Part shown: one piece after another, positions 1 through 64,000 of the stretch | Position numbering within the stretch: position 1 is the stretch's first letter | How the letters are laid out: each line of letters starts with the position of its first letter | Assembly: GCA_000091205.1 (NCBI GenBank) | Contig: AP006493.2 | DNA: 64,000 bases | DNA from: Cyanidioschyzon merolae | Taxonomy: Eukaryota | Direction: 5' to 3' (one strand) | Made by a program: the position numbers and the translations under genes | Notes under the pieces: model-generated | Told to the model about the DNA's origin: nothing | The model's database searches: none | Seen by the model: the letters and a program-made list of their open reading frames with translations, nothing else

Positions 1-722
1 GCATCGCGGAAACCGAGGAAGCCATCGAGAAGCACCTGCAGTACCCGTCAAGGACCTGTACCCAGCACTGAAGCAAACCTGCACATACGCCCCAGGGCTG
101 CCCTCGGAGCGGATTCCCCCAGCCAGATAGAAGCACCAGACCGCAGTCGAGTCGCACCGGTTCCAGGGAGGTACCGAGAGTGTATGCAAAGCAGATGCGC
201 GCCTCAAGCGAACTGTAAGTCACAACCTCCGCTTGTCTATTCATTGTGTCGACAACGCAAGCAATTGGCGAAAGCGCGGATCTAGCACTGCCATCGACCT
301 CTTTCGACTGCCTACAAGTAAAGCTGGAGCGAACGAAGAGACGCATATAATGAAAACCTTATATAAATTGGAAGGAAAAAAGGAAAGCAGTCGGAAAAAG
401 GAAAAGCCTGGTGTTGATGACCCTAGGAAGCGGCCTGAACGTTGCTGTTGTTTACGCCCAACTGAGGTACATAGATCCTGCCTCCGTAAACCCGCTAGGT
501 GCGTCGCGCTATCAGGAGCTACGGCGCCGACGCGCGCACAAGTCGTCGTTGCAGCACCGGCATCTGTGCGCACCAGCGCCACTTTTTTTCCTCTCTGCTA
601 CTACGACTGCTGTTGCTGTTACTGCGTTTACTGTTGCTGCGCTACCGTTCGATACCAGCGTTCTGATCCGAAGTGCGTACACTTCGGTGTGCGGTTCGTT
701 TCATCGAGCGAGGACTTGCGGC

Positions 723-2009
723 ATGCAGACCCACGGTGTGCCATTTGCGCCAGACCCTACGCGTCAGTCTGCGAATCGACTACGGGTACCGACGGTGGCG
801 ACGAACCCCGCAGCGCAGGTGCCGCCACCGGCCCCACCGCAGGGCCCGCACCACGACACCACGGTGTACCAGGAAGCACGACCCGCTGGCGACTTGCGCG
901 TGCCGCGGGAAACCTGGAACTTGCAGGCTGGGAGCCTCGAGAACACCTTCAATGCTGGGGGCGCTTGGCAACCTCTGCAAAGTGAGGCAGTTGGTGCCCC
1001 CGGCGCGTTCTTCGAGCCGGTGTCATCGGCGGCGGCCCGTGATATTGGCTTCAGTAACGTAAGACTGCGTTCGGATAGCGCTGCTTACCAGCAACACGGG
1101 AAGAACATTTACGGACAGCAGTATTGGAACCAAATGTTTGGCAGTGGTCAAGCCCTGACTTCCATGGTGAGTCAGTTTGCTCGCGTGGCATGGATGAACA
1201 TGAGCGGCACATCGCCGCAGGCAACCCAGGGAGCCAGCGTGTCTCCGGATGCCGGCATCTGTCCACAGAGTTGGGCGTTTTACGGAATCCCAAAAGTTTA
1301 TTTTCAGGTCGATGTGGGATACGTCATGCGAAAGCTGTTGATTCTGTTTTTCCCTTTCTACCACCGGTCCTGGTCTCGAAAACGAAAACCGATCGATCCG
1401 TTTGTGAACCCGATGGACCCGGATGCAGCTATCCAGCATACGACGCAGCGCTTGCTTCCACCGAGCGAGGACCCGAATGCACCCGATCTATACATTCCAG
1501 CGATGTCGTTCGTAACCTATGTGCTGCTTGTCGGCTTGCTGCGTGGAGCGGAGGGCAAGTTTACGCCTCAAGCTATGGGCGAATGGGCATCGATGGGCCT
1601 AATTGTCATCGTTTTGGAGGTGTTGCTCATCCGTGTGGCGCTCTTCCTAGCGCAGGGTCCGTCGGTGCCATGGTTCGATCTGATCGCATATTCGGGGTAC
1701 AAGTTCGCGGGGCTCGCCTTTGCGACCGCGTCTACGCTTTTGGCTTCACGGCTCACGCATGGTCGAACTTATGTGTCATTAGCAGTGTTGCTCTATGTCT
1801 CCCTGATGATGGGTCTATTCTTACTTCGCTCATTCAGAAGACTGCTCCGTTCGGAGAATCCAAGCGGGGATATGTCAACGATGGCGGCATACGATCCGAC
1901 ATCATGGGACACTCAGCAAGCTCGACGCAACTATGTGCTGCTCTTCATCGCGCTGTTGCAAATCCCCATCTATTTGCTTCTTGGCGTGCAAACCTGGCGT
2001 CATTTATAG
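723..2009 (+). CDS. YIF1: YIF1 (Yip1-interacting factor / Hrf1 family) ER-Golgi transport membrane protein. The ORF is open from 411, but 723 is the first ATG of the 411..2009 ORF that leaves a YIF1-like Pro/Gln-rich N-terminus.
   Basis: The translation carries the YIF1 hallmarks [45 protein letters not shown] and [11 protein letters not shown]. These are collinear with human YIF1A ([54 protein letters not shown]). The gene is one uninterrupted ORF. Confidence 0.85.
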   Translation: [428 protein letters not shown]

Positions 2010-3054
2010 TTGGGGCGTTCGCGCGACAGAGCGCACAGGCCTCGTTGACGCAAGTGCACATTCGCGGTGGCGGCATCCATGAAGGCCGCCAGCGCGGCCT
2101 ACGAACTCCATGTGCTCTGCTCCAACAAGCGGTACACGTGCACCCGTCACACTGGAAATTCCGAGTCGTTACGCTCGAGAATTTCGACTTTTTGGAGCAC
2201 CATACTCGTTCATCCACTGCCACGGAACCGGTCCCAGGTGTGTAGATGCGGCGCCCCGGCCTTGCTGACTCGCTGAACCGTCCCATACCAGTGGCGTACC
2301 CCACGCGAGAATCCAAGCCTATCTCTCATGGCCACTGATATGTTTTCATCGAAAATCATCAGCGTTTCACGACGATGCCGCCGCTGAGTCCTAAAAGACT
2401 CGATCGACACTTCGCTTGACACAAAGCCGCTCACCGCTCCAAAAGCACCAACCGTTCCCAAATGTTGATCGCGGCATTCAGGGGTCGGAGCAGATGGTGC
2501 TGGCGCGCACGGTCGCTGGTGGAATCAAACCATGGCAAGTCGCTCGCCTTCGACTACCCAAGAATCTGTCCTTCGGTAACCCGTGCGGCACATAAAATCG
2601 TGCATCCATCTGTGTTTCATCCTCATCTTTTCTACATGTTTCAGCGTGAACCGGTGCTCATGGTGCGTGCGTGTTGTCCTCGACTCATCGTTGTGTATCC
2701 ACTGAATCGATTCCTGCAGTCACTCGATGCCAACGTCGAAGGATCAGTAGTACAGCGCGCCCGGCGCCATGGGCTATCACCAAAGGAAGCGACTTTTCTG
2801 TGATTTGTCTGTCTACAATGATTGAATTGATTGCCAAGTGCACGCATCGCGCCTCTATAGAGCCGAAACTGTTGGCGACCACAGCTGATGTCTTTCGCTC
2901 CTTCCAAAAATCGTCCGAATGAGCCGTTTGGGGCACTGGTGTACTCGTCGAACGAAGCGTTCACAGCATCCCGATCAGTTCAATACAATGGTCAGCATGT
3001 CGAAACGGACAAAGAAGCAGTCACTCGTCTTCTTGGTATACCTCCGGGTGTCCA

Positions 3055-3537
3055 TCAAGACTGACGTCCGGTGATGACCAACCCTGCAACGTTGAGCCGC
3101 TTCACCTGCTTTTCGTTCAGGCTTTTCGCTCCGTCCGCTGGATAGAGTCGTATGGTGACGTCCATGGCGCCTTTCCACCCGGGATCCGCGCCAGCCCCGA
3201 AGTGTTTCTCTGCATCTACTCTGAACGGCTGGAATCGAGTGTCGTCGCTCGACTGAGGCCTAGATCTCACGAAGCGCATGCCAACTGATATACTCTCTGC
3301 CTCTACCGCCACTGTGAACATCTCTCCATTTCCATGCTGCAAACGAGAAACCCTCGAGCGAGCCTCGTTAGTGCTCTTCGCGAAGCGGTTCGAATGCAGG
3401 ATGCGTAGTCGCAGAGACGAGCCGCAGCACATTGATAACGCCCTCAGTACACTATACGAGTGTCTGCCATGAAAGAATGGGTCATGGTCCGACATATACG
3501 AGCCGCGTCCTATCGAGGCTTGCGAATTCGTGAGCAC
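3055..3537 (-). CDS. Hypothetical protein, 160 aa, with no domain I recognise.
   Basis: The only support is a 160-codon open frame in GC-rich DNA. It could be spurious. Confidence 0.2.
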   Translation of the reverse strand: MLTNSQASIGRGSYMSDHDPFFHGRHSYSVLRALSMCCGSSLRLRILHSNRFAKSTNEARSRVSRLQHGNGEMFTVAVEAESISVGMRFVRSRPQSSDDTRFQPFRVDAEKHFGAGADPGWKGAMDVTIRLYPADGAKSLNEKQVKRLNVAGLVITGRQS

Positions 3538-6047
3538 AAAAATGCCCGTAAGGCACGTGCATTGCTCTGAAGGGCTCTGCTTATGAAAATCTAGCTACAC
3601 GAGATTCAAGAAAGCCGGGAATCACACTCAAAGAATCCTTTGGATACGACTTGGGTGGTCGTGGCGCTCTAAGCGACACGATGAGGCTGGGCGGTCTGCA
3701 GCGACTCCTGACCTCGCAGCAGCATCTCCTCCGAACTCGAACCAGATTCGATCGCTTCCGTCACCAGCTCGTCGTTTGCCTCTATCGAAACCGCAGGAAA
3801 TCCTTCCACCAGTCACCGTGTCTCGGGTCCAGTGTTTTGAGGGTATAACGCTCTTGGCGTGCGCCTCATAAAACGCTCCACAAGGACAGACACATGCGTT
3901 TGGTCATTGAGACTGGTTTCATTCTTAATTGCATATGGACCGCAGATTTCCTTCGATCCCGGATGGAGTGCGGCGATGCGTCAGGGTATTCGAGGAGGCG
4001 AATGTTGAAACCTCGTTTCCGATGATCAGGCTTTAGTGCTTCCTTTGCTCTCGCGTTAGGTGTCACGCGAAGGTATGATCGAGGAATACGGAAGGAACAT
4101 GGACAGCGGGCAGCCTTGCGTACATAGCTCGTACAAAGCGTTGGTTGACGAAGTGCGTCAACACAATCGAAGCTCAGCGAGCCTTCCTCGAGTAACAAGC
4201 GACGCGATCCCCAATGGCGACCTGCGTCTCACGTTTTGGAAGATTCCCCCAGTTGATGTATACTGGCAGGGACAGCCCGTTGACGGATTCAGAAGGATTT
4301 CTCAGCCTCGGCAATGCTTCCATCCTACAGGACCTGGTCCACCTGCCGGGAGGATCCTTTACTGATTCATCAGGTGGTTGCCTCTCCTCTTCGTTTACTT
4401 GCCTGGGCAGCATTCAAATGTTCGCGGCACTCTATATCAGGTTTTGCTGTGGATGCAGACACACTCCATGGAAGGTGAGGCTGAAACGCGCTCACTGTCT
4501 GTACGGATCCCCGATTCCTATAACGCAGCTGTTCGTCACTTCAAAGTCGCGTGCGTGCCGACGGACCAAAGCGCATTTCTCAGCGCTCTCGACCCGAGAC
4601 GCAGTAGTGCGGTGCAGAGCTGATGAAAGTAGAGAACGACTCGACGAGCAACTGTTTCATGGATGCGAGCGACTCGCCTAGAAATCTGTGAGCGTGAAAA
4701 TGGCGTTTGCCAATACAAAAGACGCCTTGGAATGGATGGAACTGTGGCGGATAGGCTCGAACGAAGAGCAGCTCAACGTCGCTGGAAGCCGTTTACATTT
4801 TCGCGGCTTTTGAGTGAATTTATAATAAACCAGGACAGGAGAATGCGTCAACGATCGATGAGCTGTTGAAAGACGCCGTCCGCTTGGCGAGTTGTTGGCG
4901 ACAACGTGACAGCATCGCTGCTAGAGCCATCGCTGCTAGAGCTGACGTTCACAGCATGCTCGCGTATCGCGTTTTACGATCAGTGTTTTGTCCCTCTTTG
5001 AATGCCCATAGGCAGGCCTGTCACTTCCCCTGAATCATGGTTCGTCGAATGTGACAAACCCGTGTTCATCGTGTAATTAGCGTTCAGATAAAAGCACGAA
5101 ACCCGTTTGGAGAGGTTCAGCGAGCGTCCGTCAACCATTGATGCCGGTGTTTTTCTTCATCCATCCAATGCCCTTCATCACCGTTCGTATCAACAGTACG
5201 GAAAATAAAACTTTTGTGGCTTTTTTCATTCCATTTCGTAGAGAACGTCTAGAATGGGAATGGAATGCCGAAGAAACATTTGTCCAGCTAAACTTGGCGA
5301 GGTTCTCTTTTGTTGCATGACGTTCACCATAAAATCTCCGAGGAGGGTGCTCCATCCACCTGCTGACCGCAGAATGACTGACTTGGATTATGAAGCTAGT
5401 TGTTTCATCAGGTACTGGAGGTGTTTTTACGTCTTTTCGCGAAGTTTCTTCAATCTCCCGGACACAATCCTTCAATGGAGTACTGGTGATGAAAACGTTC
5501 GCGCCGGAAAAAGTATTCCAGAATTCACTGTTATGAGTCTAGAGCCCCGGGCCTGCTATGTTGCATACGGCAAACGCTGTATCTTACGGGCGCTCGTAGT
5601 CGAGAGAACGTTCTTTGCGCTGTGGCAAACCATCGTATACGGCATCTTGTCTATGCAGTCTCTGTGGGTATATGTTCCAGACTCGAAAAGACGTGCCCGC
5701 ATAGCTTTTGCATCTATTGCTCCTTAATTCGGAGGGGGACGCTCCCACGCTGTATCCAATGCAGGTTCATTCTAGGCGTTTTATCGTGTCACGAGTCGGG
5801 GTACCAATGCAACTCCAGAGTCACGGTGTCGCGTTACACCCGGGTCATTCTTAAATCCAACAGGTCCTCTAATGATGGCGTATGCAGCTCGTTTCTGGGC
5901 CTCGCCGCATTGTCATCAACACCAGCTCCTTAGAGCTTTCCCTTAACTGCTCCCATTTTCTCTCTGTTAACTGCGGTTTTCCATCCGCCAGTCCGTCCGC
6001 CCTCTTCAGTTCCGTTACCAACAGCCGAAGAATGTTGATGGCAGCAC

Positions 6048-6684
6048 TCAAGTCCGGATTTCGCTGATTCCGGCTAGAGTCGATTCAGTGGATGCACACC
6101 GTTGCGATCTACGCTTCGCTTGCATGTTCATCTGGTTTGTACGCAGCGTCGATGAACGGCCTTCGCAGCAGCGACACTCGATTGCGGTCAGGTGTCCCCA
6201 TGAGTCCATTATATATCCTTTTCCCATGGCTGCACTGCAACGCATGAGCGCATGCTTCATAGATCGATGCATGTCCTTGACGGCTACAGAGCGCTGGTCT
6301 TGATGCGCTCCTCCGTTTCCGCGCCCTGTGCCGTACCCTACGATCACGAGCTTGCAGCGGGCAAGGCCCTGGTCGAATACTCTGTCCGCTGCAAGTGCAA
6401 GCACAATCTTCTCGATTTCGATTGAGGATTTCCGCGACGCAATCTTGCTCGTGATGAACTGAGTAGCGGAAGGAAAATCCGGGCTGAAGAACAAGTCCAG
6501 CCAATGTCGACACGTCTACATTCCCTTCGTCAGAGGCATTGACAAAGTCTCCAATGCAAGCGACCGCTCCGATGAATACAGACTGGGTCCAAGACCCTTT
6601 TGCGTGAAACAGGAGTGACGGGAACCTATGGGAGCATTCCCGAAAACAGTAACATGCTGCTGATGTCGAATGCCTTGTCATCAA
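6048..6684 (-). pseudogene. Possible disrupted gene. Two overlapping minus-strand ORFs in different frames, one with a G-x-G-x-G-N-G-G motif faintly like YjeF-N/NAXE.
   Basis: The ORFs 6109..6684 and 6048..6494 lie in different frames. The motif KLVIVGYGTGRGNGGAH is weakly reminiscent of the YjeF_N GPGNNGGDG loop. No other support. Confidence 0.15.
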
Positions 6685-7559
6685 AGGCCACCAGGAGAGG
6701 CGGATTTTTCTTCCGCACAGAGTCGATTACTTGAAGTTACAAAGTCAGTGAACTTTCCGCTTGGGCTTGCGAACAAGTCATCACAAGCCGACGTCAAGAA
6801 ATGTGACTCGTCTACCTAGCGGCACGAAATGCTCCATTCACGAGTTACGTTGAAACGGAAAGATGCAGAAAGGTAAGAACGCTCGATCTGAACACACTTC
6901 AAATAAGCAAAGAAGAAGCTTGCGAGCACTTCAGTGTTCCATTTTAAGCTGACAATACATCTAGCACCCAGAACGTCACTGAGTCCGATCTCCAACCATA
7001 AGTCGCGGTCCGAAAAGCGATGCTGAACGAGGAGCTTGTACGCTGTACGGGGATTCACGCAGCGCGAATGCTTCACGCTCGGGGTTCGGTCCCCGATCCA
7101 GTTGGTTTCAAGGCTCCATCAGCATCCCGTTTCATTCACCGTTCATCATCTAGTGTACGGACGGGCACCCGCATTGCGTCAGCTGCTCACGAGACACCAG
7201 CAACTTCACCATCGCTATCGATAGGCGCAGCGCCCCCGGTGCTGCCTCATGCATCTGAGCGCTGATCCCATCGAGCGTACGGATCCAAAGCTCATGGAAC
7301 GTCGTCACATTCGGAAAAGTGCCACGACCTCCTTCCCTGATGCCGATACCCATTGCGAACCCGACAGGCCCCATTCCATGCATCAATAGAGAAAAACGTT
7401 CTTCGATCAACGAAACATCAACAGTTTACCGTGATCCCGGATTCGAGGCACCAGCGTTGACGCGCTGGCGGGCGCAACGTCGATGCAGTCGCCGTCGCAG
7501 GTGTGCATCGTTACGAAGCGCCTCCTACGGCGACGTCCTGACTGACCCTGCGACCTCAT

Positions 7560-8348
7560 ATGATGCGTCACGTGCCGTGCTTCTTGTATTCCTTTCTAGG
7601 TAACAGCTCCACCGCGCGTCGGACTGATGTACAGCGTGCTCGGCACTTGCAGGCACAGCTGAGCACTGCTTGCTGGCGACGGGCACAGCGAACGCGCACA
7701 GCACAAGGCCTCGGTGACGGCTGCAGGGTGGCGTTCTGGCGAGGCGTCCCCAGGAGGCCAGTCGCAGAGCGATGGTGGAGTCCTCGAATGGACGTCAACT
7801 CGAATGACTTTCGCGTAGGCTTGACGATAGAAGTGGATGGTTCACCGTTTAAAGTGATCGAGCACTTGCACGTCAAGCCGGGCAAAGGGGCTGCTTTTGT
7901 GCGCACCAAACTGAAGAATCTGCTCACCGGAAATACGATGGAACGAACGTTTCGAGCTGGTGAAACAGTTCCAGAAGCACAAGTAGAAAAGTTTGAGGCC
8001 CAGTATACGTATTCAGCCGAAAATGAATACGTGTTCATGAACATGGCGACTTTCGAGGAGGAGCACGTGCCCAACGAAGTGGTCGGTGATACGGCCAAGT
8101 ATCTGCGCGTGGGGCAAGACGTCTCAGTCACGAAATGGAACGGGAAGCCCATTGAAGTCGAGGTTCCAGCGACGCTGACCTTGGAAGTTGTTGAGACGGA
8201 TCCAGGCGTGCGCGGAAATACGGCTCAAGGCGGATCCAAGCCAGCGAAACTGGAGACCGGCGTCGTCGTCCAGGTGCCGTTGTTTATCGAGGTTGGCGAG
8301 AAAATCAAAGTGGACACGAGAACTGGCTCCTATCTATCGCGGGGATAG
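7560..8348 (+). CDS. efp: Elongation factor P (bacterial/organellar type) with a ~75-aa N-terminal extension, presumably an organelle (plastid) targeting peptide.
   Basis: After the extension, the translation MDVNSNDFRVGLTIEVDGSPFKVIEHLHVKPGKGAAFVRTKLKNLLTGNTMERTFRAGE...KPAKLETGVVVQVPLFIEVGEKIKVDTRTGSYLSRG is full-length EF-P (KOW-like domain plus two OB domains). The N-terminal extension is Arg/Ser-rich. Confidence 0.9.
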   Translation: MMRHVPCFLYSFLGNSSTARRTDVQRARHLQAQLSTACWRRAQRTRTAQGLGDGCRVAFWRGVPRRPVAERWWSPRMDVNSNDFRVGLTIEVDGSPFKVIEHLHVKPGKGAAFVRTKLKNLLTGNTMERTFRAGETVPEAQVEKFEAQYTYSAENEYVFMNMATFEEEHVPNEVVGDTAKYLRVGQDVSVTKWNGKPIEVEVPATLTLEVVETDPGVRGNTAQGGSKPAKLETGVVVQVPLFIEVGEKIKVDTRTGSYLSRG

Positions 8349-8361
8349 CACACGATGCCCT

Positions 8362-8380
8362 GCAGCAGCAGCAGCAGCAG
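8362..8380. repeat. (CAG)6 microsatellite. A second (CAG)6 lies at 8537-8555.
   Basis: The run cagcagcagcagcagcag is seen directly, twice, about 170 bp apart, just downstream of the EF-P stop. Confidence 0.9.
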
Positions 8381-9513
8381 CCGTCACAGAATGACGCGTT
8401 GACGCCGGCTGCCTCGCCAGCGACAAGTGCCCGGCTGCAGATATCGGCATCGAATCGAAAGGAACTGTAGGGTTACGATTCCTCAGTGAGGCATGCTTGG
8501 GCACGGAGCTGCATCGTTGAGGCGCGCTCAACAGTATGCACTGGCAGCAGCAGCAGCAGCACGCGGAAAGGTCGTGGAACGGCGCCTCTTGGACTACATG
8601 TCGCATGCACGAGGCGGGTGCTCGGCCTACTCATGACTAGCGAGAGCGTTTGCATATATCCGTGCGGAACGCGCATCCAAAGGCCCGCGCTTGTTTCCTT
8701 TCTAACCAGGTGGCATCGGTGATGTGCACGAGTCGTTGCCCTGCTATGTGGTCAATGTTCATGCACGGCGATGCGCTCCTCACGCGCTTCATTTGCCGAA
8801 CAGATGCGTATTCTCCACTCTGCTGGGTACTTTGCCTCAGGAGGGACGCATGGGGAAAGCAAGTGATCGGTGCAGGCTGGTAGGTACCTCTTGCAGTGTG
8901 TGAATCTCCAAAAGCGATTTGTGGGGCAATGCACAGGCGGTATCGTCCACGCACACCGTATTTCGAACACATGCGGACTGGAGTTCGTCTGCGCCCCGAA
9001 TGGAACTGCTGCACCACGGAACGAGGCATGGAAAGGGCGTTGGTGCCGGCGAGCAGGGTCTCAAACAAACGAGTTTGCTCCGGTTACAACCTGTTATGGG
9101 GATGTGCGTCCTGCCGTCTCTGCAAGACGATTCGACACAAGCCATCCCATCGCTGCGCAAATACGGCTTGATGCAGTAGGGAATCATCGGCAATGTTGCG
9201 CAGCGCGCGCTCTAGGAACGTCGTTTAAACTGCTCCTGAGGGACCTGTTTCGTTTTACACACTACATGCGAGGTACGGCGCCTGGAAGGCAGCCATACCG
9301 CTGCTGTGCCTGCCGCAACGGCACGGGACGCAGGTGCTGCAGAGCCAGCAACTACATTGCCCTGCGGATTCCCGTCGACGGGTCGTGCAGCGGCGCCTGT
9401 CCCTGTCAGCAACGGCGTGCATGCTCGCGGAGCGGCTGCTCAATGCACCAGGCAAACGAAGAACAAACGGCATGCATCCGGGTAACACCAGTTCTCGTGC
9501 ATTTTGCTGCTGC

Positions 9514-11052
9514 TCAGAGAACGCGCCCTTTCATCTCCTTGGGAATCGGGAGCCCCATGACTGAGAGGATCGTCGGTGCCACGTCGGCAAGGGTACCTTT
9601 CGAGCTCTCTTCTTTGAAATGCAGCTTGCCATCTGGATCCGCGAGGATGAACGGAACAAAATTCGTCGTATGCGAGGTAATAGGCCGACCGTCCTCGGTG
9701 AGCATGCATTCCGCGTTACCGTGGTCCGCTGTCACGCAGAGTACGTAGCCGAGCTCTTGACAGCTTTTCCATATCTGACCAATAACCTTGTCACAATGGG
9801 TACATGCTTCAACAGTGGCCTCGTAGACACCGGTATGACCGACCATGTCAGGCGCAGCGAGATTGCACATGATGAAAGCATACTTGCCAGACTTCATTGC
9901 CTCTATCAGCGCCTCACCGACTTGGTACATTGACATTTTCGGTTCCAGATCGTAGGTCGGTACCTTTGGAGAGGGAATCAGCTTCCGGTCCTCGCCTTTG
10001 TATGCTTTCTCGACGCCTCCGTTGAAAAAGAATGTCACGTGGGCGTATTTTTCGGTTTCCGCCGTATGAAACTGAAAAAGATCATGATTTCCAATCCACT
10101 CGGCCAGAACATTCTTCATCTCAACTGGCGGAAACAGCACTGGAAACGGAAACCGAATATCGTACTGAGACATGCAGAAGATGCCCAGGTCTTTGGGGAC
10201 CTGAACCTTGGTTTCGTAGGGCGCAGGCTGTCCCAGGGTCTGAACGATCTCGCGCATACGATCCGACCGAAAGTCGAAGAAAAGAAGCGTATCCTTGGAT
10301 GTAATACACCCTTTTTTGCATACAATGATGGGTTTCAGGAATTCATCGGTCTCGCCACCGTCGTAGCGTTTCTGGATCGTGTCCAAGACGTCAGCGGTTT
10401 CCTCGCCATCGCCATTCACGAGCCCGCGCAAGGCCAGGTCGATCCGGTCCCAGCGCTTATCACGATCCATGGCATAGTACCGACCAGTACAGGTAGCGAG
10501 TTGCATATGTTCTCCGAGTTGCCGCATATGCTTCAGAAGCTTCTCGATAAAGCCCTTGCCGCTATGCGGATCCGTATCGCGCCCGTCCGTGAACGCGTGA
10601 ACGTAGACTTCCGGCACATTTGCATCCTTGAGAATCTCAAGCAGCTTGTGCAAATGTCGTTCATGCGAGTGCACGCCGCCATCCGATACGAGTCCCAGGA
10701 GATGCATCCGCCCATTCGACACTGTTTTCGCTCGGTCGATCGCCTCGAGCAGGGTCTCGTTTTTCGCCAGACTCCCTTCTTTCACAGCCAAATCGATGCG
10801 AACCAGATCCTGGTACTGGGGACGACCTGAGCCGATCGTGAGGTGGCCCACTTCACTGTTCCCCATGACGCCCTCGGGGAGGCCCACCGCCAGTCCAGAC
10901 GCATCCAACTCGGCAAAGTTCCGTCGTTTGCTGTAGAACTCGTCCATGACTGGCGTATCAGCAGCGAGGATCGCGTTTCCATAATCACTCTGGTTGATTC
11001 CCCAACCATCAATACAAATCAAAACCACAGGGCGCTTCACTTTCTGATTCAT
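9514..11052 (-). CDS. iPGM: 2,3-bisphosphoglycerate-independent phosphoglycerate mutase (iPGM, plant/bacterial type). The ORF is open up to 11145, but the conserved N-terminus begins at the internal Met (MNQKVKRPVVLICIDGWG) at 11052.
   Basis: Diagnostic iPGM motifs are present: PVVLICIDGWG, LVSDGGVHSH, CTGRYYAMDRDKRWDR and ADHGNAE. The ~513-aa length fits the family and the ORF is uninterrupted. Confidence 0.9.
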   Translation of the reverse strand: MNQKVKRPVVLICIDGWGINQSDYGNAILAADTPVMDEFYSKRRNFAELDASGLAVGLPEGVMGNSEVGHLTIGSGRPQYQDLVRIDLAVKEGSLAKNETLLEAIDRAKTVSNGRMHLLGLVSDGGVHSHERHLHKLLEILKDANVPEVYVHAFTDGRDTDPHSGKGFIEKLLKHMRQLGEHMQLATCTGRYYAMDRDKRWDRIDLALRGLVNGDGEETADVLDTIQKRYDGGETDEFLKPIIVCKKGCITSKDTLLFFDFRSDRMREIVQTLGQPAPYETKVQVPKDLGIFCMSQYDIRFPFPVLFPPVEMKNVLAEWIGNHDLFQFHTAETEKYAHVTFFFNGGVEKAYKGEDRKLIPSPKVPTYDLEPKMSMYQVGEALIEAMKSGKYAFIMCNLAAPDMVGHTGVYEATVEACTHCDKVIGQIWKSCQELGYVLCVTADHGNAECMLTEDGRPITSHTTNFVPFILADPDGKLHFKEESSKGTLADVAPTILSVMGLPIPKEMKGRVL

Positions 11053-12367
11053 GGCTATCGCGCAACGTCTTTTGCAGCAAGTACGCCAAAACGTTGAACT
11101 TAAGTCGTTCCAGCGGTGATGGCGTGTGCTACTGGGTACCGCCACCGCCGCTGCCGCTGCCGCCTCACACCGATCGACGGCGTGCGTTGCACCGGAGGAT
11201 CAGCGGCACGCGGTGCGGCGAGAGGTCGCCTGGTGGGGATGCGGCGAGCCTCGACGACTGCCTTCGAGACGCATCGCCTGCTGAGCGGCAGCCGCGCTGG
11301 CGCCGCAGTGCGGGATAACCCACGCATAGGTATAAAATGAACATTTATGTATTTTTTGGGTCGAAAGGATACAGCCACTGCGGAGCCCTGATGCGCCACC
11401 TGCACGGAGGCGCCGTGTGCGTGCGATGCACACGTCACCGTGCCAGCGTCGAAGCGAGGTCGCCCTACGAGGCGGACCTGCTACACGGCCGTGCTCGTGC
11501 AAGCTGAAGCGATCGACGATCTGTCTTGCTCACTGATTGGTGGAAAGGCATTGAACACCGCAGGACGCTGCTTTGTAGACCTCGGAGGAACAGGAGAACG
11601 GCGCGTTTTGCTGGATGACTCGGGAACGCGTCGCGCACGCATCACGAAAAGTGGTGCTGGTACGCTGACAGGCACGAAACACACGCGCTCAGTTCCCCAG
11701 TTTGCGTACTGCATGAGCTATTCGCAAGCGGGGTGGTGGGATTTAGCGCTTTTACTGGATGGAATAAACAGCTGTTCGAATACGCATGCCTGCCTATTCA
11801 CATGGTCCGGTTCGGGGCTGCCTGTATCAAAGGTACCCAGGCGCCTGTACACATGCTTCCTGCAAGCAATTACCGTACAGGATCCGGCGTCAGCGGCACA
11901 GCAATGCATGTAAAGGGTGTTTGGTTGCCTCGGTGCCGAGACCAACCCCTGGTCATGGCTACGGTGTTGCCTGGCGTCGGTCTCGCCCCGAGAGCCGTGG
12001 CACCCTAGCAGCGGCTGCGGTATGCCACGGACAACACACCTGCGTAACAGAATCAGAGCGCTAACTCTTCACAGATTCGCATCTGTAACGCGGATACCGA
12101 TCACAATCCGACACAACTGTATAAAGGAATGCGTTGCGTCGGGCTTCTCGCACGGCAGGTTTGCGCCGGTGCATAGCGTGCACCGGGCATCGACACCGGA
12201 CCCACAGCGCCTCGGCACGCCACTGCACTTGCCACGAGCACTCGCGATGCTGGCACAGCGCTCGTGCGGGCAATCTCACATGAACTGCACGGGGTTGGCG
12301 ACTCGCCTGGCAGCGCGTCTTTCCTTGAACCGCCAGTTCGTCAACAACAATCCCAGACAAGACACGG

Positions 12368-13774
12368 TCAGCGTGTCCAGTACTGGGGACCGTAAATCGC
12401 GAGCCCCAGCGTCAGACAGATCGTCACACTGATACCTGCGTATGCGTAAGCGTACTCAATGTTTCGCTCGCGGTAGAGCTCGCCTACAAAAGTCGATACT
12501 GTACTCAGGCAGCCATTGAACCCGAGGACGAACGCTTTCATCATGACGACGACCCAAAAAGAGCTCACCCGCAAGAGTACACCATCTGCAACCGCATCAA
12601 AGCAACAAGCCAGCACATTTGCGGCAAGCGTCCCGAGCGGGAGCCACGGATGTCGCCCATTGAGATGCACCGAGAGTTGCCATCGTAGGATCACGCCGAA
12701 CGGTGCAAAAATGCACGCCATCCAGTAAGATTTGCGGGTCTGGTCGGGATCCAAGCCAACACCGACAGCTGCTAAGGTCAGCAGGATTGCACTCAGGACA
12801 CCGCATATCACAAAAGCATAGAAACGTCGGCGGTGGTATGCAATATCCTCATGGGATCCGATGGGGATCTTGGGGCGACGACGGCCCCAACGATCGTGGC
12901 CACCGGTGAGCGCCGCTGCTGCGCGAGCGACCTCATCCACAGCCGACAGCGAGCGTCGCGGTTGCCTTGCCCGCGAGCGCAGCTCCCGATATCGGAGGTA
13001 GAGTTGGGCAAGCTCCTCGTCTCGACGGGCGTAGACATGCGATATGAGGAAAAATCGAATGGATCGTTCAGTGTGCAAACCGAGCGTGAACGAGAAGATC
13101 GGGATCTCCAGCCCAATGACCAGAGCGAATAGCGCGCGGAGCCACTGATTCGATGGGCTCTTGCCGCGTGCAAACATCGCAACTAGCTGCTGATTCCAGC
13201 TCGAAAACGTTGTTAGGGAACCGCAGAGACCTGTCGCCAGTCCAGTATGTATGTACGGCATGTGCGGTTGGAAAGCATCATCGCTACCAATCAAAAAGCC
13301 TATGAGAAACGAGCCCAGCGCATTCGGTGGTAGCACTTTGAAAACCGCGCTGTATTCAGAGGTCACTGCCCCGACCGAGGGCCCGAACACGAGGTCGAGT
13401 CCGGTGCGGGCGAGCGTTCCTCCGATGCCGAAGAGAGCCATATGAAAAACGTCGTTCAGGAGGAACGCGAACTTGCTTCCCAGGAAACCGGTGTTATACG
13501 GGTTGTGCACCTCTGCGCGGGAGGCAACGTTCTGCTGGGTGCTCACGCGTTTCGCCAACGAAACCCGCGGCGAAGGTGCACCGCCTTCGTCTCCCTCGGG
13601 CCCTACGAGACCATTCTCCAAGTTTGATAAGCCATTGGAATCAACCGCGCCCAATTCATCTGGCGCCACTGGAAAAGCTCTCAAGAAGCTCTTTTCTGCG
13701 AACACTCGTTCGAGCGAAGCCGGGCCCGACTCGTCCGGGGTCATGGAAAAATCACAGCCACGAGGGCGCTTCAC
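12368..13774 (-). CDS. FEX: Fluoride export protein FEX / CrcB family, the eukaryotic two-repeat CrcB fluoride channel.
   Basis: The 468-aa polytopic membrane protein has two CrcB-like repeats (GTLARTGLDLVFG, GLATGLCGSLTTFSSW, GFNGCLSTVSTFVGE). This matches the duplicated CrcB architecture of eukaryotic FEX. Confidence 0.75.
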   Translation of the reverse strand: MKRPRGCDFSMTPDESGPASLERVFAEKSFLRAFPVAPDELGAVDSNGLSNLENGLVGPEGDEGGAPSPRVSLAKRVSTQQNVASRAEVHNPYNTGFLGSKFAFLLNDVFHMALFGIGGTLARTGLDLVFGPSVGAVTSEYSAVFKVLPPNALGSFLIGFLIGSDDAFQPHMPYIHTGLATGLCGSLTTFSSWNQQLVAMFARGKSPSNQWLRALFALVIGLEIPIFSFTLGLHTERSIRFFLISHVYARRDEELAQLYLRYRELRSRARQPRRSLSAVDEVARAAAALTGGHDRWGRRRPKIPIGSHEDIAYHRRRFYAFVICGVLSAILLTLAAVGVGLDPDQTRKSYWMACIFAPFGVILRWQLSVHLNGRHPWLPLGTLAANVLACCFDAVADGVLLRVSSFWVVVMMKAFVLGFNGCLSTVSTFVGELYRERNIEYAYAYAGISVTICLTLGLAIYGPQYWTR

Positions 13775-15161
13775 TTATCCGTTCGTTCCCGAGGACGAGT
13801 CAGACTAGAATAAACCACCAACACCTGGTGTCGCGGAAACGGTGGTCAAATGAATGGAACGTCGTCGCACTCGTTTCTGTCGCTTCCGCGAAAATGCAAC
13901 CGAGTATCCGGTTTGTGGAGTACTGGCTTCGTGTACCTGCGGCCGGGACGTCGTGGCACGCGACTGCTCTGGATGCCTATCCATCCGCTGAAGAATATGG
14001 TTTCCAGTATGTGTGCTTGTTAGTAGGAGGAGGATGCGTACCTAAAATGGCGAGTGCAGGCGATTCGCATCGAAAAAGGGACCAGACTCCTAGAATGTGT
14101 TTGTCTTTGGGAGTTTGCGTGCGTCCGAAGGGGTACGTCTCCGGGTGACGCTATCACAAGGACAAGTGCTGGAGCGGTTGCTTGCCCCCGGGTGGTCGTT
14201 ACCTGCGTTTGGTTGTGCGTGCTCGTGATCAACGTGCCTGGGGATAAACGTCAGCGGGGTATGTGCAAGCAGCTGACGCAGGACCTGCAATGGTATACCT
14301 GCAGGATACCTTGCGGGTGCGTGAGCTGTCTGCGTGCTTGCCCCGGGCAAACCAGCTAATGGACGCGTCGTCTTGGGCACTAGTGCGTGCCGCACTGCGG
14401 AACTGGCTGAGCTCTGAACGCACTTGAGCTTACGTCACGTATTGATTTTAGGAAATGTTTTCGCAAAAGCGCCTTGCACTCCGCACACCCGCAAAACGAT
14501 CACCGGCGTGCGTGATGCGCGTTCGGCAAGCGGGTTCACTTTAGCAGCTCGCGTTCGCCGAGGTACCTGTTTGGCTGGGAAACGCATACTCGACGGATTC
14601 TTCCCAGACAGGTTCGCAGCTCGGCAAGATTAACGGACATCTTTTAAGCGCTGAACTGTGCGGATACGAGCGCAGCATTGCACGACGCTCGTTCCGGTAC
14701 TTGCCAGTTCAGCGTTTCGCTTGGTGTCGACAGGCTTCCGAACGCACCACAAGCCTCGTTTCCAAGACGGAGGCTTGTGGAGGCAATGAATTCGCTGTGC
14801 GAACGTCTTGCTGCAAACCGACTGTCCAGACATGATCCATGTAGTGAGGATGCGTTCAAGGAGCAGGCCGTATGCGCCCGAGCATGCCGTCGCGTGCACC
14901 GACGAGCGCGTTCATCAAAGCCTCGCGTCCACGGAGGAAGACCATCGCTCGTATTTACTGACGGACTGCGTATTGGCATCTCGAGTAGTTTTGCCGTTCA
15001 CGGCCATTGAATGTTCACCATGACATCTCCGTCAGTCGACATTCGATGCTCGACGGAGGCGATTGCCGGGACGGGTTCACTCGGGATGCGAGTGGCGGCG
15101 CGTTCGTCTTGGCAAGAACGATACCTTGAGGCAGGAAATATGAACTTACCCAACGCTTTAC

Positions 15162-17594
15162 CTAAAATTCGTCCCAGAATGTCATGAGCGCCTCGGCCAA
15201 CCGGTAGTACGTCTCGCGAAGATGCCGGAGTTGGCGGCCGACATGCCGTGCTCCGCGCACGTGCTCGTCGTACACCCGGGGATCAATGCCGGACTTGTTC
15301 GTGGCCCGCAAAACTGCGTTATGCTCCGCCAAGCGTGTGTGTCGCACTTGGATCTGCTGAAACACATTCTGCATGGCGAGCAGACACACACGAACGACGT
15401 TGCGCTGGATCGCATCAAGGTCGACGTGCCAGCCGCCTTCGAGATCCAGCCAAGATGCACCGGTTGGCGTGTCGCTCTGTGTCATGGAGTTTCGGTAGCT
15501 GTCCTCGAGGTCAGGTGCGTATGCACCATCTGGAGACAAACACAGTGTCGACGTTGGGTCTGGGGATCCAGAATCTAACGCGCTCGGCGTTACGTCGATA
15601 CCTGAACGTGAAGAAGCGAATCCAGGTCCGATCGCACGCTCCGTTTTCTGCCTGAGCTCCAAGTCCGGCTCATGATCTGCAGCAGACGACTGAGCTCCGT
15701 TACGCCAAGAGCCGGGAAACGGTTCTCGTGGCAGAGAGATTGGTACCGCGGTTACAGCACTGGTTAGGTGGTCTCCGAGGGAAATCCAGCCGTCCTGAAA
15801 AAGATAAAAAAGATAAGCTCGAACTGCGCGTGCCGGTAGAAGCGCGTGCTCCTCGCATGACCTGGTGGATAGAGGCCCGTACTCCAAGACCATCCGCCAT
15901 ACGCGATGCAAGTACAGATCGCCCATGGCCAAGAGCATGCCTTCCAGCACGTGTGTGCGATACTGGTCGAGGATGTATGCGTACGCAGGTGCGTACAGCT
16001 TTGTACCGTGCCGTTCGTGAATCGTCAGAAAGCCGACGCGATCGTCGGCGAGCTCTTCCAGTATGCGTTCAGCATCGAGCGCGCTCACTGTTTCCATGCA
16101 TTGATCACTGGGAAAACGATAGCGATATCGGATCACATAGAGGATCTGATCGAGAGAGAAGCCCTTCTGCGCACCAGCCAGACTTGTCAGCGACGGATCC
16201 GAGCATCGGGCTGGCAATACGTGCACAAGTGAACCATGCTGTACAACTCGCCGCAGATAAAGCATTGCATTCAACAGCACTGCTGTACGCTGTACCATGA
16301 GCCGATGCGGCATCGACGTTGCCGCGTCACCAGCATGACTGTCGTCGCAGCTGTGAAGCTGCTCTGCGGCCCAGGCCGCCATATGGATATCGCGGATCGC
16401 GTCCCGTATGAAACGTTCATTCACGCGCAGGTACGTCCCCAGGGCAAGCATCGTGCTTTCGCCCTTCTGACTGGAGTCCGCTGTCTCTGGAGCGGGTGCT
16501 GGTGCGGCTTGCATCTCCCTATTGCTCACCGATGGCTGTGGCGTTGCGGCGTATGGCTGATCCACCGCTTCGTCATCAGCACCTGTATCCAGTTTCCGTA
16601 ATCGTAAGCGCCGTCGTGCTCGCAACCTCGTTTGGGGCTCATGATCGGCGCTTTGCGGTGATGGCTTTTCATCGTTTGCAGCAGAGCGATTCGCCAACAA
16701 CGCAGGTGCAGGTACCTGTCTTGTCGAGTCTATTTCGCTCAGCGTGCACGCTTCCTGATCCATCGTGTCTCCCGGTTTGGAGTGCTCGCGAGCTTCGGGA
16801 TGCTCATCATCGAGCTCTAGACTGAGAAGCTCGGCGAGCACGCGTCTGGCTGTGCACTGCTCCAGGAGACCGATTCCGACCAGCCGCTGAAGCGTGCTCC
16901 TGATAAGCTTCGATTGGTTGTCGCTATCTGGCGTAGCGGTGAGCAGCCAGTCCATGGGCACTTTTCTAAACGGTGTCAGATAGTTGCACAAGCTCACTAT
17001 TGTGCTGGTTTCTAGTTGCGTTTCATGATGATCGGCGCGTGGACTCGGGAGGATCGTCTCTCCTGCGTCATTTGAATGCAGCACCAAGTCCTGGTCCTTC
17101 CGCCAGTGCCTACAATGAAGCTCGGTGATGTAGCGCTGGAGAAACGGAAAGCCGTAGAGCCATAGCGCTCCACGCCTCGAAAGCGTGTACTGGCACGAGG
17201 CGGGTGCCTGATCCAGTCGGCTGTATGAGTACTGCACAACGCCGCGCTCGAGGAGCTTCACCAAAGCCACACGCAAAGATGTTCGAAGCTTTGAGTGGCT
17301 AAGTAAGTGTGCGTTTGAGCAGCGTGCACTCGTACGTAGCTGCTTTCGGAGAGAGCGCTCGAGCTCTCGCAAGCTCGCCGACGAGCGACAACTCAGACAT
17401 CGAACGACCGCTGCAGCGACAGGTCCAAGTAGGTGCTCCACTACCAGCACGTTCAGCGCATCTAGTTCACGCCACATTCGCACCGAGCCTGCTTCGCAGG
17501 ACGAGCACAGCGCGAATTGTAGGAAGCAGCCACTTGTCCGGAGGAACCATACGGGGAGACCTCGAAAGCTCGGCGTTCCGCGGCCGACGGCCAC
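15162..17594 (-). CDS. Hypothetical protein of 810 aa. The N-terminus faintly resembles the RNA polymerase III RPC82/C3 winged-helix region.
   Basis: The open frame is long and non-repetitive. The N-terminal segment VVEHLLGPVAAAVVRCLS...LVKLLERGVVQYSY loosely resembles the RPC82 N-terminus. There is no stronger motif, so the product call is speculative. Confidence 0.5.
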   Translation of the reverse strand: MAVGRGTPSFRGLPVWFLRTSGCFLQFALCSSCEAGSVRMWRELDALNVLVVEHLLGPVAAAVVRCLSCRSSASLRELERSLRKQLRTSARCSNAHLLSHSKLRTSLRVALVKLLERGVVQYSYSRLDQAPASCQYTLSRRGALWLYGFPFLQRYITELHCRHWRKDQDLVLHSNDAGETILPSPRADHHETQLETSTIVSLCNYLTPFRKVPMDWLLTATPDSDNQSKLIRSTLQRLVGIGLLEQCTARRVLAELLSLELDDEHPEAREHSKPGDTMDQEACTLSEIDSTRQVPAPALLANRSAANDEKPSPQSADHEPQTRLRARRRLRLRKLDTGADDEAVDQPYAATPQPSVSNREMQAAPAPAPETADSSQKGESTMLALGTYLRVNERFIRDAIRDIHMAAWAAEQLHSCDDSHAGDAATSMPHRLMVQRTAVLLNAMLYLRRVVQHGSLVHVLPARCSDPSLTSLAGAQKGFSLDQILYVIRYRYRFPSDQCMETVSALDAERILEELADDRVGFLTIHERHGTKLYAPAYAYILDQYRTHVLEGMLLAMGDLYLHRVWRMVLEYGPLSTRSCEEHALLPARAVRAYLFYLFQDGWISLGDHLTSAVTAVPISLPREPFPGSWRNGAQSSAADHEPDLELRQKTERAIGPGFASSRSGIDVTPSALDSGSPDPTSTLCLSPDGAYAPDLEDSYRNSMTQSDTPTGASWLDLEGGWHVDLDAIQRNVVRVCLLAMQNVFQQIQVRHTRLAEHNAVLRATNKSGIDPRVYDEHVRGARHVGRQLRHLRETYYRLAEALMTFWDEF

Positions 17595-17921
17595 CGGAGT
17601 CGGCGAGGCCGGATGCCCGTCGTCACGACGTTATGTTCGTTTCGTAAGAAGCACCACGCACCGACGCGCTAGTGACTTTCAGTACCTCGACTTGGAATGG
17701 TATCCGATCGTCTGATCCTTTCTACAGCAACGAAGCAGTCAAGCTGAAAGTCCGAGTTGCGAGCTTGCGGAACGGCTGGCGTTCGCGTGAGAAACGCCCA
17801 TCACTCGCTGCGTGTAGACGGTGAAGCAACGAACGCCAGCGCTGCCTCGCTACAGCTCATTCGGGCTACCTCGCAAGGCAAAGCTTATTTGTGCGCGCAA
17901 AGGCGCCTTTGGTGCTCGTAT

Positions 17922-19349
17922 TTATTCGAAAAATGCTAGCGGACTGGAGCCGTTCTGGGTCTCCTTAGCCAAAGCAGCCGAGTACTCGTAGATAATAGTG
18001 ACGGCCAAAAGGATACCGGTACCGCTGCCGATGGCACCGGTTAGGTCCGCCACCACTGTGAGTAAGCCAACTAGAACACCGCCAAACGCAGCCGCAACTG
18101 GAATATAGCGGTTCAGTTCCTTCACGAGCGAGGTGTCACGGTGCCCTTTGATGGTCAACTCTTGATCGCGCAGCTGCTTTGCAACGTCGCGAGCGCTCTT
18201 GCCCGATACCTCGATATAGAGATACGACATGATCGCACACGAGACCAGCATGAAAACAACGTAGCATAGCGCACGAACCGGATCCACCAGCATATCTCCC
18301 AGGTTGCGCGGCTTGCTGATGTAGTACGCGAGGCCACCAATTGGCACAAACTGGCCGGTATCGCGATACTGTGCCCATTTCCCAAATACCTGCACAATGA
18401 ACATGTTAGGGTATCGCTTCCAAAGAATTTGCGAGAAGAAGTACAGGTTCGTTACCAGCGTCGACTGCAAAATGATTGGCGTATTGCTTGTGTAGAAAAG
18501 CTGGATGGGGTACGACGAGACGTGTCCGCGAACTTTCACCGACTTGATAGGTAAATCGATCCGCAGTCCCTGCAGGTAGATAACAACCATGAACACCACC
18601 ACCGTCGCCAGTAGGTTGCTGAGGTTCGGTAGCTCCTGGCGATAGAACGCCTCGTAGAGTGCGCGGGTCTTGTCCGTGCGCGTCAGCAGCAAATGAAAGA
18701 GGGCGATGATAGCGCCCTCGAACTCCAAACCACGACCGATGTTGATCGTCATCGGCGAGAACGCAGACCACACAATCGTCTCCGCTATATTCGTTGCGAT
18801 GAAGAGACTAATTCCCGAGCCCAGCCCATACCCTTTCTGCAAGAGTTCGTCCAAAAGCATCACGACAACGCTAGCGCAGAAGAGCTGCCCAATGAGAAGC
18901 GCTGCCCGCACGTGGCCCAGCGAAGATACCGGACCATACATTCCCGAGTATACATAGACGATCGCTTCAAAGAGTGCGAAACATATTCCAACCAGCTTCT
19001 GAGCAGCTTCAAAGAGCATACGATCGAGCTTGTTCGAGTAGTCTACCTCGATGATACGCGCGCCCGCTAGCAGTTGTATGATCATGCCCGAAGTCACGAT
19101 CGGCGAAAAACCGAGCTCCATAATGGTGCCTCTCGAACTCGCACCCAATACCAAACGCATCAAGTAAAACGGATCAGAGCCCCCAGTGTTCAAAAAGCCG
19201 TACAGAGGTATCTGGCAGGCGATCAGGTAAACGGCGAGTGCCACGAGACTCCATATGAGCCGCTCCTTGATAGGCACCCGTCGCGCTGGTGTTTGTACTT
19301 CCGGTAAATACGGAAGAAAAGGGCGAACCAAGTCCAAAACTCTGGTCAT
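17922..19349 (-). CDS. SEC61A: Protein transport protein Sec61 alpha subunit (ER translocon).
   Basis: The translation is collinear with Sec61alpha along its whole length ([37 protein letters not shown]...[26 protein letters not shown]). It is 475 aa in a single exon. Confidence 0.92.
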
Positions 19350-19615
19350 TGTCGGTTTCCGTCGATAGCGTCTCCGAGCCTACAAAGTACGACCAAGTTG
19401 GTGACAAAAACTGGAACCCCCGTTACAACAGCGAACCTGTCTCCTTGACCCCAGACAAGTTCCAGACGACGCTTTTGACGGAGACTTGTTGCAGAGCGTA
19501 TAGCCTGGCGGAAACCTTCACCTCCCAGATGAGACACTCTAACGCACAACTTGCGCGAAACAGTTGTCTCTGAGCAGTCTGACTCGTACCATGATGTAGA
19601 TGAGGATTCGAGTAC

Positions 19616-19665
19616 GCGCCGCCACCGCCGCCGCCACCGCCGCCGCCGCCGCCGCCGCCGAAACG
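19616..19665. repeat. (GCC)n / (CCG)n trinucleotide microsatellite of about 16 units.
   Basis: The sequence reads cgccgccaccgccgccgccaccgccgccgccgccgccgccg. It lies about 270 bp upstream of the Sec61 start codon, on the opposite strand. Confidence 0.9.
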
Positions 19666-22600
19666 GTCGGTGCGTCAACGCATCGAGGCGGGGTGACGCT
19701 GGCGCGCCGTGCCGACTCACGTCATCTAGGGGCGATTCGCAAGCATGAGACTGACTCCCTCAGAGGCAGCGTGTGGAGGCGATGAGGTTAACCTGCCCTG
19801 GCGTCCGCGAAGGTCACGTTGTTCTCTCGAACCCCGATGGGATGAGCGATCCCGTACCGCAGAAAAGGGCTAGGTATTTCTCGTTGCAGCAGAGCCGCTT
19901 GATGAGCGGTGAAATCCACAAGCAGGGTGCGCGTCGGACACGGGGAGAGACGGTGAGGGAAACGCTCCCGAGTGTTTTCGGGAGACGCACTGATACGCGA
20001 TCCTTCGATGCTTGAGCAGCGACAGTGAAACCTGGTGGGAATTGCGTTTTCCAGATACAGCATCTGTCAGCAGCATGGCACCTGCAAAGCATGTGTGCGT
20101 TTTCTCTGCTTCTGGTGGAGATCGCATTACGCGACGCGTCCCATACGCCGCACCATTGCCGATGCGTGCTGATGCGTTGACGTGCTGCGTGCCGGCGCGT
20201 GACGCATGTTGACTTTCCCGCCTAACTGAGCGTTCCTCTCAGGAATGCTGCTGTGAAGATGAAGAACGGTGTCTCAGTGATGTCTTGTTCCCTTGATGAT
20301 AGTGGCTCAGACGGGGCGCTGCGGCAGTCGATACGGAGAGGGGCGTCCCCGTCTAGGAACGGCAAGCGTCCGATGACCCGTTTCTGTGCAGTCATAGAAA
20401 GTCATGGAAAATTCGTATCATTTACCAGTTCCCGTGAAAATCGTTGACACTACACAGACACAGCGTTTCATCTTTGCGTAATTGCTAAACTTTCTGTAAC
20501 TGTGCCTTGTTCTCTGCGGCAATTTTTTTAAATTGACAAAACGTTTACATCGGCCAGCGTTCTCCGATTATGCGCGTTTTCCTTTCTTTTTGGGGTTTTT
20601 CAGTGCGCGGCAAAGTATCCATCAAACTCCCTACTTCCAAGTTACATAACCTATGCTTCTTCTGGGATATTCTGGTCATTCCATACGTTCTATCGTGTGT
20701 GCCTACTGCCTGCCGAAAGCGACAGCAATGGCGCCTGTAGCGCCGGTGCGGTCGCTGCACGGAGACAGAACGGCGTTGCCGTACCACACAGAGAGGGCAT
20801 CGGCTCGCGGTTCTGTCCGGGAATGCAATGCCGTGTGTGTCGCGGTCACTGATTCCCTTTCATTGCAAGTCTTTGGTACTTCGGCACAACGCTCACGCTG
20901 AGAATTAGACGATGCTCTGGAAAGCTGACTCGATTCGTAGCCGCTGAACGCTCGGGGCCACGAGAATCTACCAGATGTCAATTGAGACGTTCGCGTTTCA
21001 GTGCGGAACGTGCATGCGCGCAATATCGTGGACGCAATCACACGACAGCAGGCCGCTCGCCCCCGGTGGCGTCGCCAGTCGACGTTCGGTCAGCTTGTCG
21101 TACACCATCGCATACATCAGAATCTGTTTCACGCAATTGTTCTCTATGTGTTTCAGCGCGCATCCGTGCTCGTGATTCGTACATGTAAAATTGAACTCTT
21201 CCATGGGCATTTCACAGTGTTTATTTACGTCTTTCGTGGGACGCTGTCGCTGGAGAACGCTTGCAGCTTGTGCGCAACACAGCAGCACGCGCACCCGCCG
21301 TTGGCTACCACCCATCGCAGCGAACGATTCGTCATTTCCTTTTTTGCAACTCCTTGAACAAGCTGTAGAGTCCAAGCTTCCCGCCTCTGTATGAACAGAA
21401 CTATTGGCGGCGCCAGCGCGGTCTCATGCGCTCTCTGGGGCATCGCATCGTGTGCATAAGTACTCGCGTTTCTGGGACAACTAGCTGAGGCAAGAACGCC
21501 CACAGAAAGCGCGCCAAGAAGCACTCGCCATTTGCCCACACGGTCTCGCTCGTTGGGGCTGGTTTGAAATTTTTCTGGGCATCGTAGCTGTAGATACCCG
21601 AATCACTGACGTGCCGCGGAGACTCGTCCCCGGATTCTAAGAGGCGTCTGTGCACACCTCCGATCCAACGATTAGGCCGAAGTGCATCTTCGGCATCGGA
21701 CATTTGTTGTATTGCCGCTTACAGATTGGATTGAATCGTTTCAATGGAAAGTGGACAAATGGTAGCCCTGCGTCGGTGACTCCTATAAACGGGTGCTCGA
21801 CGAGATGCGTCAAAGCGAGAAAAGGGTGGCGAAGGTATACAACGACTCGTCTGAGAACAGTTTGAAAAACAGCTTCTGTGACCGGGATTCGAACAACTTC
21901 TCCATGCATCCGCGAACGTTAAAATCGAGTTCGACTACAGAGAAGATGCGTTCTACTGGATGAAACCAGTGAGCATAGGCTGACACGAGGAACAGCTCAA
22001 CGCCAACCTCAGTTGCGTAGACTTGTTCCTGAGCCTTTGCGTTGCAGAAAGCAGCTCTGTCTAAGAGCAGGCCAGAAGAATGAGATAAGGAGAAGTCACC
22101 GTGACTGCAGCGATGAGGCATGAGCTGTTGAACGACCGTGTCGATTTGGCGATTTCGAGCCAGCTCCAAGATTCAATTGCCGCGAGTGGTGGTGTCTTTC
22201 GGAATACTCGCTGATCTCTTCTCTCCGAATAAAAATTCGCCCATCGTTGAGTATCCATATGCAGGTCTAGCATTTCTCCTCAACAAAATCTCATCCAGTG
22301 CGACAAACACCTAGCTCTCGTGTAATGAGCGTTCGCATGGCAGTATGGAATCCATTGGTCGTTGGTCAGCGAACATCTATCTGTCAATGAAGCACACGGT
22401 TTTCTTTGACCATCCAATGCTCTTCATCGTCGTTCGAATCAAAGGCACGGAAACTTCACATCCCGTCACGTCTTTGATAGTACTTCATAGGAAACGTATG
22501 GAGTGGAATGGATTACCCAGGAGACAGTCGTGGAGATAGACGATGATGAATTTTGTTCAGGGTGCACTAGGTTCCGGGAAAAGACTACGAATCAGTGATT

Positions 22601-23431
22601 CATGAAAATACTGACCGTCGACAGACTGACCGACAGATTACGCTATGATTTCCATTGCATTGAGGACAACATCAAGTATTTCCGCCATGGTACGCGAATC
22701 TAAAGAAGGTATTCCTTTGATGGAATACAAGCGAGAAAAACAAACAATACCAAAATGGGACTACTGGCGCAAATATTCCAAGATATGCTGCTCTGCCTAG
22801 AACGGTTTCGCGTCACCATTATTCCCGGGGAGGCAATTATTGTTGCACCACGCGTACGCGACAGGCACATCTCGACCTGCTCGTTGACGCTGTCTCATGC
22901 ACGGCTACGGCTCAATGCAAGCCTCGCTGGATCCTGATTAGTGAGTCGGAGCATGTACTGCTTGCGATATGAAGCGTGCTCCAAGGAATTTGGACGACAG
23001 GGTTATAATGTTCGCCATGAACATCTCTATTTTTCCTCGGTTACCTATAAGCAGCGTATACTTTGGCTGATCGCGTCCGCTACTGGTAAACGCACGAAGA
23101 AAAGCCAGCGTTCTTTACGATCGCGGGTGCGCCAGCGCTGTGCGACCCGTGCGCGCGCTCGAGGAACGCGCTGCAGTGCGATGGCTTTGCTTATGCATGT
23201 TGAGGCTGCTCTACCAACGCCACTGTTTCGCACGCTTATACAGCAGAAAGCGGTACTGAAAGTGGAATCGTGCTCTCTAATCAATTCGAGGCTCCACTTT
23301 CAGTGTAATCATACATAGGGAAACGTTCGCTGTATCTTGACTCGTGTCAGGTCGAAGCGTCTGTCCGTTCGAGTTGCGACTCCGGATAACAGCGCGCTAT
23401 AGCCACGCGAGTAGCCGCTGTTTCCGCTGAA

Positions 23432-23950
23432 ATGTCCTCGCTGGCTTTGACACGTCTACAGCAGGAGCGGAAGAACTGGCGCAAAGATCGACCATTTGGT
23501 TTCTCGGCGAAACCTGTCGTCACGGAGAACGGCCAACTGAACCTGCTCCACTGGTCGTGCACGATCCCGGGGCCTGCTGGGACGCCTTACGAAGGCGGAC
23601 TCTTCCGACTCGATATGTTCTTTCCACCGGAATATCCAGGAAAGCCGCCCTTGTGCAAGTTCATTCCACCGCTTTTCCACCCGAACGTGTTCCCCTCTGG
23701 TACAGTTTGTTTGTCGATCCTGAACGAGCAAAAGGGCTGGAGACCTTCGATTTCCGTGAAAGCGATTCTGCTGGGGATTTACGAGTTGCTCAAGGAGCCG
23801 AACCCTGCAGACCCCGCCGCTGAGGAGCCGTACAAGTTATTCGTGCGTAACAGAGCGGGTTTTGATGCCCGAGTCCGTCAAGAGGTGGCTCGCTTGAACG
23901 TTCTCGCGGACGCCCAAGTATGCATAGCAGAGAAGCCCGCTGCCCCGTAA
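23432..23950 (+). CDS. UBC9: SUMO-conjugating enzyme UBC9 (E2).
   Basis: The translation reads [28 protein letters not shown]...[47 protein letters not shown]. It shows the UBC fold with the HPN motif and the catalytic Cys, and the UBC9-specific N-terminus. Confidence 0.92.
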
Positions 23951-24556
23951 ATGCGTGGCTATGTTCACTGCATAGCACGGCACTGTGCAAGCAAATTTGC
24001 TCTACCACAAGCGACATTCGTGCACGTCTATTCTGAATACATCCGCCGATAATTTACGAGACTGACTGCGCTGGTCGTTGTCTTGGGCGCACGCGCTCCA
24101 TAGTCGTAGACTCTAACGGAACGGCATGCTCTGGCATCCGCACGATGTTCGAAGGCGCGAACGTTCAGGTGACGCGACGTTGTTTCATGGGCGTGTCTCT
24201 GGGATAGCCATGGATCGCTTCATATAGCATGACAAGTCGTTGTGTGCTGCTGCCGCGGTGCGACGGGAGAGCAGCCCCATGCAGCGCACGGCAGAGCGAA
24301 CTTCGCATGCGACTCCCCGCCGGGTCATCGGCAGCGCTGGCGCATCCAGAGGTATCTGTTGATATTCCTGGATTTTACAGGAGTAAGCGATTGACGAAAT
24401 AGAGTCTCTTCGCTGATCAATGGAAACGCTCGCGCATCCATGGGCATCTGGTCTGCTTCATCGATTCTTCATTATAGGCATGTCAGACAAGAATGGAACG
24501 GGCAGCTTTGCTGACTCGGGCGAAGAACGTAAAGTAACGGTCTCTTCCGATCGTGA

Positions 24557-25838
24557 TGAATATAGGCCTTTTGTGGGATTTCTCTGCGACGGATAACCTG
24601 TCCGTACGCTAAACCTCCAGCATAAAATATGCGAATATCTGTTCTGCCTTCATCTCCATCTTCGCAAGCAGATGAATACTGATGGCAGCGTTCGTGTCCC
24701 GATTGCGCCGCTTCCCGCCTTTGTCGACGCTATTCATGCAGAGGCGCAAGTTGCGATCCGAGCTTCGCTTGCAATTTTCACTGTCTTTCTGTGCAGCCTC
24801 CAGACGCACTTCGCAGCGTTCATACACGAATGCAGACAGATGTGCCAGCGAGTGTCCACAGCAGCTCCTCGTCTGGCGGTCGGTCTTCCTTGGATGACCG
24901 TTTGAATCATCGCTCGGTACCAGCCATTGGCGGTTGCAGGAGGCATCCTGCGATACGCTGCTCCAAATCCGTGTCCGGTGCGGTGCACGACCAGTGAGGG
25001 TTGCTTCCGACTGGTCTAACCCCGATAAGCACACCGCTCCATTCCACAGAGGATATATGGAACGCCTCGTGCTCCACGGGGAAACGTGCAGCTGGAGCGA
25101 AATCTACGACGGAGAACACTTGGAGAGATTTCGCTTCGCCTCACTCATTCTTGTACAAACCGGTGATGCAGTTTTCACTCGAAGGAATCTCTGCGATGAC
25201 TGAAGACAGAGCCCAGCACTCTTGTCCATGCGAATACAAGCGACGGGAGCCTCTGCGAGCTAATGACGTGAGAGCTACGAGTGTACTGTCGAATTACGAA
25301 CCCTCGTCGACGGCTGCAAAGCCTGGAGCATACGTCGTTCGAGCGGAATCGAGCATCGGACGTGAAGAGTTCAGTGTGGCTTCCGCACACGCTCGGGAAC
25401 AAATCGTCAACGCGCGACATCGCGTACGTTACCTCAGCAGTCCAGCAGCGCGAATAGCTGCGCCCCAGTCCACTCTTGCATCCGAAAAATCGAACACATG
25501 AACCGTGCGCGATGTGCGGACACCTCGCCAACGGAAAGCAGAAGCGTCGAGGCTCGTACCTCTGAGTCACGTAATGATCTCACTTGTTGTACGAACCGTT
25601 GTTTGAGTGCGTCTCGTACGCCTTTGATTCCGATACCGTTGCGAGTTCCAGCGCCGATGCGTCGAAAGAGCCACGCTGATCAAGAGACACCCGAGAATCC
25701 CAAAACGAATCATGAAACCGGAATCCATGAATCCCGCACACGCAACGTCGAATCTATACACCTATGAAAATGGTTCGGAAAATACATCGAAGTCGAGGAA
25801 GAATGGAAGCGGTTCAGTGTTCCATGTTGATTCAACAC
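24557..25838. repeat. Dispersed ~1.28-kb repeat, copy 1. It is ~98-99% identical to the copy at 39386..40667, in direct orientation.
   Basis: The two copies sit at a constant offset of 14,829 bp with no indels. The ORFs 24672..24905, 25001..25501 and 25498..25767 are near-identical to 39501..39734, 39830..40330 and 40327..40596. The flanks diverge. Confidence 0.9.
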
Positions 25839-25930
25839 TTGTATACAAGACCTGAACTGGATCTGAGGTCTTGGACAATCGCTAGGGCTCATCGCCTCGC
25901 CGCGGCCGACGACCGTGCTTCATCCCGCAG

Positions 25931-27073
25931 TTGCTTCTTCTCCTTCGGGAGAGAGGCTTGCCTTCACCGCACAAGTGGCACGTTCTATTTTCGCAGCGCT
26001 CCGCTTGGATCAAGTGCATCGATTTTTCTGTGAGTGTAACGCTCACGTTCATGGCCGGTTTCGTGTACCGCTCACCTGGTGGCGTCGTGGCGTTCGTAAA
26101 CCTCCCAGGGCGAACAGGCGCCGTCGTTCGACCTGTGCCGCGTTGGGGGCTCGCTTCTCGTAGCGCACCCTTTCCACGTGTGCGACTACGATACGCATGC
26201 CACGACACGAGACGCCGAAGACAAGTTCTAGCAGCGACGGAACTGCTGCCCCGCGACAAGGTTCTCAAGACGTTGCAAACCGTTCAAGTTGCCGAGGAGG
26301 TCGCGGTGCGGCTCGTAGACTTGGCGATAAAGGCCACGAAGAACTATCAGGTTGTCGCCACTGACTTCTTTTTGCGTCCAAACGAGCTCCATGGTATGAA
26401 ACAAGCGTTGGAAAGTCTCGCATTTGTAGGTGTGACCTCGTCTGGCGGCTATGCAGCAGCAGAGCGGCAAATTGCAGCTTTTTATCCCAAGGATTTCGCG
26501 CCAACACCTGAACAAGAACAGCAAGTAGCAACTACGCACTGCGAAAGTCAGCTACTGGCTCTTGAACTCGCCGGAAACTTCATTTTCGATCGAGCGAGCC
26601 ACAGCGACTTTCTCGGTGCCCTGATAGGATGCTCTGGACTTCGCCGAGAGCGCTTCGGTGACATCATCATTCTTGGCGATCGAGGTGCCCAGGTGGTAGT
26701 CCTCAAGAATGATGCCGAAACCATCCGGAGCTCCGTCAAGATGGTGCGGTCTGTAACGGTTCGTACTCGGCAACTGGGAAGCCTTGCGGAGCTAGAGGTG
26801 CAACCACCGCGAACCAAGACGCTTACGAGTGTGGAGGCCTCGCTGCGTCTGGATGCAGTTGGAAGTGCGGGCTTTGGAATGAGCCGCACGAAGATGGTAG
26901 AAATGATCAAAAACGGGGATGTGCACGTGAACTGGGTCCCTGTCAAGTCTGCGTCCCGGAATGTCGCTGAAGGTGACACGATCACCGCACGAGGGCGTGG
27001 TCGCCTACAAGTCATCTCCATTGCCATTACCTCACGAGGTCGCTTCCGTGTGGAATTAAAACGCTACATATGA
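25931..27073 (+). CDS. S4 RNA-binding domain protein, YlmH-like (plastid/cyanobacterial type). The N-terminal part of the ORF may be a transit peptide, or the true start may be internal.
   Basis: The C-terminal S4 domain reads MSRTKMVEMIKNGDVHVNWVPVKSASRNVAEGDTITARGRGRLQVISI. It is preceded by a YlmH-like region (FFLRPNELHGMKQALESLAFVGVTSSGGYAAAERQIAAFYP). Confidence 0.7.
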   Translation: MLLLLRERGLPSPHKWHVLFSQRSAWIKCIDFSVSVTLTFMAGFVYRSPGGVVAFVNLPGRTGAVVRPVPRWGLASRSAPFPRVRLRYACHDTRRRRQVLAATELLPRDKVLKTLQTVQVAEEVAVRLVDLAIKATKNYQVVATDFFLRPNELHGMKQALESLAFVGVTSSGGYAAAERQIAAFYPKDFAPTPEQEQQVATTHCESQLLALELAGNFIFDRASHSDFLGALIGCSGLRRERFGDIIILGDRGAQVVVLKNDAETIRSSVKMVRSVTVRTRQLGSLAELEVQPPRTKTLTSVEASLRLDAVGSAGFGMSRTKMVEMIKNGDVHVNWVPVKSASRNVAEGDTITARGRGRLQVISIAITSRGRFRVELKRYI

Positions 27074-27806
27074 GTCGCAGAGACCGATGAAGCCCAAGCG
27101 AATGATGCTGCGCGTTCGATGTCATCAGGTGCTGGTTTAGCAAATGCGCAAACTCCAGTGGATACCGTTGTCTTTCACATTCATGACTACCGTTGGTACA
27201 TGCTCTTGTTTCTGTGTTTGCACCTTCGACGGGAAAGCCGCGGAGGCATCACGGAGCTATCAGGCTGGCATGGAGAGATTCTTGTCTCTTTGCCAGACAC
27301 TGGAAGCGAGTGCGAGCTTTCGCTGGACCCATGATTAACGCGCTGCACCGTGTGGTGCGGTCACCGACGCGTCACCTGAGCAGCGCTTTCGGGTACGGGA
27401 GCGTCTCTGCAGACCGCGCTCCACACGCCGCACCGCAGCCGAGTTCCCGGTACGTAACGCGCAAGACTCGGCGCGTCACGCGAAACCAGCCACGTCATAT
27501 GAACATGGCGCATGCTGGCACTTACCAGCATTGGAGTTTCCGAATCATGTACTTTGTGCTGAGACGCAGTCTCTTTCATTGCGAGCACCCTGCCCTGAAC
27601 TGCTACTCACTGTTATCGACAGGCTGCGGCAAGCAGAGGCCTGCACCATGGCTGCTGCGATCGCCGGATGGGCGCTTTTATTCAGGTTGCTGTACTTGCG
27701 TTTGTGGACAAAAGATCTGTACTTTCTTATGAGCTGGTAGCGTACAAAAGGTCCTGTTTTTCAGATATACGGCAAACGTTCTACGAGCAAGTCTGTACCG
27801 CCACCG

Positions 27807-29441
27807 TTGCCCAGTTGTGTGCTGTTGAAACGCATCGCTCAGTGTAAAGGGGTCGTTTATGAGCGAGACACGAACGTTGCCCGCACGATGAACGTACCGG
27901 CGTTTGCCTGGAGTACCTTGCTTCCACCGGAACCAGAGGTTGACCCCCAGCTCTACGATGACTTGGTATCTATATGGTGTCAGGCGCTCGTAGAGGCGAG
28001 TCTAGTTCCAGAATGCGAGCTCGTTGCAAGTGCATCAGCGCTCTTTCGACGAGTCGCGTCTCGGAGCAGCGACGCAGGAGGGAACTCCAGACGACCCGCG
28101 CCTGCGTGTGCACCACAGATTCTTTCAGCACTGGTTTCCAAGGGCAAGTGCTTTTTTATGCCGAGAACGTGGCCTGAGGACGTACTGCGCACTGCGCTTG
28201 CGGGGGGTCCACTCTTTGAGCCACCCGTGCAGCTCGGAGAGGCGCCAGCGAACGCGCTCAATGCCCGTCAGCCTGCCGCTGGGCGTTTCAGCGGAGTACC
28301 CCGTTTATGGCGTCGACTGCGAACCAGGAAACAGGATGCTCTTGTTCAAGCGTTTCCCACGGCATCCATCGAGCCCGAGCAAATGTTATCGGAAACATAT
28401 CGCATCGTCATGGTAGACGCATTGGCGTCTCGATGCAAAGACGTTTGTGCCCGCCTCGAAGAGGATCGAGAACGAAATCCGCGAGGACTCTATATTCTGG
28501 ATGAGTTTTGCGACCGGTTCTGCGGCAGATTCGTAGAGGATGCTCTGGCCGTGCTCATCGCGCTATCGGTTCAGGGATCGGGGCGACTCTGTGCAGTGCG
28601 GTACGCCACCGATCCACCGGTTATCGGGTTCCAGTATCGTGCAAGGTCGATCTCCGAGACAGATCGCAGCATTTTGGCCCTTGATGCAGTGCGTTCGAAG
28701 CTAGCCAAGCGCTCTAATGCCTGGAAACGAGTTGCTGTAGAGAGCGAGGCCCAGGCGCGAGATATTTTGGCGGGGTTCCGCGGTCGACTGACAGCGAACG
28801 CTATAGGCGACGGTGCCGCTGGGCACGTAATCGTTACCCGCTCGCTGGCGCATGCACGTGAGCGAGCGGCGCCTCATGTGCGACGTAAGCTCCTCGCAGA
28901 GCATCGCATACGACAACTACAAGCCGCAATAGAGCAATTGGAACGAACGATCTGGGCCATGGAGCAGGCACAGGATAACGCGAACGTCAGTCGCGCGTTG
29001 GGCCATGGCGTGCGTCACGTGAAATCCATCCAAGAGCGGGACACTTCGGTGGATACGCTCTCGGGAACGCTGGACGATTTGGCGGAGGTTTTGGAAACCA
29101 ACGCTGACTTTACGCAGGCTGTATTGGATGAAGCGCAGCTCGAAGGCCTTGACAGAGACAATGACGATGAGCTCGACAAACAGCTAGCGCATCTACTGGA
29201 CGCATCTGGTGAAACTCGGGTATCCGAGCAGAAACAGCTGAAAGAGGTAGGCACTCGGAGTCTTTCCATGCGATGTGCTGCTCGGGAAGCGCCTGCGGGA
29301 GCTGACGCTCGACCGCCTCTCGAGAAGATGCGATCGACCGGGCCAGAATCACCGCGACGTGAATTGCGTCCAACAATGACAGAGGATGAACAAGTCGAGG
29401 ATCTGGAAGGCACGCTTCGAAGTGTAGATCTCTCTCAATAA
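27807..29441 (+). CDS. Hypothetical 544-aa protein with a coiled-coil, acidic C-terminal half and no domain I recognise.
   Basis: The frame is long, uninterrupted and non-repetitive. A coiled-coil-like stretch (LLAEHRIRQLQAAIEQLERTIWAMEQAQ) is present. No family assignment. Confidence 0.5.
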   Translation: MPSCVLLKRIAQCKGVVYERDTNVARTMNVPAFAWSTLLPPEPEVDPQLYDDLVSIWCQALVEASLVPECELVASASALFRRVASRSSDAGGNSRRPAPACAPQILSALVSKGKCFFMPRTWPEDVLRTALAGGPLFEPPVQLGEAPANALNARQPAAGRFSGVPRLWRRLRTRKQDALVQAFPTASIEPEQMLSETYRIVMVDALASRCKDVCARLEEDRERNPRGLYILDEFCDRFCGRFVEDALAVLIALSVQGSGRLCAVRYATDPPVIGFQYRARSISETDRSILALDAVRSKLAKRSNAWKRVAVESEAQARDILAGFRGRLTANAIGDGAAGHVIVTRSLAHARERAAPHVRRKLLAEHRIRQLQAAIEQLERTIWAMEQAQDNANVSRALGHGVRHVKSIQERDTSVDTLSGTLDDLAEVLETNADFTQAVLDEAQLEGLDRDNDDELDKQLAHLLDASGETRVSEQKQLKEVGTRSLSMRCAAREAPAGADARPPLEKMRSTGPESPRRELRPTMTEDEQVEDLEGTLRSVDLSQ

Positions 29442-30510
29442 ACGCGTTGTCGGTGGACATGCCGCACCGGACGCTCGGGCTGGCACCGATGGTGATCGGC
29501 GAAGCGCACCTGCTCATCGACGATGTCGAGATATATGTTGAGTGAATGCGCTACCCGGAACGAAAGAGCAGGAACATAGAGGCTGTGCTCTGGGTTACAC
29601 TACGCGAGCGGCAAGCGCGAATGGGTCTCTCTGGCGTCATTGATCCTGGAAAAGTTGAACGTTTACAGCGGTATTCCGAGATTCATCCTGACCAGAGTTT
29701 GTCTCGCTTCAACTGCGAGTTATTTTCGCGCGGTTGTTTCGAAATAGGAGGTTCGCGTGCATGCACCTATGTCCTTCACGATGCACTCGAAATGGCCCAG
29801 CGGATCGATCACTCGAACCAATTGCTCTGCATTCCGATACATATACCCTTTACAGCACATACCTGAGATGGAATGCTAGGTACTGGAAGCCGTGCGGAGG
29901 CATCCGACGCACCTGCCCTGTAAACTTATGTCCATCACCGAGATTTCGTTCTCCCAAATCGGATTCCGGTCGGTTATGTGCTTGGATCTGTCGTCAGGGA
30001 CGGCAATCTCGGCTCGTGCTCTGCGGCAGAACGTGCACGAAGGGGTCTGCCGAAAGCAGCCCACTCGCGATGAACGAAGCACACGTCCATACATTCGAAG
30101 CGTGCGTTCAAGTGAACGTTGCATCGTAGCGCCATCGTCCCGCTGGTGTCTACATGAGCGCACCTTGCACACGCGTTTGCAACCTGCAAAGCGTGCCAGC
30201 AGTTCCCGGTATCGCCCGGAAAGCTACCGCACACGCGCGCCTTCTCACCGCATATGAAGCGTGGCGCCCTTGCGAGGCATCGGGGCGAGGTCCAGAAGCG
30301 TCGCCAGGATCCGGGTGCGCCTCGCGTTCGCGGGCCATCCGTCGTAGCTTCGAGTCGACTCCGGCCAACTACCTGCGTATGGTAGCAGGTCTGATGTGAG
30401 CTTGCCCGTCGTAGACCTCTTCTTCGTTCAATTTTCTGTGAAACATCAGATAACAGGCTGTTTTTTTCGTGCTCCCGGTTTCGAAATAATCGAACACCAT
30501 AGCTCGTTAT

Positions 30511-31623
30511 CTAGGCATACTCGATCCGCCATACGCCTAGAAAATACCGTACTCTCATCCGCAAAATATCTAGCGCCATATTGACGATCGCCCGCACCAC
30601 ACGCACTTTGCTCCCGGGAATTTCGGTCCAGTTGACCCCAACTTCAGCGATCGGTATCCGCAGGCGTTGCGCGAGATACAGCAGCTCAACATCGAATGCC
30701 CATCGTTTCAGGTGCTGTGTCAGAAAAAGCGTTCGCGCTGACTCTCTCGCAAACAATTTAAACCCACATTGCGTGTCACGAATATCGTGAACCCCGCCCA
30801 AGTACTTGACGAGCAAGTTAAAGCCCTTGCCGAGCAGTTTCCGACGCCAGTCGCGCAACGCATGGATCTGGGGCACCGATCCACCACCAGCGCTCGACTC
30901 CGCACGTTCACTGGAGGATGCGTTGCTTGCGCCCAGTGGCGACACATATCGACTACCGACGACGACCGCGCCGAGCTCGTGATCCCAGTCGGCAATGTCG
31001 TGCATCTTCCGTTCCAGGTATTCGAAATCCCTGAAACGCGTTGCACCGTCCGCATCCGCCATCAAGAGCAGTTTCCCACGCGCAACCAGCATGCCCTCTT
31101 TCACTGCAGCGCCCTTGCCCGAGTTCTGTGGAAGGACAAGGACACGCACTTTATCGCTTCCGTATCGATCAGTGAACCGGTGTGCGAGGCGAACCGTCGC
31201 GTCCCTGCTACCATCATCGACGATGATCAGCTCATAGGTGAAGGGATCAGGGCTGTAGCCAGTGGTGTCCGTGGACCGCCTCTCCAGGTACTGCAGGGCC
31301 TCCTGCAGCGTGTGCTCCAGACGCGCTTCCTCGTTATACGCTGGTATAATCACGCTCAGGTACACTGAGGCAGGTTCGAAGATCGTCGGAAAAGACGATT
31401 TTTTCTCTTTTCCCGCCTTGGGATCGTAGAAAAACTTTCCAGAACCGCGTGCGGCTCGTGCCGCTGTTTTGAAGCGAATCGCTGCTCTGGACAGCGGCCG
31501 CGGCCGTAGCGCCGTTGCGAGAAGGCCCCAGCCCACCGCAACCATGACCGCAGCAACCACCACAGAGAAAAAAGTCATCGGCGGGAACGGCGTCCACGAC
31601 CATATCACGCTGACGTGAAGCAT
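30511..31623 (-). CDS. ALG5: Dolichyl-phosphate beta-glucosyltransferase (ALG5), a GT2-family enzyme.
   Basis: ALG5 hallmarks are present after an N-terminal TM segment: SVIIPAYNEE, ELIIVDDGSRDAT, LPQNSGKGAAVKEGM and LMADADGATRFRDFEYLE. Confidence 0.88.
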   Translation of the reverse strand: MLHVSVIWSWTPFPPMTFFSVVVAAVMVAVGWGLLATALRPRPLSRAAIRFKTAARAARGSGKFFYDPKAGKEKKSSFPTIFEPASVYLSVIIPAYNEEARLEHTLQEALQYLERRSTDTTGYSPDPFTYELIIVDDGSRDATVRLAHRFTDRYGSDKVRVLVLPQNSGKGAAVKEGMLVARGKLLLMADADGATRFRDFEYLERKMHDIADWDHELGAVVVGSRYVSPLGASNASSSERAESSAGGGSVPQIHALRDWRRKLLGKGFNLLVKYLGGVHDIRDTQCGFKLFARESARTLFLTQHLKRWAFDVELLYLAQRLRIPIAEVGVNWTEIPGSKVRVVRAIVNMALDILRMRVRYFLGVWRIEYA

Positions 31624-32599
31624 AGCGAAAAGAGCGCACCCGGAACGCTCAACAGCACCACGCCCACTCCACCACGTCTCGCGCTGTGTCCAGTCGGAAG
31701 GTGCTTATTCTGGCAGATGCCGCGGATTTCAGCACTGCTGATCTCTGGCGAGGCGGGAGTAACGCGCGCGCTGTTGCCAGCTGCCGCCAGCAGCACCATC
31801 GAGGCGCGATCTTTCAGTGTATGCCCGGCGATTGACAAACGCCGCGCCGTTTTCTTTCGATGACAAAACGTTTAGTTGGACCATGGATCCCTGATTGCGG
31901 GGTGGATAATTGTTTTCGGGAACTCGTCGACCACGATGCACCCTACATTCAATTTCCATTACTTGTATTTCCTTTTTCCGATGTATTCGTGGTTTTGTAG
32001 GTTGTATTGTTCCAAGAGTGTCTGCTTTGAGCAGCAGCGATGGCAGCTATACCGTTGGTGCGGATGCAGCACGGAGACAGAACGGCGTTGCCATACCACT
32101 GCGGGCGTCGGCTCGAGGCGTGGTTTAATCGACACGGGGTCGGAGTACATGACAAGTCTGGGAGCCAGGAAGCTGCACATACAGGCGTGCTATCTGCGGG
32201 TGCGCGAAGCGATTTGCTGGGAGATAACTGCAGCATGGGCTGCGCCCGGACGCAGCCTAACTGCTCCGAGTCCCAGAATAAACAGCATTGCGGATGCGTT
32301 GCTCAGATATCACTACAATGCCTGCCACTGGGGGAAGCATGAAGCATTAGTCTGGGAGACTCGTCCGGCACGCTGGACCTTACTCTATTACGGAAACTTT
32401 TCCCCTTTTAACGTTGATCGTAGCGAAGAAAAGAAATTTTTATATCATTGCTTGGTAATGGTGGGTCTCTGCTCTTTGTTCTATGTAGCGCGCTCGATAC
32501 GCGCATCTCCATATCTGGCAGGTATGGAACACGACGTGCATCTCGCTGCTAAAAGAGGAACGAGATCCTGACCGTTCGTGTGTAGCTCTAGCTTCCAAG

Positions 32600-35050
32600 T
32601 TGTACGGGGGTTCAAGTCATAGCTGATTATATTCTTTCGATTCAATTGTGTTTCAACCCTCAAGCAAGTATGTTCAAGTGATTTTCCACGGTTTGCATCG
32701 GACGCGTATGAAATGAGATCGTTTTCAAAACAAAAAAGGAAGGAAATGGGAATTGAAGCGGAGGATCCCGGAGGCGCATTGTCACCGGCTGGCGGAAAAA
32801 AAACGAAAAACAGAGCCCAACGTAGAGACATAAGACAAGACGAAGAAGCAGAAGGCAGAGGCACGACGCCAAAGGCCGCAAGAAAGACGACAGTACGACG
32901 AGATGGTGGTGAAAGCCGGTCTTCTTAAACATACCAAGGATCCGTACAAAAAAAGTTGCAAGAGGGCATCGGAAACCGTGTCGCAACCTACTCCACCAGT
33001 GTTTTTAAGGCTTCTCCAGGAATTATGCATTTCATGAGGGAGATGTATCGCGACGTGACGGACATCAACACAGTTGAGGTTCCCGAAGAATCGTTCGACA
33101 CGACCCTTATTCGCCACCTGACGCTTAGCATAGGGGAAACGTCGAGGAGAAATGAGCGAGTAAATGACCTCCACGAATATCACGCCGAATACCGCTTCAA
33201 CGATACTCGATGCAATGGTGACGCGGATATTTACGAATACAGTGCGATGACGTACCTCACGAGTCTGGAGAACAATATGATCATGATCTTGGAACGTTTC
33301 AAGTTATGCTCCTTCTTTGCGCTGTGTCCGGGCCATTCTCGCAAAGGGATATGGAGCATCATCAATCGCGCCACGAATGATTGTAGGAATCAACAGGAGA
33401 TCGAATTCGTTGACAAGAAGGCATCACGTAGGAGTAGGAATGAAGCTTCTGTGATCCGCGCGGCCATTCAAGAGCACCGTGCGGTCTTCGGGCTGCTCAA
33501 TCCGGAAGAAAAGTTATCAGAGATGAAAAAGAGGATGTTATCCACTCATTCTACGGTATTTCGTCTACCTGAACCGAGAACTCGAACGCAAGGCGGAGAT
33601 GGAGCTGGGTATGCGGAAAAATGCAGAGTCGTAGAAACGAAAGGCTGCGCTTCTGGGGAAGCGCTTCGATTTCGTTACGATATGCAACAGCAAGTCACAT
33701 TTTGTGGCAATCAACTCCAGCGTCCTTCATGGCATCATGAGCGAGATCTGTCCGGAGTTCAATGTCAGGAAGACAGAGATCATCGGCGTAAAACCGGGAC
33801 ACGTACAGGAAGAATATCTTCGAGTTCAAACGTCTCGAAATGAGCAAGCAAAAAGTATTTACTGGGATGATCAGAACCGATGGAGTATCCATATGTGCTC
33901 AGTATCCGCGCCTGAGGACGGATCGTCCTATTGTGTCTTTGATATCGCCCTCGGCGAAGCGTGAAGAAAACAACCACGGGGATCCTGTGACGCAGGAGGT
34001 GCAGGAGAACGACTTTGTCGTTGGCGCTGACCCCGGCAACACGAATATCGTCACAATCGCAGTACCCAAGAGTGCGGAAGATGGCATTGACGGCATCTTG
34101 CGTCAGAAAAACATGCATCTTTTAAAGTTCTCGATAGCGAGATACTATCGGGAATCGGGAATAATGAAAGCGAGGAAACAAAATAAGAAATGAAATTCAG
34201 GAATGAAGGCGCACCTGGAAGCGATCAGCAAAGTGACTTGCCGTGGAGCGAGCTTTCGATCCGTCCTGGAGTTCATGGAAGCTCGCGTTGCTCGTGACGA
34301 GTAGCTTTGAAAAGAGTATACAAAGCCCAGGTGGGCTCGTCAGTGTACGAACCTGCACTCTGGGAAACAGCGCGCATTCGCCGAATTGTTCACTGAGTTG
34401 AGCGCCCTCGAGGACCACTAGAGTCAGCGGCTCGTACTAGCATACCGTGCAGGGCGCTGGGCGTCCGAAAAGGGGACATATAAGCCCCATCGACAAGAGC
34501 GTACAGGAAGTTCGCTCGCAGTTTTTTCACGATACCGATACATGAGTTCCGAATATCGTATGTGCACCACGAGCTAATGTGCACACTTCAAAGGGTCGAG
34601 ATGGAAATCTCCCAGCGGATCCCGGAGGATATAGAACAGTATGGAGCGCTGGAGGAACAGCAAATGGAAAGAAGGGCGCAAGTTCGAGGACTCCTTGCAT
34701 TGGTGAGTACAATGAACGCGAAGAAACAGATGGAGTTCGTAAACCGGGACTTGAGCGCCGCCATCAATATCAGGAGACGTACCGTGCTGGACAAGAGACC
34801 CGCGGCGCTGACGCAAGCCAACCTTGTAGGGCAGCCCCTCAAGGTCGAATCACATAAAGACAAGTTGAAACCAGCAGTAGGTGGCCGGTCCAAAACGACT
34901 GAGAGGCGTCTGCACGTGGGCGTAGGGATATCCACGCTATCGGCGTTATGTAGGTACGCATGTATGCCTGGTTTGCCGGCGGCATCGATGCTCTGGTAAT
35001 CTTCCAGGAACGCAGCTTCTAACCAAATGCCCCCTGGTGCGAACATGCCA
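32600..35050 (+). mobile_element. AT-richer ~2.4-kb island containing a degraded TnpB/Fanzor-like (OMEGA-type RuvC nuclease) element.
   Basis: Base composition is visibly lower in GC than the surrounding ~58% GC DNA. ORF fragments in all three plus-strand frames carry RuvC-I-like and RuvC-III-like motifs (see the pseudogene entry at 32956..34999). I could not discern terminal repeats. Confidence 0.5.
32956..34999 (+). pseudogene. Fragmented TnpB/Fanzor-like RNA-guided-endonuclease homolog. Pieces lie in frames 1 (32956..33843), 2 (33704..33964), 0 (33840..34193) and 2 (34562..34999), with about 290 bp of the gap (34194..34480) holding no long ORF in any frame and no zinc finger.
   Basis: Frame 0 reads [24 protein letters not shown], which fits the RuvC-I G-x-D-x-G-x-x-N...SDG motif. 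It is followed by a basic helix ([30 protein letters not shown]). Frame 2 at the 3' end reads FVNRDLSAAINIRRR, which fits the RuvC-III motif D-x-N-A-A-x-N-I. A WED-like sequence [15 protein letters not shown] lies just upstream in another frame. At least two frameshifts and stop codons are therefore needed to join the pieces. The expected CxxC...CxxC zinc finger before RuvC-III is absent. Confidence 0.5.
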
Positions 35051-35549
35051 GCGATAAGCGCGGGAGAGGGTTTACATCCTCGCGATACGCACATACATCC
35101 CATGCGTTTGGGTCTAGTCTTCGCCTCAAAAACAGATGCTTGATCGATACAATGCATCCCCGCGTATTGCGCCTCCAGCTGACACCCTCCGGGGACTGGG
35201 CGCTCGGACGATGCGTTTCTCGGGGCATCATCGCGAGAAATGCGCATCATTGCTGGACGCTGCGTCCGATCTGGTAATGCATGCGTGCCGACGCACCTGT
35301 TTACCCGTCGTCGCATGCGTGCACGCATGCGCCTCGCGGGAAAGAATGACACGCACGCAAGTGCACGCATCAACCCGAGCGTCTCGATGCGTTGTCTCTC
35401 TCTGGAATGACGCAGCGTCGTGTAGCGGCCCTGATGACATCGGCGCAGGGTACGCTGCTTGCACGCTACAGATATAGCAGACTACGCACAGAGACTGAAC
35501 AGTAGTCTTTACGAAGCAGACGAACGTACGATCCTCTGCGCCCCGCCGC

Positions 35550-38294
35550 ATGTCCCGTCTGGTCACAGGTAGTTCTCGCTCGTTGCGCACGCTTTCGAAG
35601 AGGAGCGGTACGTTCGCTTCACGCTCGACTCGGTTGACGTCAACCAACACGACCCGATCGCTTGTGCTTGCTGGAGTGCTCATCCAGGACAAGGGAAGGC
35701 GTGTCGGTGTGGCTGCATGCTTCGTCGATGCCTGTCGGGTCGAGCTGCGTCAGTTCACCGACAACTACGCATACGACCGCCTGGCTGTGGGCCTGGAGGT
35801 GCTGGACCCGTCAGAACTGGTGGTGCCTGATGGAATAGCGCTTTCCATTCTGGCGCCGATACTCCAGCGTGATCAAGGGGTCGCGACTACCAGCATATCG
35901 GGCGACGGCAGCGGTACAGTGCATGCGGACTCTCGTCGCGCTGTGCCGATCCCTCGACGATTATTCAACGAGCAAATCGGTCTGGAACTTATGGAACGAT
36001 TCGCCGTGGACGCAGCCGCGATACGTCTAAGCGCGTCACAGCCCGAGCGTGACCTCGCAACGGCAGCATGTGCCGCAGTGTTGCAGTATCTCGAGCACCG
36101 CGGAGAGTTGAGTTTTCGACCAAGGGCCGTTCAATTCGTGTTCACGAATTGTGAGGACGCGCTTTTCATGGACTCATGCACCGTGCATTGCTTGGAACTG
36201 GTGGAGCGCGGCGACTCGGAAAGCGGCACCGACGCAGACATATCTCTACAGCGTACGCTGCGTTTCACGCAGACCGCCGAGGGCGCGCGCGCCCTGCGAC
36301 GCGCGATCCTCGAACCACCCGCGAATCGGACCGTCATCGAGGAGCGCCTGGATGCCCTAGATTTCATGCTCAGCAATGATGCGATTTACTACGAGCTTAA
36401 AGAGGCGCTTCGACAGACGCCCTCGGTCGAAAGAACGATCGCGCAGATTTTCCATATCTATCCGCGAGCACGGGAATCGTTGGGCATGCAGGCGCAGTCC
36501 CATATTCGGGATGCGCGCGTTCATGGGGCGCAATCCATCGACCATGTCGTCGACTTCCGCTTTGTGCGTAGCGTCTGGCAACTGAGACGGGCACTCGACA
36601 GCCTCTTTCGCATACGCGAAGCGCTCGATGTGTTCCTGGAAGAGCGCTCGACCCAGACCGGTACAAGGACCTTACCAGTACTTCTGGAATGGTGCCGGAA
36701 CGTTGCCCGTCTCACTGCACTGACCGATTTGCACCATGAGCTGGGGCGCTGTCTCGCCTCTACGACAGAAGTAGAGCTCGAGCTCGGTTCAACCGAGCGA
36801 AATCGCTTGCATATTGCTTTTGCCCTGCGCGCTGGCGCCAATCCATTGCTCGACGCTGCGCGTCGTGCGCTGTCCGACACCGTATCGAGCGTACATCACC
36901 TCGCTGAGGCCACCAAGGGTCAGTTGCGATGCCCTCGTCTGCATGTCGCGTACAGCACGCTGCGCGGATACCACTTTGTTTTGCCTTTGCGAGACGCTGT
37001 GCAGCAATCGCTTACTCGCACGGAGATCGGCGGCGTTCTCTTACGGTATCCGGTACGTTCAGGAAAAAAACTCCTGTTCACAACCGATGCGCTGATTCGT
37101 TTGAACATGCAGTACCAGGAGACGCTGGCAGAAATCTGGCATTTGAGCAGCAAAGAACTTTCCAAGCTGGCGGAAATGGCAACGAGCACCGCTTCAGCGC
37201 ACGCGATCCACGAGTTTTGTGATTGCGTGGCTGCACTGGACGTCACCCTCGCGCTGGCGACATGTATTCGACGAGCGCGCGACCGCAGTTCGTGTCCGTG
37301 GGTGCGACCACAATTCCCCGACACCAATGTCATGGCCATGAAGGATGGACGCCATTTGCTCCTGTCCCATCTGTACGAGGCACAGCGGCGCGATCCACCA
37401 AGACCGAACGATGTCTATATAGATGACGCTCATAACGTGATGCTTCTCTTCGGTGCAAACGCGTCGGGCAAGTCCGTGTACATGAGACAGACAGCGCTCA
37501 TTGTGGTGCTCGCCCAGATGGGGTGCTTCGTACCAGCTGCTTTCGCCTCCATGCCTGTCTACAGCGTGCTTCTGGTGCGGAGTCGCTCTGATGACGCTCT
37601 GGAACATAATCTCTCCTCGTTTGCCATGGAGATGCGGGAAATCACAAGCGCGCTTCACTACATTGACGGAGAGGCGCTCTCCAGCGCATTAAATCCGTTA
37701 GACCAGGAGCGCCGCATTCACAAACTTGTCTTATTCGATGAAGTCGGACGCTCGACCGGCTCGCTTGATGGCAAATCCATCGCCTGGGCGATGCTCGAGT
37801 ACCTTTCTGATACGACCGCACATATCATCTTTGCCACACACTTCAGCGAGCTTGCGCGGACGCAAACGTACCTTCCTAACGTCCATGTGATGCACCTACA
37901 GTCACGAGTGGAGAATGGCACGCTCTATCATGATTACAAGCTTGTAGAGGGTGCGCCAGCGTCTTCTCGTTACGGGGCCGAAGTTGCTGCCCAAGCCGGA
38001 CTCCCCAGCGCTGTGGTCACACGCGCGTTGCAGTTTCGCGGAGTGTTCAGCGGAGATGCCTCCACCTCAACAACGACACCTACAGCAACAGATACTGGAA
38101 ATCAAGGATTCCTGAGTATCGACGACGAAACTTGGGCCCATTGCAGATGGTATACCAAAGCCAACACCCTACTCCAGCGACTTGTCATGCTCTCGTACGT
38201 GGCCACTTCACCTGAAGACCAGTGCGCAGGCGTAGCCGAACTGGCTTCGGTGTTCGCGGACTTGTTCGAGACGCCAACAGCGGTTACTCGCTAG
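35550..38294 (+). CDS. MSH4: MutS homolog, most similar to the meiotic MSH4 subtype. It lacks the N-terminal mismatch-binding domain.
   Basis: The MutS ATPase Walker A region reads LLFGANASGKSVYMRQTALIVVLAQMGCFVPA. Other shared segments are SSFAMEMREI, LFDEVGRSTGSLDGKSIAWAMLEY, IFATHFSELA and YHDYKLVEGAPASSRYGAEVAAQAGLP. These resemble the MSH4 sequences STFMKEMKEI and TLFATHFLEL. The MutS-family call is strong. The MSH4-versus-MSH5 subtype is moderate. Confidence 0.8.
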   Translation: MSRLVTGSSRSLRTLSKRSGTFASRSTRLTSTNTTRSLVLAGVLIQDKGRRVGVAACFVDACRVELRQFTDNYAYDRLAVGLEVLDPSELVVPDGIALSILAPILQRDQGVATTSISGDGSGTVHADSRRAVPIPRRLFNEQIGLELMERFAVDAAAIRLSASQPERDLATAACAAVLQYLEHRGELSFRPRAVQFVFTNCEDALFMDSCTVHCLELVERGDSESGTDADISLQRTLRFTQTAEGARALRRAILEPPANRTVIEERLDALDFMLSNDAIYYELKEALRQTPSVERTIAQIFHIYPRARESLGMQAQSHIRDARVHGAQSIDHVVDFRFVRSVWQLRRALDSLFRIREALDVFLEERSTQTGTRTLPVLLEWCRNVARLTALTDLHHELGRCLASTTEVELELGSTERNRLHIAFALRAGANPLLDAARRALSDTVSSVHHLAEATKGQLRCPRLHVAYSTLRGYHFVLPLRDAVQQSLTRTEIGGVLLRYPVRSGKKLLFTTDALIRLNMQYQETLAEIWHLSSKELSKLAEMATSTASAHAIHEFCDCVAALDVTLALATCIRRARDRSSCPWVRPQFPDTNVMAMKDGRHLLLSHLYEAQRRDPPRPNDVYIDDAHNVMLLFGANASGKSVYMRQTALIVVLAQMGCFVPAAFASMPVYSVLLVRSRSDDALEHNLSSFAMEMREITSALHYIDGEALSSALNPLDQERRIHKLVLFDEVGRSTGSLDGKSIAWAMLEYLSDTTAHIIFATHFSELARTQTYLPNVHVMHLQSRVENGTLYHDYKLVEGAPASSRYGAEVAAQAGLPSAVVTRALQFRGVFSGDASTSTTTPTATDTGNQGFLSIDDETWAHCRWYTKANTLLQRLVMLSYVATSPEDQCAGVAELASVFADLFETPTAVTR

Positions 38295-38695
38295 CGCTCA
38301 CTCCCTTGTTGACTTGCTGTGTGGTGCTTGGCGCTATCACCTTTGTCCTCGAGCGGTAATTCAAAGCTTCGCTTTAACGCTTCCTCTAACGTACGTTGCG
38401 CAGTGTACACTTTGGCCTGTAAGTATAGAGATCCACCGTTCTTTGGATCGTTCAAGGTATAAAGTCGCCTCAGTCGCTCCGCTATGTGCTCTGGTGAGGT
38501 TCCTGGTGTGGCACCTACTATTCGGTACGCCTCCTCGACGGTCATGCGCCCACGTCGTACTGCGTTCGCTGCAGCAGACTGTGCCGCACCCGTGGACTGT
38601 GCGTTTGCAAGCGCTTGTCGGTATGCTTCGGCCAAGCCTCTGAGAAGAAACTGTCCACCATATATAATAAGCTGTGCAACTATTTTCGATGCCAT
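38291..38695 (-). CDS. PAM16: Mitochondrial import inner-membrane translocase subunit TIM16 / PAM16 (Magmas-like, J-like domain).
   Basis: The translation reads MASKIVAQLIIYGGQFLLRGLAEAYRQALANAQSTGAAQ...MTVEEAYRIVGATP...GGSLYLQAKVYTAQRTLEE. It is collinear with PAM16 (MAAKLLAQIIVLGSQVFGRAFAEAYRQA...GSFYLQSKV). Confidence 0.85.
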   Translation of the reverse strand: MASKIVAQLIIYGGQFLLRGLAEAYRQALANAQSTGAAQSAAANAVRRGRMTVEEAYRIVGATPGTSPEHIAERLRRLYTLNDPKNGGSLYLQAKVYTAQRTLEEALKRSFELPLEDKGDSAKHHTASQQGSER

Positions 38696-38850
38696 GCAAG
38701 CGTTTCCGATTCACCTTAGTAGCTGCCCAGCGGAACGCTGTCGCACAGGGCACCTTTGTGACGAACGGATAATGCGTCGGTGTCCAGTGCAGCGTCGGAC
38801 AGGCGCCCATCGAAGCATGCGATGCGTTAGCGTACTGCTCGCCGGCCGGC

Positions 38851-39332
38851 AAGACGTTGTTGTCGGGAGCCGACAACCCGCAGGTCAGCGGAACATCGTT
38901 TAACGGCAATCATGAGGGGATGGAGTGGAGCGGGTTGTTGTCGGGAGCCGACAACCCGCAGGTCAGCGGAACATCGCTTAGCGGCAATCATGAGGGAATG
39001 GAGTGGAGAGACGTTGTTGTCGGGAGCCGACAACCCGCAGGTCAGCGGAACATCGTTTAACGGCAATCATGAGGGGATGGAGTGGAGCGGGTTGTTGTCG
39101 GGAGCCGACAACCCGCAGGTCAGCGGAACATCGCTTAGCGGCAATCATGAGGGAATGGAGTGGAGAGACGTTGTTGTCGGGAGCCGACAACCCGCAGGTC
39201 AGCGGAACATCGTTTAACGGCAATCATGAGGGGATGGAGTGGAGAGACGTTGTTGTCGGGAGCCGACAACCCGCAGGTCAGCGGAACATCGTTTAACGGC
39301 AATCATGAGGGGATGGAGTGGAGCGGGTTGTT
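38851..39332. repeat. Minisatellite of ~6 tandem copies of a 78/79-bp unit. Two unit variants alternate, giving a ~157-bp higher-order repeat. Each unit contains a perfect 8-bp-stem, 3-nt-loop inverted repeat.
   Basis: The unit cgacaacccgcaggtcagcgg recurs at 38871, 38949, 39028, 39106, 39185 and 39264. Each unit contains gttgtcgg-gag-ccgacaac. Variant A reads ...atcgtttaacggcaatcatgaggggatggagtggagcgggttg, and variant B reads ...atcgcttagcggcaatcatgagggaatggagtggagagacgttg. The small ORFs across it on both strands are repeat artefacts. Confidence 0.95.
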
Positions 39333-39385
39333 TTCAGATTAATGAGGTTTACGTTGTATATAGATTGGGCTGCACTCTAACGCTA

Positions 39386-40667
39386 TCAATATAGGCCTTT
39401 TGTGGGATTTCTCTGCGACGGATAACCTGTCCGTACGCTAAACCTCCAGCATAAAATATGCGGATATCTGTTCTGCCTTCATCTCCATCTTCGCAAGCAG
39501 ATGAATACTGATGGCAGCGTTCGTGTCCCGATTGCGCCGCTTCCCGCCTTTGTCGACGCTATTCATGCAGAGGCGCAAGTTGCGATCCGAGCTTCGCTTG
39601 CAATTTTCACTGTCTTTCTATGCAGCCTCCAGACGCACTTCGCAACGTTCATGCACGAATGCAGACAGGTGTGCCAGCGAGTGTCCACAGCAGCTCCTCG
39701 TCTGGCGGTCGCTCTTCCTTGGATGACCGTTTGAATCATCGCTCGGTACCAGCCATTGGCGGTTGCAGGAGGCATCCTGCGATACGCTGCTCCAAATCCG
39801 TGTCCGGTGCGGTGCACGACCAGTGAGGGTTGCTTCCGACTGGTCTAACCCCGATAAGCACACCGCTCCATTCCACAGAGGATATATGGAACGCCTCGTG
39901 CTCCACGGGGAAACGTGCAGCTGGAGCGAAATCTACGACGGAGAACACTTGGAGAGATTTCGCTTCGCCTAACTCATTCTTGCACAAACCGGTGATGCAG
40001 TTTTCACTCGAAGGAATCTCTGCGATGACTGAAGACAGAGCCCAGCACTCTTGTCCATGCGAATACAAGCGACGGGAGCCTCTGCGAGCTAATCACGTGA
40101 GAGCTACGAGTGTACTGTCGAATTACGAACCCTCGTCGACGACTGCAACGCCTGGAGCATACGTCGTTCGAGCGGAATCGAGCATCGGACGTGAAGAGTT
40201 CAGTGTGGCTTCCGCACACGCTCGGGAACAAATCGTCAACGCGCGACATCGCGTACGTTACCTCAGCAGTCCAGCAGCGCGAATAGCTGCGCCCCAGTCC
40301 ACTCTTGCATCCGAAAAATCGAACACATGAACCGTGCGCGATGTGCGGACACCTCGCCAACGGAAAGCAGAAGCGTCGAGGCTCGTACCTCTGAGTCGCG
40401 TAATGATCTCACTTGTTGTACGAACCGTTGTTTGAGCGCGTCGCGTACGCCTTTGATTCCGATACCGTTGCGAGTTCCAGCGCCGATGCGTCGAAAGAGC
40501 CACGCTGATCAAGAGACACCCGAGAATCCCAAAACGAATCATGAAACCGGAATCCATGAATCCCGCACACGCAACGTCGAATCTATACACCTATGAAAAT
40601 GGTTCGGAAAATACATCGAAGTCGAGGAAGAATGGAAGCGGTTCAGTGTTCCATGTTGATTCAACAT
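39386..40667. repeat. Dispersed ~1.28-kb repeat, copy 2. It directly abuts the 3' end of the minisatellite.
   Basis: It is near-identical to 24557..25838, with the same ORFs carrying a few substitutions. It begins about 55 bp after the last minisatellite unit. Confidence 0.9.
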
Positions 40668-42186
40668 GCTCTAGAGACGAGCAATGTTAGCGCGGATGCC
40701 TGCATTGCGACGATGGCAGTTTCGGGTACCAGGTGCGCAGGAGCTAAACATAAGCGTGCTAGTCGGCGTGCGCTCCATGACCAGCGTGCAGGACACGAGC
40801 GCACGTTCACGCTCTAGTGGGTATCGCGTGACGTATGCCTAAAGTCTGAAGGCGCAGCGGGCACCGGGGCCGACGACCTCGTGCGGCACGCCCCATGTAT
40901 CCCGATGGATGCATACGAGAAGCCTTCGGTGCGCTCTGCAATTGGATGCAATAGCGTCCATTGAAACCGCAACTGCACCGAATGGCTACATCTTCGACAC
41001 CTTGTAAGGGTTTTTCGTCCAACGTCCCTGGAGACCGGATCGCATGCCGAGCGACACTTTGCATGGATAGAATACGATGCACGATCCATTGCTGCAAACT
41101 CGAGCAACCTCTTTTCTCGCACAGAGGCGCGTTCGGTCCCATGAATATCCGTTTTTCATTTCTTGAGAAGCATCGGATAGGTTCCCGTGCATGCTTTCAA
41201 CATGAAATCCTGTATTGTTTCTCTGATAATTTCTTCTCCGTCGAGTCTCATGTACTGAAATCCCAGTGTTGGGGAGTTCGTGCGCTTGCACTGCGAAGCA
41301 TGCAGTGACGCCATCGGTGCGTGGGCGTCACTCCGAATTCTTCTGAAAGACCCAAAAGTCTTATGGAGCGAATCATTGGTTCTCAGTGGAATCCTCGGAT
41401 ACCCAATTGCTATCGTTCATGAAAGATACGCGATTCTCCGCGATACCCAGTTGTGACGCCGTTCCGCCACCTCCAGTCAACAGGTTTCAAATCTGCCTAC
41501 AACAGAAGCCTTACCGCTGGCCGTTACAGTCCAGTTCGAACGTCCCAGACCAAACCGTCGCTTCCAAGGAGTACCATCCTCAAACAGTTCCCTATCGATC
41601 CGTAGTGTCCACATCAGCCTGGTGCGCGTACGTTTACGAGCCCTCACAGCCCGACTCGCGAGCACCAGCGCACGTTTGCAGCGAGCGCAGCACCGACCAC
41701 CTCAATAAACCCGAGTGGAGCAACTGCCACCGAGGCAGACTGCGTCGCACTGTTATCAAATATGCTTCAATGAAAAAGTATTCGTGGCCTTAACGTTGAC
41801 AAGTCGCGAAATTGACAGCCTCTGCGACTCCCGAGCACGTACCCGATATGCGCATCGCAGCCGAGCGCCACGCTGTGCCGATGGCAGCACACGCACCGCG
41901 CATCATCGCCGGCAGCGCGGGCACCAGATCGATCCCGCCGCACGGGCCGGTGGACGGTGCCACGCGGTGCATAGGAGATCGTGCAAGCTCGCATTCCACC
42001 TGATTGCAGCGGCGCGTGACACACCATCAGTACGATGGCCATCGCGCGCGACACATGTGTGTCACGTCCCCGTGATGACTGTATCGAGTGGCATCCCCGT
42101 GGGGTTGATGTCGCCGGGCCCTGCAGCCAGTACGTGGCGCACGTTGGATCGGGGTTTGTGGCGACGCGTGCATACGGCACGTCACG

Positions 42187-43896
42187 TTGCGCTGCATCGT
42201 TTCCAATGCGCCCTCGCCGTCGAGAGGCTGGGCGAATGCACCCGCGATGACATGCCTTTGGATTGCGATCTGTCCACTGGCCCGCATCCGATTTGTCGTT
42301 CAACTTGCTTCGTGTCCCGTTACTGAAGTATTTACGGGAAACCGGAACGCGTGGGGCTGCATAGCTCTCTACGATCTTTCAAGAAGTTATTTAGATTTCT
42401 CTGTCCAACCGTCCTGCAAGAAACGACGAGCCGTCGGTCTTGTTTTGCTTGGGGTGGGTTCTACGAACTCTGGCGCTACCCTCGGTGCCTTGGTCCAGCC
42501 TCGAGGCCCGCAAAACCGTTGTCCTTCCCGTAAAAACATATCGTGCGACGCTTTTGTCGCGACTCTGGGAGAACGGCGCGGGTCCGGGCTTTGCCAGACT
42601 GAGACTAACGCCTCGACAGACGCGACGAGCTTGAGAAGCCACGACAAAGTCCACGCTGCTCCTTCAAGAAACTCGGAGGGAAATACGCTTGCTTACTTCA
42701 TGGACAACAGAAATCTGTATTCGAGTGCTCTGGGGACGCGAATTTCGATTGAGAGCAAGGGTTCAGGCACCAACAGAGAACAGCCAGTGATGATCATGGC
42801 TGGAAACCCCCTTCGAGTACATGTCATAGATGATGATAGAATACCAACAGCTTCGATGCCGGGCGGTTTTTCCGCGCACGACGCGCCCCCGGGCCGAGGA
42901 CTCGCGTCGCACTCGACGGAACCACAGGCCTCGAGAAGCGTGTTTGCTGAAGGCAAATCCATCGTCACACCCAGCGAACGATATCGGAACGGGCATCAGG
43001 GGTCACATGTAGCGACTGGTATCCATACGGGTGACACGTTCCGCAGTGCGACGGCTCCACTCAGCAGGGATGGTGCCGGGCTGCCTGCCACCCGACCATC
43101 GTTCCCCATGCAACAGTCGTGGAAGGCCGGACCGCTCCGGCCCGCCGTTGCCGTTCACGATGGAGGAGACGTTTTCGAGTGGACTCAGCCAGATGCCCGA
43201 CAATCAATCAGATCTAATCAGATATCGCCGGTTTCCACCAGTGCGGAGTTGTCACCACCTATGACGAGAGTACCGACGCCGATTCCGCCCCCAGATCATA
43301 TTGAATGGAAACCGCCTTCGATGGCGACGGGCTCGCCGGTGACAACGTCGTCGTCACCTTCAGAACGTGCGCTCGATCGCTCACGGGGGCAACAGCGGGT
43401 TGTGCCGCACTCAGGCTGGGTCTCATTGGAGAGCGCGCTTCGAGCATCAATAGTTCCTGAACATCTACGCCTTCCGCGACTGCTCACCGAACAGCCGGTG
43501 CGAGCGGATGCAACCCGTACCCGATTCCTTGTACGCCTGCGTGTACCGTCAGAACTCGACGCCTTTAAGATCGCATCTATTTGGCGGAAACGGCAGGAAA
43601 CACGGTTCTGCCTCAACTGTGGAGTCAATGACGCGCCGAGCTGGCATCGGATGGAAGACGACGAGCTTGGTCTCATCGAAATCGGGGAAGGCTGGCTCAA
43701 CTCTCCGACGCTTTTGGCTCAAATCGCGGGTAGCCCAGGCAGAAGATTGCAAAGGGCGCAGTGCAATGCCTGCTGGAAATACAGCTCGCGTCACGGCGGT
43801 GAACAGAGACCACCGCGCCTGTGGAAAGGCTCAGAATTGGATCGCCTCCTCGGCCTCAGGGTCATGGAAGCCCAGTTGCGACTGTTTCAGCGTTAA
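42187..43896 (+). CDS. Hypothetical Ser/Pro-rich protein with a C-terminal GATA-like zinc finger that has an unusually long inter-cysteine loop. The true start may be internal.
   Basis: A 569-codon open frame is unlikely by chance even at this GC content. The C-terminus reads CLNCGVNDAPSWHRMEDDELG...(~50 aa)...CNACWKY. Compare the GATA consensus C-x-N-C-x4-T/P-x-W-R...C-N-A-C-G-L-Y, whose loop is 17-20 aa. Confidence 0.45.
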   Translation: MRCIVSNAPSPSRGWANAPAMTCLWIAICPLARIRFVVQLASCPVTEVFTGNRNAWGCIALYDLSRSYLDFSVQPSCKKRRAVGLVLLGVGSTNSGATLGALVQPRGPQNRCPSRKNISCDAFVATLGERRGSGLCQTETNASTDATSLRSHDKVHAAPSRNSEGNTLAYFMDNRNLYSSALGTRISIESKGSGTNREQPVMIMAGNPLRVHVIDDDRIPTASMPGGFSAHDAPPGRGLASHSTEPQASRSVFAEGKSIVTPSERYRNGHQGSHVATGIHTGDTFRSATAPLSRDGAGLPATRPSFPMQQSWKAGPLRPAVAVHDGGDVFEWTQPDARQSIRSNQISPVSTSAELSPPMTRVPTPIPPPDHIEWKPPSMATGSPVTTSSSPSERALDRSRGQQRVVPHSGWVSLESALRASIVPEHLRLPRLLTEQPVRADATRTRFLVRLRVPSELDAFKIASIWRKRQETRFCLNCGVNDAPSWHRMEDDELGLIEIGEGWLNSPTLLAQIAGSPGRRLQRAQCNACWKYSSRHGGEQRPPRLWKGSELDRLLGLRVMEAQLRLFQR

Positions 43897-44396
43897 ACCG
43901 TGACGATGCGAATGCACACCTGTTTGAATAGGCGTGGGGTTCCTTCTCGCGATCGAGCGTGTCGGGGCCGCGGACCGAACGCAACATCATTATGTATGCT
44001 TCTAGGATCCGGGCTAAGACTGCCAGCGCAGCAGGTGCCACTCAAGCGTCACATTTACGCTTGCTTCGTGCACTCGGAACTCGACACGAAAGCATCGCTT
44101 TCAAGGCATTGCGCTCAGGTGTGTGTCTGTGCATCCATATAGGTGCGCGCACGGCTTCCCGCCAGTGCGATGATCACCGAGATCGCTGCGCGCCATCGCC
44201 GGCAGGAGGCGCCCCAGCAACACAGAGCATGGCCATGCGTTGCAGCAGCGGCAGGAGGCGCGCGCGCAGCATGATGCGCTGAATGGCTGCCCGACGGCCA
44301 GTGGCGAGGCCTGTCACGATCGCGACGATGGTGTGACAACCTCGCCAAGTCCAGGGCTGCGATAACCGCGCGCTCGCTTCACCTATTGAACGTTGG

Positions 44397-45074
44397 TTGT
44401 ACACGCGGTATTGTTCACGTTCAGTTAAAATGGCTTTCGTGGGTACTCGTGTCGTCGCAAGTCGCTTCTTTGGGGCAGCGTCCAAGTCAAGTCCTGCACG
44501 ACGGGCGCGTTGTTTACGGAGTTGTCCTACGGTGAGGCGACCGGCGCTACAAACCGCTCGCCACGATGGTGTGGCGCTCGTCCAGATGAGTGCAACCTCG
44601 GAGCCGTTGACACTCAGTGAGGCGTCCGTGGAAGTCGTTCTCGATGAGTTACGGCCGTATTTAATGGCAGATGGAGGGAATGTGTCTATAGTGGAGATTG
44701 ACGGAGCGACGGTGCGTCTCAAGCTGGAAGGTGCCTGCGGGTCGTGCCCGTCGTCCACGATGACGATGAAGATGGGCATCGAAAAACGGCTTCGAGAGCG
44801 AATACCCGAGATAGAGTCGGTTGTTGCTGTGGAGGACGCGGGTGAGCAGCCGTCTTCCGAGGGTGTGGAACAAGTCCTTGACCAAGTGCGCCCGTTCTTG
44901 AAAATCGCGGGTGGCTCTATCGAACTGGTGTCCATGACGAACATAGACGGACCTGCACCAGTGGTGAACCTGCGCCTCATGGGCACTGGAGCGGCGATTC
45001 AGTCCGTGAAAGTGGAGATTTCGAGTCGAATTCGCAGGCGGTTTCCGCGCATAGCACAGATCGTTTTCACCTGA
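44397..45074 (+). CDS. NFU: NFU-type iron-sulfur cluster scaffold protein, plastid CnfU-like. It has a targeting peptide, a functional NFU domain with CxxC, and a second, degenerate NFU domain.
   Basis: The first domain reads VLDELRPYLMADGGNVSIVEIDGATVRLKLEGACGSCPSSTMTMKMGIEKRLRERIPEI. The second domain (VLDQVRPFLKIAGGSIELVSMTNIDGPAPVVNLRLMG) lacks the CxxC. That architecture is typical of plant plastid NFU1-3. Confidence 0.82.
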   Translation: MYTRYCSRSVKMAFVGTRVVASRFFGAASKSSPARRARCLRSCPTVRRPALQTARHDGVALVQMSATSEPLTLSEASVEVVLDELRPYLMADGGNVSIVEIDGATVRLKLEGACGSCPSSTMTMKMGIEKRLRERIPEIESVVAVEDAGEQPSSEGVEQVLDQVRPFLKIAGGSIELVSMTNIDGPAPVVNLRLMGTGAAIQSVKVEISSRIRRRFPRIAQIVFT

Positions 45075-47018
45075 ACAGAGGTTCGTGCGCATCGACACCC
45101 CTGATGTTTCTGATTCGTCACCTGAAGAGAAACACAGAGACGTCTTCGAAACCTGGCGTCGTCGTCGTCGTCAACAACAGCGCCCAGGAATTCGCTGCTT
45201 TAGTTTTACGTATAAACAAGCGGGTCGTTGCAGCGGGGCGCGCAACGCACCATGCCATCGAGCGAGACACGCTTCCGCGGAACACGCGCTACACATGCGA
45301 CTCAGAGTAAAAATGGAACAATGAACTGGTTGCGCTGTTGCTGCCGATCGAACTCTTTTACATATACAGCCTCAACATTTGAACTGCAGGCAAAAAGGCT
45401 TACGCGCACATATGTAGCTTTAGGATTTTCGGTCGTGTATTTTGGTGTGGATCCTTGGACGCCTTGCAACTGGAATTTGTTACGTCACCGGAATGGCGAT
45501 GATTCGCGACATTTTCGAACAAGGGTTTGTAAAATAAACGATGTCATTATTCCAACCATACATGCTAGACTCCATTCTTCTAACATCCCTATTTGTGGCA
45601 GGATGGAGCATGTATGCTTCAGGTTTCCGATCTGTCTGCCTCAAGTTCAATTGTGGGCGCAACCATTCGCGCCGCTAGACTCACGAGGAACGCAAAACTC
45701 GACGACGTCGTCGTCGCTTGAGGGCGTCCTCACGTGCTCATGCCGCAAGTCCATTTAAGTTGGCATATCGACGAAACGCCTCCAGCGGAGAGTGCGTCAT
45801 CGCATTGCTCGGAAGGAGCATGAACCGATCGAGATTTCTCAACTTGTTTTCCAGCCTGGATTCTAATTCGGATGCTTAATTCCCCATGGACCATATCACG
45901 TACCACAATACCTCCACCGAATGGAACAGCGTACTTGCCGGGGGCATCGCCAGTGAGAAGCACGTGATCGTAGCATACGACAGCGGGTGCGAAAACGGAA
46001 GAGGGTATCGACGGGAGCCTTCCATACCCGTCAATAGCGTGTAGGGACGGACACAGAAAGCCTTCACGCACCACAGGGTGACTCTCGGAGGCGAATGAGG
46101 TGCTGTGGACCTATGCAAACCCCTGAACGCCGTCAAGTGTCGCCGCTCCGAAAAGCGCACCGCAGCTGCATCCAAAGAAGATGGACATGAGAAGCGAAGT
46201 GTAGATCTCTATTTCCATCGGTCCATGAAATGCATCGACAACGGCCCGAATCTTCCACATTGGAGCTTGCACGCTGGGATCAATAGCGTTCGACCGCTGA
46301 CAAGCGGACTGGCGAGACCAGCGTACGTAAAGCCGGCGATAGCAAGTAGGACAAGGAAGCGATCGCGGAAATCGCTCGCAAAGGCTGCAGTTGATGACAC
46401 GGCGACGCTTCGCAAGCTTTTGTTTGTTCGCCCGTGTTGGCTGTGTGTGAGTTCATTCCACGCAAGTCTCGCATGTGTGTATCACGCTGCACGAGCGCGC
46501 CTCATTCGGTCAACAGGTATGCGATACCGTTGCTGAACGCTCGCTACATCCAAACCGTTCGCGGGTCCACGGGGCAATGATTTTCTTGACTCCATACCAA
46601 GCAAGTATTCGAGGCAGCCAGTACCGGGATGCTGTGCAAGTCTCCACGCCTGCCGTCGCGCCGCCTCAGCCGCTGATTTCTGTTCGTACGGTACCCTGGG
46701 ATGCACTGGTGCACGCTGTCAACCAAGGTCTGCGCAGCGTGTGCACCCATGCCACTTGTCAATCACCGGTTTGCAGCGCGTTGCAAATCCTTTCCAGCTG
46801 CACGCTGCAAAAAGCAGAACGATTCATTTACTCACAGCATACCCTTCGAGAAGAAATCTACTGAAACGGATACATACCGCTGCTGGCGGCTTCCAGATAA
46901 TACTATGGATGCAGCGGAGAAAAAAGGCACTCGCTGCCCGAAACGCGATTTCACCGACTCTGCCTCGCTACAGATGCCGAGTTACCGGGGGCATCGGCGC
47001 TCATGCGCTGCCGCCTGT

Positions 47019-48158
47019 CTATTGCGGATTCGCCTGAACCCCATCCACGTTGTAGAGCCGCTCCCAACTGATACCGAGCTCACCCAGGAGAAACGATGTC
47101 TGCGGATTCGGCGCCGTTTCATTTCCGTATCCCGGTGCTGGTGTCTCGGACGCTCGCTTCTGTCGAGTGCTTTCAAATACGCGCTGCAAAGCTGCCAGAC
47201 TGATCGAGCCGCTCGGTTCCCGCTCGCCTCGATAATGGCGCTGTACGCAACGAAGCCACCGCAGATCATATTCCATATCTGACACCGGATCAGCGGATTC
47301 GGCGCCCGGTAACTCAACGAACGTGAGGAACGGACACCCGGGAAGCGTCTGATCCAAAGCAGTAAAGGAGGTACCCTGTGGTGTTGATGCCGCAAACCGG
47401 CAGTGATGGTGCGCCGCAAACCAGTACCGGGGAGCGGCGCTGCTCTCCATGAGTTCCGCGAGGGCCGGCGACCCGTCTATACCGCGCTGGTGTGCCCGTT
47501 GCATCCACTGCTTGCGCGTCCACAGCGTGGAGCAGTCACCGTACGCCATGACACCACGCGGCCAATCATGAGATAGGAAGACATGGCACCGGTCCCGAGA
47601 AGCGATGTCGGTCTCCGGAGAAAACGAACCACCATAGAACGCGTTCCAGTGGAGTGCATGCAAAAGCAGACGCCATTCGGTCTTGCGCGTGTGATACACA
47701 GTGTGAATCTGTGAACCATGGAGAAGGACGCCTTCATCACGCGGTCGAAAATAATCTTTCGGGTAGTAAATGCCGCTGATACCGCCAATTCGATAGTCAT
47801 GACGGGCATTGCGCAGGATCCCCGCTCGACCGAGGTAGAAGATTCGCGGTGCAACCCAGCCTCCGAGCGGGATCTCCTGCAGATAACGCGAGGCCTCGTG
47901 ATTCCCGCCAATGAATATGGTAAGGCAGGGCGCGGTCTTCTCGCCGGAGTAGTATTTGGGAAAGTCCCCAAGTTCCCGATACTGACGCGGACATGACATG
48001 CTTTTGAGGTCCTCCTCATCGCGGATGCTTTGAAAGTCTCCGCAGCATAAAAGGAGCTTACATTGGATGCCCCGTGTGTGCGTTTCTTCGATAAACTGCT
48101 CGTAGAGAAAGTCCAGTCGTCCGTGGACGCAACCGGCAACACCGAGCCACACCATCAA
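47019..48158 (-). CDS. DBR1: Lariat debranching enzyme DBR1, a metallophosphoesterase.
   Basis: The N-terminus is collinear with human DBR1: GVAGCVHGRLDFLY, LLLCCGDFQSIRDEEDL, YYSGEKTAPCLTIFIGGNHEAS, GGWVAPRIFYLGRAGIL, RIGGISGIY, VFLSHDWPRGV and YWFAAHHHCRFAA. Confidence 0.9.
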   Translation of the reverse strand: MMVWLGVAGCVHGRLDFLYEQFIEETHTRGIQCKLLLCCGDFQSIRDEEDLKSMSCPRQYRELGDFPKYYSGEKTAPCLTIFIGGNHEASRYLQEIPLGGWVAPRIFYLGRAGILRNARHDYRIGGISGIYYPKDYFRPRDEGVLLHGSQIHTVYHTRKTEWRLLLHALHWNAFYGGSFSPETDIASRDRCHVFLSHDWPRGVMAYGDCSTLWTRKQWMQRAHQRGIDGSPALAELMESSAAPRYWFAAHHHCRFAASTPQGTSFTALDQTLPGCPFLTFVELPGAESADPVSDMEYDLRWLRCVQRHYRGEREPSGSISLAALQRVFESTRQKRASETPAPGYGNETAPNPQTSFLLGELGISWERLYNVDGVQANPQ

Positions 48159-51100
48159 CGCGCTGTACGCGGCGGATACGCGTGTTGTACGAGTCGAAGC
48201 GTCCGCAGGTAGACGTCTTATCGAGAGCGCTGCCTTGTACCAGCGGGCGCTTTTGATGAAGCACGCGACCTTGGGTAGAGCGGCGGAGCTGCTGTAGCTG
48301 CCCGGGCCTTTGTCCTCCAGAGACAGCGTAGTGTGCGCGCAGGCTTGCGTGTCACGCTATGGTCCTCGACTCGAGCACCGTTGTGCTGCTTTCGAATCGG
48401 GCTCTGGTGGACGCTACGCCGTTCACTGACCTAAACAGCTAGCTACCTCGTCGGAAACCTGCTCGAATACGAGCGCTGACACTGCCAACTTGGAGGAGCC
48501 TGGTCCCCAGCTGACTCGAGGAGTCGCGGGCGACGTCCAAGGCACGTCTCTGTCAACTGTTTAGTCCGTTAAACGACGAGCCCGAACTTTCGTGAAGAGC
48601 CCTCGCGTTTTTTCTTGTCAACGAGCTTGGACGACAGATCTGGGGTACCTGAGCGCCCAGACCATGAGCAGAGCTGTACCTGCAGCGCCTCTGGCTACCA
48701 GCGGTTGACAGTGCAGCGAAAGCGAGTATCCAATGCCGTGCCGTACCGCACCGCACCGCACCGTTCTTTACCGAGTAGTGTAGTGCAGTGCTCTCTGACG
48801 CTCAGAGGAGAAGACTTTAGCGAAACTCACTGCTGATGCCGACGCTATGGTGTTCTGGGAAAGATGGTCAGGTCGTTGAGTTCGGTATGAGACGCGCTAG
48901 GCACTCGCGAAACTTTACTGAGAGCGTTCTGTGTTGCGGAGAGACCTGGTTCCAGCGAAAAGACCTCCGCGCTAGTCGAAATGGCTGGACTCGCGGGTGC
49001 ATCAAGGGAACACGATTTCAGAAGACGGTCGACTAAGAGACTATTTACCTGCACAGGTTTCTTTCGTTTGTGTATGCTTTCAGAGAACTGCAGCTTGCCT
49101 GCATCGCCACGTTTTCCAGGACACAGCGTTTTCAATTCGAGCAGCGAGTTTGAGAGTACTTGCACCAGCGAACCTTTTCTCTGTTTCTATTTTTCTCGCA
49201 GGAATCGAAGAATGGGACGCCACTTTCCCAGAGTGAAGAAGGTTTCCGGAAAGAGTTTTATTCTGCCACTTGAAGCTTGCGAAAAAACGGCAATACTTCC
49301 ATGATTCTGTCATTCTGAGGTCAGCGAGTGGATGGACCACCCTTTCCGTAGTCCCGTGTTCTGAGCATCATGCACCGGCATCAGAACTTTTTACATGTTA
49401 GCGACACGACTGTATCCTCGAAACCCCATTCCACATCACATGTTCTCGTAGAAAGATTATGGAGCATGCCACAGGGTCTGAAGTTTCTACACTCATGCTA
49501 CGAACCGCGGTTTGGAGACACGGAGGCACAATACGTCCGCCTCTGTTGAGGATTGTGATGCATTGACTACCCCGCTATCGATGACGTATGAAACGCGAAT
49601 GCTTCCAACAGCAGCGACGGGTGCTCGTCTTGCTCAGTCAAACTTCCTTCAGATGCAATGGTAGACCTGGATATGGGTACTCAAAAAAAGGGAAAACCGC
49701 TGTTTGTAAAGGAAAGACACGCGAAAATGCCGAGAATATCATCCGTCGCAGCCATTCCATCGCATAGGCACCTCTGAATCGCCAACTAGATAGGATCCTT
49801 CAAGACATCATCCTTCGTTGAAGCATTCTTCGCGGCTTCTGCCTCGCACATACCTCTGTCCTGCTGTTGGACAACGTCGCCGTCCATCGCGAGAAAAAAC
49901 CCGGTCAAGGCATACGCAGCTGTGATTGGCGTTGAGCTGCTGATAGCACCAGCCTATGCTCTTTGGTTCAATTGAGTCGAAGGCGTCTCGTCGGTTGTCG
50001 AACGCAAGGTCAACGCGCACGGTCCAATAGACGAGTCGTTCGCATTCGCGTAAACGAATGGTGCGGGACGCCACCAGGGACCGTATAGCGTCGTACGCGA
50101 GGAGTTCTCGCCTAGCTTCTATCGCCCTGAAGCACCTCGGTAAGGAAACGTTCGTGAGCGTTACGGACGGAAGGCTGCACGCTGTGAATATTCCTATGGA
50201 ATTTTTGGATCGGCCCGACGTGCGACAGCACACTTGATGCAGGAAGTGAAGATGCGATGCAGTAGGGGGGTAGGACCAGGGATTGGCGCAGGTGCTTCCC
50301 AGAATAACTTGACACGTCACCACGCGACGTCGAAGATCGAAAAACCTAGAATGCATATGCGAAGTGCCATCAGACCAGGTTCAAGGATGCAAAGCGTATG
50401 CAGGTGAATCCGGAACGCTTCCCAATGCGCACTCTCTAAGCATTGTACGCGGTGGACCCTCATTATCGTATCGCGACAGAGAGGGCGACTGTCTGCAGGG
50501 ATCCCCAGCTTATCGATGGAGGCAAGCGACGGCCTGGTGATGTCTAAAGAGCTCGCGGTAGTACTGAGTTCTGGTTCGTATCGTCTGTGCTCATAGGGTT
50601 GCTCTCGACCTCGGACCGCCGCACATTGCATCCAAAGGACAGTGGAAACGTGATACCCACGTTTCGTGGATCTCGCGCAAATACGTTTTCCTGAACAAGG
50701 CTCCTCGACGCGATACAGACTTCCTCTCTCGATCCGAGCGTCGTATCCTCCTCAAATGACTATGCGATGTGGCCCATATTTCGGGAGATTAAGGCCCATT
50801 ATACCGCCGTAGGCGATTACCTACTGCACTGTGGAGCTTCCTCGATGGGGTACGGCCTGTCTCTGGGTATAACAATGCTGTGCTCGACCGAATTCGTCAA
50901 ATGCGGTAGCGAAGCGCGTTTATGGACGCTCGTATACTGAAAAGTATCGGAATGAATTGTACACGGACGATGAATACCAGAGAAATCTCAGTCTGAATAC
51001 AGTTCGTAAAACCAAGGCCTGACTAAAACAACAAGACTCAATTTTCAGCGGTAAGTGCAGGGAAAGACGTGGTGATACGCGTGGATCCCTGGTTGAAGAG

Positions 51101-52478
51101 CATCATGGCCGTCGTGGTACCTCTATATCAAGAGTGCGGTTCCAAAGACCCGGCAGACAAACAGATCAAGCTCCTCGACTTGTTCTGAGTTCAAACTGAT
51201 CGAGATTCGGGCATCACAGACGCCGTGGTGCATACCAACAACTAGAGTAAAGACTTGGCATTCATCTGGGCGGGGTCAGACCCGTGTCGAGCATCGGACG
51301 ATGCTTTGTGCGCTTCATTGCAAGAGTACGTGAGCGTGCATACGGTTCATGCAGACCATCCCTAGCACAAGTACACCAGACCGCCTTGAGGTCGCCAGCG
51401 GTTTCCGTTCTACGGAGGCATGAAGCGTGCTTTCGCGAACTTGTTCAATCAATTGGAAAACAAAATTACCGACGATTTGCTTCGTCTGGCGGCGGCTTCT
51501 CGCCCTTGACATGCTGCACTCCTGATCCTTCGACGAGAGCGTAGAGCGAATGCAGGACTCGATGCCCTACGTGTCCCGTCGAGGCATCACGACGACGTCA
51601 ACGCATCACGAGCACGGCTGCACGCTGAAACTGATGGGCGAGAACAGCATGAGAAAGAGACGGATACACGAGCTGGTGCACGTTGAGCAAGCCGAACGTC
51701 AGCTGGCGAGGTTATCGAATGTAAGCAGCTTGCTATGGCGTGATTCTACCAGCGACCGTGCGCGCAAGCACTTTCTGCCCCTGGACTTGAACACATCCCT
51801 CAACGTCTAGAAAAGCGTCGCGCTGCTGGAGCGTCCGGCGTTCTAGTGTCCAGCGAGCTTTTCAGACACGGAATCGTTTCGTCGTTTCTATAGACATTGT
51901 GCTGAAATGCCGGCGACTAGAAATGGAATAAACCAGTGTTCAGAAGAGAGGACACTGGCTTTCCGTATTGAGTAAGGCATTGGTGGGCCATGGTCCAGCG
52001 ATCGAGAAATGCTGAAGCGTGGTATACTTACTCCGGGAACATTTCTCCAAGGCAATTGATGAATGTTCATGATCTCCCGCGATTCGGTATTACTGAGTAG
52101 AGCATGCCCACGCGCTGGCGCTGTAGCTAGGTGCCTGTAACGAAGAGAGCGCCGTCGCTCCCGTTATCTTTGCCAGCGCTCCAGATCACCTGATACCCCT
52201 GATTTCCTGCATACCAATCTACAAAACGTCTCTTTTGGCGCAGAAACCTATTCGACTATATCGAGGTTTTGGTGTGGAAGCAAAACGTATCCGCGTCCAG
52301 AACTGACGCATGGACATCGATTGGGTTCCAAGCGTACGCGCAACACATGGACAGCGTTTCGTTGCTCAGGCACGATACGAATCCAAAACCGCGTACGCAT
52401 ACCGAGGATATCTTGGGGATGCGCGCTGAGGCAGCGGCTGCACTTAATGCACTCGGCACACATAACAGGAGGCTTCAA

Positions 52479-53798
52479 CTAGTCGCGCGGTATCCGAGTG
52501 TCCTCCGCCCAAGGCCGTTGAGTTTTGGTTGGTGTCGGCTGCACAACGAGCGCTTGCGTCCGATCCAGTACTCCAGCTCGCGACTGATTCCATGGATATG
52601 GCTCCTCCTCGAATGCCGCCCGTTGAAGTGTTTCGCGCTTGGGCAAGCGCTCCGCCGCTACGCATTGGAATCGAATCGCTGAGATGGCAAGCGGCGGACT
52701 GCAACGCCCATCATCGTATTCCAGTTGTACGGTATCGATCGGATGTCCCCAGACCCGTCGAATAGTTGCGTAGAACACGACTTGGCAGTCGTCATCCATT
52801 TGCAGGACTCGCGTATGCAGCCAATGACCGGTTTCAGCGCGCTCCGCCAGCATCAGCTTTCCAAGCGGGTCTTGGAAACCGCCGTTTGGGGACGGCTCCA
52901 CATTGGCCCAGAAGCCTTCGATTCCATCTGTGGTCCGTATCCAGAAGCGATTGCTTTCACGGTAAAAACCGCAAACGCAAAGGAATTGCGGGGCTTTTAG
53001 CGCCTCCGGAAACAGAAGCTGACTGCAAATGGCACTTTCGTTGCTGCTTGCGAACGTGTGGATCGTCACTGGTCCCCAAAACCGGATCCACGAACATTGC
53101 CAGTTCTTTCGACTCCACACCAAGCGAAAGCGTCTGGTACCATGGTGTGTGTCGTAAATGCGTTGCGCGGGCGGAGTGTTGCACATCGCGCCAGCTCCTG
53201 CTGAGTCATTTGCTCTTTGCTGCTGGGTTACTTCTCCGAACCGTCTCGGAGAGCAACCTGAAGGAGACTCGGGCACTGTCGACGCATGCTCCTCAGATGT
53301 CTGCAGCGCAACGGACTGCTGTGTGGGCTCAGCGCTGAGCGTGGTCGCGCTGCCGCTGTCGCTCTGGTCCGTCGCCTTGCTCGTGCCTGTCGCCGTCTCA
53401 GAAGCACTGTTCGGCGATAGGCTGGAGCATATCTGTGCCAGAGACCCCTCTACGTCGCGAACACGACAGTGAAGTTTTACCAGACTATTTTCTAGCGCTT
53501 GCACAAGCATCCACAGCTTCTGTTGCTGTTGCTCCAGCGCACGAAGGCCTTGGATGCGTACCACGTACTCATGAGGTACCTCAGACGCTGCACTATTCCC
53601 GCAAACGTCTGTAACTAGCTCGACTGGACACTCATGCGACGAGACCTTGTCGGCCGTAGGCGAGCCGTTTGCGATTTCAAAGAACGTAACCGCATCACGA
53701 GAGCGTTTGCGAGCGCTGACACCACGTCCCGGTCTCTGACGACGCACGACTGGAGTACGGTTCGCGATTAGCGGCTGCGGCTGCGCACCCGTCAACAT
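52479..53798 (-). CDS. Hypothetical 439-aa protein with an N-terminal coiled coil and a globular C-terminal domain I cannot assign.
   Basis: The frame is long and open, with a coiled-coil-like LEQQQQKLWMLVQALENSLVKLHCRVRDVEGSL. The C-terminal 150 aa are non-repetitive (FWANVEPSPNGGFQDPLGKLMLAERAETGHWLHTRVLQMDDDCQVVFYATIRRVWG). No confident family. Confidence 0.5.
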   Translation of the reverse strand: MLTGAQPQPLIANRTPVVRRQRPGRGVSARKRSRDAVTFFEIANGSPTADKVSSHECPVELVTDVCGNSAASEVPHEYVVRIQGLRALEQQQQKLWMLVQALENSLVKLHCRVRDVEGSLAQICSSLSPNSASETATGTSKATDQSDSGSATTLSAEPTQQSVALQTSEEHASTVPESPSGCSPRRFGEVTQQQRANDSAGAGAMCNTPPAQRIYDTHHGTRRFRLVWSRKNWQCSWIRFWGPVTIHTFASSNESAICSQLLFPEALKAPQFLCVCGFYRESNRFWIRTTDGIEGFWANVEPSPNGGFQDPLGKLMLAERAETGHWLHTRVLQMDDDCQVVFYATIRRVWGHPIDTVQLEYDDGRCSPPLAISAIRFQCVAAERLPKRETLQRAAFEEEPYPWNQSRAGVLDRTQALVVQPTPTKTQRPWAEDTRIPRD

Positions 53799-54160
53799 GC
53801 ACCTGGTGCGGCGCGTTCTAGCAACCGCCTGTAAGTCTGGCCCTGAACGCTGCTCACCGCCGAAACAGCTTCATAAGCATCCACGCGCCAGATACGCTTC
53901 CCGTCGATGATGCAGTCGGTGCATCGTCGGCTGTAGCATCGCCCGTGTGCATCTGGGGGCGGAGATGATAATGCCGCCAGGGCGCCTGCAGGATGCAGTG
54001 CGCACGGCTCCGGCAACGCGAAGGCTCTATATGCCGCCTCCGTGACGATTGCGCGCTGGAATCGCGGATCGCGCGCACCATCCGATCAACACGCGCTCGG
54101 GCGATATTTCTCATATATTGTCCGTTTAGTATAGAAAGGTATGAAATATGGTAGGCACGT

Positions 54161-55069
54161 TTGCTTCTGCGAGGTGTGTACTCCGCTCGCGGCAGGTGTC
54201 CATTTGCAATCCGGACATTGATGGACATCATTGGAATGGAGCGCTCCCCAGCTGTGCGGCGAGCGTGCCTGCATCCGGGAGCGGCTCCTGCGCCGACGCA
54301 CACCAATTCTCGACGGGTCTTTTGCCTATTCATCAACTCTGAACATCTGTATCGCTCCGTTTTGCAACACCGCGTCCCTAAAAGCGCACACTGCTTCGTC
54401 GACGCATTGGGTACTGCTTCGTTTGCGGTCACGGTCATGTTTGTCTCTGGACTTCCTGGCTCAATTGGTGTTCGCTGTTTTTCTCCAAGAAGGGAGCACC
54501 TGAGGCAGTGCTGCACCGTACGACGCCTACAGTGCGCAGCACAGGACCTCGTCCAGCCGAATGAGGAGTTCGAGCTCGTGGTTTCCGATGAGCCGCTCGG
54601 ACCACCTGATTCCGCGGACGAGGAGGCCACACCTGTTGCAGCCTCTGGTCGTGGCACCGGCTCGGAAGCCGTCGCTCCCGGGGAGGGCGGGCGCACCCGT
54701 GGCGAGCGTCGCCGCTCCCTTCGCTCGAGTGCAAGCTGGGCAAACATTTTTGTTGCACCGTTCGGACGCAAGGGTACCGGTAGTAGGCCGCACTTGGACT
54801 TGCGTCCTCCTAGTGTACAGACTCGCGGGGCCTCCGACGTCATCACCTGTCCGGACTGCAAGGGCACGGGCTTGAGCATCTGCTACATTTGCAACGGTTC
54901 ACACTTTTACAAACCAAACGGTGAGGTGATTGAGTGCCCCGCTTGCCACGGCAAAGGGAGGCGAACCTGCATTCATTGTTACGGACAAGGCAAAGTTGCC
55001 GAACTCGGTGGTGACTGGTGGAAGTACGGCGTGTTAAACTGGTTCAAACGCCGTGGGAAGGGAATGTAG
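54161..55069 (+). CDS. DnaJ-type CxxCxGxG zinc-finger protein (BSD2 / LQY1 / plastid DnaJ-like zinc-finger family). The true start is probably internal, for example Met at 54437, which gives about 210 aa with a basic, Ser/Arg-rich transit-peptide-like N-terminus.
   Basis: The C-terminus reads VITCPDCKGTGLSICYICNGSHFYKPNGEVIECPACHGKGRRTCIHCYGQGKV, that is four CxxC(x)G repeats. The upstream half is overlapped antisense by a low-complexity 341-codon ORF (53854..54879) that I judge spurious. Confidence 0.65.
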   Translation: MLLRGVYSARGRCPFAIRTLMDIIGMERSPAVRRACLHPGAAPAPTHTNSRRVFCLFINSEHLYRSVLQHRVPKSAHCFVDALGTASFAVTVMFVSGLPGSIGVRCFSPRREHLRQCCTVRRLQCAAQDLVQPNEEFELVVSDEPLGPPDSADEEATPVAASGRGTGSEAVAPGEGGRTRGERRRSLRSSASWANIFVAPFGRKGTGSRPHLDLRPPSVQTRGASDVITCPDCKGTGLSICYICNGSHFYKPNGEVIECPACHGKGRRTCIHCYGQGKVAELGGDWWKYGVLNWFKRRGKGM

Positions 55070-56098
55070 CACTCGCGGAGCAGTCGCTATAGAGACGCGG
55101 ATGGCACGGATACATCGAGAGAGCGCAAGAGAGCAAGAGGGCGCCCTGCGTTATTTGCGATCTTGTAGTCTAGACTCATGTGAGCGTCAAATAGAACAGG
55201 TCCACTTTGTTAACTCGGGCGTGCACGTTACACTCATGCCAGCGTAAAATGGAACAGGTTTCCACACACGGGCGTGCACTTTCGGGCAAGAGTGTCCTCG
55301 CATTGTTATCAACAATACCAACCTTTTGCCGCTCTTTTTTGTTCTACGACGGATTCTGTTTCCTCGCGCATTCCTCAGGCTTTCATTACGCCGGTCTCTT
55401 CTTCCGTACCGGTACCCTTGTCAGCCGTTCGTAGGTATTGACGATAGCGTTTGCGTCCTATTTCTCAGCACCCGGCTGCGATCGACGCATTCGATGCGAA
55501 GACGAAGAATGCGATATACGCTTTGCTAGCCATCTCAATTTTCTTCGTTCACTGGCTCCGTGCGCCCTGGGCAGCGGTGCTCGTTGACGGTGCAGAGGTG
55601 TTGCCAGCTTTTACGACATCCGCTCCACCAAGCGCCATCCTGTGGCACGTGAACGCCCGCTTCAACGCTCGGTGCATATGGGTGACGGGTGCAGAAGGCT
55701 CCATTTCATGCATGGATCCGCTTCGGCGCCCGGTGCCGTATCCTACGCCCACGGGCATCTTCATGCGGTTGCCGCTCGACGACTACGCTGTGTGCTGCAC
55801 GTGCAAGTGCAAGATGTTCCATTTGATAAATGACTTGTTGACCAAGATGTTGTCCGCGATGATACAAGCTCTGGAAAGAGCATCCAGACCGGCGAACAAG
55901 TGGACTCCCAGCCCACGAACCTGTTCTATGCAAACAGGAGAGATGCGAGCCACTGGAAGCGTATTGCTTGAAAGGGCGCATGCTGCTGCGGCATGCTGTT
56001 GTCTAACTCTAACAACCTGACCTGGAAGCGCGCACTACATCCGAAACCCTCCAAACGAACCCGATTCTAATCCTTGATTATTCCCGGAGCAAGGGCTC

Positions 56099-59000
56099 TC
56101 AGAGGTCGGTCCCGAGTCCCCGTCGCATTCGTACGATGCGCACCAGCCAGGGTGCAAGGGTGTTTTCGGTTACGGTGCTGTCGTCCGAGGCAACAACTGC
56201 CTCTAGAGGTGGGCATTCCACACTGTCCGCATCACCTGGAACTGGAATCCAGCGGGCACTGCACGTCGGCATGACAGCTGGATCGACAGTTGCTTGCACA
56301 CTTGCCTGCCCGTGGCTCTGAAATCGCAACATCACTTCGAGGCCGGGAACAAGCACCCGCGCCGGAACATCACTGTCAACGATCACGAAACAGGTGCCTG
56401 GAATGGGCCACTGCTGCCGGATTTCGACAAGTTCAGAAGCCTTGCGCAAGCGACGGCAAATGAGCTCGGCTTTTTCGGCGCGCACCACGGCTTGCAAACG
56501 GAAGCAAGGCTCTAGAATCTGCATCTTGGCATCAAGAAGCGCCCTATGCGCTGCCTGTCGAGCTAGGAGCACCAGGCGAGTTCGCATCCGATGCCAAGCG
56601 GACCAACATGGAGGTGGTGCTTCCCAGGCAGAGCTCCCGCAAATGCACTCGAGAGCACGCACGTGGTAACGAACCCCAACGACAGGACCTTGAAGAAGCG
56701 GACCCCGCCGACTCGCCAACCGAAGACCTTCCCAGAGGGCCTGGAGTGTCACCGGCAGCCCAGACGGCGCTGTTGTCCCATCCAGATCGGCTGCAAATTC
56801 CACTTCGAGCGCTTCTGGCTGCACAGCGGCCTCAGCAGGTAGACTCCGTCGCTCAAAACGAACGCTATTCGGCAGTGGATGCAGGGCATGCACAACTACC
56901 GGGTGAGGCCCCGCGTTCGGCTCTCCTGCCTGCTGAGCTGGAGCCCGGCGCGAAGCGTGCACCGGTTCCACGTAAAGCACGACTCGCGGCTGATGAAATG
57001 CCGCGTCCTCGTTGTCGCTCCATTCGTTGGGCTCGGGAGAGAAGAATTCGTCTTCCGAAACCAAGAATGACTTTGGCGACGACCACAACGCAGTCTGGTC
57101 GCTCCGCGTGCGTCCATCACGGCCTCGCAAGCCTACTTGCACTTTTGCTGCACCGGCTTGGATCGTTTCCCGTAACGCATCCACAAAGGGTACCGGATTT
57201 GTACGCAGGCAACGCCATACCAGACTCAAATGCCGTTGCACCAAATATCGACGAAGCTCATGAAGTATAACATCCAGATAGAGTTCCCCTGGGCCGTAAA
57301 CAACACCAGCAGTTGAAGCTGTTCGAAAACCGTGTGCTGCATCACCATGAACGCTACCGTTACCATCAAATCCTGTGGCGGGATGTGTTCGAACAATAAT
57401 TGCCAAAGCTTGGCGAAGCTGCTCAGCGCTCGCTGTGCTGGTGCTGTACTGCGCAACCAAATCTGCCGTCAAGCTCTCTGCAGTTCTGTGCACCTCCGGC
57501 AAACACGGTGCAAGCGCTATACCGTAGATAGGCATTGCGTGATAGCCCAGCGCTCTGTGCAAGCGATAAACGCACGCGTCCAGCGTCTTGGAGTACGGTC
57601 CATCGGAACAACGGAGGCCAAAGCAGTAGGTTCCGCGTGATGGCGGATAAACCCTGGGCAGAAGCACTAAACCGCCGGCGGCGACTTGCTCAACGTCGTA
57701 CCAGACGCGTCCGAAAGCCACCTGCAATTGCGTGATCATTGTTGTTGTTGTTGTTGTTGTTACCGACGACGGCTTGCATCGGTCAGCGCCCGGTTGAACT
57801 GCAAACAGCTGATCAGCGCGTAGCGGTCGTGCACCGCAAACACGGCCCACAGCAACGGTATCGGTGCCGTCCAGCGAACGCCAGTGTGTCGCTACCAGCA
57901 CAGTGGTCTCCGTCTCAGCGCAGTGCTCCGGGAACCATTTCGAGTGGCGACGACGACGGGTCAGCGTTCCAAACAACGCTGTTGGCGAGCCCAGTACCAT
58001 GTCGAAGACAACACGGAGAAGAGCCCATGGGCCTGAGTCTGCCGCCTGCTGGAGCATCTCCAGATCCGTAGGCGCCTCTCGCTGACTCGATGCTGCTTGA
58101 GGCTCGAAAGCACGCGGAGTTCCCAGAGCTTGCACATTGACCAGCAGCTGCTCCAGCGATCCGCTCCCAGACTCATGGGTCGCACATAGTGCAATCGTCT
58201 TGTAGAGAGGCTCCAGAACAAACTCAACAAATGATCGCTTTGCCGTGCCCAGCGTCCAGGCGACAGCGGCTTTGCGTAGAAACAAGCCGGTGGGCTTGTC
58301 GTAGACCCGGTCGCCCCAGAGCGAGGCAGCGAGTGTTCGTTTCCTCGCTCGGCGCTTCCGGAGCGCGCCCTGAACGCCACCGGTCCACGAACGTTCACGC
58401 TGCACCTCCAAAGCCGAACCATACCACTTCTCGACAATGTCCATGAGGCTGAACGCTATGTTCAGCTTTGCAGACGTGAATAGGACATTGGCATGTGGTG
58501 GCCTTGGGTCAAAGTACGGGACCTTCTGAGGCTGCAAACGTTCAATAAGGCTGTTGAGCGCATCGATGATGCCTTTCAACTTAAGGTACACGGCATCAGG
58601 CGGATACCGCAACTCAAGTATCAAGCGGTCGAGCTGCGTCAACACCAGGATCAGCGGAAGCGACATCTCCAGCGCCAAGGCGACGACTCGCTCTGTACCT
58701 AGCAGGACGCCTTCGGCACTGTCGACCACCAGAAGCACTGCATCTGCGAGCGTTGCACCCACCACAACCTGATCGAAGAAGTCTGCATGTCCGGGAGCAT
58801 CCATCAGCGTCACCAGTTGAGATACACCGTGCTCGTCTGGTACCCAGAGCGGCATGAAAGCAAGCTGAAGCGACATTCCTCGGGAGAGTTCGTCCCGACG
58901 CGTATCCGTCCAGCGCGGTTGTTGCTGGTGTCGCCGCGGGCCTATCATGTAACGGGTTGCTGCAGCCGGATGCAGCTGGTGACTTACCAACAAGTCGATG

Positions 59001-59425
59001 AGGCTTGTTTTTCCATGATGGTAGTGACCCGCAACCAGAATGTTCCAGATACGCTCGGGACCGGCGTGTTTCGCAAGATGCAAAAGGTACCTTCGCGACA
59101 CCTTGAAGCGCAGTGGTCGCGCCTGGACATAGAACCCAGCGTCGCTCGGTGCCTGATGTCGCTTTGGTGCTCGCGTGCGTACGCGAGTGAGTGCAGGGAT
59201 TGGTTCAGGGGTTTGTGTCTCTTGGATGCGGTGACGTTTGCGCAACCTTCGACGCGGAATCGCTAGCGGTAAGCCGGGTGTGGTTGCTGTAAGCGTCTCG
59301 ATAGCTGGCACACATTCGTCGGAAGCTACGGCCTCCAGAGCGTCAGAACGTCCGTGTCGTGCGCCACCATGAACCAGGATACTGCCGACCTCATCAGTTT
59401 CGCCACCACGAAACGCTGAACTCAT
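56099..59425 (-). CDS. SNU114: U5 snRNP GTPase Snu114 / EFTUD2, an EF-2-family spliceosomal GTPase, with lineage-specific insertions including a poly-Thr tract.
   Basis: The G-domain motifs are NILVAGHYHHGKTSLIDLL (Snu114-type GHLHHGKT P-loop), DAPGHADF and DRLILELRYPPDAVYLKLKGIIDALNSLI. The last matches human EFTUD2 [29 protein letters not shown]. The 1108-aa length and EF-2-like C-terminal domains fit. Confidence 0.8.
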   Translation of the reverse strand: MSSAFRGGETDEVGSILVHGGARHGRSDALEAVASDECVPAIETLTATTPGLPLAIPRRRLRKRHRIQETQTPEPIPALTRVRTRAPKRHQAPSDAGFYVQARPLRFKVSRRYLLHLAKHAGPERIWNILVAGHYHHGKTSLIDLLVSHQLHPAAATRYMIGPRRHQQQPRWTDTRRDELSRGMSLQLAFMPLWVPDEHGVSQLVTLMDAPGHADFFDQVVVGATLADAVLLVVDSAEGVLLGTERVVALALEMSLPLILVLTQLDRLILELRYPPDAVYLKLKGIIDALNSLIERLQPQKVPYFDPRPPHANVLFTSAKLNIAFSLMDIVEKWYGSALEVQRERSWTGGVQGALRKRRARKRTLAASLWGDRVYDKPTGLFLRKAAVAWTLGTAKRSFVEFVLEPLYKTIALCATHESGSGSLEQLLVNVQALGTPRAFEPQAASSQREAPTDLEMLQQAADSGPWALLRVVFDMVLGSPTALFGTLTRRRRHSKWFPEHCAETETTVLVATHWRSLDGTDTVAVGRVCGARPLRADQLFAVQPGADRCKPSSVTTTTTTTMITQLQVAFGRVWYDVEQVAAGGLVLLPRVYPPSRGTYCFGLRCSDGPYSKTLDACVYRLHRALGYHAMPIYGIALAPCLPEVHRTAESLTADLVAQYSTSTASAEQLRQALAIIVRTHPATGFDGNGSVHGDAAHGFRTASTAGVVYGPGELYLDVILHELRRYLVQRHLSLVWRCLRTNPVPFVDALRETIQAGAAKVQVGLRGRDGRTRSDQTALWSSPKSFLVSEDEFFSPEPNEWSDNEDAAFHQPRVVLYVEPVHASRRAPAQQAGEPNAGPHPVVVHALHPLPNSVRFERRSLPAEAAVQPEALEVEFAADLDGTTAPSGLPVTLQALWEGLRLASRRGPLLQGPVVGVRYHVRALECICGSSAWEAPPPCWSAWHRMRTRLVLLARQAAHRALLDAKMQILEPCFRLQAVVRAEKAELICRRLRKASELVEIRQQWPIPGTCFVIVDSDVPARVLVPGLEVMLRFQSHGQASVQATVDPAVMPTCSARWIPVPGDADSVECPPLEAVVASDDSTVTENTLAPWLVRIVRMRRGLGTDL

Positions 59426-61904
59426 GAACCCTCTATCGGGTCTCGGTGTCTGTCAGCAGCGCTCGTGACGGGTACACACGTTGAAGCGTACGCTCCTCGA
59501 GGCTGAGGTCCCTCGCACACAGAACTAAAAAACGCTACCAATGGAGTTCCGGAACTGTTCCGCGGTCGACGGACGCTTGCGAAGCGCTAACCAAGTTCTT
59601 AAAGTTGAAAATGAACCAGCATGAGCGCTGTGAAACAACGGGAAGCCCACTGGCCAGCCCTGGACTCGAACGAAGCCTAAACGCTACCGCAAGCACGTCG
59701 ATGCAGTTCGATCGCTACAGAAGTCGCTCCCGTTAACCCCAAACTCGACGGTTACTGCTATCCAGCTGGACTTTCTTGCGTTGGCGCAACGTGAGCTGCC
59801 TCATGAAGCGCAGCGTTTTGATTGGAACAGTCATTTCGGGAACTCTTGGATCAGCGTCCGCTTCTTGTTTGTTTTTTTTGCTCGCTGGTATTCGATTACA
59901 GGAATGTATCTCTATAGATTGGAGAAAAAGTTGCGAGAATACTTAACGCTGTTATGGCGAGCGCATGGAAAGCGGCATGATTGGAACAAGTCCGGTATGC
60001 TAGGGTGACCATGGGGCTGAACCACGCTTCGTAATGCCCTAATCCTGAAAGTGATGCGCCCTGAACAGCGCTTGTACGACACAATCTACATCAAGCTGCC
60101 CTTATCAATCCATCGCATATCACAAGTTCACTAAGAAATACGATCAAAGAAGGCACAGGATGTGAAGTTTCCGTTCCGTTGATGCAAACGTCGATGAAGA
60201 GCCGCGGGTTGTCGACGAATCAAGCACGATTGTATGAAATACCGTCGCGCGTTGAACAGTACTCTGTCGATTTCGTCATGAGACAGGAACGCTTATTACA
60301 GAAGGAACAGCTTCCGTTTCACTCGATGGGACTTTATCCAGAAGAAATGGTAGACATGGACATGGGTACTCAAAGAGCGGCAGCACGCTGCTCGAAGAGA
60401 CGAGGCAATCGAGGATTCCGACGACATCTGCACGAGCTGCGATGCGATCGTGTGGTCGCCTCCAAGTCGCCAAAAGAACAGGATTGATCGAGGCCTTGTC
60501 GTTCCTCGAAGAACCCCTCGTGGCATGCCCTTCCCATATTCTTCCGTCTAGCGCTTAGACATCGTCGCGTTCCATCACTAAAAAACGATAAGAGAGCAAG
60601 CGACTGAGATTGACGCTGAGAAGCTCTGTGCCAGCGTATGCTCTCAGTTTCAGTGCAGTTGAAGGCGGCTTTACTGTTGTCTAACACGATTTCCATACGC
60701 ACTGACCCATAACGAGGTCTTTCGCGTCCGTAACACCGCTCTTTGACAACGTGTTCTTCGGCAGGTTTTCCTCTACATTCACCGCCCGTAAATTGCTTTG
60801 TTGCTTGACTGGACGTGGGCGGAAGGCAACGGAGAGGCGTGCTGGGGTTCATTGGCCTCTTGGCGATAGATTAGGTGATGGTAATGTACTTGACGAATCG
60901 TAGATACGTATGTGGAAAAATCGAGTTTCAGTGCCATCGTGCATTCGTATGCGTCAGAGTCGCTGGGAAAACAAACGTAGAGAGAGCCTAGCGGCCGTAA
61001 ATCTTCGATCCCGCCACATAAGTAAAGACGCGAAGATTGAGCTAGTCTCTGAGAGCAAGTATGAGACGTTCAAGCTACCTCACGACGATACTTGGCGGAG
61101 ATCGTGCAAGGTGCCTGGGTCACGCGGTGGAGTAAATACGAAATCTCATGGACGATAAAGACTGGTAGAACCTCAAGATGTATGCACTCTGTGAGACCTC
61201 GGAGAGTGCCCAGCAACCAGGCACATTTTCAACCGATCAACAAGACGAGGAAAATCGAGCGCATTGCATAGCACTCAGTGTAGGCATTGCGCTGAAATGC
61301 TCCAGACATGCGATTCAAATGAGTTGCTAGAGCAGAGCCGCCACAGGCTTCGCGCCTCAAGCAGGACACTAGTAAAGAACGGTTCAGCAATCTAGAACAG
61401 CTCGAGCGTCGCGTACCTACTCCGGAAAGGGTTTCTTATGCGATAAGCAGTCGGCCATGGTGCTCCACGATTCTATACGACTGAATGTAGCAGGGAAGCA
61501 CATGCTACCAGGGAAAGCTCCAAAGTCCAATGAAACGATCATTACGAGCGCTGCCGCGTTCGCTCAGAACATTTCCCAAACGTGGTTCGAATGAGCTGCC
61601 GCTCCCCCGTAGCTGACCCCAACAAGCCGTCCTCAGTTGCCGCGAGAGCAGGACCTCGCGCTCACGCAGATATATGTATGACAATCAAGATGAAGATGGA
61701 GCCTCTGAACCTGTCCAATTCAGACGCTCGTGAGAAATTCCAAGTCAGATGATAGCAAAGCGTTTTCCTTGGGATATGCAGCCGGTTCCATCATAGCACC
61801 AGCCGCTTCTTGCTCGCGAAACCGTGTAATCGTTGTTGAAGATACTGGTACACGCTAGATTGCGGCAGTTTGTATATACAAGTTCATACCAGTGCGCATG
61901 CTCA

Positions 61905-63968
61905 TCAACGATCGTTATCGTCGGCTCGAACAGGATCGATCCACCAGCGGCTCGCATTGTCTTTGCGATCCTCGATGTGAATCGCACCTAGTCGAAACAA
62001 AATATCATCGCGCAACATATCACTCAAACCGTAGAGTGCCTCGGTGGCCTTCTGCGTTGGCTGTGCTGTATCCTGCCGTAGCTGCTTTGCGAGGTTGCGA
62101 ATACGCATACGAAAGTCAACCAGTGCCGCGATAAACGCTGTCGGCACGCGTGATGCAGATGCCTGCGCGTTTGCACTTGAAACTCCCGGAATGCTCTGAA
62201 AGCCCAGGAGACGCAAGATACTCGCGAGGTACTCGCTAGCGACAAGCACTGCGTTGTGCTCTACAGCGTCCATGCGATCAAGGCGACGTCCGCTTTCGAA
62301 ACGATACAATTGGTTGGTGAATTCTACAAGAGCCCGCACAGCTCGCGGAAAGTCGAGGTCATCCGCAAAGGCTTCTGCGAGTGCCCGGTGACATCTCTGA
62401 GACCATTCCGCGAGTTGTGCTGGGACTTTGCGTCCGGTTGGATTCCTCGGAATCGCAGCTTGTGTATGACTCGAGCTAAAGACATCCGGCACTGCGTCAA
62501 CATCGGCAACATGTTCACCAGAAGCTACAGCGAACGACGGCTGCCAGTGCGTGCTCGGAATGTCTCCCTCTATGGATGCGTCCGCAGTTGCAATGGACTC
62601 TTGACCAGCGACACTGAGAGCTCTAGATGACTCTTTGCGAGACTGCGAACGCGCGTCATTGGCTATTCGAGCCAACCAGCCAGTCAGTCGATCCCAGATA
62701 CGTGCCGCCTGCAGTCGCTGCGTGTCACCGAACTCAACCGGAGTGCTGTGTCGATGCATTGCACAGAACATTCGAAATACGTCCGCTTCTCTGCGTATGC
62801 GCATCAAGTCATTCGGGCCTTGTTCGCTCCATCCCAAATAATCCCTAATGCGCCTGGAGTTGCCACGTGATTTGGCCATTTTCTCTCCTCGAATCAGGAG
62901 CGTGCCTGTGTGCATCCATTTTCGGCACCAGGGGCGTACCCGGTGATAACACTCGCTCAGATGCAATTCATTCTCATGATGAGGAAATCGCAAGTCCATA
63001 CCGCCGCTATGCAGGTCGAGATGTGTACCGAACACATGGGCACACATTGCGCTGCACTCAATGTGCCAACCTGGTCTGCCGTAACCAATGCGTTTCTGAT
63101 CATCATTGGCACCATCTGGTACGTAAAAAGGCCAACCAGGCTCCTCGTCCGTTGCTGAGACGGCCTTCCAGAGCGCAAAGTCAGCAGGATGGCGTTTGCC
63201 AGGGACGTTGTCGGCCGCTGGTGTGTTTGCGGCGGTTTCAGTGGCGGTACCGGCATGACTCGCGTCAAGCGCCCGACTGGCATCAAGAACGCCGTACCGA
63301 GACTGGACACGACTAGTATCAAAGCAAACGTCTCCTGATGTGGTTACATAGGCGTATTCCGTATCGAGTAGCCGCCTTGTAAAGGCGCAGATCACCGGTA
63401 TATGCTCGCTAACCCGCAGAATATGAAGCGGCCGCAGTACTCCAAGCAAGTCGAGATCTTCGAAGAAACGCTTTTCAAAAATAGCGGCAATTCTTGAACA
63501 CGTTTGTCCAATGGACTCGTTCGGTAGTCGTTGCTGGCGAGCCCGCTCGATGATCTTATCATCGACATCCGTCACACTCATTGCAGTTATTGGCAAACAC
63601 TGGTACCATTCCCGGATGACACGACGCACCATATCGAAGGTAACATAGGTTCGAGCGTGTCCTAAGTGAGCGTCATCGTATACAGTCGGGCCGCACTGAT
63701 ACCAGTAGAGCGGTTCACCGAGAGCTGGCAGCCACTGCAGGCGTCGCTCACCTGGCAGCGTGGATGCCGCGCTCGTGCCAAGTGGGGTGTTTGTCGGGCT
63801 GAAGCGCCGCACCAACGTCAAGTGGTACGGCTTTCGATGCCACAGGCGGGGAACTCGCACACGGGGCATTGCTCGTAAGCAGATGACGACGACGACGACG
63901 ACGCGGGAACGGCTTCCAGCGTGAAGCTCACTCCGCCTGAGCGCCGTTGCCAGCCTCGACGAATGCAA
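61905..63968 (-). CDS. CARS: Cysteinyl-tRNA synthetase (class I) with N-terminal extension and insertions. The start is uncertain.
   Basis: The zinc-binding/catalytic core reads GWHIECSAMCAHVFGTHLDLHSGGMDLRFPHHENELHLSECY. The KMSKS-type motif is KMAKSRGN. The HIGH-region context is YQCGPTVYDDAHLGHARTYVTFDMV. Confidence 0.88.
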   Translation of the reverse strand: MHSSRLATALRRSELHAGSRSRVVVVVVICLRAMPRVRVPRLWHRKPYHLTLVRRFSPTNTPLGTSAASTLPGERRLQWLPALGEPLYWYQCGPTVYDDAHLGHARTYVTFDMVRRVIREWYQCLPITAMSVTDVDDKIIERARQQRLPNESIGQTCSRIAAIFEKRFFEDLDLLGVLRPLHILRVSEHIPVICAFTRRLLDTEYAYVTTSGDVCFDTSRVQSRYGVLDASRALDASHAGTATETAANTPAADNVPGKRHPADFALWKAVSATDEEPGWPFYVPDGANDDQKRIGYGRPGWHIECSAMCAHVFGTHLDLHSGGMDLRFPHHENELHLSECYHRVRPWCRKWMHTGTLLIRGEKMAKSRGNSRRIRDYLGWSEQGPNDLMRIRREADVFRMFCAMHRHSTPVEFGDTQRLQAARIWDRLTGWLARIANDARSQSRKESSRALSVAGQESIATADASIEGDIPSTHWQPSFAVASGEHVADVDAVPDVFSSSHTQAAIPRNPTGRKVPAQLAEWSQRCHRALAEAFADDLDFPRAVRALVEFTNQLYRFESGRRLDRMDAVEHNAVLVASEYLASILRLLGFQSIPGVSSANAQASASRVPTAFIAALVDFRMRIRNLAKQLRQDTAQPTQKATEALYGLSDMLRDDILFRLGAIHIEDRKDNASRWWIDPVRADDNDR

Positions 63969-64000
63969 CGAGCAACCAGGAGCGCGACCTCTGCAACTAG

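Follow-up and report, generated by a model that had tools for sequence, protein, structure and literature searches.

Two intergenic regions of the window (the whole 64,000-nucleotide stretch of Cyanidioschyzon merolae DNA analysed here) share a conserved noncoding sequence, and it is asked whether this sequence is a control element common to two host genes, a structured RNA or something else. The two loci, copies A and B, represent a ~290-bp interspersed repeat that is named E. Both are very probably ordinary transposon copies, with E as the 3'-terminal part of the 3' UTR of the non-LTR (LINE-type) retrotransposon of C. merolae. The two loci do not represent a shared promoter or a structured RNA gene, because copy A is a stand-alone insertion and copy B is the end piece of a Fanzor-bearing repeat.

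Four proteins encoded in the window match C. merolae 10D proteins BAM80558, BAM80559, BAM80562 and BAM80563 exactly, which identifies the window as strain 10D, and the accessions are near-consecutive. Neither spacer containing E includes any of these four proteins.

Continuous similarity between the two loci

The original prediction described a bipartite element consisting of two separate conserved blocks. In the MAFFT and nhmmer alignments, the similarity is instead unbroken across ~290 bp (20521-20810 versus 31848-32118). The two blocks noted earlier are the best-conserved parts of this continuous similarity. The middle part is ~60% identical between copies A and B and includes a T-rich insertion in copy A. 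The features of the two loci are as follows.

20521-20810, minus strand: copy A, stand-alone type I E, probable ~290-nt LINE 3' tail (nhmmer score 297.6, E=2e-89)
20534-20547, minus strand: 14-mer TGACAAAACGTTTA in copy A (from the sequence)
20758-20780, minus strand: 23-mer block in copy A, ~30-50 nt from the putative retroposon 5' end (from the sequence)
31848-32118, minus strand: copy B, type II E joined to the body of the Fanzor repeat (nhmmer score 183.6, E=1e-54)
31861-31874, minus strand: 14-mer in copy B (from the sequence)
32070-32092, minus strand: 23-mer in copy B (from the sequence)

As predicted, the 23-mer CACGGAGACAGAACGGCGTTGCC occurs twice in exact form, and both occurrences read on the plus strand. 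The window has no third site at up to three mismatches, and none is expected from 100 shuffles. The 14-mer TGACAAAACGTTTA is likewise present in both copies, and its minus-strand reading, TAAACGTTTTGTCA, forms a conserved block directly upstream of the poly(A) tail.

E is a dispersed repeat with sharp edges

A 20-mer from the conserved block matches 78 metagenomic stretches, which collapse into 29 loci, and an nhmmer profile adds copies that lack the search word to give a total of 40 distinct E copies. The additional copies come from hot-spring metagenome contigs and not from the 10D assembly; in their overlap with the window, these contigs share ~99% identity with 10D. The copies occupy ~40 unrelated loci. 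The metagenome scan thus bore out the proposal of a multi-copy noncoding family and rejected a local duplication as the sole explanation. A viral or prokaryotic origin of E was rejected on the basis of zero matches of the 20-mer in the IMG/VR and GTDB genomes.

Retrieval of E copies through an exact 20-mer inflates the apparent conservation of that block, and in the 11 family copies not selected via that sequence the 23-mer block is 79% conserved (66% across the full element) and takes 44th place among 314 windows. The perfect identity of the 23-mer between copies A and B is therefore partly luck. The 14-mer is 85% conserved in copies not selected via the search word. Most likely, the conserved blocks act in cis for propagation of the element and are not regulatory for ALG5, Sec61 or their neighbours. 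The better-conserved tail blocks may serve in recognition by the reverse transcriptase, in 3'-end formation or as an internal start.

Both edges of E are sharp across the copies. On the minus strand, E reads 5'-CCTCGAGCC...TGTCAATG-A(n)-3' or, in a fuller pattern, 5'-CCTCGAGCCGACGCCC...GGCAACGCCGTTCTGTCTCCGTG...TAAACGTTTTGTCAATG-A(7-10)-3'. At the left edge, all aligned copies exhibit a run of 7-10 T residues, intact or decayed, corresponding to an A-run on the minus strand, and such a run is found at one end of E only. Terminal inverted repeats are absent; the ends, TTTTTTCATTGACAAAACG and GGGCGTCGGCTCGAGG, are not complementary.

Target-site duplications were scored against mismatched-flank controls, and 12 of 39 copies exceeded the 95th percentile and 8 of 39 the 99th percentile. 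All copies that pass these percentiles are of the stand-alone type I. In these copies, the duplications are 9-15 nt in length and directly abut the T-run and the ...GAGG end (for example, GATACTCTTTCGA, TCGAGTGTGTGGG and GTTTC[A/C]GGGCGAT). A MITE or other cut-and-paste DNA transposon is not supported as the class of E, given the lack of terminal inverted repeats and the variable duplication length. Microhomology is observed at the 5' junction in metagenomic loci L038 and L016.

In copy A, the presumed retroposon 5' end (CCGCGAGCC) is located at 20810 and the complement of the A-rich tail at 20523-20532. The nearest relatives of this copy are 88% identical. Copy A is flanked by a target-site duplication.

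20509-20523, no strand: left target-site duplication of copy A, GTTCTCTGCGGCAAT, abutting the T-run
20810-20824, no strand: right target-site duplication of copy A, GTTCTGTCCGGGAAT, matching the left copy

The two flanks match at 12 of 15 positions, with a score of 7.5 compared with 7.0 for the 95th percentile of the mismatched-flank controls. Given the A-rich end and this decayed ~15-bp duplication, copy A would have been inserted via target-primed reverse transcription.

E is joined to a reverse-transcriptase-encoding element

Read on the minus strand, metagenomic L024, L067 and L031 each contain an ORF with reverse-transcriptase motifs, then ~735 nt of 3' UTR (X), then E. The L024 ORF (12778-13797, minus strand) matches Pfam RVT_1 (E=6.5e-11), and E is found ~735 nt downstream in the same orientation. 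Homologues of this ORF include C. merolae 10D proteins named 'retroelement, alive' (annotated loci BAM80536 and BAM80398). The linkage of the LINE to E is observed in the metagenomic copies.

X is observed at extents of 263, 269, 465, 560 and >1838 nt and is always joined to E, which identifies a 5'-truncation series. In L031, ATTCTCTTT[G/C]CG flanks an X263+E unit. An internally deleted form (Y) in L081 has an N-terminal ORF immediately followed by E. In sequence identity, stand-alone tails are interspersed among LINE-linked ones. From these structures, we infer that E moves through an RNA intermediate.

Some observations weigh against the interpretation of E as a LINE tail. Stand-alone copies all begin at a single nucleotide, contrary to random 5' truncation, and the copy A duplication is imperfect. 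Copy A could result from extreme 5' truncation at a favoured site, or it could be a SINE-like copy consisting of the tail only.

One 3' tail is common to LINEs and tail-only or SINE-like retroposons in other systems, such as UnaL2/UnaSINE1-type partners or severely 5'-truncated L1 copies. E resembles these systems in combining an RT-encoding element with short noncoding copies that have the same 3' tail, and in its A-rich 3' end, variable duplications, 5'-truncation series and 5'-junction microhomology. E differs from these systems in lacking a tRNA, 5S or 7SL head and recognizable Pol III boxes. In a further difference, the stand-alone copies of E all have the same 5' end but are not a lineage apart from the LINE-linked tails. 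E showed neither a Pol III-type promoter nor similarity to tRNA, 5S or 7SL RNA, and thus a SINE in the strict sense is unproven.

Copy B forms the outer end of a Fanzor-bearing repeat

Copy B lies upstream of ALG5, 225 bp from its ATG (31623, minus strand), and just before the Fanzor-like region, in agreement with the original prediction. It has a degenerate T-run at 31848-31859 and ends in ...GGCTCGAGG at 32118, where the body of the repeat begins.

32119-32175, minus strand: ~55-nt junction module (CGTGGTTtaATCGAC..GTCGG hairpin), also found beside E in the LINE 3' UTR (X)
32119-34960, plus strand: body of a ~3.1-kb Fanzor-bearing repeat, CMe-1A-like, 72-76% identical to metagenomic copies

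The body is 72-76% identical over 2-2.8 kb to the copies in L017, L020, L023 and L082. The TnpB/Fanzor-like frame is broken in the window into ORF pieces at 32929-33840, 33792-34190 and 34484-34996. In tblastn, a metagenomic homologue, P0056, aligns to 33599-34921 with 57-59% identity. The L017 copy of the ORF contains RuvC-like motifs, including NRDFNAAINI. The Fanzor-like ORF had no match in Pfam or the PDB by phmmer and profile searches, nor did ten ORF fragments of the window repeats match Pfam. An AlphaFold model of the Fanzor-like protein, built from 21 close paralogues, gave a pLDDT of 31.

Type II E is fused at the same nucleotide in all 11 copies and is then followed by Fanzor-body sequence. 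It is always situated upstream of the Fanzor ORF in the opposite orientation and caps the ~3-kb element. Copy B is an older, diverged type II form and the fixed outer end of this repeat. On the E side, the outer boundary of the Fanzor unit is exactly the poly(A)-complement of its tail homologue, and the flanks beyond are unrelated. A second, weak match to the LINE 3' UTR is collinear and found ~210-275 nt in (nhmmer E=2.3e-4). A LINE body was considered for the repeat downstream of copy A and rejected: the repeat is a distant relative of Fanzor, decayed and located on the opposite strand.

The constant fusion point allows E to be read as the left-end module of a Fanzor DNA transposon, with the stand-alone copies as MITE-like derivatives and the LINE link as secondary, for example through capture by the LINE. 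DNA transposons are the only carriers of Fanzors known elsewhere (PMC13565253), and the Fanzor body also occurs as fragments that retain its far end. This origin of E is nevertheless unlikely. It is contradicted by the lack of terminal inverted repeats, the 9-15 bp duplications and the A/T run at one end only. Moreover, three independent RT-encoding copies and truncated and deleted derivatives end in E, and an X+E unit has its own duplication.

Alternatively to DNA-level transposition, the whole Fanzor unit could have spread as E appears to have done. It is possible, albeit doubtful, that CMe-1A (150-253 copies, of unknown class since 2007/2013) is a LINE-dependent retroposon and not a DNA transposon. 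The Fanzor gene would be carried antisense on a ~300-550-nt LINE 3' tail consisting of type II E and the 3' UTR-like module. An antisense transcript would serve as the template from which the LINE machinery copies the unit, with TE-N2_CMe as the 5'-truncated or tail-only form of the unit. The poly(A)-complement at the outer boundary, the short copies anchored at the E end, the lack of terminal inverted repeats and the LINE-collinear 3' UTR-like similarity point to this mechanism. The far-end fragments and the lack of a duplication around four full-length units argue against it. No convincing duplication was found around the E+Fanzor units of the window, L017, L020 and L090 or around the short units. 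A duplication candidate at the E+Fanzor unit of L031 is ambiguous, as the homology may reach ~20 nt further. A single old fusion of E to Fanzor followed by DNA-level spread could also account for the unit.

Host-gene context of E

The original prediction proposed a promoter, enhancer or UTR module. As a cis-regulatory module (promoter, enhancer or 5' UTR), E would have been duplicated in front of two host genes. Both window copies are indeed intergenic, with copy B between the divergent ALG5 and Fanzor ORFs, and type II E, always upstream of the Fanzor ORF, may well carry its promoter. The 3.2-kb repeats have also been reported to be transcribed (PMC1955436). A module common to two genes is nonetheless very unlikely given the ~40 unrelated contexts bounded by duplications, the A/T run and the occurrence of E at the 3' ends of RT elements. 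The sequence downstream of copy A, a decayed Fanzor relative, is also unrelated to the Fanzor body downstream of copy B.

Comparison with Cyanidiococcus provides additional evidence against a host-gene module. Cyanidiococcus shares the gene order, and its spacers are shorter: 725 bp versus 3.9 kb in C. merolae between ALG5 and MSH4, and 1.7 kb versus 4.1 kb between Sec61 and UBC9. E is absent from the syntenic 16.5 kb of Cyanidiococcus yangmingshanensis even at E<=10.

Coding and RNA-folding potential of E

A small structured RNA, another suggestion of the original prediction, did not emerge from the family alignment. RNAalifold was run on the 40-copy alignment for both strands and sub-regions and yielded 0 pairs on the plus strand and -4.4 kcal/mol on the minus strand. 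Rfam provided no match at the gathering threshold or at E<=10, apart from a chance match in copy A (E=2.6), and ARAGORN detected no tRNA in the window.

As an RNA gene, E would represent either a new ncRNA family or the guide (omega) RNA used by the adjacent Fanzor. One 5-bp stem, GCGAC/GTCGC (alignment columns 234-238 and 266-270), pairs in 83.5% of cells and shows changes from GC to AU, but it was picked by eye, and its covariation amounts to one or two events because it follows the type I/II split. Compensatory changes are also seen in a hairpin just outside E. Known guide RNAs of Fanzor and TnpB are located at the 3' end of the ORF. E resembles them as a conserved noncoding block that has a sharp edge next to variable sequence and adjoins a Fanzor-like gene, but differs in its position on the 5' side of the ORF and in lacking a conserved fold. 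Unlike a guide RNA, E is also found far from any Fanzor gene, where it is bounded by an A-run and duplications. An RNA gene is thus highly improbable.

Alternatively, a short conserved peptide or an upstream ORF (MA..VR..HGDRTALPYH) could begin at the conserved block, since ATG is present in both window copies and 20 codons are open in most copies. ATG is found in only 8 of 40 copies, with ATA in 17 and GTA in 9, and several copies contain in-frame stops. After codon 20, a 4-nt indel distinguishes copy A from copy B, and all three frames are open over the short stretch. A coding start was therefore rejected after the ATG and the frame were checked in all copies, in line with the earlier judgement that a shared peptide is unsupported. 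Such a peptide is extremely improbable.

Relation of E to published repeat families

The C. merolae Fanzor1 family CMe-1A is ~3 kb in length, has ~150 copies and is of unknown class (PMC3627910), and its 5' 635 bp corresponds to TE-N2_CMe, with ~70 copies (PMC3627910, Bao & Jurka 2013). The C. merolae genome was described to contain 26 non-LTR elements and a novel 3.2-kb interspersed element in 253 copies (PMC1955436, Nozaki et al. 2007). We infer that the E+Fanzor unit matches CMe-1A/TE-N2_CMe and the 253-copy element from the organism, size, copy number and architecture and not from a Repbase consensus. The units are alike in their occurrence in C. merolae, their length of ~3-3.2 kb, their TnpB/Fanzor-like (WSV486-like) ORF and the ~75-80% similarity of their copies. 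Terminal inverted repeats and detectable duplications around full-length units are likewise absent in CMe-1A. The difference is that the outer ~290 bp in the window, and probably ~550 bp, are homologous to the poly(A)-proximal LINE tail in reverse orientation.

As far as we found in the literature, part of two unclassified C. merolae repeat families would here be assigned to a class for the first time, namely the 3' tail of a LINE, with its poly(A) and target-site duplications. If the LINE-dependent mechanism proved true for the Fanzor unit, it would be the first retroelement-borne Fanzor. This raises the question of whether an RNA-guided nuclease gene was amplified to ~5% of a very compact genome via a retrotransposon tail. 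Genome annotation should treat both loci as repeats to be masked and not as a source of regulatory or RNA functions.

The Fanzor repeat also has short copies of 340-655 nt that are anchored at its E end. They include a ~650-bp unit (L031 1301-1968 versus window 31850-32502), and TE-N2_CMe is similarly a short element, formed by the outermost ~635-650 bp of the end that precedes the ORF.

The two loci as copies of one interspersed repeat

Each of the two intergenic loci is a copy of an already known interspersed-repeat system, and the finding is real but ordinary. Copy A is most likely a stand-alone LINE-tail retroposon, and copy B is the terminal module of a catalogued Fanzor repeat. The features of the repeat, termed E, in the window are as follows.

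Features of E in the window
20521-20810: copy A, in the Sec61-UBC9 spacer
20534-20547: 14-mer TGACAAAACGTTTA in copy A
20758-20780, + strand: 23-mer CACGGAGACAGAACGGCGTTGCC in copy A
31848-32118: copy B, in the ALG5-MSH4 spacer
31861-31874: 14-mer in copy B
32070-32092, + strand: 23-mer in copy B

The 23-mer is identical at the two loci, as originally noted, and occurs at exactly these two sites; no third site appears in the window when ≤3 mismatches are allowed, and the chance expectation is zero. Both blocks of the proposed bipartite element are present at both loci, but the two-part make-up is not, because copies A and B align as a single continuous homologous segment of ~290 bp. The middle of the alignment is ~60% identical, with a T-rich insertion in copy A, and the bipartite appearance thus reflects uneven conservation inside one unit.

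The window has a GC content of ~55% and genes without introns. Four of its proteins, Sec61-alpha (BAM80558), UBC9 (BAM80559), ALG5 (BAM80562) and MSH4 (BAM80563), exactly match C. merolae 10D entries from an 852,849-bp chromosome. Their accessions are near-consecutive, and none of the four lies within either E-bearing spacer.

A dispersed family with two subfamilies

A 20-mer from the 23-mer block, used as the search word, matches 78 stretches on hot-spring metagenome contigs of up to 150 kb. These reduce to 29 loci, among them the orthologues of copies A and B. A profile built from these loci adds copies without the 20-mer. This brings the family to 40 distinct copies, only two of them in the window. 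The 20-mer has no match in IMG/VR or in prokaryotic genomes. Both edges of E are sharp, with a T-run followed by CATTGACAAAACGTTTAC on the left and ...GGGCGTCGGCTCGAGG on the right. Type I (n=29, ~79% mutual identity) includes copy A and is ~62% identical to type II (n=11, ~69%), which includes copy B. Using the 20-mer as the search word inflates the conservation of the block. Among the 11 copies recovered without relying on it, 79% conservation of the 23-mer block compares with 66% overall, and TCTCGGATATTCTGGTCGTT (86%), the 14-mer (85%) and CGTTTCATACGTCCTATC (84%) all score higher.

Six ALG5-carrying metagenome contigs (L003 and L006-L010), compared with window 31680-31878, stop within ~170 bp of the copy B T-run; metagenome assemblies break at this repeat. 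One type II copy (L020 2087-2379) carries a (TGGA)n microsatellite expansion, and L034 619-1275 holds two head-to-head type II copies separated by only ~105 nt of Fanzor-body sequence.

Probable retroposition of type I copies as LINE tails

Direct duplications of 9-15 nt bracket the stand-alone type I copies, lying immediately beyond the T-run and the ...GAGG end. They include GATACTCTTTCGA (L056), TCGAGTGTGTGGG (L016), ACGCGCAGGC (L012), GTTTC[A/C]GGGCGAT (L063) and GTTCTCTGCGGCAAT / GTTCTGTCCGGGAAT (copy A). The duplication score exceeds the 95th percentile of mismatched-flank controls in 12 of 39 copies and the 99th in eight of 39. This pairing of an A/T run at one end with duplications of variable length is the hallmark of target-primed reverse transcription, and E is accordingly read on the minus strand as 5'-CCTCGAGCC...TAAACGTTTTGTCAATG-A(n). 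In L038 (1614-1916), the final 14 nt are GCGTGCGCTCGTTG in place of GCGTCGGCTCGAGG, identical to left-flank sequence beside the duplication; this 5' junction is of the microhomology type.

Several features fit this reading. In three metagenomic loci (L024, L067 and L031), E is preceded in the minus-strand orientation by ~735 nt of untranslated sequence (X, the LINE 3' UTR) and an ORF with the RT motifs GLRQGDRASPRLFNIFINDL and LLLADDVVLLA. The ORF matches Pfam RVT_1 (E=6.5e-11), and among its homologues are proteins of C. merolae 10D that carry the annotation "retroelement, alive". X extends over 263, 269, 465, 560 or >1838 nt and is joined to E every time. One unit of E with 263 nt of X has its own flanking duplication, ATTCTCTTT[G/C]CG, and is inserted into the T-run of another copy. 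In an internally deleted LINE form, an N-terminal ORF (…NRKTPGVDGI…) is fused straight to E. LINE-linked and stand-alone tails are intermixed by sequence identity, so the stand-alone copies look like repeated LINE products rather than a separate master lineage. Their shared 5' end may result from an RT stop at an adjacent hairpin or, alternatively, from an internal start site.

Copy B and the Fanzor repeat

All type II copies run on at the ...GAGG end into a common ~2.8-kb body, whose TnpB/Fanzor-like ORF lies on the strand opposite to the retroposon reading of E. The ORF in L017 contains the motif NRDFNAAINI and a second motif; the reading frame is broken in the window copy. Pfam and PDB searches with the body ORF returned no match, and the AlphaFold model was of too poor quality to show a Fanzor fold. 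Copy B and the body match published descriptions of C. merolae repeats. CMe-1A, a Fanzor1 family of ~3 kb with ~150 copies ~80% identical to the consensus, lacks terminal inverted repeats and was described without determined duplications or an assigned class; its first 635 bp constitute TE-N2_CMe (~70 copies) (PMC3627910), to which a ~650-bp unit in L031 corresponds. Earlier work counted 253 copies of a 3.2-kb "novel interspersed repetitive element" whose ORF is WSV486-like, and also 26 non-LTR retrotransposons (PMC1955436).

Upstream of its ORF, the Fanzor repeat has its homology boundary precisely at the T-run of the part homologous to the LINE tail. Beyond E, the next ~55 nt resemble the LINE 3' UTR, as does, weakly, the stretch at ~210-275 nt, and short copies anchored at the E end are present. 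These features would be expected of a unit that the LINE mobilises with Fanzor in antisense, but such a unit is unlikely given that no duplications are found around four full-length E+Fanzor units, that fragments anchored at the far end of the body also occur, and that type I tails recurrently abut a Fanzor-body fragment directly with their poly(A) end. No retroelement-borne Fanzor is known (PMC13565253).

Junctions between a poly(A) end and a Fanzor fragment
L082 2471-5271
L031 9450-12275
L011 5898-8597
L072 2672-3110
L064 11890-12319

Each junction fragment lies on the LINE strand, starts inside the Fanzor body (~450-520 nt or 2645 nt in) and extends to the body's far end. The junctions may reflect template switching that produced chimeric retrocopies, or insertions that removed target sequence. 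In L011, L082 and L051, which represent one Fanzor subfamily, the 23-mer core AGAACGGCGTT is observed just past the far end of the body, possibly by chance.

Another repeat family, a distant Fanzor relative, has four decayed copies in the window.

Decayed Fanzor-relative copies
2600-5300, + strand
20900-22600, - strand
49300-51900, + strand
60000-60400

A tblastn search with the metagenomic Fanzor homologue P0056 matches 51066-51825 (E=2.9e-12) and 21240-20977 (E=7e-4). None of the four has an E module beside it, and the far end of one is ~150 bp from copy A.

Coding potential and RNA structure

E is neither coding nor a structured RNA. The ATG of the block is present in just eight of 40 copies (ATA in 17, GTA in nine), and some copies contain in-frame stops, in agreement with the original view that a shared peptide is not supported. 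The suggested small structured RNA lacks support: RNAalifold on the E alignment pairs no bases on the + strand and reaches -4.4 kcal/mol on the - strand, Rfam and ARAGORN searches give no match, and the GC/AU exchange seen in a hand-picked 5-bp stem tracks the type I/II split.

Syntenic comparison and other window features

Gene order is the same in Cyanidiococcus yangmingshanensis (Sec61, UBC9, YlmH-like, Snf7, ALG5, MSH4), where the ALG5-MSH4 spacer measures 725 bp versus 3.9 kb in the window and the Sec61-UBC9 spacer 1.7 kb versus 4.1 kb. E is not detectable in this syntenic region; copies A and B are thus lineage-specific insertions, and the proposed duplicated promoter, enhancer or UTR module is not conserved regulatory sequence. 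A 34-nt block upstream of MSH4 (window 35322-35355; L089 14644-14677) shows 88% identity between the C. merolae and Cyanidiococcus sequences. Nothing else in the two intergenic regions compared aligns, which makes the block a candidate for a genuine cis-regulatory element.

The window also contains a 1.28-kb direct duplication (24556-25840 and 39385-40666; 98-99% identity, 14.8 kb apart). Its second copy is directly preceded by a tandem array (38777-39335) with a ~79-nt period and six overlapping 166-nt copies.

Follow-up and report, generated by a model that had tools for sequence, protein, structure and literature searches.

Transposition, whether cut-and-paste or copy-and-paste, moves the ends of an element along with it, and transposon ends can in turn give rise to tandem arrays or minisatellites; classical gene conversion needs a pre-existing element at the recipient site. 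From the red alga Cyanidioschyzon merolae, Nozaki et al. (2007) described a "253-copy, 3.2-kb novel interspersed repetitive element" that carries a truncated ORF with weak similarity to WSV486 of WSSV (PMC1955436), and homologous recombination in this organism has been documented to be highly efficient, including pop-out between engineered direct repeats (PMC8504449). A 2024 paper on dispersed repeats (PMC11050394) provides genome-wide statistics only and nothing specific to the ~1.37-kb repeat family (R family) treated here, which, within the literature searched, seems to be undescribed.

The pair of near-identical direct repeats compared here with these systems (R1 and R2) is located in a stretch of 64,000 nt (referred to as the window) of chromosome 11 of C. 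merolae 10D, the genome of which is finished; eight proteins encoded in the window were residue-identical to C. merolae 10D proteins in the range BAM80554–BAM80568. Judged from the comparisons below, the pair is an ordinary feature: two copies, probably evolving in concert, of a piece of an old transposon-like repeat that does not code. It is neither a new gene or RNA nor an active element. The two copies have the following extents:

24556–25837, plus strand: R1 block (copy 1), 1,282 nt, 98.83% identity to R2, no indels
39385–40666, plus strand: R2 block (copy 2), 1,282 nt, 98.83% identity to R1, no indels

In the offset comparison and by BLASTN, the two blocks differed by 15 mismatches over 1,282 nt, with no gaps and a constant offset of 14,829; one of the mismatches (24558) lies two bases inside the left edge of R1. 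The number of identical bases per 50 nt at this offset was 46–50 across 24550–25837, versus 8–19 (chance level) just outside. Since identity collapses to chance at both edges, the ends are sharp and the pair does not belong to a larger segmental duplication without defined ends, part of the finding that a preliminary description of this DNA had named as contradicting its own reading; the junctions have 2 nt in common (AT) at the left and none at the right. The 1.28-kb duplicate is a real, low-copy, sharply bounded direct pair, and the earlier statement of an indel-free pair with ~98–99% identity was borne out (98.8%); the offset of 14,829 likewise stood, whereas the coordinates first given for copy 1 (24557..25838) were displaced by one base.

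The long ORFs of the window represent eukaryotic housekeeping genes (including Snf7, RPC82, MSH4, Sec61 and Ubc9); in view of these genes, the missing tRNAs and the exact matches to 10D proteins, a bacterial reading was rejected. Sec61 and Ubc9 (SUMO E2, 23432–23950) precede R1; a PSII-S4/YlmH-like gene (ATG at 26051), Snf7, ALG5, a 3.9-kb unannotated stretch, MSH4 and Tim16/Pam16 (38291–38695, minus strand) follow; beyond Tim16 come a minisatellite and R2, with a GATA-zinc-finger-like gene (42187–43896), NifU and Dbr1 to the right. Both copies are thus intergenic, and no CDS is annotated in R1 or R2 of strain 10D, as the flanking accession numbers are consecutive (BAM80559/BAM80560 at R1). 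A tRNA search and an Rfam search at gathering threshold gave no matches in the whole window. In Cyanidiococcus yangmingshanensis and a second relative the gene order around both loci is as in C. merolae; the Ubc9–YlmH spacer, in contrast, comprises ~0.5 kb in both relatives versus 2.2 kb in C. merolae and the Tim16–GATA distance 3.1 kb versus 4.7 kb, i.e. the syntenic spacers of both relatives are shorter by 1.5–1.7 kb. The family model (see below) found no matches in ~60 kb of syntenic loci of both relatives. The nearest other lineages are 67–76% identical to C. merolae at protein level, and a search for empty-site alleles or intermediate relatives, including within C. merolae populations, found none.

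The first traces of a wider family were a weak third BLASTN match (6023–6198) and, in a six-frame comparison, colinear weak matches to the repeat at 6000–6920 and reversed ones at 45447–46328. An nhmmer search of the 64-kb window with a single-sequence query (R1 plus flanks) revealed six copies, R1, R2 and four old ones, which are intergenic and present in both orientations; upon iteration the member set was stable, with nothing added. The old members are:

5835–7030, plus strand: c5863; nhmmer 6003–6990, E = 4.7e-50, model positions ~1/33–1208; 54–58% identical to R
45290–46481, minus strand: c46481; nhmmer 46481–45769, E = 1.2e-32, and 45733–45305, E = 4.2e-22; internal deletion of ~170 nt
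55171–55974, plus strand: c55229; nhmmer 55226–55959, E = 8.8e-23, model positions 1–802
5–482, minus strand: c482; nhmmer 465–34, E = 1.6e-9; cut by the window start

These copies are 54–59% identical to R and among themselves. The mismatch periodicity among them was weak and inconsistent, and a majority consensus of the family restored no long ORF. Pfam searches with the six-frame family consensus and 46 ORF fragments of five members resulted in chance-level singletons only; no remnant of a reverse transcriptase or transposase was found in the family by these searches.

The window also contains a second family of ~3–3.4 kb with four copies (2175–5535, 20819–22849, 49120–52115, 59783–61505). 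By nhmmer the R family had no similarity to it, and it was rejected as an autonomous partner, no common termini being seen. The R family is comparable to the element of Nozaki et al. (2007; PMC1955436) in that it occurs in the same genome and is dispersed, old and intergenic; in contrast to the 3.2-kb element, it is ~1.37 kb long and has no ORF. An identity of the two was dismissed because of the length, the missing ORF and the lack of nhmmer similarity to the ~3-kb family of the window, which, by its size, fits the published element better (PMC1955436).

Comparison of the family members showed that the R1 sequence extends beyond the block shared with R2:

24473–24555, plus strand: left end of the R1 element (83 nt), contiguous with the R1 block and outside the R1/R2 identity
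25838–25850, plus strand: putative right end of the R1 element (13 nt, ending in CTTGTATA), absent at R2; a tentative assignment, read from the sequence in analogy to the TIR of c46481

The old copies align from nhmmer query position 171–174 onwards, which corresponds to window positions 24470–24473. In Smith-Waterman shuffle tests the left segment of R1 was similar to c55229 (p = 0.0005) and c46481 (p = 0.03), and the left termini of four members line up in register (TAYAC.CATG...ATGGAAC). The inverted motif GTTCCAT is found at the right ends, and TACACWCATG as a terminus motif showed no enrichment in the window. The right end was recognised in R1, R2 and c45305, the likeness of the R2 right flank to the family terminus being restricted to ~7 nt. 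The copy at 45290–46481 possesses a perfect 10-nt TIR (ACACATGCGA/TCGCATGTGT; 45291–45300 and 46469–46478) exactly at the ends of homology, for which a chance probability of 3e-4 was obtained by simulation; it places the right terminus of the family ~12–16 nt past the block-equivalent end. At positions 25842–25850, R1 repeats its own left end TATAGGCATGT in inverted, degenerate form, a sequence that R2 does not have. The inverted repeats of R1 and c55229 are degenerate only, the subterminal ATGGAAC/GTTCCAT included, and outside c46481 degenerate repeats of ~30 nt are seen; the proposed TIR classification of the family is thus composed of one perfect case and degenerate ones. Read in this way, R1 is a complete family element of ~1.37 kb, the right terminus of which is probably position 25850, as deduced from the degenerate inverted repeat. 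The R1/R2 block ends inside this element on the left and probably on the right, too.

To the left of the R2 block, the equivalent 83 nt are made up of the final minisatellite unit and a 49-nt spacer and are 38–42% identical to the other members; they were not matched by a left-end HMM built without R2, and the comparison with the R1 left end was not significant (Smith-Waterman shuffle p = 0.15). An older family element beneath R2, as a candidate explanation, found no support in these two tests.

The R family resembles non-autonomous class II TIR transposons or long MITEs: its copies are dispersed in both orientations, intergenic and devoid of an ORF, have their termini in common (TAYAC.CATG...), include one perfect 10-nt TIR, and are absent from the syntenic sites of the relatives. 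Based on the TIR, the shared ends and this absence, it has the character of a non-autonomous TIR-type element that is old and lineage-specific, a classification that is incomplete: in contrast to TIR transposons and MITEs, neither an autonomous partner nor a transposase relic was found, and no clear target-site duplication was recognised among the few and old copies, the termini of which start or end with TA (c46481 has GCGTG on both sides). With 1.37 kb the family is also long for a MITE, and the R1/R2 block, lacking the termini, represents a piece of an element, not one that has transposed. An affiliation with the Helitrons was rejected, as the ends (TATAGG.../...TTCAACA(CTTGTATA)) do not conform to 5'-TC...CTRR-3' and no Helitron signature is present; a non-LTR retroposon or SINE was likewise rejected, there being no tail, no target-site duplication, no reverse transcriptase match and no tRNA- or Rfam-related head. 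Of the earlier suggestion of a non-autonomous mobile element, the membership in a mobile-element-like family is supported (nhmmer, TIR); the block itself, with both termini missing, does not qualify as the mobile unit.

The left side of R2 is distinguished by a tandem array:

38852–39335, no strand assigned: minisatellite, 79 nt x 6; TRF 38852–39323/39332, period 79, 6.0 copies, 93% matches

The gap between the array and R2 is 49–61 nt and TRF detected no tandem array beside R1, in agreement with the initial observation that an array ends ~55 bp before copy 2 and is missing next to copy 1. Each 79-nt unit holds a perfect 8-bp hairpin (GTTGTCGG-GAG-CCGACAAC); in short-read contigs the array is collapsed to ~1–3 units. 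The position adjoining one end of R2 is reminiscent of arrays derived from transposon ends; unlike in these, the similarity between the 79-nt unit and the R family end is not significant, and a derivation from that end found no support (left-end HMM and shuffle tests not significant). At the left end of R2, the minisatellite plausibly acts as a fragile site or has come about as a by-product. As a separate observation, the same (left) end is tandemly duplicated in c55229 (two units of 57 nt, 55171–55228 and 55229–55285, both matched by the left-end HMM), a hint toward a link between array and element.

A metagenome scan with peptide patterns of the block retrieved six contigs, each ~99% identical to one of the two loci, and exact-protein look-ups added 13 contigs that mapped to the R1/R2 loci only; indeed, every block-bearing metagenome, Logan or ENA contig recovered falls on one or the other of the two. 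In its young version, the repeat thus seems to exist in two copies, both of them present in all sampled populations. All four junctions (left flank–R, R–YlmH side, array–R and R–GATA side) were found in independent contigs with ~99% identity to the window. Many short-read contigs end 113–243 nt inside the repeat, others join the left flank via R to the right flank of copy 2 (A-R-D contigs, including ones of 74 kb and 43 kb), and two 14.5-kb loops with 121-nt end overlaps were obtained (M-R-M contigs). These contig stops and both contig forms are to be expected when a two-in, two-out repeat is assembled through a de Bruijn graph.

Among the contigs anchored in unique sequence, position 24558 represents a fixed difference between the paralogues (G in at least 17 copy-1-anchored contigs; C in five array-anchored contigs and in R2 of the window). 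In contrast to this outermost site, 24628 (T/C) and 24670–71 (AG/CA) are polymorphic in copy-1-anchored and array-anchored copies alike. The phased variants are located within 72–115 nt of the unique flanks, a span over which 99–141-nt k-mers or 150-nt reads are expected to give the correct phase; the phasing is nonetheless taken from short-read metagenome assemblies, which may be chimeric, as the A-R-D and M-R-M contigs show that assemblers mix the copies. The paralogues within 10D differ at 14–15 sites, the orthologues at, e.g., 17 (R1 of the window versus L004), although the duplication is older than the sampled strains, all of which carry both copies. Polymorphisms shared near the flanks, together with a paralogue divergence that does not exceed the orthologue divergence, are expected under recurrent non-allelic gene conversion and suggest that conversion between R1 and R2 is ongoing, assembly chimerism being possible. 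If so, the small number of point differences, originally taken as the mark of a recent event, is an unsafe measure of age.

In sum of this evidence, we consider it rather probable, if far from certain, that R1 and R2 are the inner 1,282 nt of one old non-coding TIR-type family member, copied or homogenised by recombination between nearby direct repeats. R2 would have arisen by copying of the homologous-recombination type (ectopic gene conversion or templated double-strand-break repair), and R1 and R2, as direct repeats 14.8 kb apart, are probably still kept similar by such copying. At the site of R2, either an older element may have been present (classical conversion, with edges since eroded) or the fragment may have been patched into a break by the minisatellite. 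A crossover between the copies would excise the 13.5-kb block of housekeeping genes including Tim16; with such products presumably counter-selected owing to the loss of essential genes, only the non-crossover conversion products would persist. The pair has much in common with ectopic gene conversion and concerted evolution as in P-element gap repair and low-copy repeats: a near-identical block within diverged or unrelated flanks, two copies close to each other on the same chromosome and in the same orientation, paralogues no more divergent than orthologues, apparently shared polymorphisms, and a recombination-proficient host. In contrast to proven cases, the conversion between R1 and R2 is deduced from metagenome contigs, and homology outside the block at R2 is not significant.

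The last point also speaks in favor of a one-off non-homologous duplication, i.e. a template switch during replication or a templated insertion into a break close to the fragile minisatellite, with no prior element and no later exchange, in which case the 1.2% divergence would date the event. Flanks of R2 that are not significantly family-like, a hairpin-bearing array 49 nt from the R2 junction, and a junction identity of merely 2 nt at the left and none at the right would all fit such an event. However, the paralogues share polymorphisms near their unique flanks, and the 14–15 paralogue sites within 10D are not above the ~17 orthologue sites in strains that are all two-copy. A single duplication of this kind is therefore unlikely.

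Recent transposition, in which the block, as a still-mobile non-autonomous element or a 5'-truncated copy-and-paste copy, jumped 14.8 kb and the minisatellite either formed at the insertion site or acted as a target for it, is quite unlikely. It had been one of the two origins first proposed, and it draws on the dispersed transposon-like family with common termini, on both sites being longer than in the related genera, on a right block edge within ~13 nt of the family right end, and on the tandemly duplicated left end of c55229. Yet the block lacks the family left 83 nt and probably the right ~13 nt, i.e. the inverted termini that a TIR element needs, and hence cannot be a transposition unit. 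Furthermore, neither a target-site duplication nor the ends of a Helitron were seen, the block ends lack a poly(A) or simple-repeat tail, the family has no reverse transcriptase or transposase remnant, and neither other copies ending at the block edges nor a third young copy were detected in the window and the recovered contigs. The perfect 10-nt TIR in an old copy speaks against a retroposon-type family. Recombinational copying is accordingly favored as most likely over transposition of the block and over a new gene.

A different reading concerns the contigs: the A-R-D and circular-looking M-R-M forms from several hot-spring metagenomes might be genuine and represent products of pop-out or deletion, or circles outside the chromosome, in natural C. 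merolae populations. Given that a two-in, two-out repeat is expected to yield these forms and that a true deletion would cost the genome Tim16 and further housekeeping genes, we regard this as very unlikely; if it were true, R1 and R2 would be recombination-active direct repeats around a 13.5-kb housekeeping-gene block. In a weaker version, the ~1.37-kb family may be an undescribed, possibly still active TIR transposon family that densely occupies a genome reputed to be nearly transposon-free.

A functional duplicated gene, coding for a novel small protein or constituting a two-copy long non-coding RNA locus, is highly improbable. The protein candidate was the following frame:

25001–25501 (also 39830–40330), plus strand: 166-codon ORF, judged non-coding

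Among the ORFs that have a start codon and span at least 100 codons, no other occupies the same coordinates in R1 and R2, and as stated at the outset this frame is intact in both; it is not the sole intact frame, however, since several other stop-to-stop frames of 100–134 codons are likewise open in R1 and R2. The 166-aa product had no homologue but itself among 5.8 billion protein clusters and no Pfam match (a 102-aa ORF gave chance-level matches only), and exact look-ups of ten ORFs of the repeat returned automatic metagenome gene calls only. No purifying signal was seen between the copies: all five differences of R1 and R2 inside the frame (5/5) are non-synonymous, and copy differences pooled with the variants of ~20 related contigs gave a ratio of 4 synonymous to 12 non-synonymous changes that is indistinguishable from that of the other five frames (compare Sec61 with 8:0, Ubc9 with 4:0 and MSH4 with 10:5 among the neighboring genes). 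In a codon-usage log-likelihood scan trained on the genes of the window, genes reached 8–11 units per 300 nt, the repeat at most ~4.5 with no persistent frame. The small-protein gene that had been considered is thus not supported by homology, codon usage, substitution pattern or annotation.

Regarding an RNA, other repeats of C. merolae are transcribed (PMC1955436), and the region 24973–25172 (plus strand) folds unusually stably (z = -4.15), in contrast to otherwise unremarkable sliding 200-nt folds. Its hairpins, though, are not conserved in the older family copies, and Rfam 15 gave no match over 24300–26000 even at E<=1, which together with the polymorphism speaks against the duplicated non-coding RNA locus initially envisaged: the block is the most polymorphic stretch of the neighborhood, with 4.0% segregating sites versus 0.4–1.1% in the flanking genes and 1.2–3.3% in other spacers. 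The block encodes neither a protein nor a recognisable RNA and evolves like a neutral spacer.

That the pair is an artefact of assembly, or belongs to a larger segmental duplication, has a negligible probability: short-read assemblies do mis-join at the repeat, but the window matches the finished 10D chromosome, the four junction types were found independently in other samples, and identity is at chance level directly outside the block.

With the candidate novel gene or RNA removed, the pair as such matters little beyond genome bookkeeping. For metagenome assembly it is a caution, as the repeat yields false "circular" contigs of 14.5 kb and false 14.8-kb deletions in contigs of up to 74 kb. 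With regard to the organism, the "simplest" eukaryotic genome is padded here with old uncharacterised repeats, six ~1.37-kb and four ~3-kb copies within 64 kb, compared with a published transposon content of 0.7%. If the shared polymorphisms are real, R1 and R2 would represent a small natural example of concerted evolution in an alga prized for its efficient homologous recombination.

Several metagenome contigs containing the R block, the sequence shared by the two near-identical 1,282-nt direct copies R1 and R2, had one of two unusual configurations: some closed into "circular-looking" loops of 14.5 kb whose ends overlapped by 121 nt, and others (contigs of up to 74 kb) displayed an apparent deletion of 14.8 kb, with Ubc9-R fused straight to the GATA-like gene.

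Contigs with loops or apparent deletions: L008; Ga0078972_1012370 (L006/L013); L026, L027, L007, L009

Both configurations are expected as assembly-graph artefacts of a two-copy repeat; a real pop-out of the intervening segment is a less likely origin. Short-read contigs presented the minisatellite (38852-39335) collapsed to approximately 1-3 units. The array begins 157 nt upstream of the start codon of Tim16, and a perfect 8-bp hairpin (GTTGTCGG-GAG-CCGACAAC) is present in each of its 79-nt units. Tim16 (-) itself is convergent with MSH4 (+), the genes overlapping by 4 nt at their stop codons (38291-38294), and the two also abut in related genera. At the left terminus of c55229, an old member of the R family, a 57-nt tandem duplication of two units (55171-55285) offers a parallel to this array, which adjoins R2 on the left. 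A further structural feature, a very stable predicted local RNA/DNA fold at 24973-25172 (+) (z=-4.15), owes its stability to hairpins, among them AGCGAAATCT...AGATTTCGCT; these hairpins are confined to R1/R2 and absent as a conserved feature from the old family copies.

A second old repeat family, unrelated to the R family, was detected by nhmmer (E-values from 1e-31 to 1e-138) in four copies of approximately 2-3.4 kb each:

2175-5535, + strand, second-family copy
20819-22849, + strand, second-family copy
49120-52115, - strand, second-family copy
59783-61505, - strand, second-family copy

The sizes agree with that of the "253-copy, 3.2-kb novel interspersed element" of C. merolae (Nozaki 2007, PMC1955436); the density of four copies per 64 kb is far above the expectation from 253 per genome.

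Comparison with Cyanidiococcus and a second relative of the same gene order revealed enlarged spacers. The one between ALG5 and MSH4 (31650-35549) measures 3.9 kb versus approximately 0.72 kb in both relatives; its ORFs of 231, 295, 117 and 261 aa had no Pfam match and no CDS in the 10D annotation, and the left end of the stretch (31845-32119) is 78% identical to 20517-20811. The Sec61-Ubc9 spacer (19380-23431) comprises 4.05 kb versus approximately 1.7 kb in both relatives, a surplus largely accounted for by a second-family copy of approximately 2 kb. In consequence, several spacer expansions in the window are attributed to lineage-specific repeats.

Follow-up and report, generated by a model that had tools for sequence, protein, structure and literature searches.

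The intergenic region between ALG5 and MSH4 of Cyanidioschyzon merolae almost certainly contains one old, dead, full-length copy of the repeat CMe-1A, at positions 31858-35005 of the window (the whole 64,000-nucleotide stretch of contig AP006493.2, assembly GCA_000091205.1, that was analysed). CMe-1A is a non-autonomous, Fanzor1-bearing repeat family of this species, and the copy described here yields no full-length protein. The original prediction, made by reading the letters without tools, had favoured a pseudogenised Fanzor-type element at this place. That reading stands: a profile of the family matches solved Fanzor1 structures, a near-intact relative is predicted to share the Fanzor1 fold, and the copy aligns to the published consensus at 80.6% identity. 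The locus is an ordinary one and the repeat family is already known; one of about 150 known CMe-1A relics has now been placed precisely in the ALG5-MSH4 region.

Element structure and insertion site

We aligned the region globally to the 3,169-bp CMe-1A consensus of Bao and Jurka (2013, Mob DNA 4:12; PMC3627910), found in supplementary file 2 (Additional file 2) of that work; the CMe-1 protein came from Additional file 3. The alignment covers consensus positions 1-3169, with 2525 of 3132 aligned bases identical, and places the element on the plus strand. A second, independent consensus, from 35 metagenome copies, gave 76% identity over 32486-35017. Bao and Jurka described CMe-1A as a family of ~150 copies, ~3 kb in length and ~80% identical to the consensus, that lacks terminal inverted repeats (TIRs) and whose 5' 635 bp also occur in TE-N2_CMe; they classed CMe-1 as Fanzor1 and stated that some copies are still intact (PMC3627910). 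The published traits (length, divergence, lack of TIRs, 5' 635 bp) agree with the 80 related loci that we examined independently.

From left to right, the copy comprises a 5' module (31858-32476, consensus 1-635, 79.3% identity), the part reportedly common to TE-N2_CMe; a non-coding leader up to the start codon (32477-32745, consensus 636-905, 78.4% identity); the relic of the 734-codon Fanzor1 (CMe-1) frame (32746-34940); and a degraded 3' non-coding tail with the right end (34941-35005, 61% identity to consensus 3112-3169), all on the plus strand. The 5' module is solitary, without the Fanzor part, in related loci such as L034 (11285-11815, minus strand), where it lies beside ATP synthase beta and NOP10, and an 88-bp piece of it is present elsewhere in the window at 20723-20810. 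No second gene was found inside the 3.15-kb element. Around 31858 and 35005 we likewise saw neither TIRs nor target site duplications (TSDs); the two ends have no repeat in common, inverted or direct, and the flanks differ. The element had been predicted to span 32600-35050, but its start lies about 740 bp further left, and the 5' module of ~620 bp and the leader had been overlooked.

The products of the flanking genes match BAM80562.1 (ALG5) and BAM80563.1 (MSH4) of C. merolae 10D exactly. These accessions are consecutive and the gene annotation is empty between them. The locus was indeed unannotated as far as genes are concerned, but as a repeat it belongs to a family published in 2013 (PMC3627910). 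The two genes are divergent, and the element occupies most of the 3.9 kb that separates them. The transposon end had been anticipated near 34.9-35.2 kb, right in the 5' region of MSH4; the right end at 35005 precedes the ATG of that gene (35550) by ~545 bp. The insertion flank on the 5' side is T-rich (CGTTTTCTTT, 31847-31857, plus strand). Across 14 independent insertion sites, T accounts for 58% of bases at positions -10 to -1 versus 21% further off (Fisher p = 3e-18).

Age and coding state of the copy

The predicted drop in GC, described as a ~2.4-kb stretch below its surroundings, was borne out: GC is 0.502 over the element versus 0.551 overall, the lowest of any 3.2-kb segment in the window. 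Does this composition mark a recently acquired island, brought in by horizontal transfer or recent transposition, as had also been suggested? The low GC and the distant relatives found in giant-virus contigs would both fit such an arrival. However, GC is 0.48-0.51 across all copies of this old family and 0.50 in its consensus; the low GC is therefore family composition and no sign of recent arrival. Moreover, the copy is ~19% diverged from the consensus with saturated substitution spectra, its insertion and lesions are common to all sampled relatives, and the viral relatives are partial matches at only 23-56% identity. We consider a recent arrival highly improbable. A viral origin was also rejected, as only distant giant-virus relatives were found, and so was the idea that RIP-like or deamination bias had lowered the GC, given that transitions and transversions are nearly equal in number (297:298) and the consensus GC is itself 0.50.

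The coding region of this old copy is broken throughout. Its ATG is kept at 32746, its stop is lost (TAT at 34938), and after frame correction 499 of 724 codons (69%) specify the same residue as the published CMe-1 frame. Six indels against the consensus change the frame (+1 at 32796, -1 at 32950, -8 at 33531, +1 at 33789, -1 at 34478 and +1 at 34921), so the pieces can be joined only through frameshifts, as the prediction had it; a further -3 indel at 34716 is in frame. Six unambiguous premature stops lie within 32831-34421 on the plus strand, starting at 32831, 33632, 34191, 34302, 34308 and 34419, where CAG, GAG, TGG, GCG, TGG and GAG of the consensus have become TAA, TAG, TGA, TAG, TGA and TAG, respectively. 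Additional stops at 34481 and 34923 fall at indel junctions and are alignment-dependent. The stretch 34194-34480 has no open frame, as reported earlier, yet one of its frames retains coding homology (stops at 34191, 34302, 34308 and 34419), and the catalytic Glu lies further downstream. Codon differences from CMe-1 comprise 225 non-synonymous and 87 synonymous changes, a near-neutral ratio, and the copy has drifted close to neutrally.

Could the breaks instead be introns, programmed frameshifts or sequencing errors in a live Fanzor gene, an alternative that the original prediction had kept in view? The start codon and the three catalytic codons are kept, and the frameshift at 32950 lies in a homopolymer and is missing from the relative L088. 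However, C. merolae has very few introns and no extra intron-like sequence is present, conserved blocks are interrupted by the six indels that change the frame and by at least six premature stops, and the codon changes look neutral. Furthermore, four independent environmental assemblies (L001, L002, L088 and L089) share the major lesions with the window copy, the indels at 33531 (-8), 33789 (+1) and 34478 (-1) and the stops recurring in them. Because these lesions are common to the four assemblies, they are neither sequencing errors nor introns; they are genuine and fixed across related populations in the environment. A live gene at this locus has next to no chance of being correct. In these assemblies the relic is 99.1-99.4% identical versus 99.6-99.7% for the flanking genes.

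Relationship to Fanzor1

Fragments of the dead copy from all three plus-strand frames matched the family profile (E 1e-12 to 3e-58, with local HMM matches reaching E 1e-83), which confirms that they are collinear with one protein family, and the fragments matched near-intact relatives at E 4e-174. A family profile of 92 sequences, from an exhaustive representative search, matched PpFz1 (9cf0, E 1.1e-20), SpuFz1 (8gkh, E 2.2e-14) and GtFz1 (9cer, E 8.8e-9) in the PDB. The same search with a shallow profile of 18 sequences returned no Fanzor and only a spurious match to angiogenin at E 1.7. For the fold (WED, REC, split RuvC, TNB), the near-intact relative P0001 took the place of the window copy, which is broken. 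The AlphaFold model of P0001 (pLDDT 83, pTM 0.81) has Fanzor1 chains as its top seven Foldseek matches, with E values from 9e-17 to 1e-13 and a target-normalised TM of up to 0.73; Cas12 proteins rank after them, with Cas12f at E 0.07 or worse. As judged by sequence profile and modelled fold, the protein family encoded here is genuinely Fanzor1.

The Pfam profiles that had been proposed for a check found nothing in the raw ORF fragments at E values up to 10, and intact relatives gave no match above threshold, the sole candidate being Cas12f1-like_TNB (PF07282) at E 0.002-0.2. The silence of Pfam on the raw fragments is what would be seen if the two motifs first noticed had come by chance from unrelated sequence with no TnpB/Fanzor homologue. 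Such a coincidence is contradicted by the collinearity of three frames on the family profile, at up to E 1e-83, by the near-intact relatives, and by the match of both profile and fold to solved Fanzor1 proteins, the former at E 1e-20 to 9e-9. We reject chance resemblance outright.

Both motifs that led to the Fanzor reading are genuine: the RuvC-I-like motif (34014-34052) and the RuvC-III-like motif FVNRDLSAAINIRRR (34736-34780) align to RuvC-I and RuvC-III of solved Fanzor1. All three catalytic codons are kept in the window on the plus strand. The RuvC-I Asp codon at 34029-34031 (GADPGN, from 34023) aligns to DPG of PpFz1, SpuFz1 and GtFz1, the RuvC-II Glu codon at 34544-34546 (IHEFRIS, 34538-34558) to DEFRTS/DEYKTS of solved Fanzor1, and the RuvC-III Asp codon at 34748-34750 (VNRDLSAAINI, with VNRDLSAA from 34739) to NRD. 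The consensus motifs are GADPG, VDEFRTS and NRDFNAAINI, and the triad is D431, E603 and D672 in CMe-1 numbering. The catalytic E sits on the loop that leads from the fifth beta strand to the TNB domain (Xu et al. 2024; PMC11423790). The 15-residue segment proposed as WED-like (33851-33895) turned out to be translated out of frame; in the homologous frame this place is covered by a 29-residue stretch at 33819-33905.

A C4 zinc finger is part of the Fanzor/TnpB motif according to Bao and Jurka (PMC3627910). Between the [TS][TS] motif and RD, this zinc finger is absent in CMe-1, in its near-intact relatives and in the window. CxxC pairs are indeed missing from 34194-34480, as had been observed, but not through decay: since the consensus protein and near-intact relatives also lack them, their absence is a family trait. 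Across the wider algal clade, RGLLWCxST alone remains of the zinc finger. The loss of the zinc finger is a family-level departure.

A 75-bp (25-residue) unit at 33952-34027 on the plus strand is single in this copy and occurs in tandem, in one to six copies, in other family members, where it is seen as adjacent multiple matches at other loci and, in the aligned proteins, as variable blocks. The 25-residue repeat stretch of the P0001 model (residues 374-469) has pLDDT below 50.

Structure at the right end

The 3' 145 nt of the CMe-1A consensus, where a Fanzor1 omegaRNA would be encoded, are predicted to fold into a terminal hairpin region (fold z = -2.83), and in the window copy the long stem of the consensus has lost its 3' arm. 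The proposed 3' structure is 82.5% paired, with covariation no better than in shuffles (31-52 of 500), and RNAalifold on 44 independent 3' ends gave a weak consensus that lacked compensatory pairs. A lack of covariation is what neutral decay of the copies following insertion would produce. The predicted right-end hairpin has two subfamily variants, and pairing is kept in both. An Rfam search of 31500-35600 at E up to 1 was empty.

Has the relic been co-opted, for example to serve the divergent genes ALG5 and MSH4 as promoter or spacer, or to give rise to a non-coding RNA? It takes up the greater part of the 3.9 kb between the divergent genes and is kept in all sampled relatives. However, conservation between strains is slightly lower in the relic than in the flanking genes, its 3' structured region is eroded, it matches nothing in Rfam, and no positive evidence for a role was found. 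We regard co-option as very improbable.

Discussion

What might the ancestor of this dead CMe-1A copy have done? The established behaviour of Fanzor1 and TnpB, for which work by Saito in 2023 is said to be the source, provides the basis for proposing an ancestral function. The ancestral protein of 734 residues would have associated with an omegaRNA produced by transcription of the element's 3' end, and its RuvC triad (D431, E603, D672) would have cut guide-matching DNA beside a short target-adjacent motif (TAM). Guided cutting of this kind may have favoured the retention or spread of the element, which would have had to be mobilised in trans since it carries no transposase gene. For the Fanzor1 mechanism we also draw on Xu et al. 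(2024; PMC11423790). The window copy is incapable of these activities, with no full-length protein and an eroded 3' terminal structure.

Novelty, if there is any, lies in the CMe-1A family rather than in this copy. None of the 80 related loci holds a fully intact copy when compared with P0001 plus its C-terminal extension; the best, L007/L009, has an 819-codon open frame with a single late stop. Near-intact copies such as L007/L009 could persist in environmental Cyanidioschyzon populations. The T-rich motif and terminal hairpin would point to a single-strand mechanism that is IS200/IS605-like or Helitron2-like, and insertion directly 3' of the T-rich motif together with the right-end hairpin could define the transposition mode, the TAM of the nuclease and the omegaRNA. 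That CMe-1A is a zinc-finger-less acidothermophile Fanzor1 lineage whose flank and hairpin would reveal all three is a proposal to which we give a small but real chance. The lost zinc finger, T-rich flank, terminal hairpin and variable 25-residue repeat are of specialist interest only via intact copies.

For annotation, this stretch is best treated as repeat DNA and masked, and it should not be pursued as a genome-editor candidate. Old Fanzor1 relics, at least three of which lie in the 64-kb window, can explain low-GC stretches of the C. merolae genome. Our analysis also illustrates that a decayed Fanzor can be recognised from two motifs by tool-free reading of a sequence.

How does CMe-1A compare with known systems? 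Like TnpB of IS200/IS605 and IS607 elements and like Fanzor2, it has a RuvC-type nuclease core that travels as a passenger on a mobile element lacking TIRs, and its T-rich insertion flank is reminiscent of TAM-adjacent insertion. In contrast to them, it resides in a eukaryotic host without a TnpA gene (Y1 or serine recombinase), and Pfam OrfB_IS605 and OrfB_Zn_ribbon/Cas12f1-like_TNB stay below threshold; the best structural matches of P0001 are Fanzor1, not TnpB or Cas12f.

The solved Fanzor1 proteins SpuFz1 (8GKH, 9CEU-9CEZ), PpFz1 (9CF0-3) and GtFz1 (9CER-T) have the D-E-D triad at the same positions, and significant profile similarity extends over WED, RuvC-I, the helical insertion, DE[FY][RK]TS and RuvC-III. 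The near-intact relative is predicted to have the same overall fold, although sequence identity is only 12-15%. Unlike the solved proteins, the CMe-1A family has lost all four TNB zinc-ribbon Cys, with SYTHHELGC...RGLLALVST in place of CxxC...CxxxxC, and has a disordered tandem-repeat insertion ahead of RuvC-I; the window copy, moreover, is dead. Within CMe-1A itself, the window copy is a pseudogene whereas Bao and Jurka state that some copies are intact, and it has one 75-bp unit, as does the consensus, versus up to six in some environmental copies. In all else it resembles the published family, with the same host, the same 5' module and 734-codon frame, the same lack of TIRs and recognisable TSDs, and an end-to-end identity of 80.6% that is typical of the family's divergence, and there is no categorical difference between the two.

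A dead CMe-1A copy between ALG5 and MSH4

The original prediction placed a degraded Fanzor element between ALG5 and MSH4, and it was correct. Judged by sequence, the element (window 31858-35005, plus strand) is a dead copy of CMe-1A, an already described repeat. Previous work reported one Fanzor1 family in C. merolae, with ~150 copies, a 3,169-bp consensus that these copies match at ~80% identity, a 734-residue protein (CMe-1), no TIRs, and undetermined TSDs and element class; its 5' 635 bp are common to a separate repeat, TE-N2_CMe, which has ~70 copies (Bao & Jurka 2013, PMC3627910). Positions 1-3169 of the consensus in supplementary file 2 of that study align to window 31858-35005 with 80.6% identity overall (5' module, 79%; leader, 78%; ORF, 82%; 3' tail, 61%). 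We found no inverted or direct repeats linking the element's two ends (around 31858 and 35005).

The left neighbour (30511-31623, minus strand) encodes a GT2 glycosyltransferase, and the right neighbour (35550-38294, plus strand) a MutS-family protein. Their products exactly match C. merolae 10D BAM80562.1 (ALG5-type) and BAM80563.1 (MSH4), respectively. These accessions are consecutive, and therefore nothing is annotated between the two genes. The element region is the lowest-GC 3.2-kb segment in the window (0.502 vs 0.551 overall). Thus, the drop in GC noted originally is real, but it does not indicate recent acquisition, as a GC of ~0.50 is common to all copies. The right end, expected near 34.9-35.2 kb in the 5' region of the MSH4-like gene, falls at ~35005, ~545 bp before the MSH4 ATG. 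Just 3' of MSH4, a 79-bp unit is repeated six times in tandem (38852-39332; 93% matches). A 1,282-bp direct duplication of 98.8% identity (24556-25837 and 39385-40666), with its duplicates 14.8 kb apart, flanks the ALG5-MSH4 region on both sides.

Decay of the window copy

Reading the window copy along the plus-strand consensus frame, we found that the start ATG is kept at 32746 and that frame-changing indels occur at 32796 (+1), 32950 (-1), 33531 (-8), 33789 (+1), 34478 (-1), and 34921 (+1); the -3 at 34716 preserves the frame. The frame is cut short by stops at 32831, 33632, 34191, 34302, 34308, and 34419, two more premature stops fall at indel junctions, and the ancestral stop codon is lost. 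The frame-corrected product is 69% identical to the CMe-1 consensus frame, and of the codon differences 225 are non-synonymous and 87 synonymous. Transitions and transversions are about equally frequent, so the decay has been near neutral. All three catalytic codons are retained (34029, 34544, and 34748).

Could this instead be a live locus whose breaks reflect introns or sequencing frameshifts? The same major lesions are found in four independent environmental assemblies of the locus (relic, 99.1-99.4% identical; flanking genes, 99.6-99.7%), where differences are limited to homopolymer indels at 32732, 32796, and 32951. These shared lesions rule out sequencing error, introns, and recent arrival of the element.

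The peptides that led to the prediction are present in the window. However, the 15-residue 'WED-like' peptide (33851-33895) comes from the wrong frame; read in the correct one, this stretch aligns to WED strands of Fanzor1. The segment 34194-34480 indeed has no open frame and contains four stops, but it is nonetheless homologous coding sequence that includes the strand SQRLVLAYRAGRW. RuvC-II had been expected in this segment, whereas the catalytic Glu lies further downstream, in IHEFRIS. CxxC pairs are absent as described, but this is a family-wide trait, and they are missing from the published consensus protein too.

Dispersed copies, element ends, and older relics

A query made by joining the element's three-frame ORF fragments matched unnamed metagenome proteins (≤752 residues; E 4e-174 to 9e-93) that have in common RGLLALVST...FVNRDFNAAINI and one further 25-residue stretch. 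A pattern scan revealed 297 related places in metagenome contigs, where the host genes are eukaryotic and intron-less. None of the 80 that we retrieved is intact: measured against the best copy (L007/L009; open stretch of 819 codons, single late stop), each contains one or more stops or frameshifts. At least 45 distinct right flanks occur among these 80, and thus the element is a dispersed repeat. Inter-copy homology covers ~2.75 kb; in several copies it extends ~640 bp more leftward, reaching window ~31850, and this 5' module is also found by itself elsewhere in related loci. Left flanks form only 8 groups, compared to 45 right-flank groups, and the sequence 5' of the L007 copy (L007 9000-9667, part of a 255-residue ORF) recurs inverted upstream of the copies in L026, L028, L042, L043, L048, and L067. 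These observations suggest that the 5' module comes in alternative forms or that a second repeat is associated with the element.

The 10 nt directly 5' of the element start (window 31847-31857) are T-rich, typically TTTTCTTT(C). In left flanks of 14 independent insertions (L011-L083), T makes up 58% of these positions, compared with 21% at more distant ones (Fisher p = 3e-18). The flank may represent a target or TAM motif; alternatively, it may be a degenerate oligo-T of the element itself. At the other end, inter-copy homology passes the published consensus end by ~7-10 nt (TTTGGTG).

The consensus 3' 145 nt, a candidate omegaRNA, are predicted to form a long stem and a terminal hairpin (z = -2.83). 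Covariation in 44 independent 3' ends was not above shuffles, Rfam gave no match for the element region, and the 3' arm of the long stem is destroyed in the window copy. The terminal hairpin, read from the consensus 3' end, the loci of alignment A3, and window 34941-35005, has two subfamily versions, GUCGUUCGA-CUU-UCGAACGGC and AACGUUUUUC-UUUU-GAAAGGCGUU, which both pair fully, with overall covariation not significant.

Two further, much older Fanzor1-like relics in the window are collinear with the family profile: 49980-51852 (plus strand; profile 41-100, E 6e-6; 300-486, E 4e-16; 535-600, E 1e-7) and 2395-4338 (minus strand; profile 11-104, E 2e-7; 311-607, E 4e-10). Both have many stops and ~30% identity to CMe-1, and retain DPG/DPW and LNAAINI remnants. 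Only one C. merolae Fanzor1 family is listed by Bao & Jurka (PMC3627910). In a separate low-GC patch, an 88-bp fragment (20723-20810) that is 78% identical to the 5' module adjoins weak Fanzor-like protein matches (20974-21709, minus strand; E 0.002-0.1); together, they may represent a fourth, nearly erased relic.

Relationship to characterized Fanzor1 proteins

Neither the raw ORF fragments against Pfam nor a shallow family profile against the PDB gave any match. Searching 1.84 billion representatives exhaustively, we detected 1,436 relatives, many of 600-700 residues; one of them, a hypothetical protein, comes from the green alga Tetrabaena socialis. The only Pfam record for this clade is DUF8286 (PF26935), and it is weak. 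Across the 1,436 representatives, the TNB zinc ribbon has lost its first CxxC and RGLLWCxST alone is kept; in the C. merolae branch, all four zinc-ribbon Cys are gone (family alignments A1 and A2, P0001-P0168). Just before RuvC-I, a 75-bp/25-residue unit (~KHEEKKEADPATQEVEDNDFVV; window 33952-34027) occurs in tandem one to six times depending on the copy (seen in L026, L041, and residues 374-469 of P0001, a near-intact relative protein), and AlphaFold predicts this repeat to be disordered.

A profile search of the PDB bore out the Fanzor relationship: a 92-sequence family alignment matched the solved Fanzor1 structures of Parasitella parasitica (9CF0; E 1.1e-20), Spizellomyces punctatus (8GKH; E 2.2e-14), and Guillardia theta (9CER; E 8.8e-9), with the DPG, DE[FY][RK]TS, and NRD motifs paired. 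An AlphaFold2 model of P0001 from the same alignment (pLDDT 83, pTM 0.81) has predicted disorder confined to the tandem-repeat insert. The top seven Foldseek matches of this model in the PDB are Fanzor1 chains (E 9e-17 to 1e-13; target-normalised TM ≤0.73), and Cas12 proteins rank next. By profile similarity and predicted fold, the family encoded by the element is Fanzor1. In Fanzor1, the catalytic Glu sits on the loop preceding the TNB domain (Xu et al. 2024, PMC11423790), and this loop corresponds to the DEFRTS position of the family.

Follow-up and report, generated by a model that had tools for sequence, protein, structure and literature searches.

What is the block of tandem, hairpin-bearing units that lies upstream of TIM16/PAM16 in Cyanidioschyzon merolae 10D, an alga with a famously repeat-poor genome of 16.5 Mb? 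The first-pass annotation of this locus had put forward that regularly spaced hairpins at a promoter could form a functional array, for instance for protein binding. An alternative explanation is that the units form a minisatellite that arose and expanded at this one place. We analysed the 64,000-nt stretch of C. merolae 10D DNA that contains the locus (hereafter the window), together with metagenome contigs and related species. Our results indicate that the array, which lies in the long non-coding spacer upstream of TIM16/PAM16, is probably a minisatellite (VNTR) that is specific to this locus and polymorphic among strains. The features of the locus are given in Table 1.

Table 1. Features of the TIM16/PAM16 locus and of the array upstream of it (positions in the 64-kb window).
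Feature	Position	Strand	Description
MSH4	35550-38294	+	914-aa ORF convergent with TIM16; BAM80563.1
TIM16/PAM16 CDS	38291-38695	-	134 aa; Pfam Pam16 (E=2.8e-19); identical to C. merolae 10D BAM80564.1
Unique spacer	38696-38851	-	156 nt, GC 61%, between PAM16 ATG and array
Minisatellite array	38852-39332		AGAC, six head-to-tail units and terminal GTTGTT (from TRF, repeat search and parsing)
Unit 1	38856-38933		78 nt, type A (TTTAAC / GGGGAT)
Unit 2	38934-39012		79 nt, type B (GCTTAGC / GGGAAT)
Unit 3	39013-39090		78 nt, type A; same sequence as unit 1
Unit 4	39091-39169		79 nt, type B; same sequence as unit 2
Unit 5	39170-39248		79 nt, A-type body with 79-nt (AGAC/GTCT) junction; also in contig L031
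Unit 6	39249-39326		78 nt, type A; most PAM16-distant unit
Inverted repeat GTTGTCGG-GAG-CCGACAAC	38859-38877, 38937-38955, 39016-39034, 39094-39112, 39173-39191, 39252-39270		one per unit
GTTGTT (AACAAC on the PAM16-sense strand)	39327-39332		6-nt direct repeat of the first 6 nt of every unit; read directly from the sequence
AT-rich patch	39333-39384		52 nt, TATATA and ATTGG/CCAAT, between array and dispersed repeat
Dispersed repeat	39385-40666	+	1.28 kb, non-coding, outside the array proper
Unique non-coding DNA	40667 to about 42456		
Probable GATA-type zinc-finger gene	about 42457-43896	+	

In line with the first-pass annotation, both Tandem Repeats Finder and our own parsing recovered six tandem units of 78/79 bp upstream of PAM16, beginning 156 nt from its start codon. 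The array has a total length of 481 bp, its unit has a GC content of 58%, and it occupies positions -156 to -636 relative to the TIM16 ATG, within a non-coding spacer of 3.76 kb. Over 38852-39323, Tandem Repeats Finder returned a period of 79 with 6.0 copies (93% matches) and a period of 157 with 3.0 copies (98%), with an additional period of 236 over 38856-39332, while a second repeat search gave spacings of 79, 78, 79, 78 and 79. Head-to-tail units of this size, within the range of about 10-100 bp, make the array a minisatellite, and the higher identity at the dimer period of 157 than at the monomer period of 79 makes it a higher-order dimeric repeat. The array is far beyond chance: its 19-mer, at up to three mismatches, gave 12 strand-matches in the window versus 0.04 in shuffled sequence. 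Only short ORFs cross the array. Since the alternating 78/79, the 157 and the 236 periods are not multiples of three, it cannot encode a repeat protein.

Two unit types alternate along the array. Read in the GTTGTTGTCGG register, their order is A(78), B(79), A(78), B(79), an A body with a B-type junction (79), and A(78), which agrees with the A-B alternation and hybrid fifth unit described earlier. The four bases AGAC that open the array are the first 4 nt of the proximal flank and recur in the 79-nt junctions. The dimers at 38852-39008 and 39009-39165 are identical at 157 of 157 positions, in support of the earlier suggestion that the array grew through duplication of a 157-bp dimer.

The perfect inverted repeat that had been annotated in each unit is indeed present in all six. 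The 19-nt element GTTGTCGGGAGCCGACAAC has exactly six copies in the 64-kb window, with a spacing of 78/79/78/79/79, and all of these lie inside the array. Each inverted repeat is followed by a second small hairpin, CCGC-AGGTCA-GCGG. The arms of the first hairpin are 8 bp long around a loop of 3 nt; in B-type heads only, a 3-nt bulge allows the stem to extend to ~12 bp. Arms of 8 bp are short for stable cruciform extrusion, and extrusion from these arms would seem improbable. Outside the array, the window contains 8 perfect 8-bp stems with loops of 3-8 nt, compared to 7.2 +/- 3.9 expected. Hairpins of this kind thus occur at chance frequency in the window, and hence the six array hairpins are copies of one unremarkable ancestor. 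The half-site CCGACAAC is likewise not enriched outside the array (3 observed versus 3.1 expected in the 64-kb window).

Folding of the unit as RNA and as DNA, which the first-pass annotation had proposed, did predict two hairpins per unit, but the z-scores of single units were modest, ranging from -0.5 to -4.0 with strand and chemistry. On the PAM16-sense strand the units form two adjacent hairpins each, with RNA z-scores of -2.2 to -2.9, while those of the + strand were not significant. A z-score of -4.3 for the array as a whole was set aside: it counts one hairpin six times, and it is inflated because shuffling removes the repetition. A scan of the whole window against Rfam at the gathering threshold gave no match, and ARAGORN reported no tRNA or tmRNA in the window. 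With no Rfam match, and with the unit absent from the other species that we compared, the array does not behave as a structured RNA family.

Is the unit confined to this locus? Within the 64-kb window there are no other copies or near-copies of the unit, its 21-mer or its palindrome, and the 19-nt element found no further copy in 64 kb with three mismatches allowed. An exact 19-mer scan of JGI metagenome contigs returned the PAM16 locus of two Cyanidioschyzon contigs and two unrelated contigs. The unrelated contigs (L009, 1578-1596; L011, 1750-1768) share the exact 19-nt palindrome and no other likeness to the unit; given the size of the database, these matches can be pure chance. Scans of the 21-mer against 185,579 prokaryotic genomes and of the 19-mer against viral contigs gave zero matches, by which a contaminant or borrowed mobile sequence was ruled out. 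On the window and the metagenome contigs, the array is therefore locus-specific, and the window and the Cyanidioschyzon-bearing metagenome contigs hold a single 481-bp array instead of a genome-wide satellite. The first-pass annotation had named an ordinary satellite, common across the genome and of constant length, as the outcome that would speak against its reading; we found no other locus in the window or the metagenome contigs, and the assembled alleles differ in length. A literature search on tandem repeats and minisatellites of C. merolae found no description of this array.

The array is also missing from related species. In the sister species (GCA_041825655.1 and metagenome contigs L023-L027) PAM16 is 76% identical, and the gene order NifU / GATA-like / spacer / PAM16 / MSH4 / GT2 / Snf7 is conserved between C. 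merolae, this species and Cyanidium caldarium (L028). Upstream of PAM16 in both, no unit, sub-motif, tandem repeat or 7-bp hairpin pattern was present, and the PAM16 spacers could not be aligned with those of either species by blastn or tblastx. The spacer between TIM16 and the GATA-type gene has a length of ~3.76 kb in C. merolae (38696-42456), ~2.15 kb in the sister species (L025, 3847-6000) and ~1 kb in Cyanidium caldarium (L028, 5027-6000). Both the array and the 1.28-kb repeat form part of the extra length in C. merolae.

Within Cyanidioschyzon the locus is polymorphic. Exact look-ups of the TIM16 protein and three near-identical variants in hot-spring-type metagenomes and Logan assemblies yielded 40 contigs of closely related environmental Cyanidioschyzon, in which alleles were parsed between the common flanks TTAATCTGAAAA and TGCCGGCCGG. 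Besides the allele of 10D, these contigs gave eight alleles: four with one unit, one with two units (L017) and three with three units. Including the six-unit 10D allele, nine distinct complete alleles with 1, 2, 3 or 6 units are thus found between identical flanks, where unit counts from short-read assemblies are lower bounds, as identical units can collapse. Differences in the sequence and order of units cannot come from collapse, and therefore the polymorphism in these is independent of that caveat. For instance, the 116,890-bp contig L013 carries a 3-unit allele with three distinct units, including the unit type CACTCCCTCACTATTACC that is missing from 10D, and a widespread 3-unit allele reads A*-B-A towards PAM16 (L001, L014, L041). 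Thirteen contigs break inside the array, some of them with configurations not seen in 10D, such as B-A-B beside the proximal flank (L032). The array is hence polymorphic in copy number and/or unit order, as expected of a VNTR, and the comparison of array length among relatives that had been called for earlier shows that the assembled alleles differ.

Contigs that stop just upstream of PAM16 are not all array breaks. Only these 13 end within the array, and many others run past it and stop 110-140 nt into the neighbouring 1.28-kb dispersed repeat.

The A*-B-A allele is linked to three TIM16 variants (P0001, P0003 and P0004) and, conversely, several array alleles go together with a single variant of the TIM16 protein. 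This mixing of array alleles and TIM16 variants could reflect recombination in natural populations. Alternatively, it could stem from chimeric consensus contigs assembled from mixed populations. A sexual cycle was recently reported for the Cyanidiophyceae (PMC13353863).

Variation is distributed unevenly within the unit. Across the units and alleles of the window and L001-L048, each of the 8 substitution-type variable sites lies within the first 32 of the 75 unit positions that are common to both junction types, while the 43-nt half with both hairpins (GTTGTTGTCGGGAGCCGACAACCCGCAGGTCAGCGGAACATCG) is invariant in every unit of every allele. How unusual this invariance appears depends on the comparison. 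For the partition itself, which was drawn once the data were known, we obtained an uncorrected P=6e-4. A Poisson model with the rate of the whole unit gave P=0.01, and a comparison with the diversity of the flanks an unremarkable P=0.28. Variable sites make up 2-3% of the flanks: the 156-nt spacer has 5 (34 contigs), the 405-nt CDS has 7, and 200 nt of distal flank have 4. At this diversity, a stretch of 43 nt is expected to show no change; it is the excess variation in the 32-nt half that needs explaining.

Part of this variation consists of the exchange GTTAAAC <-> GCTAAGC on the PAM16-sense strand (38899-38907 and equivalents), two compensatory changes in the 9-nt palindrome CG(T/C)TAA(A/G)CG. 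Alleles L005, L013, L017 and L029 carry the single-step intermediate, GCTAAAC. The pair is compatible with templated correction of a quasi-palindrome, or with chance. Taken together, the invariant 43 nt and the compensatory pair are weakly suggestive of constraint on the hairpin module, or of its homogenisation.

The immediate surroundings of the array offer two stretches that may bear on transcription. The unique spacer between the array and the ATG probably holds the PAM16 core promoter and 5' UTR. On the distal side, the GC content drops to 41% over 39333-39430, and TATATA and CCAAT lie ~20-40 nt distal to the array (39345-39375), which makes the AT-rich patch a possible candidate promoter element of unassigned orientation. 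The array holds 12 sense-strand ATGs (two per unit), versus 2 in the 156-nt spacer. A literature search for maps of TSS or 5' UTRs in C. merolae found no usable TSS information.

On the other side of TIM16, MSH4 and TIM16/PAM16 overlap by 4 nt at their stop codons (38291-38294), as a result of which the 3' UTR of each gene must be fully antisense to the coding region of its partner. This convergence is retained in the relatives; the two genes abut in the sister species and overlap by ~50 nt in Cyanidium. Beyond the spacer, the ORF at 42187-43896 (+) has no Pfam match at E<=0.001 and contains a C-terminal CxxC-x(n)-CxxC motif, while its Cyanidium orthologue shows a faint GATA match. This ORF probably encodes a transcription factor of the GATA type, with its start codon at an internal ATG near 42457. 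A centromeric or AT-rich setting of the array was rejected, as the GC content here is 55-58% and the array lies between genes. Apart from the array, the window has one simple repeat of notable size, (CGC)14.7 at 19617-19660 (TRF score 74), just beyond the start of a 475-aa ORF (17922-19349, -).

The dispersed repeat next to the array is a 1,282-nt segment that is duplicated on the same strand at 24556-25837, 14.8 kb away. The two copies are 98.8% identical, with 15 substitutions, no indels and sharp boundaries. A third, partial and much older copy lies near 6.0-6.9 kb (6023-6198 / 6912-6945; 68% identity over 184 nt). No terminal inverted repeats, LTR-like TG..CA ends or target-site duplication were seen at the 1,282-nt copies, and the repeat may be a segmental duplication, a non-autonomous element or an ncRNA gene family. 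Two ORFs in this region were rejected as genes: a 77-aa ORF (39501-39734), read as a small divergent gene, differs at three residues from the L013 copy, and all five differences between the in-window copies of a 166-aa ORF change an amino acid. Because of these amino acid changes and the lack of a counterpart in the sister species, both ORFs are treated as non-coding.

How might the array have arisen? All alleles are built with just two types of junction. The 78-nt junction, AACAAC|CCGCTCC, is the junction that already exists between the distal flank and the first unit, while the 79-nt junction, AACAACGTCT|CTCC, contains GTCT, the four bases with which the proximal flank begins. In the 1-unit alleles, the single unit is bracketed by the direct repeat AACAAC. 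We infer that replication slippage or unequal exchange between sister chromatids duplicated a single 78-nt segment between these AACAAC repeats, which would produce the 78-nt junction. A second event with a different breakpoint would have taken along 4 nt of the proximal flank, giving rise to the 79-nt junction; this junction is without microhomology, and hence a separate event is needed. Later, in-register slippage or unequal exchange may have brought unit bodies and junctions into new combinations. In the lineage of 10D, it would have duplicated a 157-bp B-A dimer, resulting in A-A'-(B-A)x2 when read towards PAM16. The full-length identity of the two B-A dimers shows that this last step was very recent in 10D. 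The different combinations of bodies and junctions among alleles fit repeated unequal exchange or slippage and account for the hybrid fifth unit, so that the exchange history suggested earlier is supported in a somewhat wider form. The 8-bp hairpin of each unit would in this scheme be inherited from a single ancestral copy, and at most it might aid polymerase stalling and slippage.

The suggestion that the hairpins form a functional array is not supported by these results. The hairpin occurs at chance frequency, assemblies of close relatives with the same TIM16 protein show one unit, and the half-site is not enriched; neither the sister species and Cyanidium, which lack the unit upstream of PAM16, nor Rfam lends the idea any support. 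We therefore infer that the array is without function. A regulatory role is one alternative. The 43-nt double hairpin might be a binding site or a nucleosome excluder, with copy number or spacing tuning TIM16 transcription among strains. The position of the array a few hundred bp from the ATG, its length polymorphism among the assembled alleles, and the confinement of all variable sites to the 32 nt outside the hairpins would fit such a role, as would the shape of the perfect 8+8 palindrome, which is typical of homodimer sites. Moreover, the array adds 80-400 bp, differing by up to about 390 bp, between the TATA/CCAAT patch and the gene. Yet 1-unit alleles occur in assemblies that encode an identical TIM16 protein, 64 kb with roughly two dozen long ORFs show no enrichment of the motif outside the array, neither the sister species nor Cyanidium has it upstream of PAM16, and the invariance of the 43 nt fits neutral flank diversity. 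Furthermore, according to a 2025 paper there is no endogenous C. merolae promoter with mapped TATA, TSS or other elements (PMC12770821) that could anchor the claim. We consider this role unlikely, and its stricter form, in which the 43-nt module is a selected cis-element whose natural copy number of one to six tunes TIM16 transcription, more doubtful still. If true, it would be the first expression variability driven by a promoter VNTR described in a red alga, at an essential mitochondrial import-motor gene. An effect of copy number on TIM16 expression would also provide a first handle on promoter architecture in C. merolae.

Other explanations fare less well. The array might be transcribed, either as part of a long structured TIM16 5' UTR that starts from the patch at 39345-39375 or as a separate ncRNA, with the hairpins acting as RNA. 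The nearby TATATA and CCAAT and the two hairpins predicted for each sense-strand unit are consistent with this explanation. However, under a scanning model translation of an essential import-motor subunit would suffer severely from the 12 sense AUGs, the number of which would vary six-fold among strains. The modest z-scores (not significant on the + strand), the lack of an Rfam match and the lack of conservation outside C. merolae among the species compared point the same way. Hence a 5' UTR role is unlikely, and we regard transcription of the array in either form as very improbable. The start of the 1.28-kb dispersed repeat only 53 nt from the array, and the inverted repeat in the unit, could indicate a piece of a mobile element or a genome-wide satellite, such as a MITE-like hairpin element or the end of the adjacent repeat. 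In contrast, the copy of that repeat at 24556-25837 is sharply bounded with nothing unit-like beside it, and neither the rest of the window, other loci in the metagenome contigs nor the viral and prokaryotic genome collections yielded the unit. There are no terminal inverted repeats or target-site duplications around the array, and the inverted repeat is internal to the units, so that the array does not qualify as derived from a MITE or other transposon. We give this origin very little credence. Finally, tandem repeats are often misassembled, and copy numbers in the metagenome contigs are lower than in 10D, which might raise the suspicion of an artefact in the reference sequence. This is hardly credible, however, as independent assemblies of many samples contain multi-unit arrays with both junction types, among them three distinct units on a 117-kb contig, and 13 contigs break within the array, as expected of a real multi-copy array. 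Moreover, the 10D reference is a finished Sanger/BAC assembly.

A locus-specific minisatellite that varies among strains thus remains the probable reading. An array of this kind is well known, and the locus is unsurprising to a specialist. Its main value is practical, C. merolae being a model alga that is valued for having almost no repeats. The array offers a VNTR marker of a size suited to PCR, which could separate laboratory sublines as well as hot-spring populations of Cyanidioschyzon.

The array resembles classical minisatellites and VNTRs near genes, such as the human INS 5' VNTR and the HRAS1 minisatellite. In both cases, head-to-tail units of tens of bp occupy non-coding DNA at a single locus near the 5' end of a gene, copy number and the order of variants differ between individuals, and interspersed variants record exchange or slippage. 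The unit of C. merolae differs from these in its length (78/79 bp) and its very low copy number (1-6), and many human minisatellites are G-rich in a way that this unit is not. As a tandem repeat of variable length that lies a few hundred bp upstream of a start codon, the array also recalls yeast promoters, where, in work attributed to Vinces and colleagues in 2009, unstable tandem repeats reportedly alter expression. Those repeats, however, are mostly short, AT-rich and nucleosome-excluding, whereas the unit of C. merolae has a GC content of 58%.

In the alternation of two diverged monomers, with dimers (98-100% identity) more alike than monomers (93%), the array is comparable to the higher-order repeats of alpha-satellite DNA. 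It differs from these in comprising just three dimer periods at one euchromatic locus, between genes and at a GC content of 55-58%. Another parallel concerns its origin. In the model attributed to Haber and Louis, minisatellites are said to be born by slippage between short flanking direct repeats. The AACAAC repeats that bracket the one-unit allele match this model, and the 78-nt junction is exactly the product that slippage between them would yield, while the second junction type (79 nt, GTCT|CTCC), which lacks microhomology, departs from it. With its two junction types, the natural series from one to two, three and six units illustrates both the birth of a minisatellite and its growth by dimers.
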